A DNA stretch of 64,000 nucleotides, from assembly GCA_046348545.1 (NCBI GenBank), contig JAXMEB010000006.1, forward strand, positions 50,163 through 114,162, given 5' to 3'. The notes beneath the pieces were generated by a model, which saw nothing but the letters and a program-made list of their open reading frames with translations, did no database searches and was not told the origin of the DNA. Source of the stretch: Gammaproteobacteria bacterium (GTDB taxonomy: Bacteria; Pseudomonadota; Gammaproteobacteria; Berkiellales; Berkiellaceae). Position numbers and translations under genes: made by a program. This document shows, piece by piece, positions 1 to 64,000 of this stretch; positions within the stretch are counted from its first letter, which is position 1, and each line of letters begins with the position of its first letter.

Positions 1-1
1 A

Positions 2-337
2 TTTGAAAATGATAAATGCCCATTTTTCATACTTGAAGACAGATGGTATATTAAGAAAAGTTTTATTGAGATAAGCCCTCATTGGAAATGTTGTGCGGAT
101 GCGCTAATGAATACCAATGGAAGCATGTTTGTGCTAGGGGTTTCATTTGCAAATGATGAACACATTATTGAATATTTGAGCAAAAGTAAATTTGATCATA
201 TCTATATATGCTATTTGCTCGAACCGCCAGATATTGCAGAAAAATGTGGTGTTATTGGTATAGACCCTGCTGAATTAGAAAAGAAAATAATATATGTTAA
301 GATCGATCAAAACGTCATTTGGGAAAGTACTACTTAA
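2..337 (+). CDS. hypothetical protein (5' end outside window)
   Basis: Frame is open from the window edge to TAA 335-337. Track ORF 107..337 is the Met-initiated part. It stops 2 nt before the IS inverted repeat. No recognisable motif. Confidence 0.3.
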   Translation, partial: FENDKCPFFILEDRWYIKKSFIEISPHWKCCADALMNTNGSMFVLGVSFANDEHIIEYLSKSKFDHIYICYLLEPPDIAEKCGVIGIDPAELEKKIIYVKIDQNVIWESTT

Positions 338-339
338 TT

Positions 340-1568
340 CTCTGTACAGGACAAAACTATTTAGTTGGAAGGTCTACTTTTCTAGTAACTCGCTGAAATA
401 AAAACAAAAAGTGTATAATCTCGATTGTCAAAAAAAGAGGTGTACACAATGTTTTCAATCAGCGAGTTAAAGGCCATTCTAAAGCCATATTTCAAAATCG
501 ACAATAGACGTCTCGACTGTTTAACCCAAATTTTAGTTGCCCTTATCACCGTCCGAACGGTTAATCTCGTCGAATTAGCACAAGCGATGATTACCGGTGG
601 TGCTTTTGAAGCCCGCTACAAGCGCATAAGACGATTTTTAAAAGAATTTAATGCTTTCAGTTTTGAGACGCTTTCAAAATTTATTGCACAATATTTTTTG
701 CCAAACAATTCAAAATGGCAACTAAGTATGGACAGAACCAACTGGCAATGGGGCAAGGTTGATATTAATATATTGATGATTTCGGTAGTGTGTGGTTCTG
801 TCGCCATACCGCTTATATGGAAATTTCTTCCCAAAAAGGGCAATTCAAATCTTGAAGAACGAGTGACTGTTGTAGAAAAATTCATTCACATTTTTGGGAA
901 CAGCATCATAGCTGATCTGGTTGCAGACAGGGAATTTGTCAGTGGTGAATGGTTCAAATGGCTGCTAGAAAAACAGATACCATTTACAATTCGGATCAAG
1001 AAAAATGCATTAGTAGATAGTTCAAAAGGTAATAACCTTCATGTACGCCGCTTATTTATCAATTTAAGGCCAGGGCAAACCCGATACTTGTGCAATAGGA
1101 AGGATATTTTTGGCGTGAATTTATGGCTAGCAGCCACGCGTGCAGAAGATGGTGAGTGGGTCATCGTAGCAAGCACTCACGAACCTGAGCATGCCTTGAT
1201 GAGGTACAAAAAAAGATGGAACATAGAAACCCTGTTTGGTTTTTTAAAATCGAAAGGCTTCAACTTTGAAGACACGCATGTTACTTTACCTGAACGCTTG
1301 CATAATTTATTGTCGGTATTAACAATTGCTTTTTGCTTTGCTTACAAGGTGGGACAAATTATTGCAAAAGAGCAACCGATTAAAACCAAGAAGCATGGTC
1401 GATTAGAAAAAGTGTATTGAGACTCGGATTAGATTTTCTTCGTGAGCAATTTTTTAACATTGAGCGCTCGGTTGGTGGCTTCATAGGAAAAATAGCCTCA
1501 ATTTTCAGTAAATACAGTTTCATTGATCTGGTCTTTTCAAGGAGCTAAGTGATTTGTCCGGTACAGAG
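340..1568 (+). mobile_element. IS4-family insertion sequence (about 1.23 kb)
   Basis: Terminal inverted repeats CTCTGTACAGGACAAA (340-355) and TTTGTCCGGTACAGAG (1553-1568), 15/16 match, bracket a DDE transposase gene. No direct target duplication is visible in the flanks. Confidence 0.8.
449..1548 (+). pseudogene. IS4-family DDE transposase interrupted by a 1-nt frameshift in an A-run
   Basis: Track ORF 425..1420 carries ..YKKRWNIETLFGFLKSKGF.., an IS4-type motif. Likely ATG at 449 after AAAGAGG. The ORF stops at 1418-1420, but the expected C-terminus (SVLRLGLDFLREQFFN...SRS*) continues in the next frame to 1548. The shift maps to the A5 run at 1407-1411. Confidence 0.8.
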
Positions 1569-2344
1569 GTAAGACCAATTTTTAATTTTTTGCATGTCCT
1601 CTAATGTTTTGATTTCTTTTTTGATTTTTCTAATGCGTATTTTACAGCAATATTCAATTTTTCCGTATGATTTTTGTTCAGATTGATGATGCTCTATAAT
1701 TTTATGGATTAATTCTTTTTGCAAACTAGACGGGATATCATTTAGAATGAGTGCGCTATTTGATTTGCAATCGTATCCTAAAATGATACAGATTTTATTA
1801 GGATCAGATAAACATAAGTATCAGATATATATCTTTCAAGTGCATCTGGCATTGGCGCGCTATTTTTTAAAAAGCGCTCAATATCAGAAAAAATAAGCTG
1901 AAAATTTTGAATCACGTTTGGATTGAGTATTTGTACAATCATAAAGGATCCAAGAACAACAAATAACAGGGTATCATTTGTTATCACATTGTGATTACAA
2001 ATGACACATTGTCATTTGGGGTTCGATACTTCTGGATGCTGTTTCTGACAGGGTATACTATACTAATCTAGAGGATGTCTTTATTTGTAGATATGTTTTT
2101 GAGATGCAATTAAAAAAAGCCTGAAAAGGGTGCTTTAAATCAACAGAAGAAGAAAAGTTATTCTTTTACTGCGCGTGTTTAATATCAATCACTATAAATT
2201 TTCTTTGAGCGCATTGATGAAAAACTAAGAGATTTGTTGAGCAAAATCTATCTTTGTAAAAGGTGATAAGTTCCTTTCAGCTCAAGCCTCAAAAGTTGTA
2301 GCAAGCGCCATAATCAACCCGCCTGAATTGACATCCTCCGCAGC

Positions 2345-3420
2345 CTAAAGGCTGTGGATTCCTCCGGCGAGGCGCTGATGCCCCAGCGCGAGAATGTTTT
2401 TGGCCGCATTGATGTCGCGGTCGTGTAGCTCACCACAGCTCCCACAAGTCCATTCTCTTATTCCAAGCCCTGCGATACCTTTCGGCCGCTCCGGCGGTCT
2501 ATCACCGCACGAAGAACAGGTTTGGGTAGTGTACTTTTCATCTATTTCTTGAAAAACCACACCTGCGCCAGCGCATTTGTATTCCAGCATAGTTTTTAGC
2601 ATATGCCAGCCTGCATCCAGTACAGACTTGGCCATTTTAGTTTGAGTTAAAGGTTGGCTTTTTACATTGCCAACAAAGATGATTGCATTTTCCTGAATTA
2701 ATTTAGTTGAAAATTTATGCAAAGCATCTTTTCTTCTGTTTCTTATTTTTGCATGAATTGCTTTAACGCGAGTAGATTTATTAGCTCGCTGCGCAATCTT
2801 TAGTTTCTCTTCTAATTCTTTGTAGTGGCGCCGGTTCTCTAAGCGCTCTCCCATGGAGGTGACAGCCACATCTTTCAACCCCAAATCTATCCCAATTGCT
2901 TTAGTGCCCGTTGAAGCCTCAATATTAATCTTCACGACAACATTGAAATACCAGCGACCTCTCGCATCTTGGCTAAAATTACCGGCTCGGAATTCAAACT
3001 GGCTCAGACCATAACTGTCCCACACTCTAAAATACTGACCTGCATATTTGATACAACCATTTTTATAAGTTGCAGCCCCTTTCTTGAAAGGAATCCAACC
3101 TAAAGAGCGTTTGCTTCCTTTTGATGCTCGCCAGCAAAGCTTACTTTTTTGAATTGCCGACGTCTTGTGGCGTGCTCTTCCGCAATTTGTTGGATGCACG
3201 TACTATCAATTGAAAAAAACTCAGAGCTACCTTTTAGGTATTTTTGAACATCAAAGCCAGAAGGCCATTGCTTTCTATCTCGCCACATCCGATAGGTCAA
3301 ATCATTGCAATAATTCCAAACAAAATTAACATCACGCGCCATCCGTGTGAGTAGCGCCCCATGCTTGTCTCGAATCCTTAATCGCAATGTTCTTGTTTGT
3401 TCCACTCGAAGATTATACAA
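2345..3420 (-). pseudogene. tnpB: TnpB (IS605 OrfB-type RNA-guided nuclease homologue), frameshifted
   Basis: Two overlapping same-strand track ORFs: 3100..3420 (N-terminal part) and 2345..3199 (C-terminal part with zinc-finger TQTCSSCG...WTCGSCG). They join as ..RRRQFKK-SKLCWRASKGSKRSLGWIPF.. if one A is added to the A6 run (T6 on the plus strand, 3145-3150). Confidence 0.85.
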
Positions 3421-3427
3421 TTGGTCA

Positions 3428-3841
3428 ATGAGTGAATCAACAACATACAGAACAGGTAGACATTGCGTTTTTCAATTGCATGCGCATTTGGTCTTCGTCA
3501 CGAAGTATCGATACAAAGTGCTCCAACGATATATGTTTCCAACCTTAAAAGCCGTATTTGAAAAAGTTTGCAATGATTTTGAAGCTCAATTGGTAGAATG
3601 TGACGGAGAGGAAGACCATGTTCATCTGCTCGTCAACTATCCGCCTAAAACATCTTTATCCAAATTAGTTAATAGTCTCAAGGGTGTTTCGAGCAGAAAG
3701 TTAAAATTACATCATCCAGAAGTCGCAAATCGGTATTTTAAATCAGCGCTTTGGAGTGCAAGCTACTTTGCCGCAAGTTGTGGTGGTGCGCCACTTGATG
3801 TCATTAAACAATATGTTCGACAACAGCAAGCGCCTATCTAG
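3428..3841 (+). CDS. tnpA: IS200/IS605-family Y1 (HUH) transposase TnpA
   Basis: MSESTTYRTGRHCVFQLHAHLVFVTKYRY.. with HUH motif (DHVHLLV) and a Tyr region (ALWSASYFAASCGG). Track ORF 3347..3841 trimmed to the Met at 3428. Confidence 0.9.
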   Translation: MSESTTYRTGRHCVFQLHAHLVFVTKYRYKVLQRYMFPTLKAVFEKVCNDFEAQLVECDGEEDHVHLLVNYPPKTSLSKLVNSLKGVSSRKLKLHHPEVANRYFKSALWSASYFAASCGGAPLDVIKQYVRQQQAPI

Positions 3842-4408
3842 TCGTCCTGCGGACGACGCGCTTTCATCACCGCACTAAAAGTACGGTGCCTTTCGCGCAA
3901 GTTGGTAAATGCAAAACTTAAAGCGCTTTTTAGTGGTAAAAAAAATTCGGCTGAACCTAAATAACCGATAATGTCTATTTTCGAGATCGTCTGACACAGT
4001 CACGCCTCCAGACCTATCTAAACCCTCTTGCTCGCAATAAAAGCTCTTTGAGAATAAAAATAGAAATTTGAAACCTGTCAGAAAGCCTATTATATTTTTT
4101 TGCTTTCTTGACCACAAAATAAATTATGCATATAAAAACAAATATAAATGAAAATAGATAATATATATTTAAAGCTTCAGAGATATCCATTTTAAATATT
4201 AATCCCATAATACGCTTTAATCACCGAGGGTGGCAGGCCATATGGGAAAACGGTGCTCGTGGCACCTGGTGGAAGCGCTTTCTTGCTGCTTTGAATTAGT
4301 TTTTCAAGAGGATGAAGATCGCGTTCCTCAGGAAAATATTTATTTAATATATGACCAATGAGACATACGACCACATAAAGACCGTTTTTTGTTGTTCTAA
4401 ATGCCCAT

Positions 4409-5005
4409 TTAATTTTGGAGGAGTTCTTTGTTGATTTTTGAACCATATTCATATGACATCCAGTCTGTGTTAATTGCACCAGCGGCTGTTTTTAAGCCTC
4501 TGCTCTGAACATGACCATTTTCAGCGGCATTTTGGAGAGCGTAGCCTTTAAAACGCGGCTCAATCACATCGCTGCATCGGTCTAGCAAGGTGGTGACGAT
4601 GGCCGCATGACCATTTTTAGCGGCATCTGAGAGAGTCTCGCCTTTAGTGTACGGATAAATCACATCACCGCATCGGTCTAACAAGGTGGTGACGATGGCC
4701 GCATGACCATTTCTAGCGGCATTTCGGAGCGCATTATGTTTTTCATCCTCAGAAATGTTGTTTTGATAATGCTCTAGCAGTTTCAGTAGAATTCCAGGGT
4801 TATGAAGTTCTATCGCTAAAGAAAATGGGGGTATTGTGTTAGCGTCAGAGTTTTTGATGGTGCTGTATGCGGGGATGATATAACCCGAGAGCAAGCTCCC
4901 AACCTTATCTTCATCACCATCTTTAATGGCTTGATATAAAAGAGGGCCTTTGTTATTAATCAAATTAAAAGTAAAAGCATTGAGAAGGCCGCGCAACATC
5001 ACCAA
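4409..5005 (-). CDS. ankyrin-repeat protein, probably the intact part of a decaying gene
   Basis: Repeated ..AA(R/K/E)NGHAAIVTTLLDRC.. 33-aa units match the ankyrin consensus. Two units are near-identical at DNA level (roughly 4560-4660 vs 4660-4760). A chain of overlapping short ORFs follows on the same strand (4192..4479, 4014..4208, 3875..4117). Confidence 0.7.
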   Translation of the reverse strand: MVMLRGLLNAFTFNLINNKGPLLYQAIKDGDEDKVGSLLSGYIIPAYSTIKNSDANTIPPFSLAIELHNPGILLKLLEHYQNNISEDEKHNALRNAARNGHAAIVTTLLDRCGDVIYPYTKGETLSDAAKNGHAAIVTTLLDRCSDVIEPRFKGYALQNAAENGHVQSRGLKTAAGAINTDWMSYEYGSKINKELLQN

Positions 5006-5225
5006 CCCTTCTTTATAAAGCTATGAAAGTTGCAATTCTAACAAATCTCCAGGGGGTGAAGTAAAGCATATCCAGCGTCGCGCCTTCTGAGCGGCGCTGT
5101 GGAGCGATGAAAGGGGTTAAGGGTGGTTCAACGCTGGGTAAAATAATGGGAAAAGAGAAAGCATCCTTGCTTCCATTCAAAGACTTTATGCCGCTGAGAA
5201 GGAAATTTCTGGTTTTAATCCAGAG

Positions 5226-5606
5226 CATAAGCAACAAATCAGGTGCTTAAAATCAAAACCGATACTAAAAGAATTCAAAATGTGGCTTAAATGCCAACTG
5301 AAAGAGCTGCTCCCGCAAAGCATGTTAGTTAAGGCCATAAACTATATGTTACGATTTTGGAGCGAGCTTGAAATCTATTGTAACTATGGGTATCTCGATA
5401 TCGATAACAACGCAGCCGAACGCGCCATGAGACCTGTTGCGTTGGGTCGCAAAAATTGGTTGTTTGCAGGCTCAGATGAAGGTGGAAAAACGGCAGCGAC
5501 CATGCTGAGCCTCATTTAAACTGCAAAGCAGCGTGGCCTCAACGTAATTTCGTATATTAGTGATTTGCTAAAGGAAGAAAATTATGGTGGGATGGTCGGT
5601 TGCTAA
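5226..5606 (+). pseudogene. IS66-family transposase, C-terminal fragment with internal stop
   Basis: ..[59 protein letters not shown].. is the conserved IS66 Tnp C-terminal region. The N-terminal ~75% is absent and an in-frame TAA sits at 5517-5519. Confidence 0.8.
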
Positions 5607-5655
5607 TTTTCATTGAGACTGGGCATGCAATTGCCCCGTCTCAATGCTGCTCAGT

Positions 5656-6033
5656 CTAGGGTGATGGGGGGCTGCGTTTTGGTAGGTCATTTAAGGGAAG
5701 GTCATTAAACCCAGAAGACTGTTTTGGTTCTGATAATTCACTAGCAGCAGAGTTACGATAAGAATCATAACTTGGAAAACAACCTTTGAAATTGGCTACT
5801 GGATGCATTCTTGTTAGAGAAATCACTTCATTTTCAGTTTTTTGTGAATAGGAGGGTGCGCAACCATGATTTGTGGGTTCTGAACTTGGATTGGGCAAGT
5901 TGAACTGTTTAATATACTCCTTAAACCCTTCTGTAAGATCTGCTTCATTTTCAAAGTAAATCCACTCTCTGGCATTTTTTTCTTTATCGTTAATACAAAT
6001 AAAAAAATCTGTTTTTGTGGCAGTCGTCTTCAT
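5656..6033 (-). CDS. hypothetical protein
   Basis: 125-aa track ORF with no recognisable motif. It lies between two IS66 3'-end remnants. Confidence 0.35.
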   Translation of the reverse strand: MKTTATKTDFFICINDKEKNAREWIYFENEADLTEGFKEYIKQFNLPNPSSEPTNHGCAPSYSQKTENEVISLTRMHPVANFKGCFPSYDSYRNSAASELSEPKQSSGFNDLPLNDLPKRSPPSP

Positions 6034-6596
6034 CTAATCTCCCTATGTAATATTTATAAATCGTCATAATCCAGAACCTCAGAAAGTATACATAAAGAGC
6101 AATTTTAAAAATAGAGTCTGTCCTGGTCCAAAAAGTAGCGTCTTAATGTTTAAAGCTGACAGGAGATTGCTTAAGCAGGAAAAGTGTGGTGAAATGCTCG
6201 GCTGCTAATTTTCCGGACGGTTACAAACTAAGATAACTCTATTCCTGGGAATGCCTATTCGCAGGAATTGGGTGTGATACTTACAGTATTTAATTTCATG
6301 AAGGAAGTTACCAAATTTGCGCGAAAGGCGCATATTTTCTGTTAAAGCGATAAAGGTTGTGGGTAACACTAAGCAAGAGGTATGATGCGCGTGCGAGGGA
6401 TGGAGGGCGTGAGGCCATGCATCAGCCTAGTTATCCATTTAACCAAATCTAGATGTGCTTAATTGTGCGATGAGGCTCTAAGCGAAAAAGGCTTTTAAAT
6501 CCAGTCTGTTATACTATAATTCAATTAACAATAGCCGCCACGCCTATGCCTCTTGGTAAGCGTAAACCTTGGTGGCTTTTTTTTATCTACGCGGAT

Positions 6597-7604
6597 TCAA
6601 ACACGAAGTGCAACACCCCGCTTTTCACATGATTTACTAAACACTTCAATTGGTGTCTTATAACCTAAGCATTTTCGTGGGCGGTTATTAAGTTTTGTTT
6701 CGACTTTATGTAAATCATTGGCGCTGATCTTATCAAATCGAATTTTTTTAGGAAAGTATTGCCTGACCAGACCATTAGTGTTTTCATTCAACCCTCGTTC
6801 CCATGAATGATATGGCTTAGCAAAATAACACGGTGCGCCCAGAACCTGCATGATAGCCTCATGAGCTGAGAATTCTTTACCATTGTCGAATGTGATTGTA
6901 CGAACAATCTGTTCCAATGATTCGAAGCGAGGATACTCCTCAAGCAAACGATCAAAGCGTTCAGAAAGTGCATTGTTTACTGCCTCTGATGTTTTACTTT
7001 TAAGGTTAACAATTAAGCTAAGTTTTGATTTTCTATCGACTAAAGTTAGAATCGCGCCTTGATGATTTGCGCCAATAACCGTATCCCCCTCCCAGTCTCC
7101 CAGGCGCTCTTTACGTTCAACGGCAACAGGCCTTTCATCAATGTCGACACGATTAGGAATACACCCCCTACCAGCCTTACCAGAACCGCGCCTGTTGTAT
7201 TTTTTCCCGGCATGCCTTAGATGAGTATAGAGCGTTCCACCTTGGTGCTTATCATCCCATACATGCAGATATATTGATTCGTGACTTATTTCAACACCGG
7301 CCCTGCCAAGCCACCCAGAGATTTGCTCTGGGCTCCAATCCAGAAGAAGTTTTTCCCGGATCACTTCAAGCAGTTCATCTTTCATTTTTTTACGCTCGCT
7401 GCTTGCAACATGACGCCGGGCATCAGCTTTCTCTTGGGCTTGTTTAGGTCTGTAACCTCTGCCACCTGAGTTCCTTGAAATTTCTCGGCTGATCGTTGAG
7501 CGGGATTTGTTTAGCTGAACGGCTATTTGTTTTTGTGTCGCTCCAATTGACAGCAATGCATAAATTTGAGAACGTTCATCATTGGTCAGGTGACAGTATG
7601 CCAT
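6597..7604 (-). CDS. IS30-family DDE transposase
   Basis: N-terminal HTH (..TQKQIAVQLNKSRSTISREI..) plus ..GDWEGDTV..TFDNGKEF..YHSWERGLNENTNGLVRQYFPK.., which is the IS30 catalytic core. Start taken at Met 12 of the track ORF. Element ends could not be resolved. Confidence 0.9.
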   Translation of the reverse strand: MAYCHLTNDERSQIYALLSIGATQKQIAVQLNKSRSTISREISRNSGGRGYRPKQAQEKADARRHVASSERKKMKDELLEVIREKLLLDWSPEQISGWLGRAGVEISHESIYLHVWDDKHQGGTLYTHLRHAGKKYNRRGSGKAGRGCIPNRVDIDERPVAVERKERLGDWEGDTVIGANHQGAILTLVDRKSKLSLIVNLKSKTSEAVNNALSERFDRLLEEYPRFESLEQIVRTITFDNGKEFSAHEAIMQVLGAPCYFAKPYHSWERGLNENTNGLVRQYFPKKIRFDKISANDLHKVETKLNNRPRKCLGYKTPIEVFSKSCEKRGVALRV

Positions 7605-7710
7605 GTGTCTTTCTCCATGAGTTTTGCAAGAACCCAAGAGAAGTTACACTTAATGCTGTTGGCTGACCACTCGTCTTGTATCCAGCTTCATCTCATTTGT
7701 TTATTAAACT

Positions 7711-7941
7711 TTAACAAATAGAATTAACTAGATAACTTGGTTGCACTTCAGAATTGAATCGGCGAGATCCTAGAACTGCTGCTGCAAGCCAGATAAAGGT
7801 CGGGTCTTCTTTGTATAGTTTTAAGTACGTATTGTTGATAGCTGCATTACGTTTAATACTATCGTTGCCAAATGAGGCCAGGTATTTTTCAGTTTCATCA
7901 ACATTATATTGGAAAGTGAGATGTGCTTGAATGGCGGTCAT
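7711..7941 (-). CDS. hypothetical protein, possibly an N-terminal fragment truncated by the IS30 insertion
   Basis: 76-aa ORF whose ATG overlaps the stop of the upstream ORF (ATGA at 7938-7941). It ends close to the IS30 element. Confidence 0.4.
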   Translation of the reverse strand: MTAIQAHLTFQYNVDETEKYLASFGNDSIKRNAAINNTYLKLYKEDPTFIWLAAAVLGSRRFNSEVQPSYLVNSIC

Positions 7942-8618
7942 TCTTGAACCTTATTTTTAAAGTCGTTGTTTTCAATATAAATACGTATATAGAACTTATT
8001 AAATTTATCCTTGCTTTTGTTGTTATAAACTAGTATCACTAATCTATGTCCACCACATTTCCATCTTTGATAAACTGATACATAGGGTGAATTATAGGGT
8101 AATTGATATGGCATCCAAACACCTTTTTTAGGATCTGCCTCAATAGACCTCCAGCCTAATTGATCAAAAAAATGAACCCATTTATCTAAGATGGGATTAA
8201 CTTCGGAGTCAGTTTTCGATATGCCTGGTAAGAAAGGAGCAAAGTCAATCTCATTCCATACATTTCTATGTTCGTTAAAAGAAATTGAAGCATAATAAGT
8301 TTCATCCGCCACAAACCCACAGGCATCATCGATGAGTCTAAATCGTTTTGGGGCTTGATCGAATAGACCAATATTTAGATGATCAATTTTAGTTGTGCCA
8401 TAAAACAAGGAAACGTTGAATTTAATATTTTGACTAGAATCAGCCAAGATGTCTTCTGCTGTGCTATCAAATTTGACAACAATGCCTGCTTCTGGATCTG
8501 GGTCACCGGGAATGGGCTTTCTGGGTGGATCAATTGGGTGTGTAAGATTCGTAAATCCTGTAACCAAAATGCTCAAGATGAGAATAGCGACAGATATGAT
8601 TGATTTTCTATACTGCAT
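7938..8618 (-). CDS. hypothetical exported/membrane-anchored protein
   Basis: Start chosen at MQYRKSIISVAILILSILVTG (hydrophobic signal/anchor) preceded by AAGGA. No recognisable domain. Confidence 0.5.
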   Translation of the reverse strand: MQYRKSIISVAILILSILVTGFTNLTHPIDPPRKPIPGDPDPEAGIVVKFDSTAEDILADSSQNIKFNVSLFYGTTKIDHLNIGLFDQAPKRFRLIDDACGFVADETYYASISFNEHRNVWNEIDFAPFLPGISKTDSEVNPILDKWVHFFDQLGWRSIEADPKKGVWMPYQLPYNSPYVSVYQRWKCGGHRLVILVYNNKSKDKFNKFYIRIYIENNDFKNKVQE

Positions 8619-8718
8619 ACAATATATCCTTTTTTGCTTGCGCTTAAATTTTAGCATGCAGAATAGCTATTTTGAATTGAGTTGTTAGAGGCATTGTTTC
8701 AATACCTCTAATTGAGAT

Positions 8719-8795
8719 TGGTCGGGGTGACAGGATTTGAACCTACGACCCCTGCGTCCCGAACGCAGTGCTCTACCAGGCTGAGCTACACCCCG
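8719..8795 (-). tRNA. tRNA-Pro (anticodon CGG), CCA encoded
   Basis: The reverse complement folds as a cloverleaf: acceptor CGGGGTG/CACCCCG, anticodon stem CTGCG/CGCAG, loop TTCGGGA, T-loop TTCAAAT, 3' ACCA. Confidence 0.95.
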
Positions 8796-8798
8796 AGG

Positions 8799-9767
8799 TC
8801 AAGCCGTACGGCTTATTGTGAAATCTGCTAAGTCGTTTAATGCATCACGGTAAGGTGAAGCAGGTAAGACTTTCAAAGCTTGCTTTGCATTTTCGATCTC
8901 AAGCTTTGCAACGGACATAGTGTACTCAATTGCCCCACTAGCAGCAATGGTGCTCTGGATCTCTTTCAAAGCACCTCGTTCACCGGTTTGAATCGCGTCG
9001 ATAATAAATTGCCGATTCGGTTCACTCGCATGTTTTAAAGCATACAAAAGTGGGAGGGTGACTTTGCCTTCTGCTAAATCATCCCCTAAATTCTTACCTA
9101 ATTCTTCGGCAACAGCTGTGTAATCCAGTACATCATCTACGAGCTGGAAAGCCATGCCGATGTGCCTACCATAGGCTTGCATGCTGCGTTCAATATCGGA
9201 GGAAGATTTGCCCAGCATGGCGCCTAATCGGCCAGAGGCTTCAAATAGCTTTGCTGTTTTACAGTAGATGACATGAAAATATTGATCTTCTGTATACTCT
9301 GGATTGTGCTTATTAATTAGTTGGGCAACTTCACCCTCTACAATCATGTTGGAAGTTTCAGAAAGCACTTGCATCATCGTAAGACTGCCCAGTGAGACAA
9401 TCATTTGAAATGCCCTGGAGTATAAGAAGTCCCCGACTAGGACGCTGGTTGCATTATCCCAAATCATATTGGCTGTGGGCTGACCGCGTCGTTGCTCCGA
9501 GTCATCAACCACATCATCATGTAATAATGTTGCGGTATGTAAATATTCAATAATGGCAGCTAATGTAATATGATCTCTGCCGGTATAAGCACATGCCTTG
9601 GCCGCTAGAAGCGCAACCAATGGGCGTACGCGCTTGCCACCACTTTCAACTAAGTAGCGCCCAACTTCCTGAATCAAAGGGACATTCGATTCTAAATAGG
9701 TCAAAATAGTCTCATTGACCGCTTTAAGCTCAGATTGAAGTAAAGAGCGAATGGCTTCTAAAGACAT
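8799..9767 (-). CDS. ispB: octaprenyl-diphosphate synthase
   Basis: Polyprenyl synthetase motifs LLHDDVVDDSEQRRG and FQLVDDVLD. Position is divergent from rplU, as in other gammaproteobacteria. Confidence 0.9.
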   Translation of the reverse strand: MSLEAIRSLLQSELKAVNETILTYLESNVPLIQEVGRYLVESGGKRVRPLVALLAAKACAYTGRDHITLAAIIEYLHTATLLHDDVVDDSEQRRGQPTANMIWDNATSVLVGDFLYSRAFQMIVSLGSLTMMQVLSETSNMIVEGEVAQLINKHNPEYTEDQYFHVIYCKTAKLFEASGRLGAMLGKSSSDIERSMQAYGRHIGMAFQLVDDVLDYTAVAEELGKNLGDDLAEGKVTLPLLYALKHASEPNRQFIIDAIQTGERGALKEIQSTIAASGAIEYTMSVAKLEIENAKQALKVLPASPYRDALNDLADFTISRTA

Positions 9768-9845
9768 TGATATCGTTGCCCCCTATTAATTTCAGGCGAC
9801 TATACGACTTATTGCCATATTGCACAAGATTGCGGTGAGCGCTTC

Positions 9846-9874
9846 TTGCGGAAGTGGGGGAGTTAAAGTAGAAT
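9846..9874 (+). promoter_or_regulatory. candidate sigma70 promoter for rplU-rpmA-obgE
   Basis: TTGCGG (9846-9851), 17-nt spacer, TAGAAT (9869-9874), about 70 nt upstream of rplU. Confidence 0.35.
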
Positions 9875-9944
9875 TCGTAGCCTTGCCTTAAAGAGCAATT
9901 TCTTTATTTGTTTAACTAAATCATAATAAATGAGGTCGACAAGT

Positions 9945-10262
9945 ATGGACAGCCCGTACGCAGTCATCGAATCAGGTGGAAAGCAACACCGTGTCAAAGT
10001 AGGCCAACGCCTAAAGCTTGAAAAGCTGCCGGTTGAGGAAGGTCAAACGGTTGAGTTGGATAAAGTCATGTTGGTTGCAAATGGTGACAACGTCCAATTG
10101 GGCGCGCCTTATCTCGACAAGAGCAAAGTGTCAGCTAAAGTACTCAGCCATGGGCGTGGTGATAAGATTACCATCATTAAAATGCGTCGCCGTAAGACCT
10201 ATCGCCGTAAGCAGGGTCATCGACAAGCATTTACCGAAATTGAAGTGACTAGCATTCAATAA
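9945..10262 (+). CDS. rplU: 50S ribosomal protein L21
   Basis: ..[17 protein letters not shown]... Start trimmed to the Met at 9945 (GAGG upstream). Confidence 0.95.
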
Positions 10263-10281
10263 TTTATAGAGGAAGTGTGTC

Positions 10282-10572
10282 ATGGCACATAAGAAAGCAG
10301 GCGGTAGTACTCGTAACGGTCGAGATTCAAATCCGCAATATTTAGGTGTTAAATGCTACGGTGGAGAGCAAGTAACTGGTGGATCGATCATCATCCGCCA
10401 ACGTGGCACGAAATTCCATCCAGGCGTTTTTGTCGGTATGGGTAAAGACAATACCTTATTTGCTAAGGTAGCAGGTGTTGTGAAGTTTGATCTAAAAGGT
10501 CCGCGTCACAATAAGCGCCGTATCGTTAGCATTATTCCTGCCGAACAAACTGCTCAGGCAGCCCAAGCCTAG
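10282..10572 (+). CDS. rpmA: 50S ribosomal protein L27
   Basis: [24 protein letters not shown].. Confidence 0.95.
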
Positions 10573-10584
10573 CGCTTTTAATGA

Positions 10585-11655
<1,071 letters not shown>

Positions 11656-11677
11656 AAGACCTAAAGTTTTGAAGATT

Positions 11678-11733
11678 CCTCTCTCCCGCCATCCGCCTAC
11701 GCTAAAGTTAACAACGGAGATGCCGGGAGAGGG
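11678..11733. repeat. long imperfect palindrome between convergent obgE and rpsT (REP-like, probable bidirectional terminator)
   Basis: CCTCTCTCCCG...CGGGAGAGGG arms. The loop core GCCTACGCTAAAG(T/C)T is shared with the palindrome at 59122-59178. Confidence 0.6.
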
Positions 11734-11756
11734 GTGAGTGATTGCTAGAGAGTCAA

Positions 11757-12026
11757 TTAAGCTTTAGCAACCTGCTTTAGTTTGATACTCAAGCGACTTT
11801 TATGTCTTGAAGCTTTATTCTTATGGATCATGCCTTTGGCAACCAAACGGTCTACCAGCGAAGCTGCTTCACGGTATTCCGTAGACGCTTCATTGACACT
11901 ACCCGTTTCGATGGCTTTTAAAACGGTTTTGATTTGGCTGCGCATGCGAGACAATTGCCAGCGATTACGCATACGGCGCTTTTCATTTTGACGTGTCCGT
12001 TTTAAAGCTTGTTTTGTATTGGCCAA
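11757..12026 (-). CDS. rpsT: 30S ribosomal protein S20
   Basis: MANTKQALKRTRQNEKRR... The initiation codon is TTG, as in E. coli rpsT. Confidence 0.95.
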   Translation of the reverse strand: MANTKQALKRTRQNEKRRMRNRWQLSRMRSQIKTVLKAIETGSVNEASTEYREAASLVDRLVAKGMIHKNKASRHKSRLSIKLKQVAKA

Positions 12027-12147
12027 GGTAAATGCTCCGAACTTAATTTTATAGCTTATGAGAACCCGAAATATTCGCGCTTTTCTTGGGTTTTGTCAAC
12101 GCTCAGCGCATAATAGGGGGCGGATTTGGGGTTTGCGAGAATAAAAG

Positions 12148-13692
12148 ATGAGTAAAAAACTACTTCGATCGACTGGGATAGTTGGGGGGATGACTTTAGT
12201 TTCTCGTATTTTGGGTTTTTTAAGAGATATGGTTGTCGCGCATGCTTTTGGCGCCGGCCCCATGGTCGATGCTTTCTTGGTTGCATTTAAAATTCCCAAC
12301 TTCATGCGACGTTTATTTGCAGAAGGTGCTTTTTCTCAAGCCTTTATTCCAATTTTATCAGAATATAAAACAACCAAATCGCATGCTGAAATTCAGCTGT
12401 TGGTTAACCGTGTTTCAGGCACGTTGGCTGGTATATTAAGTATTATCACTTTTTTAGGGGTGATCGGTGCGCCGTATGTTATTTCCCTCTTTGCTCCAGG
12501 TTTTACAGGTGAAGGGGATGAGCGTTTTCACTTGGCGTCAGACATTTTGCGCTGGGTTTTCCCTTATTTGCTCCTGGTGTCCCTCACCGCATTTTGCTCA
12601 GGCATTTTGAATACATACGGTCGTTTTGCCATCCCTAGCTTTACGCCAACGTTGCTTAATATTGCGATGATTTGCGCTGCATTGCTTTCAAGTCATGCAA
12701 ATCCGCCCATTTTTAGCCTGGCATTTGGCGTTTTGGCAGGTGGTATTTTACAGCTCGTGTTTCAATTGCCGCATCTCAAACGAATTAATTTGCTCCCCAA
12801 GCCAGCTTGGGGATGGCATGACTCAGGGGTGAGGCGCGTCATTATTTTAATGGGGCCTGCGGTGCTAGGTGCTTCGGTCATGCAAATTAATTTAATGGTT
12901 GATACTTTATTTGCATCCTTCTTGCCGACCGGCAGCGTGACTTGGCTGTATTATTCGGAACGTATGCTTGAATTTCCGCTCGGTACATTTGGCGTAGCCC
13001 TTTCAACAGTGGTATTACCCCATTTATCTGAAAAACATGCCCTGAAAGATTCAGCCCATTTTAGTGCCAGTATAGATTGGGCTCTAAAATGGGTTCTATT
13101 CTTGGGCTTGCCTGCTGCCATTGGGCTGACCGCATTGTCTTTTCCCATCATGATGAGCTTGTTTCAGTATGGCGCATTTGATGTGAGGGATGCTTTGATG
13201 GCTTCTCAGAGTCTTATGGCCTTAAGCTCAGGCCTGACCTTATTCATTGGGATTAAAGTCTTAGTGAGCGCTTTTTATGCGCAGCAAGACACGAAGACGC
13301 CGGTTAAAATTGCCATCATTGCCATGCTGGCGAATGTTGTATTCAATGCTATCTTGATTGTGCCCTTTAAGCATGCTGGCTTAGCCTTAGCTTCTACCTT
13401 GAGTGCTGCGATCAATGGCGGATTATTGTTATGGTTTTTAATTAAGCAAAACCGATATCAACCGACAGCCAATTGGGTCTCCACTTTAGCGAGGGTTTTG
13501 CTTGCCTCGGGACTCATGTTAGTTTGCTTGATTCAGCTTGTCCCAGGAGAGCGTTTTTGGGTGGAGGCCTCAGGTATGGAGCGAGTTGCCTCGTTATTTG
13601 GGCTCATCTTTGGGGGGATGGGCGTATATTTGATAGCATTGTGGTGCTTAGGATTCCGAGGCAAACATTTAATTATAAGTCAGAATTGTTAA
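12148..13692 (+). CDS. murJ: lipid II flippase MurJ (MviN)
   Basis: MSKKLLRSTGIVGGMTLVSRILGFLRD.. and a polytopic membrane profile. Syntenic rpsT-murJ-ribF. Confidence 0.9.
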   Translation: MSKKLLRSTGIVGGMTLVSRILGFLRDMVVAHAFGAGPMVDAFLVAFKIPNFMRRLFAEGAFSQAFIPILSEYKTTKSHAEIQLLVNRVSGTLAGILSIITFLGVIGAPYVISLFAPGFTGEGDERFHLASDILRWVFPYLLLVSLTAFCSGILNTYGRFAIPSFTPTLLNIAMICAALLSSHANPPIFSLAFGVLAGGILQLVFQLPHLKRINLLPKPAWGWHDSGVRRVIILMGPAVLGASVMQINLMVDTLFASFLPTGSVTWLYYSERMLEFPLGTFGVALSTVVLPHLSEKHALKDSAHFSASIDWALKWVLFLGLPAAIGLTALSFPIMMSLFQYGAFDVRDALMASQSLMALSSGLTLFIGIKVLVSAFYAQQDTKTPVKIAIIAMLANVVFNAILIVPFKHAGLALASTLSAAINGGLLLWFLIKQNRYQPTANWVSTLARVLLASGLMLVCLIQLVPGERFWVEASGMERVASLFGLIFGGMGVYLIALWCLGFRGKHLIISQNC

Positions 13693-13703
13693 TTAAGAGT
13701 GTA

Positions 13704-14633
13704 ATGATGAAGCTTATCCGTGAATATCAGCGTTTAGTCCATGAGCCTAATCGATATGTAGCAACCATTGGCAATTTTGATGGCTTGCATCAGGGGCACA
13801 TGAGTATGCTGAAAAAGCTTAAAGAGGTTGCTGCGAGCTATGAATTGCCGACCTGTGTGGTGATGTTTGAGCCTTTGCCGCAGGAGTTTTTTTCGCCCTA
13901 TGCATTACCGCGTTTGATGAAGCTGCGAGATAAATTAGCTGTTTTCCAGGATGCTGGCATTGATAGAATACTCTGTCTTAAATTTAATAAACGCCTCGCT
14001 AATTTTTCAGCGAATGCATTTATCGATTCCATTCTGATTTCCGCTTTAAAAATTAAGGCCTTGATAGTGGGCGATGATTTTCGATTTGGCTATCAACGGC
14101 AAGGAGATGTCAGTACTTTAGAGAAGGCGGGCATTAAGCATCATTTTGAAGTATATCAAATTGGAACTATTTACCAGAATTATAAGAGAATCAGTAGTAC
14201 GCAAATTCGACAAGCGCTTAAAAGCGGTGATTTGAGTTTGGCATCACGTCTCTTAGGGCGCTATTTTACATTTTCAGGTCGCGTGATTTACGGTAATCAA
14301 TTGGGGCGTACGTTAGGGTTTCCGACGGCGAATTTCGCGATATCTGAAAGTTTCCCATTACGAGGTGTCTATTTGGCGCGCATTGAAGGGCTCAACGAAA
14401 AATATTACGCTTTGGTGAATATTGGCGTTAGGCCCACTATCAATGGGAATAAATTGATATTAGAAGCACATATTCTAAATTTTACAGGTAGCATTTATGG
14501 TCAAAGATTGACGCTTTCCTTCTTGTACAAGTTAAGAGATGAAAAACAATTCTTCGATTTGGAAACATTAAAACAACAGATTGCGAAAGATAAAGATCTT
14601 GCTGAACAATTATTGACTTCTATTGTGGATTAA
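13704..14633 (+). CDS. ribF: bifunctional riboflavin kinase / FMN adenylyltransferase
   Basis: ..ATIGNFDGLHQGH.. motif. Start trimmed to the ATG at 13704, just after the murJ stop. Confidence 0.9.
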   Translation: MMKLIREYQRLVHEPNRYVATIGNFDGLHQGHMSMLKKLKEVAASYELPTCVVMFEPLPQEFFSPYALPRLMKLRDKLAVFQDAGIDRILCLKFNKRLANFSANAFIDSILISALKIKALIVGDDFRFGYQRQGDVSTLEKAGIKHHFEVYQIGTIYQNYKRISSTQIRQALKSGDLSLASRLLGRYFTFSGRVIYGNQLGRTLGFPTANFAISESFPLRGVYLARIEGLNEKYYALVNIGVRPTINGNKLILEAHILNFTGSIYGQRLTLSFLYKLRDEKQFFDLETLKQQIAKDKDLAEQLLTSIVD

Positions 14634-14638
14634 TAAAC

Positions 14639-17596
14639 ATGTCAAGTGCGGATAAAAAAGATTACAAAGATACTTTGAATTTACCTAAAACCGATTTTCC
14701 AATGCGTGCAAATTTAGCGCAGCGGGAACCCAAGACATTAGAAAAATGGACATCTATAGATTTATATTCGAAACTGAGAGAAGAAGGGCAACAAAAGCCA
14801 AAATTTATTTTGCATGATGGCCCCCCTTACGCGAATGGCAATATTCATATTGGGCATGCCATCAATAAGGTTTTAAAAGATATCATTATTAAAGCCAAAA
14901 CATTATCGGGTTTTGATGCGCCTTATGTGCCAGGCTGGGATTGCCATGGCTTGCCGATTGAGCTCAATGTTGAGAAAAAACTTGGGAAACCAGGCGTTAA
15001 AGTGAGTGTGGATGAGTTTAGGAAAGCTTGTCGTACCTTCGCTGAACAGCAAATTCAACTTCAAAAAAAATCTTTTATGCGACTCGGCGTTATGGGTGAT
15101 TGGGATCATCTTTACCGTACTATGGATTTCAGCTATGAAGCCGATATTATTCGTTCATTTGGCAAGATAGTGGCCAATGGACATGTTGAAAAAGGGGTTC
15201 GTCCAGTCCATTGGTGTGTAGAATGTGGTTCTGCGCTCGCAGAAGCTGAAGTGGAATATAAAGATAAACGTTCGCCTTCCATCCATGTATTATTTGAAGC
15301 GTGTGATGCCAAAACGATACGGGATACTTTTAGTGTCACGGAAGGGGCTCATCTCCCACTGTATGCGGTGATATGGACGACAACCCCTTGGACGTTACCA
15401 GCCAATCAAGCCATTGCATTGCATCCGGAACTCACCTATGCCTTGGTTGAAACCCAAATTTTAGATCAAACGGTTTGTTTGATTGTTGCCGCAGAACTGT
15501 TAAGTGCTTTAGAGTCGAAGTTACAAACCTCGGCTAAAATATTAGGAACCTGTTTAGGAGAGGCGCTAGAGCATACCTTATTTACGCATCCTTTCTATGA
15601 TAGAAAGGTGCCGATGATATTGGGTCACCATGTCACGCTAGATGTTGGAACGGGGCTAGTGCATACCGCACCAGCACATGGTCTAGATGATTTTCATGTT
15701 TCCCATACCTATAAACTCCCCGTTGAAAGCCCAGTCGATCGGTATGGTCGCTTTATAAAAGAAACAGCCCAATTGGGTGGGCTGACCTTACACGACGCTA
15801 ATACTAAAATTATCGAAACTTTAAAAGAAAAAGGTCACTTGTTATCGGCAGAAAACCTGGAGCACAGCTACCCGCATTGTTGGCGTCATAAGACCCCTCT
15901 TATTTTCAGAGCCACGCCACAATGGTTTATCAGTATGGATCGCAATGAATTGCGCCAACGTTCGTTAGCAGCGATTGAAAATGTCAAATGGATACCGAAT
16001 TGGGGACAATCTAGAATTCAGCTGATGATAGAAGGTCGACCGGATTGGTGTATTTCACGGCAGCGAACCTGGAGTTTGCCGTTGGTGATGTTGACACACA
16101 AAGTAACCGGTGAGCCGCATCCTCAGTTACTGGAAATCATAGAATGTGTTGCCCAAAAAGTAGAGAACGGTGGAATGGAAGCGTGGCATGCGCTTGATTT
16201 AAAAACCTTGCCATTTGACAATTTAGACGAATATGAAAAATCAACAGATGGATTGGATGTTTGGTTTGATTCAGGTGTCTCGCATGCTTGCGTTCTGAAG
16301 CGAAGAATAGGGCTTGATTTTCCAGCAGATTTATATCTAGAGGGGTCAGATCAGCACCGTGGATGGTTTCAATCGTCCCTGTTAACCTCTGTTGCGATGG
16401 AGGGTATTCCACCTTTCAAACAAGTGCTGACGCATGGATTTACAGTAGATGCTAACGGACACAAAATGTCCAAATCTTTAGGTAATGTGGTTGCCCCCGA
16501 AAAAATTATTCAGACACTAGGTGCAGACGTGTTGAGATTATGGGTAGCCGCCACGGATTATCGTGGTGACATGGCGGTTTCGGATGAAATATTTACTCGA
16601 ACGAGTGATGCATACCGCCGTATTCGAAATACAGCAAGGTTTTTGCTAGCGAATTTAGATGGATTTCAGCCAGAACAAGATTTGATCTTAGATCATCAGT
16701 TCTTGGCTTTAGACGCGTGGATTGTTGAACGAGCAAAAATGCTCCAGGCAGAAATCATTGAAGCGTATGATGATTATCAATTTCATGTGATTTATCAAAA
16801 AATACATAATTTTTGTGTTGTAGAATTGGGCAGTATTTATTTAGATATTATCAAAGATAGACAATATACGACCAAGAAGGAAAGCGTTGCACGGCGCTCT
16901 GCGCAGTCTGCCATGTATCACGTAGTGCAAGCACTCAGCCTTTGGTTAGCGCCCATTTTAAGTTTTACAGCGGAAGAAATTTGGTCCTTTATTCCTGGAG
17001 AAAGATCCGACTCTATCTTTTTGTCAGAGTGGTATCAATCTTTTCCAGAAACAGGTTCACAGATTAACGATATATACCCACAACAGATGATTTTTCGGGT
17101 AGACGCCAAGCCCCTGAGCAACCGGAGTGTACATGAAGTACATGAGGATTGCGAAGTGGGCGCGGGCAACAACCCCGAAAATTCAGCTGTGAAGGGTATA
17201 GCATGGAAAATGATCTTTGATACGCGAGTTGAAGTGAATAAAGCACTCGAAGTCGCTCGCGCTGCTGGATTATTAGGATCTGGTTTAGAGGCAGAAGTTC
17301 ATCTGTATGTTGACGATACCTTGCATGCTTTGTTGTCGACCTTAAAAGATGAGTTGAGATTTGTGCTGATTACCTCAAACGCTGTCATTCATGCGCTTGA
17401 AGATAAGCCAAGTGACGCACAAGCAACTGAGTTGACTAATCTTTGGGTACGTGTTGAGCGTTCACCTCATGAGAAATGTCAACGATGTTGGCATCATCGC
17501 GAAGATGTTAATCAGCATCCTGACTATCCTGGCATCTGTGGACGATGTGTGACTAATATCGAGCAAGGCCCTGGGGAGAGCCGACAATATGCATAA
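14639..17596 (+). CDS. ileS: isoleucyl-tRNA synthetase carrying an in-frame MITE-derived insertion
   Basis: HIGH (PPYANGNIHIGHA), KMSKS (GHKMSKSLGN) and a C-terminal Zn finger (CQRCWHH..CGRC). Length is 985 aa, with the extra block encoded by the repeat at 17073-17200. Confidence 0.95.
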   Translation: MSSADKKDYKDTLNLPKTDFPMRANLAQREPKTLEKWTSIDLYSKLREEGQQKPKFILHDGPPYANGNIHIGHAINKVLKDIIIKAKTLSGFDAPYVPGWDCHGLPIELNVEKKLGKPGVKVSVDEFRKACRTFAEQQIQLQKKSFMRLGVMGDWDHLYRTMDFSYEADIIRSFGKIVANGHVEKGVRPVHWCVECGSALAEAEVEYKDKRSPSIHVLFEACDAKTIRDTFSVTEGAHLPLYAVIWTTTPWTLPANQAIALHPELTYALVETQILDQTVCLIVAAELLSALESKLQTSAKILGTCLGEALEHTLFTHPFYDRKVPMILGHHVTLDVGTGLVHTAPAHGLDDFHVSHTYKLPVESPVDRYGRFIKETAQLGGLTLHDANTKIIETLKEKGHLLSAENLEHSYPHCWRHKTPLIFRATPQWFISMDRNELRQRSLAAIENVKWIPNWGQSRIQLMIEGRPDWCISRQRTWSLPLVMLTHKVTGEPHPQLLEIIECVAQKVENGGMEAWHALDLKTLPFDNLDEYEKSTDGLDVWFDSGVSHACVLKRRIGLDFPADLYLEGSDQHRGWFQSSLLTSVAMEGIPPFKQVLTHGFTVDANGHKMSKSLGNVVAPEKIIQTLGADVLRLWVAATDYRGDMAVSDEIFTRTSDAYRRIRNTARFLLANLDGFQPEQDLILDHQFLALDAWIVERAKMLQAEIIEAYDDYQFHVIYQKIHNFCVVELGSIYLDIIKDRQYTTKKESVARRSAQSAMYHVVQALSLWLAPILSFTAEEIWSFIPGERSDSIFLSEWYQSFPETGSQINDIYPQQMIFRVDAKPLSNRSVHEVHEDCEVGAGNNPENSAVKGIAWKMIFDTRVEVNKALEVARAAGLLGSGLEAEVHLYVDDTLHALLSTLKDELRFVLITSNAVIHALEDKPSDAQATELTNLWVRVERSPHEKCQRCWHHREDVNQHPDYPGICGRCVTNIEQGPGESRQYA
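17073..17200 (+). mobile_element. 128-bp TA-flanked palindromic MITE (family 1), intragenic copy
   Basis: TATACCCACAACAG...CTGTGAAGGGTATA. Homologous to 51236-51363, 58958-59085 and 32094-32197. Confidence 0.85.
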
Positions 17597-18044
17597 CAAG
17601 CGATGGTTTTCCCTGATGATAATCGCTCTATTGCTTGATCAGGTTTCAAAATGGTTTGCTACGGCTTATCTCCATTTTGGAGAGGTCCTGAATTTATTTC
17701 CGGGCTTGAATTTATATTTGACTTACAACAAAGGAATCGCCTTTAGCATGATGAATCAAGGGGGGATTTGGCGACATTTTTTGTCCGGCCTTACCTTGAT
17801 GATTGTAATCGGGTTGTTGATCTGGCTTTATCGATTACCAGCACGGGAGAAGTGGTCCGCTATTAGTTTGAATTTAATTATTGGTGGCGCAATTGGAAAT
17901 CTGATTGATCGATTACGTCTAGGACATGTTGTTGATTTTATAGATGTATACTATCAGAATTGGCATTGGCCCACATTTAATTTGGCTGATTCCTGGGTCT
18001 GTATTGGTGCTGCTATTTTAGTTTGGGGGCTTTTTAAAGAATGA
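17589..18044 (+). CDS. lspA: lipoprotein signal peptidase II
   Basis: ..[12 protein letters not shown].. and ..FNLAD.. motifs, four hydrophobic segments, overlaps the ileS stop. Confidence 0.9.
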
Positions 18045-19009
18045 AAGTATTCCTTGCAAATCCACGTGGTTTTTGCGCCGGCGTTGCGCGTGCAATTGAT
18101 ATTGTTGAAGCAGCCCTTCAAAAATTTGGTGCGCCAATCTACGTGAGACATGAAGTGGTTCATAATCGCTTTGTTGTCGATGATCTCAAAAAAAGAGGGG
18201 CTGTTTTTGTCGATGAGCTTTCCAGTGTGCCAGACAATAGCGTTGTCATCTTTTCAGCGCATGGTGTTTCACAAGCTGTGAGACAAGAGGCTCGCGATCG
18301 AAATTTAACCACGGTATTAGATGCGACATGCCCATTGGTGACAAAAGTACACCTGGAAGTTGCGAGATTATCGAAACAAGGTATCGAATGTATCTTGATA
18401 GGGCATGCAGGTCATGCTGAAGTCGAAGGAACCCTAGGACAATATCACAATTTACAGGGTGGTATTTATCTCGTCGAAAAGAAAGAAGATGTTGCAGCTT
18501 TGTCTGTCAAAAATCCTGAATCACTTTTTTATGTCACGCAAACCACCTTATCGGTTGATGAAACGATGGAAATTATCCAGACGTTGAAATTAAAATTCCC
18601 AATGATCGAAGGCCCAAAGCGGGATGATATTTGCTATGCGACACAGAACAGACAAGATGCTGTGAGAAAACTTGCGCAAGTTTGTGATGTCATTTTTGTT
18701 GTTGGTTCAGTGAATAGTTCAAATTCAAATCGATTACGTGAACTCGCTGAGCAGGATGGTTGTTCAGCGTATCTTGTCGATAATGCCACTGAAATTCAAA
18801 GTGCTTGGCTTGAAAACAAAAAAGCTATCGGCGTCACAGCAGGGGCTTCTGCACCTGAAATTTTAGTGCGCGAGATGTTGCAGTATTTTAAAGATGAATG
18901 GCATGTCACGTCGATTGAGGAAATCACTGGAGAACCAGAAACCATGGTCTTTGCCTTACCTAAAGAGGTTCGTAATGTGAAGGTCACTGTTTCAGAGAGT
19001 ATGCGTTAA
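18041..19009 (+). CDS. ispH: 4-hydroxy-3-methylbut-2-enyl diphosphate reductase
   Basis: [19 protein letters not shown].. (LytB N-terminus with conserved Cys). Overlaps the lspA stop. Confidence 0.95.
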
Positions 19010-19138
19010 TAATATACTCAAACCACTTTGAATTTAGGCGAGGCGTCAAGTGAACGAATCCCCCGAAGTGCACATAGAGTGCATGACGGGGGTAAGAGAG
19101 CGCGGACAACAAAGCATAAATTTAAAGTGGGAAGAGTA

Positions 19139-19543
19139 TTACCAGCAAGTTGTTGGGCTTGGCCCCTTTATATTCGTGTGCGTGATAGTCAAGGGCGAGC
19201 AGGTCGTATCACTAGCTTGTGGACCGCCAGCAACAGGGGTTGCGTTTAAGGTATAAGTCGTTGCTGTCAGATTGGTGATAGTCATATTGTAGTAACCTTC
19301 AGGCGATGTAGCCGCAACGCCTAATGTCGCAGTGGTTGCGCCGACATAAGTATTATTTTCTGTGAAATAGTGCTCCATTCGTGCCGCCATGTTAAGGAGT
19401 GCAGCTTGACCATCAGAACGGCGTGTTTTACGCATTTGGTCATTATAGGCGGGATAAGATATAGCGGCTAATATTCCTACAATAACAATAGCGACCATTA
19501 GCTCAATCAAAGTAAATCCGACATGTTTTGTATCAAAGCTCAT
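19139..19543 (-). CDS. pilE: type IV pilin-like protein PilE
   Basis: Prepilin leader and N-terminal helix ..HVG-FTLIELMVAIVIVGILAAI... Last gene of the minor-pilin cluster. Confidence 0.85.
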   Translation of the reverse strand: MSFDTKHVGFTLIELMVAIVIVGILAAISYPAYNDQMRKTRRSDGQAALLNMAARMEHYFTENNTYVGATTATLGVAATSPEGYYNMTITNLTATTYTLNATPVAGGPQASDTTCSPLTITHTNIKGPSPTTCW

Positions 19544-19546
19544 GAC

Positions 19547-22500
19547 CTAATTAACCTCCTGCCAAGTTTGTCTGCCACTGACATTTTGTCCTGGATTCTC
19601 TCTTACGCCAGAAACACCACCGGTTCCGCTTAGCACTTTTACTTCACTATTGCCCTCTTGCGTTGTCATTACAGTCGGTGCGGCTGTTACGCCAACATCT
19701 GACATCACGCCAGCAGGCGGGGCTTTAACTTTGATTGTACTAGAACCTTGCTGCTCATTGAACTCGATGTAGTCAGAGGAATCAAAAGCCACATCACCAT
19801 TCACATCGAAGGGTGGTATTGCAAGGCGCCCACCATTCTTTGCATCCAACTCCATCAGCCAGCTGGTTGCCCTGAAAGTAGAGCATTGAGCCTCGCCATT
19901 TGAGCCAGAGGGAATCGTGGTTGTGAAGATAACGCGCCCATTTCTGAGAATGGGTTTGCTCGTGGCTCTCTCTCCTGTTGTCAAATCTAGGTACCATCCA
20001 TTTTGGGTTGTCCAGTTAATCTGATTGTTACTGACCGCTCTATAGTTATCAACAGTCCCTAATATTTTTTGCTGCAATAGCGTTGACTTGCCCGAAAAAC
20101 TCGTTGCTGTCGTTCCATTCTTATCCCAAATCGCATACATAGTTTGGGTGGACTGACTAGCTGGGTTTAGATCATTGGTTTCAATGAATTTGCCGGTTCC
20201 AAAATAAACCAAAAATCCCTTATCTAACCCTTGTGGGTGTGGTGCTACGACGGGTGCATTCAAAATAGGCTGTGAGGTGCCAGCACTATAGAGTTTTGAT
20301 ATCTTTGCGCTGGTTTTCCAAGTTGTTGGGGTAGTGGCTCTCACATCGAATCGCCACATATCTCCATTTAAATCCCCAGCATAGATATAATCAACCGTAA
20401 AATCTCCGTTGATATCAATGGCTGTGGGCTCAGATAACCCATTTTTTGTTCCGGTAGCACCCACGGGTATTTTGATATAATCTGTGTCCACTGTCCATGT
20501 GCCGTCAGTCCCGCCCTCTATGAAGAGTATGTATAATACGGCTTGGCCTGAGGTAGAGACTCTTGAGTCGGTTGTACCCGATGGGTATTGGTTTGTTGTG
20601 CTGTTGTACCCATTTCCAAAAATAACAGCCCATTTCTTGTTGTACATTCTAACAATTTGAGGGGTTCCAAAAGTATATCCGACATCCACATCGTTTGCGT
20701 CAGTGAATTCCCAGAGTACTTTACTGGCTGCATCAGCCGCAGAATTAGCAAAATTACCATCTGTGATATCAAGTGCAAAGACCCCCTGTCCTCCTAGACC
20801 TAGACCACTAGCCAGCACTGTGCGCCAATTTGTTGAGCCAGAGGGTAGGTAATCCGCTACGGCAGGTGTTTCATCGACAAAATAGCGGTGCGTGTATGAA
20901 TCTTTGGTCAACGACTGCAAATTACTCCAAATAGCAGGGTGCGCAGGCACATAAGCTACCATTTCAGCGCCAGTATTGGCATTGAATCCGTGTAGCATGC
21001 CATCATTTGCGCCGACGAATATCATGGGAGTTCTATTCTTATAAGTATTTTTGAAATTAAGATAATACGGGTCCGTGTATAGAGCCTTAGGAGGACCGAC
21101 ATACACTGAACCAGAATGAATCACATCCCCCATGATCGAAGAGCGGTTTCGATAAGTGCCACCTTTATCAATTTCCTTCGATTGATCGCCACGAAGATAC
21201 CTTATCCGCTCATTACCGATTGTAGCCCTTGAAGCGCTTGAGATATCGGAAACGAGGAGATTAGTCTGTGCTAATGGGATTTCGGAAGTGGTCGGCGACA
21301 GATAATTTACCGGCCAGTTGAAGACCACACCTCTTTTGTTCCCATAGGTGTACACGACGCGGTTCGTTGGTGAAATATTTTTGAGCTGAGCGGCTGCGCT
21401 CCAAATGGGTTGCGCTGTGTTAATATTGCCATTGCTATCAATGAGGAGCGCTTTTAAATCGCCTGACCAATCCGTATTTTTAAATTGTGCTTGATAGATA
21501 TGAGTGTTGTCTATCAACATTGATGAGCTGCTGGCGGAGGTCGAGCCAGAACCGAGCATAGCCGCTAGAATGCCTTGTAAGCTGGTAGAAAGGCCTGCCT
21601 GTAAATCTTCGAAATTGTTTGCTGCGAAAAATTGTCCCTTTGAATTAAAAGCAGCATGCCATAAATCATTTATTTTTGCTGGACAATCATCATTACAATC
21701 AGGATTGCCCCAATTGCTATTGATATTCATTTTGGGCGTAGGCCAGCCGTCTGCACCTGCGATGAGGTTGCCCGTTGCGCCAAATGCAATCCCCATGGTA
21801 TTCATGTGTTGCATGGTATTGGGATCCTCTTTTGTGGGGGCAACATTGTTAGCCATATTCGTGAGCAAATCATTTTTATAGTAGTGGTAAGCAACGTCGG
21901 ACAATGTCGAATATCTTGAGCCATATCCATCACCATCTACATCACCAAGCCTGGGTCGTTCTAAATTGGTATCGTTCCAGTAACCGTCGGTCATCAGAAT
22001 TGAAAAATTGCGCTGACAGCTTGTTTTAATCGGTGATGTGCCCAGTTGACCTGCATAATAACGACCTGCGGCATTGAGTGCAGAGACTAACGGAGTACCA
22101 ACAGCTTCTTGCTGTTTAACAAAGTATTGTCTCATTAAAATATTATTACTAGCTGTGAGGTCATCATTTAAGCCAGGTAGCTTGTTAGCTATGTTGCTGC
22201 CGTTATTAATGTAACTCAGGCCATAGTACAGTCCTGGGAAATTCGTGATGATGTAGCTGACCGCTGCTTTAGTGCTGAGAGAACGACGACGGTTGTATTC
22301 AAACCAATTAGCATAGTTTTGTTGCGCATTCGCGATAGTACGGCAACCTGGGCCGTTCGCCGCAGTAATGGCACGAGTTCCGTTAATGATTTCTTGCACT
22401 AAGTTTTGTGGTCCTAGAGCATCAAAACAAGTCGAATTGCTAGATAGCGTGGTAGTTTGAATCGTGTTCTGAATCGCTTGTGCATTGGTTGAACGAACGG

Positions 22501-23263
22501 TAACGGAAATAGTCGTCCCACCTGTGAATTGAATGAGTGCATTACTATCCCAAGGATCGATGATATTATTACTGCCACTCGCAATGTTATTCCGATTGGG
22601 TGTGTTTCCACTGAATTTTTTGTCGTCTACACTAACAGAATACGCAAGTCCGACCGTTTTCCCATTATATGAATAATTACCTAAGTTGACAGTAGTCTTG
22701 TAATCAGGGTGATCCCGGTGTGGATTGCTATTAGCGTTATCAAATTTTGCATTATCACAACTAACATAAGGATCGCCTGATACCCCTGTTCCATCACAAT
22801 AATTTAACCAGGGGGTATAGGTCACATTAGGATTATACGCCATGCCATTAAAATTAGAGTTAATAATACGCCAGTCTTCATTAATCAGTTCAGGAAAATC
22901 TAGGGCGTTATAGAATGAATATTTATTGTTTAAATTAAACAAATAATAAATTTCTCTGCTATTAAAACGTTTACCGCCGGATGTTGTTTTCTGTGAGAAA
23001 TGAAAAATGCCATCCTCTTGATAAGTCGTATTGCATTGGGTATAGCTCATGTCGGGATCGTAATTACAAGCCTCCCAATGCGGCTTCGCAATGACTTCCC
23101 AGTCCATAGACCCGGAGTCATCCATTACAAATAATACATTTGCTGGCGTTTCCTGTTGAATAAATAGGGGGGTGTTCGGAATAGATAATTGCCCTGCTTG
23201 CAGCAGACCGGATGTACAAGCTGTCGTAAGGAGGGTCATATAAACTTTTAATGAATATTTCAT
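19547..23263 (-). CDS. pilY1: PilY1 family tip adhesin / pilus biogenesis factor (copy B)
   Basis: Signal peptide; MIDAS-like VFVMDDSGSMDWE; GANDGMLHGFNA; Ca-site-like DINGDFTVDYIYAGDLNGDMWRFD. Start set at MKYSLKV.. (ATG 23263 after GGGGGA). Confidence 0.9.
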   Translation of the reverse strand: MKYSLKVYMTLLTTACTSGLLQAGQLSIPNTPLFIQQETPANVLFVMDDSGSMDWEVIAKPHWEACNYDPDMSYTQCNTTYQEDGIFHFSQKTTSGGKRFNSREIYYLFNLNNKYSFYNALDFPELINEDWRIINSNFNGMAYNPNVTYTPWLNYCDGTGVSGDPYVSCDNAKFDNANSNPHRDHPDYKTTVNLGNYSYNGKTVGLAYSVSVDDKKFSGNTPNRNNIASGSNNIIDPWDSNALIQFTGGTTISVTVRSTNAQAIQNTIQTTTLSSNSTCFDALGPQNLVQEIINGTRAITAANGPGCRTIANAQQNYANWFEYNRRRSLSTKAAVSYIITNFPGLYYGLSYINNGSNIANKLPGLNDDLTASNNILMRQYFVKQQEAVGTPLVSALNAAGRYYAGQLGTSPIKTSCQRNFSILMTDGYWNDTNLERPRLGDVDGDGYGSRYSTLSDVAYHYYKNDLLTNMANNVAPTKEDPNTMQHMNTMGIAFGATGNLIAGADGWPTPKMNINSNWGNPDCNDDCPAKINDLWHAAFNSKGQFFAANNFEDLQAGLSTSLQGILAAMLGSGSTSASSSSMLIDNTHIYQAQFKNTDWSGDLKALLIDSNGNINTAQPIWSAAAQLKNISPTNRVVYTYGNKRGVVFNWPVNYLSPTTSEIPLAQTNLLVSDISSASRATIGNERIRYLRGDQSKEIDKGGTYRNRSSIMGDVIHSGSVYVGPPKALYTDPYYLNFKNTYKNRTPMIFVGANDGMLHGFNANTGAEMVAYVPAHPAIWSNLQSLTKDSYTHRYFVDETPAVADYLPSGSTNWRTVLASGLGLGGQGVFALDITDGNFANSAADAASKVLWEFTDANDVDVGYTFGTPQIVRMYNKKWAVIFGNGYNSTTNQYPSGTTDSRVSTSGQAVLYILFIEGGTDGTWTVDTDYIKIPVGATGTKNGLSEPTAIDINGDFTVDYIYAGDLNGDMWRFDVRATTPTTWKTSAKISKLYSAGTSQPILNAPVVAPHPQGLDKGFLVYFGTGKFIETNDLNPASQSTQTMYAIWDKNGTTATSFSGKSTLLQQKILGTVDNYRAVSNNQINWTTQNGWYLDLTTGERATSKPILRNGRVIFTTTIPSGSNGEAQCSTFRATSWLMELDAKNGGRLAIPPFDVNGDVAFDSSDYIEFNEQQGSSTIKVKAPPAGVMSDVGVTAAPTVMTTQEGNSEVKVLSGTGGVSGVRENPGQNVSGRQTWQEVN

Positions 23264-23273
23264 GATATCCCCC

Positions 23274-23882
23274 TTAATTAAACCTTTTTGCATAAATCGA
23301 CTGGACCATTGATTTGTTAGGGCTATGTAATGCAGCATTCGTTGCCACCCCACCAGTGCCACGTGCTGTGATTCGATAATAATAGGTTCCTACGCCTTGT
23401 GCGCGAGTGCCTGGACTTAGATCGTCTGGTAAATAGCCGTACTCTTCTATAAAATACAGGGGTTGTTCATTTACGTATGCCACCTTTTGGGTAGTGCCAT
23501 CTAATGCAATCGCGTAGGTGGGCCAAAAGTCTCCATCCGTATCTGGATTCGTAGAAGACCACCAGTAAGCTGAGCTGCCTTTAAATTTTGAATTCAATGC
23601 ATTTTGAGCCCAAATTGAATTGCAAGGTGGTGTGGTGCAATTTGTGATCACAGTGGGTACCGCAGTGAGCATACCGATATACTGCTCGGCGGCAGAGAGA
23701 GAGGACTCTCCTGCTTGAAAGGCTAGATCGGTATTACGATCATTAGCTGAAATTTTTGTTTGTACTGTAGTTCTGTTAACGGATGAAACACCCAAGATGG
23801 TCAGTATAATCAAGAAAAACAGGCTGGCGACGAGTACGGTGCCTTGTTGAGCTCTCACAGAATGTAACGTATAATTACTCAT
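23274..23882 (-). CDS. pilX: PilX minor pilin (copy B)
   Basis: ..RAQQGTVLVASLFFLIILTILGVSS.. (PilX N-terminal type). Its ATG overlaps the pilW stop (TAGAATG). Confidence 0.75.
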   Translation of the reverse strand: MSNYTLHSVRAQQGTVLVASLFFLIILTILGVSSVNRTTVQTKISANDRNTDLAFQAGESSLSAAEQYIGMLTAVPTVITNCTTPPCNSIWAQNALNSKFKGSSAYWWSSTNPDTDGDFWPTYAIALDGTTQKVAYVNEQPLYFIEEYGYLPDDLSPGTRAQGVGTYYYRITARGTGGVATNAALHSPNKSMVQSIYAKRFN

Positions 23883-23883
23883 T

Positions 23884-24678
23884 CTACCCACCTATAGAAC
23901 TTCTGAGTTTAACCGTTGTCGTGACTGTTCTTCGCAAGTATTTATCATTGAAGGGACCCATAAGTGAATCTTGCAAAGCATAGGTTTGATTATTTGTCGT
24001 TGGGTTGACTTGCTCCAATGATCGTAGAAGGAGACCAATCCGAATGCTCACGACATTGTTTAGAACTAGACCAGCGAATCCAGGTGGTACATATCGGTCG
24101 ACTTGGCCGTCTCCATTTAAATCCTCGCCAAATCGGATGTGCATGGCTTCTATGCCATCAACTAAAACGGCAGGGTTGCTGGCATTTGGAACGCCATTGT
24201 TGATAGCACTGCAGACTAGCTGTCCTTGATTATTGACAGAAAAAGTATTCACAGCGATTTGGTTAGCATTCACTGTTTGAGCGAGACAGTCAAATACATT
24301 TCCACTGGGGCTACCTTGATATCGTACCGTGAGCGTGTCTGAACCGTTGACATTGTTGTTTGTACCTTGAATGAGTTCAGAGCCAGTTGGGAAAATGCTA
24401 GATAAATCGGGGTAATCTATCATCTTGGATAAATCGGGTGGTGAGCGAAATCCTGCTAGACGAATCGTTCTACTCATAAAAGTGGTTGCATATCGTCCAT
24501 TATTTTGGATTTCAGCTAAATTATGATCGAGGCGATAAGCTTGCTGATTATTGAGCATCAAGGTGATTAAACCTGACAGCAGGAGCATCGCAACAGTCAG
24601 GCTGACAAAAATTTCAACCAGACCTAGACCCAGTTGGCCGGGAAATGACTTAAGGTTTAAATGCGACACGATATTCAT
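23884..24678 (-). CDS. pilW: PilW minor pilin (copy B)
   Basis: Start at MNIVSHLNLKSFPGQLG-LGLVEIFVSLTVAMLLL (GGAGA 5 nt upstream). Length and position fit pilW. Atypical prepilin site. Confidence 0.7.
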   Translation of the reverse strand: MNIVSHLNLKSFPGQLGLGLVEIFVSLTVAMLLLSGLITLMLNNQQAYRLDHNLAEIQNNGRYATTFMSRTIRLAGFRSPPDLSKMIDYPDLSSIFPTGSELIQGTNNNVNGSDTLTVRYQGSPSGNVFDCLAQTVNANQIAVNTFSVNNQGQLVCSAINNGVPNASNPAVLVDGIEAMHIRFGEDLNGDGQVDRYVPPGFAGLVLNNVVSIRIGLLLRSLEQVNPTTNNQTYALQDSLMGPFNDKYLRRTVTTTVKLRSSIGG

Positions 24679-25210
24679 CGGTATCTCCATCACGACCGCG
24701 CCAAGAAATTTGAATGACGTAAACATCCCCTTGATTATTACAATTGACAGGAGAGCCAACAGCGCCTGGATTACTGGATAAGCAGATACGCCCTTTCCCA
24801 TCAGGTAATAGATTGGCCAGATTCGCTTGCCATTCGTATAAGTCATTGAGGGACATTTGCTGTTCAGTGCAACTTGATGATTGCGAGGTACCTTGTGTTG
24901 AGGGTTGATTGGGTATGCCGCCTAAGCACCCTAAATTGGTCTGCCCGGCACTCGTCGGGCTCGACGTGGTATACCCACCGCTCTTAGCTTGTTGATAATT
25001 CGATCGCATTCTATCAATAATGTCGGCTGCTTGTGTGCTTGCGAGGCTTGAAAGATAGGCATCATTATTTTTCTTCAGAGACTCTGTCTGAACGCTTGCC
25101 AATCCTAATAGACCAATCGAGAGCACTACCAAGGAAACCAGAACCTCAGTTAACGTAAATCCTGTTGATTTATGGAGTGCTATCATATTTAAGTAATTTC
25201 CATTATCCAT
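24650..25210 (-). CDS. pilV: PilV minor pilin (copy B)
   Basis: ..HKSTG-FTLTEVLVSLVVLSIGLLGLASVQ.. The true start may be the Met at 25186. Confidence 0.8.
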   Translation of the reverse strand: MDNGNYLNMIALHKSTGFTLTEVLVSLVVLSIGLLGLASVQTESLKKNNDAYLSSLASTQAADIIDRMRSNYQQAKSGGYTTSSPTSAGQTNLGCLGGIPNQPSTQGTSQSSSCTEQQMSLNDLYEWQANLANLLPDGKGRICLSSNPGAVGSPVNCNNQGDVYVIQISWRGRDGDTDEYRVAFKP

Positions 25211-25283
25211 AAATATAGCTAAGACTATTAATTAATTTTTTGAAAGTCTCGTTCGATGAGAGTTGGCAAGGAGCAGACGTACG

Positions 25284-25589
25284 TTAGTGTTTAGTGATAT
25301 GACTATCTAGGTGAGACTGTATAGTGATACTGTTTATTGATTTATTTTCTGATTCTGAAAAACTAATAAAATAGTTAGGTCTTAAGATCCCTTGATCAAT
25401 CGCATTGCCCTGTCTGTCTCGAACTATCAATTTGTCGCCTAAAGTAAAATGTTGACCATTAATCGTCATGGCTCTTAATTCTAAATCAATGCTTTCTATG
25501 ACACCTCTGGTTCCACGCCCAACGGTATCTGTTTCAGCATAGATACTCTGTAAATGAAAACAGAGTATCATAATCAACAGTATGCGCAT
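25284..25589 (-). CDS. small secreted protein at the pilY2 position
   Basis: MRILLIMILCFHLQSIYA-ETD.. signal peptide. ATG 25589 is preceded by GAGGAGAAAC, 10 nt after the pilY1 (copy A) stop. The longer track ORF 25284..25715 overlaps pilY1. Confidence 0.55.
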   Translation of the reverse strand: MRILLIMILCFHLQSIYAETDTVGRGTRGVIESIDLELRAMTINGQHFTLGDKLIVRDRQGNAIDQGILRPNYFISFSESENKSINSITIQSHLDSHITKH

Positions 25590-25599
25590 CGTTTCTCCT

Positions 25600-28500
25600 C
25601 TAGGGCATGAGTTGACGCCAACTTTGCCGGCCCTGTGGTCCTGTAGATGGATTTTCAGTGGTGGATTCAAGTCCTGTTGCACCGTTTGAGACCTTGTACT
25701 CCTTGGACTTATCACTACTCAAAAAAACCGCGGGGGTAGACGCAATGCCCACTTTAGATTGTTTCCCGCTTGCTATGGCGTAATCATTGACACCGTCTCC
25801 ATTGATATCGCCTAAATCTATTAAGTCCTTGTTGTCAAATATGCCATCATGGTTTAAATCGAATGGTGAAAATTGCGTTTGTCCGCCATTGACTGCACTT
25901 AGCTCCATTAACCAGGAGGTGCCGCCAAAATCACAGGTTGATTGAGACGGAATTAGTGTTGTAAAAATGATATTGCGATTTCTCAATATGGGCTTTGTAA
26001 TTTGCCTTTCGCCATGATTGCCATGACCAGTGACAATTAAATCGAGATACCATCCTAAATGCTGTGCTGGGTCATTTGGATTGATGGGCGCTGTCCAGTT
26101 GATAGCATTGCTGCTGACTTGACGGAGTGCAAAGGAGGTATCAAGTGTTCCGTCGCCATCGGTATCGAAACTTTGGTTTTTTTCAACTAGAATATCTTGT
26201 TTCAGAAGTTCTGCTTTAGTGGGTAGTGTGCCATCTAGTTTGTCCCAGAGGCCATAGAAAGTTTGAGTCGTTTGACCTGTGGTTGTATTGTCTGAAGGTT
26301 CTAGATATTTACCCGTGCCAAAATAAATCATAATCCCTTGGTTGAGGCCCCTGGGATGAGGGCCAACAACCAATGGCGCCGTGATGGGTTGATCGCCAGC
26401 GATTGATTGAGAGGCCGAAAAGAACAATGTGGTATTTTGATCCCAATTGGTTGGGGTATTTCCTCTGATGTCAAATTTCCAAATATTACCTTTGATGTCA
26501 CCAGCGTAGATATAATCTGTGATCCAATCGCCATTGATGTCCACGGGGTAAGGGGTGCCTAATCCATTTGGGGTGGCTGGATTGTTGGGTCCTACAGGTA
26601 TTTTGATATAATCGTTGTTAATCGTCCAAACGCCATCAAGACCTTTTTCTATAAATAGGATGAAAATTGCAGCCTGTCCTGTGGTGCTCGCGAAACCGTC
26701 AGCCAGTGAATTATTGTAACCATTACCAACAATGGCAGCCCAGGTACTTTGGCCAGCGCCTGATCTGACTTTGACAATAGGGATCTGTCCGTAAACAAAT
26801 CCTAAATCTGGATCTTGCTCATCGCTGAATTCCCACATCAAAATTTGGCTGGCATTGTTTTCATTAAAACTATTAGGATTGGTAATATCCAGTGCAAATA
26901 GACCTTGAGCGCCGTTTCGAAGTCCTGATATCAGGGCTGTCTTCCATTGGCCATTGACGAAGACATCTCCTTCATTCGGCGTTCCATCGACAAAATTAGT
27001 GTGCTGATAATTAGTTTTACTCAAGTTGGGTAATTTAGTAAAAATCTCTCGCATCCCGGGGATGTAGCCTATGATTTCTGCCCCAGTTGCTGCATTAAAT
27101 CCATGCATCATACCGTCATTGGCACCAGCAAAGATCATATTGATCCGATTCTGATTGGCGCTTTTAAAAGTACTGTAGGCTGCTATTTCTAGGGAATCTG
27201 GATAAAGACGATCAGGCGGGCCTACATAAAGTGGATCTGAATTAATGATATCCCCTAACAGACCTTTTCGAGTTCGAAAAACACCATTGTTCCCAGATTC
27301 TTGACTTCTGTCACCTCGAAGATATGCAATGAGGTTATCGCCATAGACTTGATTTGCAATGATTTCAGTTGACACAATGGTATTGGGATTAAAAGGGGCA
27401 TTCGACAGCAAACTGGTAATCCGGCTGGGTAATGCGCCAGTGACTTTGAGTGCGGTATAGTTGGTAGGCCATCGAAACGGAATAGCTAATGTTCCATTAT
27501 GACTCCAGTCCCTTGTCAGGATCACACGTTGACTAGGTAACTGTCCTGGATTGTTGGTAGCTGCTTTCAGAGGGAATACGCAATCTCCCCCCGTTAATAC
27601 ACAATTTGCGTTCCAAGTCGGCGTATTTGAAACATTACCCGTGGCATCGATGGGGTATGCGATCAATTCGCCTTGCCAACTACCACTATCGAAACGTGCC
27701 TGATACACATATGAATTCGTTTGTAACGTGGTTGAATTTTGAGCCGCCATGGTAGCGGAGCTAACACGACTACCTATATTGGATAGGGCGTTCGAGAGTT
27801 CAGAGATGATCGTCTCTGGTGTTTGAGCAGAGACATAAGTGCCTTTACTATTGAATGCAGCATGCCATAAATCGTCTATTTTCTCAGGATTGGAGTTATA
27901 TGGATTCCCCCAATTGCCATTGATGGGTATTGCAGGATTTGGCCAACCATCTTGATCGGTATCATACAAATTCCCCGTCAGCCCAAATGCAATCATGAAG
28001 GAGACCATATGTTGATAAGTGGCCGGATCGAGTGGGCTAGGATTGACTTGATTAGGGAGAGGACTTAAATCTTTCAAGTAATAATATCGAGCAACATCGG
28101 CTAGCGTTCGAAATTTTCCATCTCCATCTGCATCACCAATGACGGATGATGGATTATTTCCATTCCAATATCCATCTGTCAAAAGGATAGCAAAATTCTG
28201 TTGGCATGCTTCAATAATCGGATCAGTCTTACCTGAAAGAGTGGCATCATAATACTGCCCAACTTCTTCTAAGCCGGTACGAAGTGGTGTTCCTAGTGCT
28301 GCCCAAGAATAGCTAAAGAGCTGAGAAAGCAAGTCTTGATTATGGTTTGCATAATTTGTCACATTGCTTGCTGGAACTTGAACAAATAATGAATTTGATT
28401 GGTTAATAACGCTTAATCCATATCGATAATTTGGGCTTTGGGCGATAACACTGCCAATGGCCGCTTTTGCTGAGAGTGATCGCTTTCGTTGGTATTGATA

Positions 28501-29430
28501 CCAATTAGCAAAATTAAGCTTGGCTGAAGCTAGTGAGCGACAACCACTACCGCCAGTTGCATTGAAGGCTGATGTCCCATTAAAAATGTCCTGTACCAAA
28601 CTCTTAGGACCCAGTGCATTGTAACAAGCCAGCGCGTTAGAAAGTGTGCCAAGTAAAGTCGTTGTTTCCCCCATACCTGCGGCTGTGGGAGAATAAGTTG
28701 TTTTGTAAACTTGTACATTAGCCGAATTAATCACGATTTTAATATGACTATCCCATAAGTCAACTTGCGTATTGGGTGTATTGGTGACATTTAAACTGCC
28801 TGCCCGGAGTGGGCGACCGCTCGCTGTATTATATCCCTTATCGTCAAACCAGACTTGATATTCGCTACCTGCTAAGCTTCTAGTTAAGCTGTAGCCGGTT
28901 GTTCCTTCTCTTGGATTTGATCGAGCTGCTGTAAAATTTGCGTTAGCGCAAGTTGTGTTATTGATTAAGCAAGGCCCCTTCCAGGGGTTGTAGGTAGTGG
29001 AGGGGTTATAATAGGTGAAGTTTAAATCTGATGAGTAAACACGCCAATCTTGCGTGCCAGCCTGCGTACAGGCCTCGATAGAATTAAAGTCTGGGTCATT
29101 ACAATCATCGTCATACAAGTTATCGTCTATCGTATAGATATAGGTAAAGTGCCGATATTGATTGTTTCCAAAACTGCGTAAAAGACCGTTAGTAACCTGA
29201 TATCCACAAGCGACGCTCGAAGAATAGCTGCCGCCAGCGTTGGGATCGTATGCACAGAAGTGCCAGTGTGATGGCGTTAAGATCTCCCAATCCATTGAGC
29301 CTGAATCATCCAATTCAAAAAAGACGTTAGGATCAACTTTAGAACCCAAAAATAAAGGACTGTCTGCTAGGTTCAACTGTCCGCCTAACACAATTTTAGG
29401 TAATAAGCATATCAGCGAAATTTTCTTCAT
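25600..29430 (-). CDS. pilY1: PilY1 family tip adhesin / pilus biogenesis factor (copy A)
   Basis: Signal peptide; FFELDDSGSMDWE; GANDGMMHGFNA; DINGDWITDYIYAGDIKGNIWKFD; extra Ca-loop-like DLNHDGIFDNKD / DINGDGVNDY. Confidence 0.9.
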   Translation of the reverse strand: MKKISLICLLPKIVLGGQLNLADSPLFLGSKVDPNVFFELDDSGSMDWEILTPSHWHFCAYDPNAGGSYSSSVACGYQVTNGLLRSFGNNQYRHFTYIYTIDDNLYDDDCNDPDFNSIEACTQAGTQDWRVYSSDLNFTYYNPSTTYNPWKGPCLINNTTCANANFTAARSNPREGTTGYSLTRSLAGSEYQVWFDDKGYNTASGRPLRAGSLNVTNTPNTQVDLWDSHIKIVINSANVQVYKTTYSPTAAGMGETTTLLGTLSNALACYNALGPKSLVQDIFNGTSAFNATGGSGCRSLASAKLNFANWYQYQRKRSLSAKAAIGSVIAQSPNYRYGLSVINQSNSLFVQVPASNVTNYANHNQDLLSQLFSYSWAALGTPLRTGLEEVGQYYDATLSGKTDPIIEACQQNFAILLTDGYWNGNNPSSVIGDADGDGKFRTLADVARYYYLKDLSPLPNQVNPSPLDPATYQHMVSFMIAFGLTGNLYDTDQDGWPNPAIPINGNWGNPYNSNPEKIDDLWHAAFNSKGTYVSAQTPETIISELSNALSNIGSRVSSATMAAQNSTTLQTNSYVYQARFDSGSWQGELIAYPIDATGNVSNTPTWNANCVLTGGDCVFPLKAATNNPGQLPSQRVILTRDWSHNGTLAIPFRWPTNYTALKVTGALPSRITSLLSNAPFNPNTIVSTEIIANQVYGDNLIAYLRGDRSQESGNNGVFRTRKGLLGDIINSDPLYVGPPDRLYPDSLEIAAYSTFKSANQNRINMIFAGANDGMMHGFNAATGAEIIGYIPGMREIFTKLPNLSKTNYQHTNFVDGTPNEGDVFVNGQWKTALISGLRNGAQGLFALDITNPNSFNENNASQILMWEFSDEQDPDLGFVYGQIPIVKVRSGAGQSTWAAIVGNGYNNSLADGFASTTGQAAIFILFIEKGLDGVWTINNDYIKIPVGPNNPATPNGLGTPYPVDINGDWITDYIYAGDIKGNIWKFDIRGNTPTNWDQNTTLFFSASQSIAGDQPITAPLVVGPHPRGLNQGIMIYFGTGKYLEPSDNTTTGQTTQTFYGLWDKLDGTLPTKAELLKQDILVEKNQSFDTDGDGTLDTSFALRQVSSNAINWTAPINPNDPAQHLGWYLDLIVTGHGNHGERQITKPILRNRNIIFTTLIPSQSTCDFGGTSWLMELSAVNGGQTQFSPFDLNHDGIFDNKDLIDLGDINGDGVNDYAIASGKQSKVGIASTPAVFLSSDKSKEYKVSNGATGLESTTENPSTGPQGRQSWRQLMP

Positions 29431-29438
29431 ACGTTCAA

Positions 29439-29963
29439 CTAATTAAAAGAAACAGAATAAACAGACTCAATATAAACCTTTGAATCACTCGTACTGCCTG
29501 TACCTTTGGATGTTATTTTGTAGAATTCATACCCCTTTCTTTTGGAGAGCGATTCTGGACTGAGTTCATATGGAATAAACATTTCCTCTTGAATAATGTA
29601 TCTGGGCAACGAAGTGCTCCCATATAATGTGCTGCTAAAAGCTTTGGCATTCGACTGCCACCAACTATCACTTTTTCGATCAAGATCTTGCTGAATACCA
29701 TAGGCCCAGACATCGCATGGTGGTAAGGAGCATGCCGCTGTTGTGCTTGGCCTATTGGGTTGTTGCTTTAGCCATTGTTCTGCATCGAGTAGCGCTGATT
29801 CTGCTGATTGAAATGCGTTCGTTTTGTCGCGAAGATTGCCTGAAAGCTTTTCGGCAAGAGTACTACTATTCATTGTAGCGATACCCATAATTGTCAATAT
29901 TAACAATATCATCAATCCTGCGATGAGTACGGTCCCTTGTTGTTTTGATGCGATTTTTTTCAT
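29439..29963 (-). CDS. pilX: PilX minor pilin (copy A)
   Basis: MKKIASKQQGTVLIAGLMILLILTIMGIA... The alternative ATG at 29978 overlaps the pilW stop. Confidence 0.75.
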   Translation of the reverse strand: MKKIASKQQGTVLIAGLMILLILTIMGIATMNSSTLAEKLSGNLRDKTNAFQSAESALLDAEQWLKQQPNRPSTTAACSLPPCDVWAYGIQQDLDRKSDSWWQSNAKAFSSTLYGSTSLPRYIIQEEMFIPYELSPESLSKRKGYEFYKITSKGTGSTSDSKVYIESVYSVSFN

Positions 29964-29971
29964 ACTAATAC

Positions 29972-39679: not shown

Positions 39680-40698
39680 ATCAAGATAGATTAATTGATA
39701 TGGCTCTTCAGGGTGATGAAAATCATTTTGATCGAGCAATGCGCCCAAAGCTTCTGCAAGATTATGTAGGGCAAGAAACCCTAAAATCTCAATTGTCTAT
39801 TTTTATTCAGGCCGCAAAGCATCGACAAGATGCGCTTGATCATGTCTTGCTATTTGGCCCTCCTGGATTGGGTAAAACAACCTTAGCGCATATCATTGCA
39901 GCTGAACTCAGTGTCAATTTAAAGCAAACATCGGGTCCGGTTTTGGAGCGAGCGGGTGATTTGGTTGCACTATTGACTAATTTAGAACCTAAAGATGTTT
40001 TGTTCATTGATGAGATTCATCGACTCAGCCCAGTGGTTGAAGAGGTGCTTTATCCTGCAATGGAAGATGGGCAAGTTGATATTATGATTGGAGAGGGCCC
40101 CGCTGCTCGTTCAATTAAGCTAGAGGTGCCTCCGTTTACACTGGTGGGTGCGACAACGCGAGCGGGGATGTTGACTTCTCCTTTGCGTGATCGATTTGGT
40201 ATTGCTATGCGTCTTGAATTTTATACCGAAGCAGAGTTGGTTCAGATTTTGGGACGTTCGGCGGACTGCCTTAAGGTGCGTCTTGAAGGCGTGGCGGCAA
40301 ATGAGCTTGCCAAGCGTTCAAGAGGGACCCCCCGGATAGCCAATCGTTTATTGCGTCGAGTGCGGGATGTTGCTCAAGTTGAGGGTGATGGCGATATCAC
40401 GTTATCGATTGCAAAACGAGCCTTGGATTTGCTGGATGTCGATCCGGCTGGGCTCGATATTTTAGATAGAAAATTGCTGCTCATGGCGATTGAAAAATTT
40501 GGGGGAGGCCCAGTGGGGCTGGATAGCTTATCTGCTGCAATCGGTGAATCTAAAGATACGATTGAAGATGTGATTGAACCTTATTTATTACAGCAAGGTT
40601 TTATTATGCGGACACCACGAGGTCGTATTGCGACTGCAAAGAGTTTTGCACATTTTGGTTTAGGTAACTTAGAAAATGAGCATATCGCCAGTAGTTGA
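39676..40698 (+). CDS. ruvB: Holliday junction helicase subunit RuvB
   Basis: Walker [12 protein letters not shown] and ..LFIDEIHRL.. Confidence 0.95.
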
Positions 40699-41116
40699 TG
40701 AGGCTGCGCTAACAACGCATATTTTTTCATTACGTGTTTATTACGAAGACACGGATGCAGGTGGAATAGTCTATCATGCTAACTATCTAAAATTCTTTGA
40801 GCGAGCGAGAACAGAGCTCCTAATCGCAAGAGGGATTGGACTGACTTCTATTCAGGCCCGTTTTAAGCTATCTTTCGTTATAAAATCTGTTAATTTGACG
40901 TATTTTTTAGCTGCAAGACTTGAAGATCAGCTTGATGTGCTGACTAAATTGGTTAAAATTGGGGCGGCCAGTTTGGTGTTTGAGCAATCTATCTATCGAG
41001 CGGGCGAAGACGTGCTATTGTGTTCTGCAACGGTGGTAGTTGTGGTGGTTAATTCGGCATTAAAGCCCACTCCCATACCTGAAGCCCTTAAACAGGAGTT
41101 AAAGCGTGAGCGTTGA
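40676..41116 (+). CDS. ybgC: Tol-Pal-associated acyl-CoA thioesterase
   Basis: ..[26 protein letters not shown].. (4HBT fold). Position is upstream of tolQ. Confidence 0.9.
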
Positions 41117-41786
41117 TTTATCGTTAATGAGTTTGTTTACTAGCGCCGGACCGGTGGTTAAGTCAGTGATGTTATTGCTCTGTGCAATTTCAGTCACGTC
41201 ATGGACTTTAATATTTCAGAGAGGGAAATTTTTAAAAGAGATGAAAAGGCTGCTGACTCAATTTGAGGAGCGTTTTCATTTAACAGGTGATTTGGATAAA
41301 TTATACGAGTACATCGCGGGCCGCAGGCCAGAGAGCTATGGTGTTGAAAATGTGATTCGTGCGGGTTTCAGGGAGTTTTTGAAATTTAGGCAACAATCGA
41401 GCATTGAGCCTGCGATAGCAATTCAAGGTGCGGAGCGAGCGATGCAAGTTGCCTTAGCTAAAGAACAAGATGAATTGGAAAAACATCTTTCTTTTTTAGC
41501 GAATGTCGGGTCGATCTCAGTTTATGTGGGGTTGTTTGGAACGGTATGGGGCATTATGACAGCATTTCGCGCGTTGGCGCATGTTCAGCAAGCCTCTATC
41601 GCCATGGTTGCGCCGGGCATTTCAGAAGCATTGATTGCCACCGCCATAGGGTTATTTGCAGCGATTCCGGCCGTCTTTGCTTACAATCGATTTCAGGCGC
41701 AAGTTGAGAGCTTAATGCGTCAATACGATAATATTTCAGAAGAATTTTTTAATTTACTCCATAGGCATCTCTATACTGAGCGTTAA
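41106..41786 (+). CDS. tolQ: Tol-Pal system protein TolQ
   Basis: MotA/TolQ/ExbB-type three-TM protein (..GLFGTVWGIM..APGISEALIATAIGL..). GTG start. Confidence 0.9.
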   Translation: MSVDLSLMSLFTSAGPVVKSVMLLLCAISVTSWTLIFQRGKFLKEMKRLLTQFEERFHLTGDLDKLYEYIAGRRPESYGVENVIRAGFREFLKFRQQSSIEPAIAIQGAERAMQVALAKEQDELEKHLSFLANVGSISVYVGLFGTVWGIMTAFRALAHVQQASIAMVAPGISEALIATAIGLFAAIPAVFAYNRFQAQVESLMRQYDNISEEFFNLLHRHLYTER

Positions 41787-41791
41787 TTTTC

Positions 41792-42256
41792 ATGAGAAAA
41801 CAAAGCAAAGGCAATCGCCGTAAGTTGGTCGCAGAGATCAATGTTGTGCCCTACATTGATGTGATGTTGGTGCTTTTAGTTATTTTTATGGTCACAGCCC
41901 CTTTGTTGCAACAAGGTGTCTCTGTTGATTTGCCAGACGCTGCAGCGACGGCATTACCTGAAAAAGATAAATCGCCCATCGTTGTGAGTGTTGATGATGA
42001 AGGCTCGTACTACCTCAATGTTTCGGGTAACCCGGCCGCTCCGATGGACCCCAGGGCTTTAAAATTACAAGTCGCTGCTGAGCTGGTGCGTGATCCAAAG
42101 CGCCAAGTATTGGTGAAAGGTGACAAAAATGTAGCTTATGGACAAGTGGTCGGTGCGATGGTGCTGCTTCAACAAGCGGGTGCGCCCACGGTGGGTTTGG
42201 TGACGCAAGGGAATGAGCTTGAGGCCGCCAATGCAGGACGGAGTAAGCGTTCATGA
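41792..42256 (+). CDS. tolR: Tol-Pal system protein TolR
   Basis: ..EINVVPYIDVMLVLLVIFMVTAP.. Confidence 0.9.
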   Translation: MRKQSKGNRRKLVAEINVVPYIDVMLVLLVIFMVTAPLLQQGVSVDLPDAAATALPEKDKSPIVVSVDDEGSYYLNVSGNPAAPMDPRALKLQVAAELVRDPKRQVLVKGDKNVAYGQVVGAMVLLQQAGAPTVGLVTQGNELEAANAGRSKRS

Positions 42257-43143
42257 GCGATAAGCGTTACCGTAATCCGTTTTTTGCTTCGATTGGCGTA
42301 CACGCCGTGATTGTGCTATTGCTGTTCATTGGGTTGCCTGTGACTAAGCTCACGCTCTCTGATTCAAGCCCAGGATTAGATCAGGAGCAGCCGGTTATTG
42401 AGGCTAAGATGGTTGATCAGACTGAGTTGAATAATGAAATTAAACGTTTGGCCCAAGAGGAAGCGAATCGAAAAGCTCAAGAAAAGCAGCGTATTGAAAA
42501 GCTAAAGCAGCTTGAGAAGCAGGCTGAACTGAAACGAAAGCAAGAAGAAGCAAAGTTACAATCATTGAAAGCGGAACAAGAAGCATTAAAACAAAAAGCG
42601 GCTGAAAAATTAAAGGCTGAGCAGTTAGAGCTTGCAAAATTGAAGAAAGCGAAAGAGGAAGCTTTGAAAGTTCAGCAAGCAGCAGAGCAAAAGGCAAAAG
42701 AAGCCCAGAAGCAAAAGCTAGCAGCGGAAGCGAAAGCCGCTGAAGCGGCGCGTTTAAAGCAAGAAGCTGATAAGTTAGCGAAAGCGCAAGCAGCAGAGAA
42801 GCAAAAGCAAGCGGCGGCTGAAGCTGCTGCACGGCAACGTCAAGTCATGCAAGACCAGATTTCTCAGTACGCGAGCATGATGATGAAAAAGGTGACTCAG
42901 AATTGGAGAAAGCCTTTAGGCATGGAGGCTTCTGCTTTGTCTTGCTTGATTGAAGTGCAGTTATTGCCAACTGGTGAAGTTTTAGAGGCTCATGTTGTTG
43001 AAACGAGCGGTAGTCTTGAGTTTGATCGTTCAGCTGAGTTAGGGGTTTTGAAGTCATCTCCCTTTACGATGCCGCCTGATGATAAGGCGCGTGCAGAATT
43101 CAGAAATTTTAGATTCAGATTTAAGCCCAGCGAGGTGGGATGA
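42253..43143 (+). CDS. tolA: Tol-Pal system protein TolA
   Basis: N-terminal TM anchor, long K/A/E/Q-rich helical domain, C-terminal TolA III-like domain. Position is between tolR and tolB. Confidence 0.85.
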   Translation: MSDKRYRNPFFASIGVHAVIVLLLFIGLPVTKLTLSDSSPGLDQEQPVIEAKMVDQTELNNEIKRLAQEEANRKAQEKQRIEKLKQLEKQAELKRKQEEAKLQSLKAEQEALKQKAAEKLKAEQLELAKLKKAKEEALKVQQAAEQKAKEAQKQKLAAEAKAAEAARLKQEADKLAKAQAAEKQKQAAAEAAARQRQVMQDQISQYASMMMKKVTQNWRKPLGMEASALSCLIEVQLLPTGEVLEAHVVETSGSLEFDRSAELGVLKSSPFTMPPDDKARAEFRNFRFRFKPSEVG

Positions 43144-44501
43144 TGCAGATTGCGTGGATTCGTTTTACTTGTGTTGCACTGATGTTTGTAATATCCCAAG
43201 CAAATGCCAGGCTTGAGATTCAGATTACAAAAGGAATGGCTGCTGCCGTACCGATTGCAGTGACACCGTTCGAAGCTAAAGGGTTTCCGAGTACGGAAGA
43301 TATTGCGCAAGTGGTTCAAGATGACTTACGGATGAGTGGTTATTTTAATCCGATTTCTCGAGGTGCATTACCGTCTGGTGTCGGGTATGGTTCGATACCG
43401 ATTGCAACCTGGCAAACTGTTGGTGTTGAGAATGTTGTGTTAGGGCAGGTTTATGAGTCTAGCCCGGGTCGATACTCTGTTCGGTTTGAATTATGGGATG
43501 TTTTTAAAGGTAAAGAAAAAAGTACCCCGGTGGTTCGGCAAGGAGAATTGGTGGTCTCTCAGAGCACGACTAGTCACGTTTTATTATCAAAGTCATTCGA
43601 TAATATTCCAGCGGATCAATTCAGAGCTTTAGCCCATCATATCAGTGACTTGGTCTTTGAAAAATTAACGGGTATTCGAGGTGCATTTTCAACGCGTATT
43701 GCCTATGTTTTGGCGCGTGATTTTAGGGGCGGGCGTGAGTATGTTTTGGAGATTGCAGATGTTGATGGTTATAACCCCAAGCCATTGATGAAATCGACTG
43801 AGCCAATTATGTCACCCTCGTGGTCGCCAGATGGTAAACGCATTGCCTTTGTATCGTTTGAGAATAATCGTTCCCAAATTTACATTGCCGATGTGAAGAC
43901 AGGCGAGCGCACAAGGGTGTCAAAATTTCCAGGCATTAATGGCGCGCCGGCTTGGTCGCCAGATGGGCGTAAGCTTGCTTTGGTTTTATCAAAAGAGCAG
44001 AACCCTAATATTTATATTCTTGATTTGGTCACACGTTCTATGCAACAGTTAACGACTGGGTTGAACATTAGTACCGAGCCAAGTTGGTCAGCGGACGGTC
44101 GTCGCTTGTTATTTACCTCCAATCGGGGTGGAAAACCTCAGATTTATGAGTTAGATTTTGGAACGATGAAGACGAACCGTCTCACTTTTCAAGGGGGGTA
44201 CAATGCTCGTGCTTCATACACACCGGACCGAAAGTCGATTGTCATGATCCATCAAAGTGATGATGGGCAATACCGTATTGCAAGACAATCACTAGAAAAT
44301 GGAGAGTTAACTTACCTCACTTTTGCAAGGCAAGATGAATCACCTAGTGTGTCTCCAAATGGGGCTATGGTACTCTATGGCACACAGGTCGGTGAACGAG
44401 GTGTGTTAGGTGTTGTATCTATCGATGGGCGGGGCCAACTTAGGTTGCCTGCGCGAGAAGGTAGTGTGCAAGAGCCGGCGTGGTCGCCATTTTTATCTTA
44501 A
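43140..44501 (+). CDS. tolB: Tol-Pal system beta-propeller protein TolB
   Basis: Signal peptide and repeated ..P(S/A)WSPDG(K/R).. blades. Confidence 0.93.
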   Translation: MMQIAWIRFTCVALMFVISQANARLEIQITKGMAAAVPIAVTPFEAKGFPSTEDIAQVVQDDLRMSGYFNPISRGALPSGVGYGSIPIATWQTVGVENVVLGQVYESSPGRYSVRFELWDVFKGKEKSTPVVRQGELVVSQSTTSHVLLSKSFDNIPADQFRALAHHISDLVFEKLTGIRGAFSTRIAYVLARDFRGGREYVLEIADVDGYNPKPLMKSTEPIMSPSWSPDGKRIAFVSFENNRSQIYIADVKTGERTRVSKFPGINGAPAWSPDGRKLALVLSKEQNPNIYILDLVTRSMQQLTTGLNISTEPSWSADGRRLLFTSNRGGKPQIYELDFGTMKTNRLTFQGGYNARASYTPDRKSIVMIHQSDDGQYRIARQSLENGELTYLTFARQDESPSVSPNGAMVLYGTQVGERGVLGVVSIDGRGQLRLPAREGSVQEPAWSPFLS

Positions 44502-44538
44502 GTAGGGTTGTTTTTAGGTTATTGTTTAGGAGTGAAAC

Positions 44539-45054
44539 ATGTTGATGAAGGGTTTACGTCCTTTGGTATTAGGACTCACAGTATGTGTGGGATTAGCAGG
44601 CTGCGGTAGCCACCATGCCTCTAAGACGGGTCGTGGTCAAGGCGGGCCAGAAATGGCGGGTGCTGGCGAAGGTGGTACTTTTGCATCTCAAGACGGTTAT
44701 GGTCAGGATGCTGAATCACTTCGTGCGCATCGTACCTATCGTTTTGGCTTTGATCGTTATGATGTAGCGGATTCAGATTATCCTGCGATTAAATTCCATG
44801 CTGAGAATCTTGCAAAGCATCCTAATTCCCACATTCGCATTGAAGGGCATACGGATGAACGCGGTAGCCGTGAATACAATATTGGTTTAGGTGAAAGACG
44901 TGCTAGAGCAGTGACTGATATTCTGCTTTCAAGTGGTGCTTCAGCGAATCAAATCAGTGTTGTCAGCTATGGCAAAGAGAAACCAGAAGTGAATGGTCAT
45001 TCTGAAGATGCCTATAGCATGAATCGTCGTGCGATTCTGGTATACGAAGAATAA
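44539..45054 (+). CDS. pal: peptidoglycan-associated lipoprotein Pal
   Basis: Lipobox LAGC and OmpA-like domain EGHTDERGSREYNIGLGERRA. Confidence 0.93.
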   Translation: MLMKGLRPLVLGLTVCVGLAGCGSHHASKTGRGQGGPEMAGAGEGGTFASQDGYGQDAESLRAHRTYRFGFDRYDVADSDYPAIKFHAENLAKHPNSHIRIEGHTDERGSREYNIGLGERRARAVTDILLSSGASANQISVVSYGKEKPEVNGHSEDAYSMNRRAILVYEE

Positions 45055-45060
45055 TGAAAG

Positions 45061-45873
45061 GTGACTCTCATGGCAGATAAGTGTGCGCAAATAATATGGA
45101 GTGCGGGGCTTGGTCTGATATTGGCCAGCTCTGCTTGGGCGGCGTTACCGGATGTGGAAACTGTTCCGTTAAATCAGCCCAGTATTGGCGAGCGCTTATC
45201 TGCTGAGAGTTCACTCAATGCAGGTTCCTTAAAGCAACGAGTAGATGCTTTGCAAGCTGAGGTTCAAGAGTTGAGAGGATTAGTGGAAGAGCAAAGTCAC
45301 CTAATCCAGCAACTGACAGATAAGCAGAAGACGCTCTATTTAGACTTAGATAAACGGATCCCTAAAGGTCAAGTTGAAACGGGAGCAGCGCTACCGACTA
45401 CGCAAGTGATTGAACCCACCGCAGAGGTTCAGCTAGAGCCGATTCAACCGGTCACGGCTAATTTACCTTCAAGCCCTTTGATTCAAAATGAATCCACGAG
45501 CTATAAACAGGCTTTTGATTTAATTCAGGCGAAAGATTATACGAATGCGATTAAATCACTTGAAAGTTACCTGGCTCAATATCCAAATGGCCAGTATACC
45601 CCGAATGTTTACTATTGGTTGGGGGAGGTGAGCTTGGTTGTGAAGAATTTTGAGCAAGCGTCTGTCAATTTTCACAAGGTGCTCGATTATTATCCTTTAC
45701 ACGCTAAAGCCCCTGATTCCTTGTTAAAGCTGGGATATGTCTCTTATGAGCGAGGCAATTTAAAAGAGGCGAGCCAGTTTTTCCAAGATGTTCAAAATCG
45801 CTTTCCAGAAACCAGCGCTGCAAGGTTGGCGGGGTCCAAGTTACAACAGATGCGTCAAGCTGGTCAGATATAG
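45061..45873 (+). CDS. cpoB: cell-division coordinator CpoB (YbgF)
   Basis: Signal peptide, coiled coil (VDALQAEVQELRGLVEEQ) and a C-terminal TPR-like domain. Last gene of the tol-pal cluster. Confidence 0.85.
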   Translation: MTLMADKCAQIIWSAGLGLILASSAWAALPDVETVPLNQPSIGERLSAESSLNAGSLKQRVDALQAEVQELRGLVEEQSHLIQQLTDKQKTLYLDLDKRIPKGQVETGAALPTTQVIEPTAEVQLEPIQPVTANLPSSPLIQNESTSYKQAFDLIQAKDYTNAIKSLESYLAQYPNGQYTPNVYYWLGEVSLVVKNFEQASVNFHKVLDYYPLHAKAPDSLLKLGYVSYERGNLKEASQFFQDVQNRFPETSAARLAGSKLQQMRQAGQI

Positions 45874-45882
45874 TCTTTGCAC

Positions 45883-45910
45883 TTGAATTTTCCTAAAAAT
45901 CAGGTATTAT
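45883..45910 (+). promoter_or_regulatory. candidate sigma70 promoter for tRNA-Lys
   Basis: TTGAAT (45883-45888), 16-nt spacer, TATTAT (45905-45910), about 20 nt upstream of the mature tRNA 5' end. Confidence 0.4.
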
Positions 45911-45929
45911 ACTTGCCTTAAGTTTCGTT

Positions 45930-46002
45930 GGGTCGTTAGCTCAGCTGGTAGAGCAGCGGACTTTTAATCCGTTGGTCGATGGTTCGAATCCATCACGGCC
46001 CA
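45930..46002 (+). tRNA. tRNA-Lys (anticodon UUU), CCA not encoded
   Basis: Acceptor GGGTCGT/ACGGCCC, anticodon stem GCGGA/TCCGT, loop CTTTTAA, T-loop TTCGAAT. Confidence 0.95.
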
Positions 46003-46207
46003 AATCCCCTTCTATAGTCGTCATCCTTTAATATTTTTATTGTTTTTCTTTGCAGTATCTTTAAAACCAACTATTTTAAACAGAGACGTTAGTTCCAAAT
46101 ATATTTGTTGGGTAGCTTGCAACCTAAAGGGTGCTTGTCACGGCGGGTTGCAATCCTTAGAATATTCGTTTAAGTGATTTAATGGTTTAATTTAAGGATA
46201 TCAGGAT

Positions 46208-47176
46208 ATGAAAAAGCTAATCAAATTCGGCCTTGGCACGCTCGTTGCTGCGGTAACTTTTTCGGCAGGAGCAAATTCTTTTGAAGATGCGACAAAGCGC
46301 ACGGCAGTTTGGGCAAAGGGACATTGGGATGTCCCCTCGAATGAACGCTTAGCTTATGCTCAGAAACTGACAACAGCAGTGTTTCCTGGCGAAACTTATT
46401 TTGTAGAGCCGGATAACGCATTTGATTTAGCCTTTGGGGTTGAGCACGCTCTTCCGATGAGTGAGAATGGCACGGATTTTAATGTGGTCTTAGACTATGA
46501 TCAGTACTCGACCAACCAGAAAGATGTGAAATCCGGAGCGACCTTTTCTAGTATCCTTGGCTTAGCCGGTATTGGCCCTGCTGCTGATGTCAGTCGTGAA
46601 GCAAACATACAGTTACGAGATCGCACTTGGCGTTTAGGTGTGCAGCGGGCTAAAGAATTTGGTCGCTTTGATTGGCGACTTGGCGCTTTTGCAGAGTATT
46701 CTAAGTTAGCGCGCACTTATAATTTGCTTGAGCGTTCGGTTGCTGAGGGGCGTCAACTTTTCACCAAGCAAGAGTCCGATGGCTGGGGTCCTAGCTTTGA
46801 TATCATGGGTCGTTTCTATCCTTGGGGGCGTGATACAGGGTTTAGTGTATTCGGTGGCGGAGAGACTGCATTTTTATATAGTGACCAGGGGCTTAGCGTT
46901 GTTTCGTCTACAAATGGCAACCGCTTACCGGACAATGAAAATCAAAATCGCACAGATTTAAATGCCGTTATGACGCGACTGGGTGCCAGTGTTGGTGTGG
47001 GATACGCTCGTCCGATCAGTGAAGATGTGATGGTTGGTTTCAAAGTCGGTGGCCGTTGGATGAGTTACTATAATGCTTTTAAAAATAGTAGTGATTTAAC
47101 AACAGGTCGTACGGACTATGATCGTGTGGGCCCGTTTCTTGAGCTCAGAGTGGGTGGTACGCATTCGCCGATGTGA
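46208..47176 (+). CDS. outer-membrane beta-barrel protein, paralogue 1 (Legionella-MOMP-like by impression)
   Basis: Signal peptide MKKLIKFGLGTLVAAVTFSAGANS and alternating amphipathic strands. About 90% identical to paralogue 2. Confidence 0.7.
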   Translation: MKKLIKFGLGTLVAAVTFSAGANSFEDATKRTAVWAKGHWDVPSNERLAYAQKLTTAVFPGETYFVEPDNAFDLAFGVEHALPMSENGTDFNVVLDYDQYSTNQKDVKSGATFSSILGLAGIGPAADVSREANIQLRDRTWRLGVQRAKEFGRFDWRLGAFAEYSKLARTYNLLERSVAEGRQLFTKQESDGWGPSFDIMGRFYPWGRDTGFSVFGGGETAFLYSDQGLSVVSSTNGNRLPDNENQNRTDLNAVMTRLGASVGVGYARPISEDVMVGFKVGGRWMSYYNAFKNSSDLTTGRTDYDRVGPFLELRVGGTHSPM

Positions 47177-47312
47177 TTCACTAAGCGTGATGAGAAAAGC
47201 ACCTTTGGTTTGTTGCGTAGCCAGCAACCTAAAGGGTGCTTCTCACGCTTGATTGCAATCCTTAAAATACTTGTTTAAGTGATTTAATGGTTCCATTTAA
47301 GGATATTGGGAT

Positions 47313-48278
47313 ATGAAAACGCTAATCAAATTCGGCCTTGGTACACTCATTGCTGCGGTAACTTTTTCGGCAGGAGCAAATTCTTTTGAAGATGCGACAA
47401 AACGCACTGCAGTTTGGGCAAAGGGTCATTGGGATGTCCCCTCGAATGAACGCTTAGCCTATGCTCAGAAACCGACAACAGCAGTGTTTCCTGGCGAAAC
47501 TTATTTTGTAGAGCCTGATAACGAATTTGATTTAGCCTTTGGGATTGAGCACGCTCTTCCGATGAGTGAGAATGGCACGCATTTTAATGTGGTCTTAGAC
47601 TATGATCAGTACTCGACCAACCAGAAAGATGTGAAATCCGGAGCGACCTTTTCTAGTATCCTTGGTCCTTTCGGTATTGGCGCTGCTGCTGATGTCAGTC
47701 GTGAAGCAAACATACAGTTACGAGATCGCACTTGGCGTTTAGGTGTGCAGCGGGCTAAAGAATTTGGTCGCTTTGATTGGCGACTGGGCGCCTTTGCAGA
47801 GTATTCTAAAGTAGCACGCACCTATAATATCCTTGAACGTTCGGTTGCTGACGGGAGTCAACTTTTCATCAAACAAGAGTCCGATGGCTGGGGCCCTAGC
47901 TTTGATATGATGGCTCGTTTCTATCCTTGGGGGCGTGATACGGGGTTTAGTGTATTCGGTAGCGGAGAGACTGCATTTTTATATAGTGACCAGGGGGTTC
48001 GCATTGTTTCGTCTGCAAATTCTTTACGTTCAGTTACTGAAAACGGAAATCGCGCAGATTTAAATGCCGTTATGACGCGGCTGGGTGCCAGTGTTGGTGT
48101 GGGATACGCTCTTCCGATCAGTGAAGATGTGATGGTTGGTTTCAGAGTCGGTGGCCGTTGGATGAGTTACTATAATGCTTTTAAAAATAGTAGTAATTTA
48201 ACAACAGGTCGTACGGACTATGATCGTGTCGGGCCTTTCCTAGAGTTTAGAATCGGTGGCACGCATTCACCGATGTGA
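47313..48278 (+). CDS. outer-membrane beta-barrel protein, paralogue 2
   Basis: Tandem copy, including about 110 bp of upstream sequence. Differs from paralogue 1 mainly in one short patch. Confidence 0.7.
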   Translation: MKTLIKFGLGTLIAAVTFSAGANSFEDATKRTAVWAKGHWDVPSNERLAYAQKPTTAVFPGETYFVEPDNEFDLAFGIEHALPMSENGTHFNVVLDYDQYSTNQKDVKSGATFSSILGPFGIGAAADVSREANIQLRDRTWRLGVQRAKEFGRFDWRLGAFAEYSKVARTYNILERSVADGSQLFIKQESDGWGPSFDMMARFYPWGRDTGFSVFGSGETAFLYSDQGVRIVSSANSLRSVTENGNRADLNAVMTRLGASVGVGYALPISEDVMVGFRVGGRWMSYYNAFKNSSNLTTGRTDYDRVGPFLEFRIGGTHSPM

Positions 48279-48294
48279 TTCATTAAGACTGATG

Positions 48295-48325
48295 AAAAAA
48301 GCACCTCTCAAGGTGCCTTTTTTTT
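48295..48325 (+). terminator. rho-independent terminator after OMP paralogue 2
   Basis: AAAAAAGCACCT-CTCA-AGGTGCC followed by T8. Confidence 0.8.
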
Positions 48326-48575
48326 GAGTGGAAAAAATACCTTGCGCTAAAAATAAAACGAGCTATGATTATAGAGGTATTTAACTTTTGTCCGATTTCA
48401 TACTGTTTTGAAACGGTTTGTTAGACGGAAAAGGTTAAAAACCGCTGTACTAGGTTGAACAGCTGAGAATGGATACGGTTTAATTGGGTTCAAATGTATT
48501 GGGCGGTTTAAAAGTTTTTGTTAACTTTAAAACTGGTCCCTTCTATTTGGTTAATGCTGAGATAAGGACTTTGGG

Positions 48576-49568
48576 ATGATGAAAAAAGTACTAAGTATTA
48601 CAGCGAGCACACTCATAGTTGCGGGGTCAGTTTCTGCGCCTGCGCAAGCAGAAGATGTGTTCAGTCGTTTAAGCGTTCGAGCAGCGGGTCATTATGATCA
48701 AGCAACCAATGAACGCGGTGCGTTTGCAACCAGAAATACAGTTGTTGCTGCGCCCGGCGCAGTCGGTGAAACGTTCTTCGTTGAGCCAGACTACGAATGG
48801 GATTATACCCTCGGTTTGGAATATATGCTGCCCAATAGCGATAACAGCAGCTTGCTATTCGATTATGACCACTACAATGCGAGCGATAATAAGCGTGTGA
48901 CGGGGCCAGCGGCCGGTGCAGGTCAGCTTGCGTCTGTGCTAAATGCTGGTATACCTAACCCACTTCAAGTCGATGGTGATTTGAACGTCAAAGATCATAC
49001 TTTCCGCTTAGGTGCGCGTCGCGTATTGGATTTTGGTGATCGTTTCGATGTTCAATTAGGTGGTTATGGTGAATATTCTAAAGTGGAACGTCACCATACC
49101 ATTATAGAAGTCGCCGCTGCCGGAGCCTCTCGTTCTTACCGAGCTAATGATGAATCCAATGGTTGGGGTCCTAGCTTTGATATGTATGGTCGTTGGTATC
49201 CCATGGGCCGCCATAGCTGCTACAGCGTCTTAGCGGGCGTGGAAGCCGCTTTCTTGTATGGCGATAGCGTTCATAATGTCAGGGTTACTGACGAGACCGG
49301 AGCCTTCCCAGCAGGTGCTAACACTCTTAATAATGAAAATCGTGCTGACCTAAATCATGTCTTTACTCGTTTAGGCAGTACCGTTGCATTGACTTATGCC
49401 CGTCCTGTCAATGACAGTTGGAAATTTGGTCTACGCGCCGGTGCTCGTTGGATCAACTATGCCAATGCGTTTAAGAACGCTAGCGGCTTAAGCGCGGGTC
49501 GCACCGACTACGGTCGTTGGGGACCTTTCCTTGAAGTCAGAGTGGGTGGCGTTGATTCTCCAATGTAG
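48576..49568 (+). CDS. outer-membrane beta-barrel protein, paralogue 3 (divergent)
   Basis: Same family (..NGWGPSFDMYGRWYP.., ..GRTDYGRWGPFLEVRVGG..SPM*). Signal peptide ..SAPAQA. Confidence 0.7.
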   Translation: MMKKVLSITASTLIVAGSVSAPAQAEDVFSRLSVRAAGHYDQATNERGAFATRNTVVAAPGAVGETFFVEPDYEWDYTLGLEYMLPNSDNSSLLFDYDHYNASDNKRVTGPAAGAGQLASVLNAGIPNPLQVDGDLNVKDHTFRLGARRVLDFGDRFDVQLGGYGEYSKVERHHTIIEVAAAGASRSYRANDESNGWGPSFDMYGRWYPMGRHSCYSVLAGVEAAFLYGDSVHNVRVTDETGAFPAGANTLNNENRADLNHVFTRLGSTVALTYARPVNDSWKFGLRAGARWINYANAFKNASGLSAGRTDYGRWGPFLEVRVGGVDSPM

Positions 49569-49589
49569 ACACCTCTCCTTAAGTACTTC

Positions 49590-49619
49590 AAAAACCCGGA
49601 CTTGTTCCGGGTTTTTTTA
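49590..49619. terminator. bidirectional rho-independent terminator between OMP paralogue 3 and the ATPase gene
   Basis: AAAAACCCGGA-CTTGT-TCCGGGTTTTTTT, with A-run and T-run on either side. Overlaps the ATPase stop codon. Confidence 0.85.
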
Positions 49620-51050
49620 TGAAATCTGAAGAAGTTGACCAAAATCAATAATATGAGAGAAGAAACCTGAGTCTCTAACTTTATCGGTGATACCATTCAC
49701 ATGAATTAGAATAGGCCTGCAAGAAAATCCACGGGGTTTTTTGAGGTTGCTGATTTTATCTTGTACCTCATTGATAACGGTATGCTTGATTTCTGTAGAG
49801 GAGAATTTAATCTCGCAAACATATAAGTTACAAAACTTTGTTTGTATTAAATAATCGATTTGGCATCCATTTTGTTTGCTAGTCTTATTTTGAAAAAATG
49901 GATTATCAAAAACAATCTCATCAGGTGAGATTTCTAAATGTGCCCATATTTTTAACCGATTATTAAGGATTAAGTTCTCAAATTGAAAGCCCATTATAGT
50001 GGACCACCCTGGTAAAGAGGTGAGGGATTTTTTTTCAAAAGAACCAGCTTCGATTTGATGTCGATGAGGTGCAATATATTTTAAGTAAAATCGACAATAA
50101 TTATCTTTCAAGCGATAAGTACTTAACTTTGAAATTTTTTGAGACTTAAGGTCCCACGTATAGTCTCGCGCTAAAAAGCCAGCGAGCACAAGCTCATTAA
50201 ATTGATTTGAGATTACACTATTTAAGTCGGCTTCAATATATCTCGATAGGCGCAAAGGATCTTGATTTTGCTCTATCAGAGATAGCATAGTCTTATAATA
50301 ATTTGTACTGCGTGATAAAAAGATATCATGAAAGACTTGATTGAATTCGTTAAATAAGAATCCTTGAGAACTGAAGCAGGTTTTTTTAATATTCTGTTCA
50401 GCGGAAAGCTCAATTCGCATTTCTTCTAAGTAGCGCGGGATGCCGCCTGTTACTGCAAGTAATTTAAACTTTTCATAATTTGAGAGGTGTTGATTTGCAC
50501 GAAAAAATTCATTCGATTCACTCAGTGATAGCTCACCTAATGTGAGTGTGCATGAAATGCGACCCACAAAACCTGTCCCTGCAATAATGTTTTTTTCAAT
50601 CCATGCAGAAACAGAGCCACACAAAATTAGCATCAATTCATTATTTTTCTTGAAATATAGATCCCAGGCCATTTTTAGCTTACCCAGAAAATCTGGATCT
50701 TTAGATCCCATCCAAGAAATTTCATCAAATACCAGAATCACACGTTTCTTGGGAAGCTTATCAGCAAGATACCAAAATAAATCACCCCAATCTTCAAAAT
50801 GAATATTAGGTATTGAAAAGAGCAATTTTAGCTGGCGAGCAAATTCATTAATTTGAGATTGCTTTGTGGTTTCTTTAGTCGGGGGGATCCCAGTAAAGAT
50901 ATAAGATTGATACGCTTTGCTGAACTCTTCAATTAAACGGCTTTTGCCAATTCGCCTGCGACCGCGAACCACGACCAGACTGGCCACGCGTTTTTTAAGC
51001 TGATCTTCGAGAATGGATAGTTCTGTTTTTCGACCAATAAAAGGAGACAT
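49617..51050 (-). CDS. orphan P-loop ATPase (Arch_ATPase/DUF234-like) with a PD-(D/E)xK-like C-terminal module
   Basis: Walker A GRRRIGKS, Walker B VILVFDEISW. C-terminal ..QIDYLIQTKFCNLYVCEIKFS.. resembles a restriction-endonuclease-fold D..ExK motif. Confidence 0.7.
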   Translation of the reverse strand: MSPFIGRKTELSILEDQLKKRVASLVVVRGRRRIGKSRLIEEFSKAYQSYIFTGIPPTKETTKQSQINEFARQLKLLFSIPNIHFEDWGDLFWYLADKLPKKRVILVFDEISWMGSKDPDFLGKLKMAWDLYFKKNNELMLILCGSVSAWIEKNIIAGTGFVGRISCTLTLGELSLSESNEFFRANQHLSNYEKFKLLAVTGGIPRYLEEMRIELSAEQNIKKTCFSSQGFLFNEFNQVFHDIFLSRSTNYYKTMLSLIEQNQDPLRLSRYIEADLNSVISNQFNELVLAGFLARDYTWDLKSQKISKLSTYRLKDNYCRFYLKYIAPHRHQIEAGSFEKKSLTSLPGWSTIMGFQFENLILNNRLKIWAHLEISPDEIVFDNPFFQNKTSKQNGCQIDYLIQTKFCNLYVCEIKFSSTEIKHTVINEVQDKISNLKKPRGFSCRPILIHVNGITDKVRDSGFFSHIIDFGQLLQIS

Positions 51051-51235
51051 CGTATTTTCAAATATCTATAAACTGTAAAAAGTCTTTTTGTAGATATATA
51101 CTAAGCCGTTTAAAATTATCTGTAAAGCGCTAAAAGGTTATTTGTAGATATATTCAAGTGTAGGTACGCTGGCTAGTGGCACCTTAAAAGCCATTCATCG
51201 GATTCCTGGTAACCCCAGTTCGGGGTTTTTTGGGA

Positions 51236-51363
51236 TATACCCTTCACAGCTGAATTTTCGGGGTTGTTGCCTTCGCGATTCTCATCGCAGTCATGTACTT
51301 TGTGTACACTCCTGCGTCTCAAACGCTCGGCGCCTACCCGAAAAATCATCTGTTGTGGGTATA
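51236..51363 (-). mobile_element. family-1 128-bp MITE, full copy
   Basis: The reverse complement aligns end to end with the ileS copy. TA at both ends. Confidence 0.85.
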
Positions 51364-51366
51364 TAT

Positions 51367-51423
51367 CGTCATCCCGCACAGCGGTCATCACACGAAGTGT
51401 GTAGCGTCTGATGCGGGATTCAG
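51367..51423. repeat. GGAAT/ATTCC-capped palindrome
   Basis: CGTCATCCCGCA...TGCGGGATTCAG. An inverted partner lies at 51500-51553 (GATTCCGCA...TGCGGAATGACG). Confidence 0.7.
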
Positions 51424-51499
51424 AATTTTATCAAATCTCAGCAAATAATTTGATTGCTGATATTTTTAAAGGCTGAATCGCATAAGCGGCCAAGGCCAC

Positions 51500-51553
51500 G
51501 TGAATAATAGATTCCGCATCACACGCTGCGCTCTTCGTGCGCTTATCGCTGTG
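51500..51553. repeat. GGAAT/ATTCC-capped palindrome (inverted partner)
   Basis: GATTCCGCATCACACGCTGCGCTCTTCGTGCGCTTATCGCTGTGCGGAATGACG. Confidence 0.7.
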
Positions 51554-51684
51554 CGGAATGACGTCATTACAAAGCAACCCTGCCTTCAAAAACCCCGAAC
51601 TGAGGTTCCTGGTATTCTAATTTTCCGTTTTTGGAATTAATTGTTATAATAATGTTATAACATGTAATGAAGAGTGAAAGCTGT

Positions 51685-51975
51685 ATGCAAACACAAGTCA
51701 TTCGAAAGATTGGTAACTCAGAAGGCGTCATTATTCCCAAGGCTTTATTGGAGTCTTTAGGCTTATCTCTAGGTCGTTCTGTTGATTTAGAGCTTGTAGA
51801 TGGGCAGCTTATTTTGCGCCCAAATAAAAGAAAGTACACTTTAGAGGGATTGGTTGCTCAAATGTTGCCGGAACATGAAGCGCCTGAAATTCCTGTAGGC
51901 TCTGAAGTAGGCGAAGAAGTTGTTGAGTATGAAGTAGAAAAGGAAGTTCATCGTGGTAAAAGCAAAGGTGCTTGA
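51685..51975 (+). CDS. mazE: MazE/PemI-type antitoxin (AbrB/SpoVT fold)
   Basis: MQTQVIRKIGNSEGVIIPKALLESLGL.. and an acidic C-terminus. Overlaps the toxin start by 23 nt. Confidence 0.8.
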   Translation: MQTQVIRKIGNSEGVIIPKALLESLGLSLGRSVDLELVDGQLILRPNKRKYTLEGLVAQMLPEHEAPEIPVGSEVGEEVVEYEVEKEVHRGKSKGA

Positions 51976-52291
51976 TAGAGGAGATATCATTCAAATTAAT
52001 TTTGATCCACAAGCGGGTAGAGAAATTAATAAATTTAGGCATGCATTGGTTATTTCTCCAAAAATATATAATGAAAAGACTGCGCTTATTTTATGCTGCC
52101 CAATTACTTCTACCGTAAGAGGGGGGGCTTGGGAGGTCTTGCTTCCAAAACGATTGAAAACACAAGGTGTCATATTGGTGAATCAGATTAAATCTATGGA
52201 TGCACGCGCATGCTTGGCTCATTGGACAGAAAAAGCGCCAGCAGATATTGTTGAAGAGGTCTTGGAAAAGCTTTTAACCTTGGTGTCTTAG
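51953..52291 (+). CDS. mazF: MazF/PemK/ChpB-type endoribonuclease toxin
   Basis: ..LDRGDIIQINFDPQAGREINKFRHALVISP..LCCPITS..VILVNQIKSMD.. (PemK family pattern). GTG start. Confidence 0.85.
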   Translation: MVKAKVLDRGDIIQINFDPQAGREINKFRHALVISPKIYNEKTALILCCPITSTVRGGAWEVLLPKRLKTQGVILVNQIKSMDARACLAHWTEKAPADIVEEVLEKLLTLVS

Positions 52292-53424
52292 AGGCTGCCA
52301 CTTAAAATCTCACTTCGATATTTCGCCATCAAGCGAATCATAAAAGCCAGATTATGCAACGTTGCGAGTACATGGGCTGTGGGCTCTTTGGCTTTGAAAA
52401 GATGATGTAGATAGGCTAGCGTGAAATTTTTGCAGGTTGAGCAGGGGCATTCTGCTTCGATGGGTTCAAAGCGAGTGGCAAATTGCTTCTGTTCAATCTT
52501 AATTTTACCTTGCATGGTTAAAATCATGCCGTGACGTGCCACTTTGGTGGGATAAGAACTATCAAAGGTATCAATCCCCAAGGGCACGCATTGTTCAATA
52601 GATTCGATATCGCCAATCCCCAATAAATGATTAGGCGCTCGATGGGGTAAACAGGGTACCGTGGCAGCGACGGTTTCCACGAGTTGTTGTTTAGTTTTAC
52701 CAAGACTACCGCCAATCGCAAATCCATCAAATGCTTCACGCGATAGAATTTCACAGCTTTCTCGACGTAATATCGGATCTACGCCGCCATGAATCACCGC
52801 ATACATGGCTTGTTGTTGAGGATTGGCTAAATGGGTTGCAAGTGATCGCAGTTCCCAACGATGGGTTCTGTCAAAAGACGCTTTTAGTTTTTTGTCTGAA
52901 ATATGATAAGGCGGCAACTCATCGAGCGGAATAATAATATCGGCGCCGAACGCTTTTTGCGCTTCAATAGATGATTCAGGGGTTAAGGTGATTCGTTGGC
53001 CATCGCGATAGGAACGAAAGATGACCCCTTCTTCCGTGATTTTGATGACGGCACCTTCTTGTTTTTTGGTGCCTTGGCTTTTCAGCTCACTGGCGACACC
53101 ACCATAAGCCAAACTGAAGACCTGAAAACCACCAGAATCTGTGATAATGGGGCCTTTTCGATTGATAAAAGTATGCAATCCGCCCGCTTCACGCACAATG
53201 TCAGGGCCAGGTTGCAATAATAAATGATAGGTATTACAAAACATAAGTTGTAAGTCGAGTTCATTGACTGCCGCGTTGGATAATGTTTTTAAAGTGCCAT
53301 TGGTTCCGACTGCAACGAAATTGGGGGTTTCAATCACGCCGTGTGGTGTGTGAATGCGTCCAACGCGCGCTCGCGACTTTTTGGATTGATATCGAATTTC
53401 AAATCGAAAGGGAACGGTGGTCAT
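52288..53424 (-). CDS. tgt: tRNA-guanine transglycosylase
   Basis: ..ETPNFVAVGTNGTLK.., ..ITDSGGFQVFSL.., Zn site CPCSTC..H. The ATG overlaps the yhhQ stop (ATGA). Confidence 0.93.
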   Translation of the reverse strand: MTTVPFRFEIRYQSKKSRARVGRIHTPHGVIETPNFVAVGTNGTLKTLSNAAVNELDLQLMFCNTYHLLLQPGPDIVREAGGLHTFINRKGPIITDSGGFQVFSLAYGGVASELKSQGTKKQEGAVIKITEEGVIFRSYRDGQRITLTPESSIEAQKAFGADIIIPLDELPPYHISDKKLKASFDRTHRWELRSLATHLANPQQQAMYAVIHGGVDPILRRESCEILSREAFDGFAIGGSLGKTKQQLVETVAATVPCLPHRAPNHLLGIGDIESIEQCVPLGIDTFDSSYPTKVARHGMILTMQGKIKIEQKQFATRFEPIEAECPCSTCKNFTLAYLHHLFKAKEPTAHVLATLHNLAFMIRLMAKYRSEILSGSL

Positions 53425-54089
53425 ATTTTTAAGACGCTCCAACGTTGTGAAAAGTGTGAAAAAAACATCATCATCAAAATGGTAATGGTTTTAACGCTAT
53501 AGCCAACCAGAATGACTTCCCAGATTTGCTCAACGAGGCCATAGAGTCCTAGAAATGCAAATAGTGTGGTATCCAAAGCTTGGCTTATCAATAAGCAAAT
53601 TAAAGTGGTACGGGTAAAGGACCACGTTGGGAATCCTATTCTGAATTTTCCAAAGAGGAAAACATCGAATTGCTGCACGATGAAGAAAGCTATCAAAGAG
53701 CCTAGTAAAATGCGAGGTGCTGGTGTCAGTAACTGGGAATAAGCATGATGTGTTTGATCATATAAACTTGGCGTATAAAGCAGATGAGCTTGAGAGATTA
53801 AGCAGAAAAAAATCATACAAGAAAAAGAAGCCCAGATTGCTTTTTTGGCTAATTCGGCTCCAAACTGAGCCTGCATCCAATTGAGCCCTAAGATGCCACC
53901 CACCGCAAAGATATCGCTTGCGGTTGCATTGAGCCCAAAGAGAGTGATTTGCTTTAAGACGAAGAAATTTGCCAGGATACTTTGTAATACCACCCATGCA
54001 AATAAGGTCTCCTTGCCCTGACGCTTACAGAGATGGACAAAAAAGACAATGAAGGCTGTGCTCAAGACAAATAATAAGTTATTTAGCAT
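53421..54089 (-). CDS. yhhQ: queuosine-precursor transporter (YhhQ/VUT family)
   Basis: Six-TM protein with YhhQ-like ..IAFFIVQQFDVFLFGKFR.. and ..SQALDTTLFAFLGLYG.. segments. Confidence 0.75.
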   Translation of the reverse strand: MLNNLLFVLSTAFIVFFVHLCKRQGKETLFAWVVLQSILANFFVLKQITLFGLNATASDIFAVGGILGLNWMQAQFGAELAKKAIWASFSCMIFFCLISQAHLLYTPSLYDQTHHAYSQLLTPAPRILLGSLIAFFIVQQFDVFLFGKFRIGFPTWSFTRTTLICLLISQALDTTLFAFLGLYGLVEQIWEVILVGYSVKTITILMMMFFSHFSQRWSVLKI

Positions 54090-54119
54090 TATTAAGTTTA
54101 AAAACTCATTAATGGCACA

Positions 54120-55502
54120 TCATACCTCAGGTGCTTTGGCAAAACACCAGGGTATGAGAATGAGGGCCATGCCGCCGATGAGTATCGCTTCGTATATTCC
54201 AAGATTGCCAACATCAATAGCGTTTGGCGGGACAAAGCCCAATAGGAGGATACTACAACTGGTTAGGCAACCAATCCCCCCAACGAACCAGATCCCAACG
54301 TTCCCACCTGGGATTTTAAATGAGCGAGGCGTGTCTTTGCGGTTATAACGCAGACGAATAGCAGAGATAAAGATAACAGCATACATCAAGAGCGCTAATT
54401 GAGTTGCCATGGCAGATAGCAGCCAATAAGCACTTTTAACCGAGGGCATGAGGAGGAAACTTAAGGTCAAAATGCTGCCAATAATCGCTTGGCAAATCAA
54501 AATAGGAACAGGCGCGCCATATTGATTGGTCTTTTGAAGGGCTTTAGGGATGAGATTATCTTCGCTGGCCGCAAAAAGTCCTTTCGTGGGCCCAATAATC
54601 CAAGTTGCGACTCCTCCGATTCCGCCAATAATGATTGAGCAGGCGATCCATTTGCTGAGACCCGGTAGCCCTAAATCTCCAAAAAAGTTTTCAAAAGCCT
54701 GCATAATGCCGACTACGATATCGAGTTCCTTTTCAGGAACAACCAATGCAACGGCTAAAGAAGAGAGCGTGAGGCTTGTTAAGATGATGACCGCGGAGAT
54801 TAATAATGCCTTAGGATAATCTCGTTTGGGTTCCCTGACTTCACTTGCGTGTACAGAAGACATTTCAAGGCCTATTAGGCTGTAGATGATTGCTGTCGCA
54901 AAAACGAGCTCAGGTAGACTAGAGATGTTTGGAATTAAGTTTGAGGCTTTTAGCTCAATTGCAATGGGTTTGTCGTTGGCTAGCCACATGACGCCTAAAC
55001 CAATAATCACAATCATCGGCAAAAGGGTACCCAATAGAGAGCCCAGCGAGCTGACGGCGCTTGAGAGTCGCATGCCAAAGCAGTTCAATAGGGTGCAGCT
55101 CCAGAAAATGCCCAATACGGCACAAGACATGAAAAGAGGGTCGCTAATCCACGCAGGCTCAATGAGGTAAGCGATGGTGCCTGCCACCAGAGTGAGAATA
55201 GTCGGATACCAGATAATGTTATAGATCCACTGAAGATATACGACCAGAAGCCCGATCTTAGGACCAAAGGCCTCACGAACCCAAATGTAGATACCGCCAT
55301 TTTTAGGCCAAGTGGTTGCTAGTTCGGCGGTGATCAAAGCAGTTGGAATAAAAAATAGGATTGCCCCTAATAAATAAAGCGTGACCAAGGATAACCCAAA
55401 GCTCGCGGCGATGGGTAAGGTCCGAATGCTATCAACCGCAATGACGTTAATCATGACGAGTGAAAATACACTCAGTACTTTTTTAAGCTTGATATCACTC
55501 AT
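54120..55502 (-). CDS. APC-superfamily amino-acid permease/antiporter
   Basis: 12-TM profile. N-terminus MSDIKLKKVLSVFSLVMINVIAVDSIRTLP.. is typical of the Glu/GABA-antiporter-like subgroup. Start trimmed to the Met at 55502. Confidence 0.8.
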   Translation of the reverse strand: MSDIKLKKVLSVFSLVMINVIAVDSIRTLPIAASFGLSLVTLYLLGAILFFIPTALITAELATTWPKNGGIYIWVREAFGPKIGLLVVYLQWIYNIIWYPTILTLVAGTIAYLIEPAWISDPLFMSCAVLGIFWSCTLLNCFGMRLSSAVSSLGSLLGTLLPMIVIIGLGVMWLANDKPIAIELKASNLIPNISSLPELVFATAIIYSLIGLEMSSVHASEVREPKRDYPKALLISAVIILTSLTLSSLAVALVVPEKELDIVVGIMQAFENFFGDLGLPGLSKWIACSIIIGGIGGVATWIIGPTKGLFAASEDNLIPKALQKTNQYGAPVPILICQAIIGSILTLSFLLMPSVKSAYWLLSAMATQLALLMYAVIFISAIRLRYNRKDTPRSFKIPGGNVGIWFVGGIGCLTSCSILLLGFVPPNAIDVGNLGIYEAILIGGMALILIPWCFAKAPEV

Positions 55503-55627
55503 AAGATGTTCTGTTGTGCTATCACGATAATACAATTTATTCACTATACTGATCTGAAATTGATTTATCAAGCACCTTAAAGCAGTTAATATCTTCCGTT
55601 TATCGTACGAGGGGTGAGGGTTAATAT

Positions 55628-57466
55628 ATGCTTGAAGTTAAGCAGTTGAGCTATGCACGCGGGCTCGCAAATATTACGAATGCAACCTTTACGCTCCCAG
55701 CCAATTCAAAAATTGGGATCATCGGGCCCAATGGTGCGGGCAAATCGACGTTCTTCGGCTTATTGCAACATCGAATTGATATTCTGACGGGTGAAGTTAA
55801 TTTACCGAGGGCTTGGCGTTGGAATGAGGTGGAGCAGAGCTTACCCTCAAGTGAGATGAGCATTTTAGAATACGTCCAACAAGGGCACGTTCAGATTAGG
55901 GCGCTTAAAGAGGCCATCCTACAGGCTGAAGCCACAGACGATCATGAGCAGCTTGCAGAGTTGCATCTACAAATGAGCCTAATCAATGGTTACGCCATTG
56001 AAGGGGAGGCTGCGAGCCTATTGCATGGGCTTGGGTTTCACGGTCATGCGCAATTTAAACCGGTGAATGATTTCTCAGGCGGTTGGCGAATGCGTTTGAA
56101 TCTAGCGCGCGCATTGATTAATCCGGCTGAGGGGTTGCTGTTAGATGAGCCTACCAACCACTTAGATTTAGAAGCGCTTATTTGGCTTGAAAAGTGGCTT
56201 AAGAAATATCCAGGCTTGGTATTGATTGTTGCACATGATAGCGCATTCTTAGATAACGTTGTGGATACGATACTGAATTTTGAAGAAGCATCTATCCGAA
56301 TGTATCGCGGCAATTACTCGAGTTTTGTCAGACAGCGCGCGGAAAGGATCGTGCATTTACAAAAGAGCCATGAAAAGCAGTTACAGAAACGGGCTCATTT
56401 GCAGAAATTTGTAGATCGCTTTAAAGCTAAAGCAAGCAAAGCGAAACAAGCTCAATCTCGTATGAAGCAATTGAGTAAATTGGAAGATATCGTTTTGATT
56501 AAAGATCCAGCGGGTGCGGAGTTTGAATTTTTTCCGCTTGATCAAACACCGACTCCGCTGATTAGAGTTAAAGAAGGACAAATTGGATATAGTGAAAAAC
56601 CTGTTATTAAAAATATTAGTTTCTATCTCGGTTTAAATGAGCGAATAGGCTTATTAGGTCGTAATGGAGCAGGTAAATCCACCTTTGTTAAATTTTTAGC
56701 AGGTTTGTTGCCTATTCAATCAGGTGATTGTTTTAAGCATGATGCATTGAACATAGGCTATTTTTCACAAGACGAATTAGAAGCTTTGACGATCACAGAG
56801 ACGCCAGCTTGGCATTTAGAGCAGATTGCCCCTAAAACAAGTTTACAACAACGACGGGATTACTTAGCAAAATTTGGGTTGACCAGTGAACTTGCTCTAA
56901 ACCCAGTGCAGGCGCTATCGGGTGGGCAACGAGCAAGATTATGTTTAGCCTTGCTGGTTTGGCAAAGGCCTAATCTATTGCTGCTTGATGAGCCAACGAA
57001 TCATCTTGATTTGGATTTTCGTGAAGCGTTGACGCTGGCATTACAAAATTATGAAGGGACTTTGGTCTTAGTTTCGCACGATAGAGCATTTTTAGATCAA
57101 ACGGTTGATAAATTATATTTAATCCACAATGCTGCTCTTCAGCTATTTGAAGGTGATCTTGATGATTACGTCAATTGGCTACAGACACAAGACAGTCAAG
57201 GCATGGGGGAAAAGCTTCAAAAGCAGGGTTCCACAGTTCATATGGATCGTAAAAAACTCCAAAATCACGTAAAAACACTTGAAAATAAATTAAACCAATT
57301 TACACAGGATCTTGCTAAAATCGAGCATCAATTAGCAGATGAAACTTTATATTCGAGCGAAAATTCTAAAAAACTAGCGGACTTGATACAGCAGAAAAAA
57401 AACATTCAAAACAATTTATCTAAGACAGAGCATGAATGGCTAGAAGCGGTTGAGCTGCTCGGATAG
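55628..57466 (+). CDS. ABC-F family ATPase (no TM domain)
   Basis: Two cassettes: GPNGAGKST / LSGGWRMRL / LLLDEPTNHLD and GRNGAGKST / LSGGQRARL / LLLDEPTNHLD. C-terminal coiled coil. Confidence 0.9.
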   Translation: MLEVKQLSYARGLANITNATFTLPANSKIGIIGPNGAGKSTFFGLLQHRIDILTGEVNLPRAWRWNEVEQSLPSSEMSILEYVQQGHVQIRALKEAILQAEATDDHEQLAELHLQMSLINGYAIEGEAASLLHGLGFHGHAQFKPVNDFSGGWRMRLNLARALINPAEGLLLDEPTNHLDLEALIWLEKWLKKYPGLVLIVAHDSAFLDNVVDTILNFEEASIRMYRGNYSSFVRQRAERIVHLQKSHEKQLQKRAHLQKFVDRFKAKASKAKQAQSRMKQLSKLEDIVLIKDPAGAEFEFFPLDQTPTPLIRVKEGQIGYSEKPVIKNISFYLGLNERIGLLGRNGAGKSTFVKFLAGLLPIQSGDCFKHDALNIGYFSQDELEALTITETPAWHLEQIAPKTSLQQRRDYLAKFGLTSELALNPVQALSGGQRARLCLALLVWQRPNLLLLDEPTNHLDLDFREALTLALQNYEGTLVLVSHDRAFLDQTVDKLYLIHNAALQLFEGDLDDYVNWLQTQDSQGMGEKLQKQGSTVHMDRKKLQNHVKTLENKLNQFTQDLAKIEHQLADETLYSSENSKKLADLIQQKKNIQNNLSKTEHEWLEAVELLG

Positions 57467-57531
57467 ACCTGCCTTAAGGCAAAAGCCTAAAGAGTCGATA
57501 CAGTCTATAGCAAATCTCATCTGGTGTGTTT

Positions 57532-58233
57532 ATGCCTGTAGAAAATCATCCTGATTTAAATACAGTGCAGGGAGGCTATCGGTTTTTTAGAGAGCTATTA
57601 GTAGGCCTGGCTTATTTGATGGCATTTCCAGGTCTAAACTTGGTTTTTAGACACACTTTTTTAGGCGCTTGCGGCTATATTGCTCGGCTTAAAATCAAAC
57701 GTCAGAAAACAGAAGCGCTGACATTTGTGATCAACCTATTATCATCGAATCAATACCGGGAAAGCGGAACATTTAGGTGGTGGCATTTGATGCGTTTAGG
57801 AATTAGTATTGCTCAAGATTATCAATTGCAGAATAATATTTTTCTTCCTCTGGTCGAAAAATTGATGCATTTAGTATTGACAGGTCCTCACCCTAGATTA
57901 GGCTATGATGCTGCATATAGCCTGGTGGGATTTGGTTTGTGGGCCTTTCAAATTGGTGATGTAAAGTTGGCGATTTTTACCATTCGACAAGCCATTCAGG
58001 CAGATCCATTATGGGGGTATCCTCATTATTTATTAGGTTGGTTCGGTTTATTTGATACCGAAGTAGATAGTGTCAATCACTTTGAACAAGCCTTAAAATG
58101 TAATTGGAGTTTTTTTCATCGTATCATGAATGATCCAATTTGTTTGCGTCATCCAGATATTTTAAGCCGTCTGCGAAAAAGAATGCTGATTACAGAACAA
58201 AATCAATCTTCTGGTACAGTAGGGCGATCTTAA
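57532..58233 (+). CDS. hypothetical protein (helical-repeat-like)
   Basis: Track ORF 57526..58233, with the ATG at 57532. No motif recognised. Confidence 0.5.
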   Translation: MPVENHPDLNTVQGGYRFFRELLVGLAYLMAFPGLNLVFRHTFLGACGYIARLKIKRQKTEALTFVINLLSSNQYRESGTFRWWHLMRLGISIAQDYQLQNNIFLPLVEKLMHLVLTGPHPRLGYDAAYSLVGFGLWAFQIGDVKLAIFTIRQAIQADPLWGYPHYLLGWFGLFDTEVDSVNHFEQALKCNWSFFHRIMNDPICLRHPDILSRLRKRMLITEQNQSSGTVGRS

Positions 58234-58286
58234 AGTAAATTAATCAAAATGATAGAATAGGGTTATAACTCATTTGGGAAGAGAGA

Positions 58287-58832
58287 ATGAATATGAAAAA
58301 TAGATTCTTTTTCAAGGGACTATTGGTATCATTAGCACTTGTACCTACAATGGTTTGGGCGGAAAGCGCAGGTGATGTGGGAGAAAGTTTGTTTGAACCT
58401 ACGCTCATTGCTACGCGTTTAGCCATTTTTGCATGTTATATTATTGGCGTAGGCCTTATTTTAGGCGCAGGTGTGCAGTATAAACAGCATCGACAATCTC
58501 CTAAATTAACACCGCTTACGACCCCACTTTTATTGTTTCTTTTAGGGATTGGGTTGGTACTGTTGCCTTATTTCTCTACTGTGACGACGCATTCTTATAG
58601 TGCGATTGAACAAGAGAAGCGAGACAACCCATATTCTGATCCTCAGGCCGGGCGATTGCCTTTACCACCGATCGGGGGGCAACAACAAACTGAAGGTGGA
58701 GATGAATATCAACGAGAGGGTGATGAATCCTCTCGAATCTATGATGATCCCGATGAGAGCCACTGGGGTAATGATCCCGCTTATCAAGATGGTGGTGGGC
58801 ATTGGGGTAATGATCCGGAATATAATCAGTAG
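58287..58832 (+). CDS. small exported two-TM protein with an acidic repeat tail (T4SS pilin / IcmD-like topology)
   Basis: Signal peptide ..LVPTMVWA-ES, two hydrophobic helices separated by the basic loop YKQHRQSPK, and a tail with duplicated HWGNDP(A/E)Y. Confidence 0.6.
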   Translation: MNMKNRFFFKGLLVSLALVPTMVWAESAGDVGESLFEPTLIATRLAIFACYIIGVGLILGAGVQYKQHRQSPKLTPLTTPLLLFLLGIGLVLLPYFSTVTTHSYSAIEQEKRDNPYSDPQAGRLPLPPIGGQQQTEGGDEYQREGDESSRIYDDPDESHWGNDPAYQDGGGHWGNDPEYNQ

Positions 58833-58957
58833 TGAATCCTTTATCCACTCGTTACCGCGCTTTATGCGCGGTATCTAGGGCGTGTCCCTAAAGTTTCAAC
58901 CACACAAGTATTGCGACGACAGTTAATGCTGCCATGAACATTACTTTTGTTTTATCA

Positions 58958-59085
58958 TATACCCTTCACACCTGAATTTTCGGGGTTGTTGCCTTCGTGA
59001 TTCTCACCGCAGTCATGTACTTTATGTACACTCCTGCGACTCGAACGCTCGGCGCCTACCCGAAAAATCATCTGTTGTGGGTATA
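58958..59085 (-). mobile_element. family-1 128-bp MITE, full copy
   Basis: TATACCCTTCACACC...CTGTTGTGGGTATA. Aligns with the other copies. Confidence 0.85.
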
Positions 59086-59121
59086 GCTAATATATATACA
59101 AAGAAATCAGGCATGGTATAG

Positions 59122-59178
59122 TTTTGTTTCTGGATTCCCGCTTTCGCCGTGCCTACGCTAAAGCTTCGGCAGACTCGC
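59122..59178. repeat. GGAAT/ATTCC-capped palindrome
   Basis: GGATTCCCGC...GCCTACGCTAAAGCT...GCGGGAATGACG. Confidence 0.7.
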
Positions 59179-59202
59179 GGGAATGACGACCTAAATGTGA
59201 TT

Positions 59203-61056
59203 TTAATTACACGTAGCAGCACTTGCAACTTTAGGGACACGCCCTAGGTGACACGGATGAGCGGCGGCACTAGGGCTATTCATTGATAACTGTCTTAGTC
59301 GATCAACGATCTCTTTTTCTTCTTGAGCCATCTGGCCGTTTTGATCTTTCAAAGCATCAAACTGTAGTGTTAATGATGGCGAAGGTTCGAAGCCAGGTGT
59401 TATTTCAGAAGAAATATTTTGACTTGAGCTGCTTTGACCAACAAGTAAAAGCGCTCCATTTAAATCAGCAGCTTGCCTTGTTAAGGTGACGATTTGTTTT
59501 CTGAGTGTAGCCACTTCGTGAGCATGTTTTGATTCTAATTCAGCCAGTACTTGTTCGTATCGTGCAATCGAAAAATCCAGGTGTTCGATTCGTTTGATTT
59601 GATTTTTGCAGGTATCTTTTAGAGTATCGATTTCTTCTAGAGCACTCTGCACTTGCTTTGTCAATTTAGCATTTTTTTCGCGCTCTTTCCTGACTTGGAT
59701 TACTTGAAGGTCCTTCCAGCCACGTTCCATTTCTTCATTATTTTGAGATTGAAGCAAGACTGATTCTGTTGTTTTTAACAGCCCATTGAGCCTTTTGTTT
59801 TGTTCTTGCAGTGCGAATTGCTTTTGTTTCAGATCTGCTAATTCAGACTCAAGTTCAATCGCTTTTTGAAGCAGATCAGGATAGCGTTTATGAGTTTCTT
59901 TTGCGTCGCTTGGGCTGGCATATTCGATGGCCAGTGGTGGTAGATTACGATTCAGTAATCTATCTAATAATGACCTGGGTTGATAAATAGCGTTTGACGA
60001 AGTGGGGGACTGCAAAGAGGAGGTTGAGTTGCTCAGAGATGGCATCTGAGTTGGTGTCGAAGATAGAACGATTTCAGTTGGTCCACCAGGTGTGATTTGA
60101 TCATCGGTTAGTGAGATAGTTTGTGCCAACATTTGATCAGATGCTTGTAAGGGCCAAAGTTGGATCCCTTTTTCTAGAGCTACTAGCGATTCACTCGAAA
60201 GACTGTCATCTGCTATTTGATTGGCCAACAGTTCAAGTTCGACTTTAAAAGTGATGCCATATCCGAGCGTTTCGCTAAATTCGATTGTGCTGACCAGTGT
60301 ATTAGAGAATTTTAGGATTTGAGATTTTAATTCTATTAGATCGCGTTTCTCTAATAGTGAATCAAATATTTCCTTTTTAAATTGACTAACCTGCTGAGCC
60401 CAGCTTCCTGAATAAGTATTTAATTTGTCTGAGATGGAAATGTAATGATAGTAGAAATTACAGATTGATTTCAGAGATTTGCTTAACGCATGTTCCGCTG
60501 TTTCTGAGTCTACACTAGATAATTCCATTGCAAATTTTTGTATAGCCTCTAGGATTTGATCTAATTTTGATTGATCACGAACATGAGGAAATTGTTTATA
60601 GAGGAATGTTTGTAATTTATCCGCGATTTTTTCATTACTATTACTTTTTACAAATTGCACAGCATCTTCAATGTTGATTTTGACACGGTTTTCAAATTGA
60701 GCAATACCTTCATCGCCAGATAATTTTAGCATCTCACCTTGTAGGTGATAAGCGCCTGCCAACAGGGCACGAATTTTACCTTCAGGCATACTATCGCCTG
60801 GTTCAAGCGTGAGAGTAAAATCCTCATAAGCTTGAAGCAGCTGCCGCCATTTTTCAGAGGTGATGACCCAGGGGAGTGTTATTTCAAGAAATGTGATGCA
60901 CTTTGGTTTAAATGCAGCATCATGTCTTCCAACATAAACATGGATAAGGTCGCTAACAGTGTCCTCTAGTCTGATTAAAATGGTATTTGTCTTATCATCG
61001 GCATTAGAATTATTTTGTAAGATCGTTCCAGTCATTTGTCTCTCCAACCAATCCAT
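59203..61056 (-). CDS. 617-aa coiled-coil protein, function unknown (effector-like)
   Basis: Long heptad-like region (..ELESELADLKQKQFALQEQNKRL..AELESKHAHEVATLRKQI..) and an S/T/P-rich linker. The last ~15 codons lie inside the 21-bp-TIR element. Confidence 0.7.
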   Translation of the reverse strand: MDWLERQMTGTILQNNSNADDKTNTILIRLEDTVSDLIHVYVGRHDAAFKPKCITFLEITLPWVITSEKWRQLLQAYEDFTLTLEPGDSMPEGKIRALLAGAYHLQGEMLKLSGDEGIAQFENRVKINIEDAVQFVKSNSNEKIADKLQTFLYKQFPHVRDQSKLDQILEAIQKFAMELSSVDSETAEHALSKSLKSICNFYYHYISISDKLNTYSGSWAQQVSQFKKEIFDSLLEKRDLIELKSQILKFSNTLVSTIEFSETLGYGITFKVELELLANQIADDSLSSESLVALEKGIQLWPLQASDQMLAQTISLTDDQITPGGPTEIVLSSTPTQMPSLSNSTSSLQSPTSSNAIYQPRSLLDRLLNRNLPPLAIEYASPSDAKETHKRYPDLLQKAIELESELADLKQKQFALQEQNKRLNGLLKTTESVLLQSQNNEEMERGWKDLQVIQVRKEREKNAKLTKQVQSALEEIDTLKDTCKNQIKRIEHLDFSIARYEQVLAELESKHAHEVATLRKQIVTLTRQAADLNGALLLVGQSSSSQNISSEITPGFEPSPSLTLQFDALKDQNGQMAQEEKEIVDRLRQLSMNSPSAAAHPCHLGRVPKVASAATCN

Positions 61057-61205
61057 CCATTATATTGGCTGCAAGACTACCCTTGTTTGTTCCTGACTAG
61101 TCAAACCACATAGAAAAAATCAATATTTTTTTATTAGCTATTTGTCGAGACCAAAAAAAATCAGTAAAATGGAGCAGCTTGGTCGAGCTGAGTCTGTGTG
61201 AATTG

Positions 61206-61294
61206 TTATCCACAAAATTATTCACAGGGATTTTCCTATCTATTTCCAGATACTTAGGCAGTAAATGCCAAAGATATGCACCATCTTATCCACA
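61206..61294 (+). promoter_or_regulatory. cluster of DnaA-box consensus sequences
   Basis: TTATCCACA at 61206-61214 and 61286-61294 (perfect) and TTATTCACA at 61218-61226 (8/9), all in the same orientation, in the intergenic region between bepA and the 617-aa gene. Confidence 0.5.
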
Positions 61295-61297
61295 GCT

Positions 61298-62737
61298 TTA
61301 TTTCGTGTCGTTGAGCCAACGTTTGATTTCGGTGATTCTGGCGTTGATTTGAGCGGCTTCTCTAGGATCTTTATTAGGAAGTTTGCTTGCAAATTCAAGT
61401 TGTTTAAGGGCTGTTTTTAGATCGCCGAGTGACAAATGATATTCAGCTTGAGCCATATGCGCAAATTGAGGTTGTTTGGTTGCTGAATAAGCTTGTGCCA
61501 ATAAGCGATAAGTTTCGGGTTTAGGAAACAGGAGGGCATGATGATTCAGTAGAACAACAGTTTGTTTGGCATCACCGGTTTGGAGCAATCGTTGAGCATA
61601 AGCGAGGGTGAGAGCATGGTTGCGGGGATGATTGCTTAAAGCATTTGCCAAGCGTTGTTTTGCTTCGAGTCGTTTACCGGTTGCATATTCTGCGTCTGAC
61701 AGTGCCAATTGAAAGAGGCTTTGATTGGGGTATTGCTCGGTCAGTGAGTTTAAAAGTTGTAGGGCTTTATGTTCGTCGCCCGATGCAAGTAATGCTAATG
61801 CGTAACCATATTGTGCGCTCGATTCATTTGCGTATGTTTTGCTGTCGAGTTGTTTTTTAAAATAAGTGCGTGCTTGGCCAGCGCTATTTAAGCTCATCGC
61901 CTGTATGCGTGCTTTAATCAGATGATAGCTTTGACTGTCCGGTACTTGTCGATACGGGTAATTCGCAGCCCTTTCCCTTGCTGCAATCAAGCGAGATTCG
62001 GTTAAGGGGTGGGTTCGTAAAAATTCAGGCATGCTCCCATTGTCGTAGTATCTCGTGCTTTGTCCCATTCTCTGGAAGAATGATGGCATGCCTTGTGGAT
62101 CAAACCCCGCTTTTGCTAGAGCTTCCATTCCCATTGCGTCGGCTTCTTTTTCGTTTTCACGTGTGAAGTTGATCATAGATTGAGCACTGCCGGCGAGTGT
62201 CGCGGCTAATGCGCCGGTGCCAGCTTCAACATTTTGAGTTGAAATAATCGCTGCAGCAATGAGCCCAGCAACACTAGCCATGGTGACTTGTCCGCCGCGT
62301 TGATACATCCGAGCGATATGATGCTGGCTGACGTGGCTAACCTCATGTGCTAACACGGCAGCCAGTTCGCTTTCAGATGTGGAAGCCAGCACTAAGCCCA
62401 TGTTTACGCCAATGAAACCGCCTGGTAAAGCAAATGCGTTGATAGCATTATCTTTGACGCCAAAAAAGTAATAAGGATAGGCTTCTTCCTCATTGAGTGT
62501 GGCAACAAGTCGGTATCCTATTTCATTGAGATAGCTATTGACGACCTCATCGTCTGATAACTCCAAGGCGTTTCTGAGTTCGTTTAAGACGCTCTGACCG
62601 AGTCTCCGCTCTTCAAGTGGACTTAAGGATGCAAATGAGGGTTGTCCTAGATCGGGCAAGTTAGAGGCAAATACCGAAAAACTAGTCAGTATAAAAACTA
62701 ATTTTAGGGGTAATCGGTAGCGTAAAATCAATTTCAT
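61298..62737 (-). CDS. bepA: M48 metalloprotease with TPR domain (BepA/YfgC-like)
   Basis: Signal peptide, HEVSH zinc motif (LAHEVSHVSQHH), C-terminal TPR-like repeats. Start trimmed to MKLILRYRL... Confidence 0.85.
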   Translation of the reverse strand: MKLILRYRLPLKLVFILTSFSVFASNLPDLGQPSFASLSPLEERRLGQSVLNELRNALELSDDEVVNSYLNEIGYRLVATLNEEEAYPYYFFGVKDNAINAFALPGGFIGVNMGLVLASTSESELAAVLAHEVSHVSQHHIARMYQRGGQVTMASVAGLIAAAIISTQNVEAGTGALAATLAGSAQSMINFTRENEKEADAMGMEALAKAGFDPQGMPSFFQRMGQSTRYYDNGSMPEFLRTHPLTESRLIAARERAANYPYRQVPDSQSYHLIKARIQAMSLNSAGQARTYFKKQLDSKTYANESSAQYGYALALLASGDEHKALQLLNSLTEQYPNQSLFQLALSDAEYATGKRLEAKQRLANALSNHPRNHALTLAYAQRLLQTGDAKQTVVLLNHHALLFPKPETYRLLAQAYSATKQPQFAHMAQAEYHLSLGDLKTALKQLEFASKLPNKDPREAAQINARITEIKRWLNDTK

Positions 62738-62870
62738 CAAAACAGTATAAGAGGCAAGAGGGTCGGGTGACAATCATTCAAGCATGGTGGACTCTCGGGG
62801 TTTTCGGGGATGTATTTTTTTCATCCCCCTGCAACCCTTGTAAAGCTGTTATCAACGCATGGCGTGAATC

Positions 62871-64000
62871 TCAAAGTACTTCAATCGCATAATCAGATAA
62901 ACGAGAACGCTCGCCTCGTGTGAGCGTCACATGTGCGCTATGTGGCCAATGTTGAAATTGGCTGATGACATAAGTTAACCCTGAGGTGGTTTCCGTGAGA
63001 TAGGGGGTGTCGATCTGATTGATGTTCCCTAAGCAAACGATCTTAGTGCCAGGGCCTGCACGTGTGACGAGCGTTTGCATCTGTTTAGGGGTTAAATTTT
63101 GAGCCTCATCAATGATAATGAATTTATTTAAAAATGTTCTACCGCGCATGAAGTTGAGCGAACGGATTCGGATCCGATGTTGGTAAAGCTCCTCGGCAGC
63201 GGTATGATCCCAACCTTCTAAGCCATCTTGTCCTAAGACTTCGAGGTTATCCATTAGGGCACCCATCCAGGGCGTCATTTTTTCTTCTTCAGTGCCGGGT
63301 AAAAATCCAATATCTTCACCCACCGGAACGGTTACGCGCGTGACAATAATCTCGCGATAGCGGTTAGACTTTAAGGTCTGTTCCAAACCTGCAGCGAGTG
63401 TCAGCAATGTTTTACCTGTGCCTGCTGCACCCACAATAGTTACAAAATCAATATTGGGATCGAGCAGGAAATTCATTGCAAAATTTTGTTCGCGGTTACG
63501 TGCGTTGATCCCCCAAACCTTATTTTTAGGTTTTCGATAGTCTCGGACGTATTCGATATGCGCACAGTCACCTTCTATTTTGCGAACGATAGCTTCAAAG
63601 TCTGAGTCTTCATTAGCAAATAAACAAGCGTTAGGTCGCCAGCTTCCAACCGAAGGACCACTCACTTGATAGTAAGTACGACCATCTTCTTGCCAAGCAT
63701 TCATTTTTTGTCCATGCTTTTCCCAGAAATCACCCTCTATAATGAAGGTTCCACTATAGACTAAGGTCGTATCGTCAACCAATCGATCGCTATAATAATC
63801 TTCTGCATTCACACCCAGTACAGCAGCTTTAATTCTAAGATTAATATCCTTTGAAACCAGAGTGACTTCTATATCCGGATGTTTAGCTTGCAAGGCAAGC
63901 GTTGTCGCTAAGATTGAGTTATCTGGTTTATTGCCTGGCAGTGTTTCAGGTAAGAGCATTGGGAGCTCTTCATTTTGGAAAAATAACTTGCCAGAGGGTT
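62871..64000 (-). CDS. PIN-domain + PhoH-like ATPase (5' end outside window)
   Basis: Walker A GAAGTGKT, ..FIIIDEAQNLTP.. and upstream PIN-like ..VTLVSKDINLRIKA... The frame remains open to the window edge beyond the Met at 63959. Confidence 0.85.
   Translation of the reverse strand, partial: PSGKLFFQNEELPMLLPETLPGNKPDNSILATTLALQAKHPDIEVTLVSKDINLRIKAAVLGVNAEDYYSDRLVDDTTLVYSGTFIIEGDFWEKHGQKMNAWQEDGRTYYQVSGPSVGSWRPNACLFANEDSDFEAIVRKIEGDCAHIEYVRDYRKPKNKVWGINARNREQNFAMNFLLDPNIDFVTIVGAAGTGKTLLTLAAGLEQTLKSNRYREIIVTRVTVPVGEDIGFLPGTEEEKMTPWMGALMDNLEVLGQDGLEGWDHTAAEELYQHRIRIRSLNFMRGRTFLNKFIIIDEAQNLTPKQMQTLVTRAGPGTKIVCLGNINQIDTPYLTETTSGLTYVISQFQHWPHSAHVTLTRGERSRLSDYAIEVL

Follow-up and report, generated by a model that had tools for sequence, protein, structure and literature searches.

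A 128-bp palindromic repeat lies in frame within the isoleucine--tRNA ligase gene (ileS) of a Berkiella-like gammaproteobacterium, in a 64-kb stretch of a metagenome-assembled genome (MAG) that is referred to here as the window. The explanation held with high confidence is that a non-autonomous, palindromic MITE-like repeat multiplied in a Berkiella-like host and is tolerated in frame in the ileS linker. According to this explanation, a non-autonomous and fully palindromic repeat, whose 128 bp count the TA at either end, would have multiplied in an uncultured Berkiella-like gammaproteobacterium, and a copy of its subfamily B would have landed beside a TA, inside a codon of a variable IleS linker. 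This linker would join the anticodon-binding domain to the C-terminal Zn-binding domain of IleS. The downstream frame would be kept because the net gain equals 42 codons, and ileS would survive because of the kept frame, the stop-free phase of the element and a site in a length-variable inter-domain loop. The insertion would represent a tolerated, near-neutral accident, of the sort that small intracellular populations come to fix, rather than an adaptation. The features concerned, in window positions, are as follows.

14639..17596, plus strand: ileS open reading frame of 985 aa (NCBI MFO1259219.1, isoleucine--tRNA ligase), a single frame open across the element.
17073..17200, plus strand: ileS copy of the 128-bp palindromic element, subfamily B, in frame, encoding residues ~812-854 (IYPQQMIFRVDAKPLSNRSVHEVHEDCEVGAGNNPENSAVKGI).
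17073..17099, plus strand: left terminal arm of the ileS copy, TA + TACCCACAACAGATGATTTTTCGGG, pairing with the right arm.
17174..17200, plus strand: right terminal arm of the ileS copy, CCCGAAAATTCAGCTGTGAAGGGTA + TA, with a junction also present in Logan contig L004.
19013..19140, plus strand: fifth copy, full length and diverged, 4 bp past the ispH stop codon (nhmmer E=5e-9).
32094..32197, plus strand: subfamily-A copy, 5'-truncated, flanked by two GspH/FimT-like minor-pilin genes, its first bases being GGGTAG.
51236..51363, minus strand: subfamily-A copy, intergenic, annotated as the 58-aa hypothetical protein P0138, whose start is the internal ATG of the element.
58958..59085, minus strand: subfamily-A copy, intergenic, full.

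The original prediction had placed a 128-bp palindromic repeat inside ileS, and the element (TATACCCACAACAG...CTGTGAAGGGTATA) was recovered at the same coordinates, 17073-17200, within a 985-aa ORF that remains unbroken. The extra IleS peptide likewise proved to correspond to the element read in +2 phase. All four copies that had been reported in the window were present at their positions, and the total is five, the diverged copy at 19013-19140 having been missed. Of the 128 positions of the ileS copy, 25 are unlike those in the other copies of the window, and every intact copy has a TA on both sides. A 14-mer from the element end occurred three times in the window against 0.26 expected, and a 23-nt arm pattern seven times against 0.00 expected in shuffles; no element ends were found in the window outside the five copies. 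The G+C content of the window is 42-43%, and the locus tags of the source MAG carry the prefix U1E78_. This G+C content and the gene order ribF-ileS-lspA-ispH had at first suggested Coxiella burnetii as the source, an assignment that was rejected because the exact proteins are those of an NCBI MAG labelled "Gammaproteobacteria bacterium" and the closest IleS relatives come from Logan contigs.

An alignment of orthologues confirmed that the block is an insertion and not ancestral protein sequence. Three IleS proteins with 88.8-90.3% identity (P0001, P0122 and P0123) and one with 75% identity (P0002) each displayed a single gap, exactly 42 aa long, and none of the 12 IleS sequences aligned contained the block. 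The remaining top IleS matches were 932-983 aa long, with P0033 alone exceeding 964. A syntenic empty site was provided by contig L001, which aligned to the window as far as 17052 and resumed at 17200; the 148 bp in between correspond to 22 bp in L001. The net DNA gain at ileS relative to this site is 126 bp, in agreement with the predicted 42 codons and preserved frame. The ileS site is filled in the window and empty in L001, L008, P0122 and P0123, while the obg-rpsT spacer carries a copy in L008 and none in the window or L001. Across its 18.7 kb, L001 contained no element copies.

Secondary structure analysis showed that the arms of the element pair end to end and that the folding energies of the copies range from -53 to -59 kcal/mol (z = -8.4). 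The hairpin of the ileS copy is intact and, at -59 kcal/mol, the strongest among the copies. Stem pairing amounted to 94%, versus 28-45% in slid controls, and compensatory changes were found in 17 of the 41 stem pairs, a level reached by none of 500 shuffles; through such changes the copy at 19013-19140 retains -55 kcal/mol. An inner hairpin is led by GTAG (GGGTAGGCGCC...), with a single GTAG at its foot. Three of the six phases of the element (+2, -1 and -2) are stop-free, and the ileS copy is read in one of these.

The copies fall into two subfamilies, A and B, with nothing unusual about the ileS copy as a member of the latter: the peptides P0167, P0176 and P0161, all of subfamily B and from the same genome, are 2-3 residues from the ileS peptide. 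Given these near-identical copies and the undecayed hairpin, the earlier suggestion that the ileS copy is the most diverged one, owing to the age of the insertion or to selection on the peptide, found no support and was rejected. Since the copy is an ordinary subfamily-B member with an intact hairpin, the insertion is better regarded as recent than as old or selected, and it looks to postdate the split from the relatives with ~90% identical IleS.

To assess the size of the family, a profile of the translated element was searched and matched 61 protein clusters with 96 member sequences, 60 of the 61 clusters being from the same MAG. The matching MAG proteins were spread over six contigs of 823, 810, 679, 188, 121 and 63 kb. 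Among the short ORFs annotated in this MAG, about 100 correspond to the translated element, and the Berkiella-like genome is estimated from such sequence matches to hold roughly 100 or more copies; these ~100 "hypothetical proteins" are repeat translations and probably annotation artefacts. Genic copies account for one of the five in the window and for a handful among the ~100 in the MAG. An exhaustive HMMER search with the peptide against 1.84 billion representatives returned 43 matches, from the same MAG, Ca. Berkiella aquae and metagenome or Logan contigs, with no Rickettsia proteins among them. The host is a probable Berkiella-like amoeba symbiont, for which we infer an intracellular lifestyle.

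Several features of the element are those of a MITE, including a length below ~400 bp, terminal inverted repeats, a stem-loop, many dispersed copies, filled and empty sites, and the lack of a transposase gene, its only ORFs being the 42-codon phases. Rfam searches at gathering and E-value thresholds detected two tRNAs and, in the element region, only chance-level hairpin matches, and blastn of the element against the PLSDB plasmids gave no match. The arm pattern CCCWYMACASMTGAWTTTTCGGG had one match each in genome and metagenome contigs (for genomes, among the matches listed), both attributable to chance and lacking a palindrome. No description of a repeat family in Berkiella was found in the literature, within an incomplete coverage.

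The residue preceding the element peptide was I, L or V, corresponding to an NTA codon, in 11 of 13 junctions. The empty site of the relatives, GAT GCA GCC/GAC TGG, contains no TA, and a TA target at ileS would need 1-2 further substitutions in the window lineage. Correia and RUP elements duplicate TA on insertion, and a TA target duplication (124 + 2 = 126 bp) is consistent with the data here; the insertion of a 126-nt element beside a TA without duplication fits them equally well. The transposition enzyme of the element is a putative one. REP/REPIN sequences are GTAG-led short palindromes that occur in inverted pairs, are extragenic and accompany a RAYT gene. It is conceivable, though on balance doubtful, that the same insertion was made by this kind of machinery, that is, by a REP/REPIN or IS200/IS605-type hairpin element moved by a Y1 HUH transposase and placed 3' of a TA without duplication, rather than by an IS630-like DDE MITE. 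The compensatory changes preserve the entire stem and not merely its ends, the truncated copy at 32094 starts exactly at the GTAG that precedes the inner hairpin, and both the 126-bp gain and the tandem junction KGI/YPQQ would result equally well from a 126-nt unit placed after TA. However, every intact copy is flanked by TA, and the outer arms are classic terminal inverted repeats, like those of TA-targeting MITEs. REP/REPIN are also almost always extragenic, whereas the element occurs within genes as well, and neither transposase type was seen in the window. A parent IS, providing the transposase in trans, would share the end sequence TACCCACAACAG with the element.

The IleS protein itself bears on whether the gene survived the insertion. 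PDB structures of IleRS matched the 985-aa query as two blocks, 8-797 and 855-972, and homologue lengths differ at the insertion point. An AlphaFold2 model of IleS had a mean pLDDT of 85, with values of 27-38 for residues 816-849, partly owing to the shallow alignment there, and ~96 for the flanking segments. The 42 residues are modelled as a low-confidence loop between two high-confidence, well-folded domains, which points to a predicted fold-compatible site; the insert is probably a disordered surface loop. The original prediction had placed the block just before the C-terminal Zn finger. It does sit in the linker ahead of the C-terminal domain, but the Cys motifs are ~95 residues downstream.

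Given a recent insertion, an intact ORF could be due to chance; half of the insertion phases stay open. The element might have crippled or inactivated ileS, leaving a young pseudogene, or a gene becoming one, alongside a second ileS (e.g. type-2) elsewhere. This scenario is improbable in view of the rest of the gene: the other 943 residues are 89-90% identical to those of relatives, with no further indel and no stop. The element lies in a variable loop between two domains, both of which are modelled at high confidence, and ileS is kept in the conserved order ribF-ileS-lspA-ispH, an operon with overlapping stop and start codons. The 985-aa IleS is presumably made and active.

A tolerated insertion is to be distinguished from an adaptive one, in which the 42 residues were selected as an interaction or regulatory loop, or the hairpin in the mRNA regulates lspA and ispH. 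The peptides of subfamily B are acidic, versus Arg-rich ones in subfamily A, and a strong hairpin does lie within the operon. Selection of this kind is nevertheless very unlikely. The ileS peptide and those of intergenic subfamily-B copies differ by no more than 2-3 residues, so that gene-specific reshaping has not occurred, the hairpin is undecayed, and the block is missing from all close relatives. A scan of 16800-17700 also revealed no promoter or terminator signal within the element.

An independent assembly argued against a chimera in the MAG. Logan contig L004 (SRR26348422) begins at 17175, reads through the right junction into ileS and ends inside the 19013-19140 copy, so that the check holds for the right junction only; the left junction was not recovered there, the Logan contig carrying ribF (L005) ending after 165 ileS codons. 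That the assembler threaded a repeat copy into an uninterrupted ileS where a node was collapsed or chimeric is hardly credible, even though the source is a short-read MAG, the Logan unitigs break within the element on both sides and L005 ends well short of the left junction, because the right junction was found independently, the subfamily-B sequence is unlike the other four window copies, and an exact 126-bp difference with the frame kept would be rare for a random mis-join.

Selfish palindromes lying in frame in housekeeping proteins are a textbook oddity of Rickettsia. The element, tolerated in ileS as argued above, apparently represents a new and undescribed MITE-like family with RPE-like behaviour. 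RPEs are in-frame palindromic repeats in Rickettsia genes (Ogata et al. 2000, Science 290:347; Ogata et al. 2002, Genome Res 12:808; both as cited in PMC10969869). They share with the element a dispersed palindrome of ~100-150 bp, a probably intracellular host, a phase that stays open and encodes a conserved peptide, and in-frame positions at fold-compatible sites within unrelated genes, including housekeeping genes. By contrast, Rickettsia is an alphaproteobacterium and the host of the element a Berkiella-like gammaproteobacterium; no similarity between the peptides was seen, the exhaustive peptide search having returned no Rickettsia protein. The likeness is one of behaviour and not of family membership. 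Nearly half of the RPE copies are genic, and the genic share of the element looks much lower, at one of five window copies and a handful among ~100 in the genome.

QMITE2/GTAG-REP of Coxiella burnetii, which belongs to the cultured group nearest Berkiella, is a hairpin repeat that measures 150-190 bp and has direct repeats of 7-11 bp whose sequence varies (Wachter et al. 2018, PMC5896051). As in the element, outer inverted repeats enclose a GTAG-type palindrome, and its 50-80 copies per genome include full-size and 5'-shortened ones together, some overlapping ORFs (PMC5896051). In functional genes QMITE2 touches only the 3' ends, whereas the element lies mid-gene in ileS (PMC5896051). The element, at 128 bp with TA flanks only, is set apart from QMITE2 by the published description of the latter, and on length and flanks an early identification with QMITE2 was rejected.

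The Correia elements of Neisseria and the RUP elements of pneumococcus resemble the element in their length of 100-160 bp, in terminal inverted repeats starting with TA, in a long and stable hairpin transcript, in their hundreds of copies and in occasional ORF fusions (PMC3184786, PMC10969869). The element differs from them in sequence and host and in the covariation of its entire stem, and the scan of 16800-17700 revealed neither an IHF site nor a promoter in it. Among enterobacterial repeats, ERIC, YPAL/RU-2 and RU-3 extend the 3' ends of genes (Delihas 2007, cited in PMC3184786). According to that review, these repeats, as well as pneumococcal and Bordetella ones, are small mobile units with open phases that are fused to or inside chromosomal ORFs, as is the element. 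For the pneumococcal and Bordetella repeats, internal in-frame insertions are documented (PMC3184786). The proposal of RPE-like behaviour outside Rickettsia was upheld for the in-frame palindrome in ileS and has to be qualified by these precedents: in-frame repeat insertion outside Rickettsia is uncommon but not unprecedented. No report of a repeat inside an aminoacyl-tRNA synthetase was found in the literature searched, the coverage of which is incomplete.

More tentatively, protein-coding palindromes may have arisen a second time, and independently, with this element family, whose coding-compatible units would repeatedly add loops to real proteins, an essential aminoacyl-tRNA synthetase among them. 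The process would be convergent with RPEs and linked to intracellular life, with mobilisation possibly by a Y1-type enzyme. The properties proposed as coding-compatible are the net gain of 42 codons, the three stop-free phases and the compensated hairpin. In the ileS case, sites with and without the element are available, the family has two subfamilies and the host gene encodes an essential synthetase. So clean and datable a case, in probable amoeba symbionts unrelated to Rickettsia, would offer a second system for the insertion of palindromes into proteins. It raises the questions of whether such insertions do no more than persist where selection is relaxed and whether repeat families evolve compatibility with coding sequences. 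In the same MAG, internal in-frame copies were also found in P0192 (621 aa) and P0193 (1087 aa), and P0210, a homologue of P0193, lacks the element and has the two flanking parts within a single protein.

The gene ileS, which lies in the order ribF-ileS-lspA-ispH, carries a new palindromic MITE-like repeat; the insertion is real, recent and in frame. The ORF (14639-17596, plus strand) encodes a 985-aa isoleucyl-tRNA synthetase (IleS) and stays open across the 128-bp element (TATACCCACAACAG...CTGTGAAGGGTATA). The four element copies listed in the original prediction were all found again, and a profile search added a fifth that it had omitted:

17073-17200, plus strand, in-frame 128-bp element copy inside ileS
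51236-51363, minus strand, element copy between ORFs
58958-59085, minus strand, element copy between ORFs
32094-32197, plus strand, element copy without its first 24 nt, between ORFs, lying between two GspH/FimT-like genes
19013-19140, plus strand, full-length but diverged element copy, 4 bp past the ispH stop, between ORFs

Four of the five copies are intergenic, the remaining one being that in ileS. Across this window (G+C 42-43%), the terminal 14-mer of the element matched three times against 0.26 expected by chance, and its 23-nt arm pattern seven times against 0.00. Every copy folded into a single long, imperfect hairpin with an energy of -53 to -59 kcal/mol, and the ileS copy had a z-score of -8.4. 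Pairing was retained in 94% of cells and both-sided changes occurred in 17 of 41 pairs (six copies, three organisms); none of 500 shuffles matched any of these measures and sliding the partners lowered pairing to 28-45%, so the palindrome itself is conserved and not its termini alone. A GTAG precedes the inner hairpin, and the truncated copy begins exactly there. Phases +2, -1 and -2 were free of stops in the copies in ileS and at 51236-51363, and phase -1 of the 58958-59085 copy held one. No promoter-like or terminator-like signal was found in the element, which had no match in Rfam or among plasmid sequences.

The 90%-identity cluster of the window IleS contained three Logan-assembled proteins of 943 aa each. 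In global alignment they were 88.8-90.3% identical to the window IleS, with a single gap of exactly 42 residues (812-853), and the same gap was found in a 75% identical relative (P0002). The other listed homologues were 932-983 aa long, none above 964 aa save P0033, and the 42-residue block was absent from all 12 IleS homologues aligned. At the nucleotide level, a syntenic contig of the closest relative (L001, ~84% identity) aligned with the window as far as 17052 and resumed from 17200, and with 22 bp against 148 bp in between it is 126 bp shorter here; the element was not found anywhere in its 18.7 kb. A more distant relative (L008) carries an element copy between obg and rpsT, a site without a copy in both the window and L001. 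Since filled and empty sites differ among the three, the family has been mobile over the time in which these lineages diverged. The window lineage acquired its ileS copy after ~10% protein divergence.

With a net gain of 126 bp and TA on both sides of every intact copy, the insertion is consistent with an element that has a 124-bp core, targets TA and duplicates these 2 bp, as IS630-related MITEs do. A 126-nt element inserting beside a TA without duplication fits equally well. The relatives' empty site reads GAT GCA GCC/GAC TGG and holds no TA, however, so in the window lineage that codon would need to have been ATA or GTA when the element arrived. At 11 of 13 junctions the element peptide was preceded by I, L or V (codon NTA), and the base before TA therefore varies; the tandem pair in protein P0134 shares ...GGGTA-TA-TACCC.... 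Conservation of the hairpin over its full length, together with the inner palindrome led by GTAG, would also suit a Y1-transposase mechanism of the REP/IS200-605 type. A mis-join that placed a generic repeat copy in ileS during assembly is unlikely, because 25-26 of the 128 positions of the ileS copy are unlike those of the other window copies and the right junction is present in an independent assembly, although the left one was not recovered there since the ribF contig ends too early. In that assembly, a Logan contig of SRR26348422 (L004) with lspA and ispH identical to those of the window starts at window position 17175 within the right arm and continues across the junction into ileS; its other end falls inside the 19013-19140 copy, as expected of unitigs breaking at repeats.

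The solved IleRS structures 8c9e and 1ffy aligned with the window IleS in two blocks (8-797 and 855-972), between which 57 query residues face 15 structure residues. Modelled with AlphaFold2 (mean pLDDT 85, pTM 0.83), residues 816-849 had no secondary structure and pLDDT values of 27-38; the helical domain before them and the helix after them (854-875) reached ~95. The insert lacks homologous sequences, which partly explains its low score. As IleS homologues also vary in length at exactly the insertion point, the block is predicted to form a loop that links the anticodon-binding domain to the Zn-binding domain at the C-terminus.

To assess abundance, a profile of the translated element was run against 5.8 billion proteins. 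As a result, 61 protein clusters (96 member sequences) were matched, 60 of them from the same MAG, on six contigs totalling ~2.7 Mb. The matched proteins were all annotated as hypothetical proteins of 43-74 aa. In 56 of the 61 clusters the ORF started at or beside the element's internal ATG (MIFRV...), and the ORFs extended into flanking DNA; these small proteins are most likely annotation artefacts. In the MAG as a whole (locus tags U1E78_*), ~100 annotated hypothetical proteins of 41-75 aa are element translations. Counted from annotated ORFs, the element has at least ~100 copies. Two peptide groups were recognized, the majority subfamily A (...GAERSRRRSVHKVHDCGENREGNN...) and subfamily B (...GAKPLSNRSVHEVHEDCEVGAGNN...). 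The ileS copy belongs to subfamily B, two to three residues from P0167, P0176 and P0161, and its divergent centre consists of paired, compensatory differences. Because near-identical subfamily-B copies occur elsewhere, this centre is a subfamily signature, and the earlier reading of it as an old insertion or as selection for a tolerated peptide is not upheld. Given this membership and the strongest hairpin of all copies, the insertion looks young. Among other matches, P0168 owes its annotation as a RelE/ParE toxin to a toxin gene of this kind, into whose 3' part the element translation continues. Longer, composite variants in P0181, P0183-P0186 and P0189 carry extra near-symmetric segments (left, ...PACALRASAGMGA...; right, ...PPTLLRATDGQA...) and could represent either nested insertions of a REP-like kind or a full-size form.

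Other genes are also interrupted. When 1.84 billion representatives were searched exhaustively with HMMER, 43 proteins with the element peptide were returned, a minimum, since the search is blind to insertions where the cluster representative lacks the block, as it does for IleS itself. The peptide is internal in two further proteins of the MAG, U1E78_09280 (P0192, 621 aa; residues 268-308) and U1E78_04365 (P0193, 1087 aa; residues 483-524), in the latter followed by a poly(A)-polymerase head domain. A protein 51% identical to U1E78_04365 (P0210) joins both flanking parts without the element, so the gene is genuine and its variable middle has received an insertion. In an IS607-like protein of an ENA contig (P0201, 163 aa; MerR HTH and serine-recombinase motif), the HTH is split in frame, so the element also inserts in the transposase of another mobile element. 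Internal copies were further found in other samples, in a TPM-domain protein (minus phase) and a 195-aa protein, and in a Candidatus Berkiella aquae protein (UniRef A0A0Q9YLF4). A subfamily-B-like copy (L006 1539-1666 / L007 2780-2907, JGI 3300007505) extends over the 3' end of a gene with a DOT1 domain, a eukaryote-like histone methyltransferase; this hints that the relative is intracellular and rich in effectors.

The window's IleS, LspA and IspH are identical to MFO1259219-21 of a 'Gammaproteobacteria bacterium' MAG with locus tags U1E78_, on a contig of 121,001 bp. Coxiella burnetii, to which G+C content and gene order might point, is ruled out as the source by these matches. From the element peptide in Berkiella aquae, the Legionella_OMP-family protein encoded in the window and the DOT1 gene beside the element in the related contig, we infer a Berkiella-like, probably intracellular host; Candidatus Berkiella aquae lives as a symbiont in the nuclei of amoebae and is assigned to Legionellales/Coxiellaceae (PMC9803151, PMC6507137). 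No description of the element family was found in the Berkiella genome paper, nor did the literature searched yield an aminoacyl-tRNA synthetase with an internal repeat. The element matches Rickettsia palindromic elements (RPEs) in behaviour, as originally proposed, but is not a member of any of their families, differing in host and lacking peptide similarity, and internal in-frame repeat insertions are recorded in other bacteria too (PMC3184786). Compared by its published description, the Coxiella burnetii repeat QMITE2 resembles the element in architecture and in the phylogenetic neighbourhood of its host, whereas its size and direct repeats are unlike; in functional genes QMITE2 is reported to make 3'-end overlaps only (PMC5896051). 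The element may represent a coding-compatible repeat family convergent with RPEs.

Several other repeats were noted in the window. Directly beside the 51236-51363 copy lies a second hairpin repeat (51367-51607), with 81% complementarity between its arms at 51367-51419 and 51511-51563. Two separate pieces of L001 (10121-10156 and 10725-10790) match the 51525-51607 part of this repeat and flank a ~570-bp segment with an 89-aa ORF, possibly a further pair of MITE and parent. L001 has ~700 bp (10086-10789), including an 89-aa ORF, from ispH to the pilin gene, and the window (19009-19139) only the diverged element copy. The spacer of the 51236 copy also holds two 45-nt direct repeats (51055-51153; 76% identical, 54 nt apart). 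Just past a tRNA gene, a tandem ~1.1-kb duplication (46104-48306, 91-92% identical) yields two paralogous ORFs of ~322 aa without a Pfam match, followed by the Legionella_OMP-family ORF (48576-49568). A 96-bp tandem repeat (4510-4701, 82% identical) lies within ORF 4409-5005 (minus strand). Two successive PilY1/PilX/PilW minor-pilin gene sets occupy 19547-25210 and 25600-31359 on the minus strand, and the truncated element copy lies just downstream of them.
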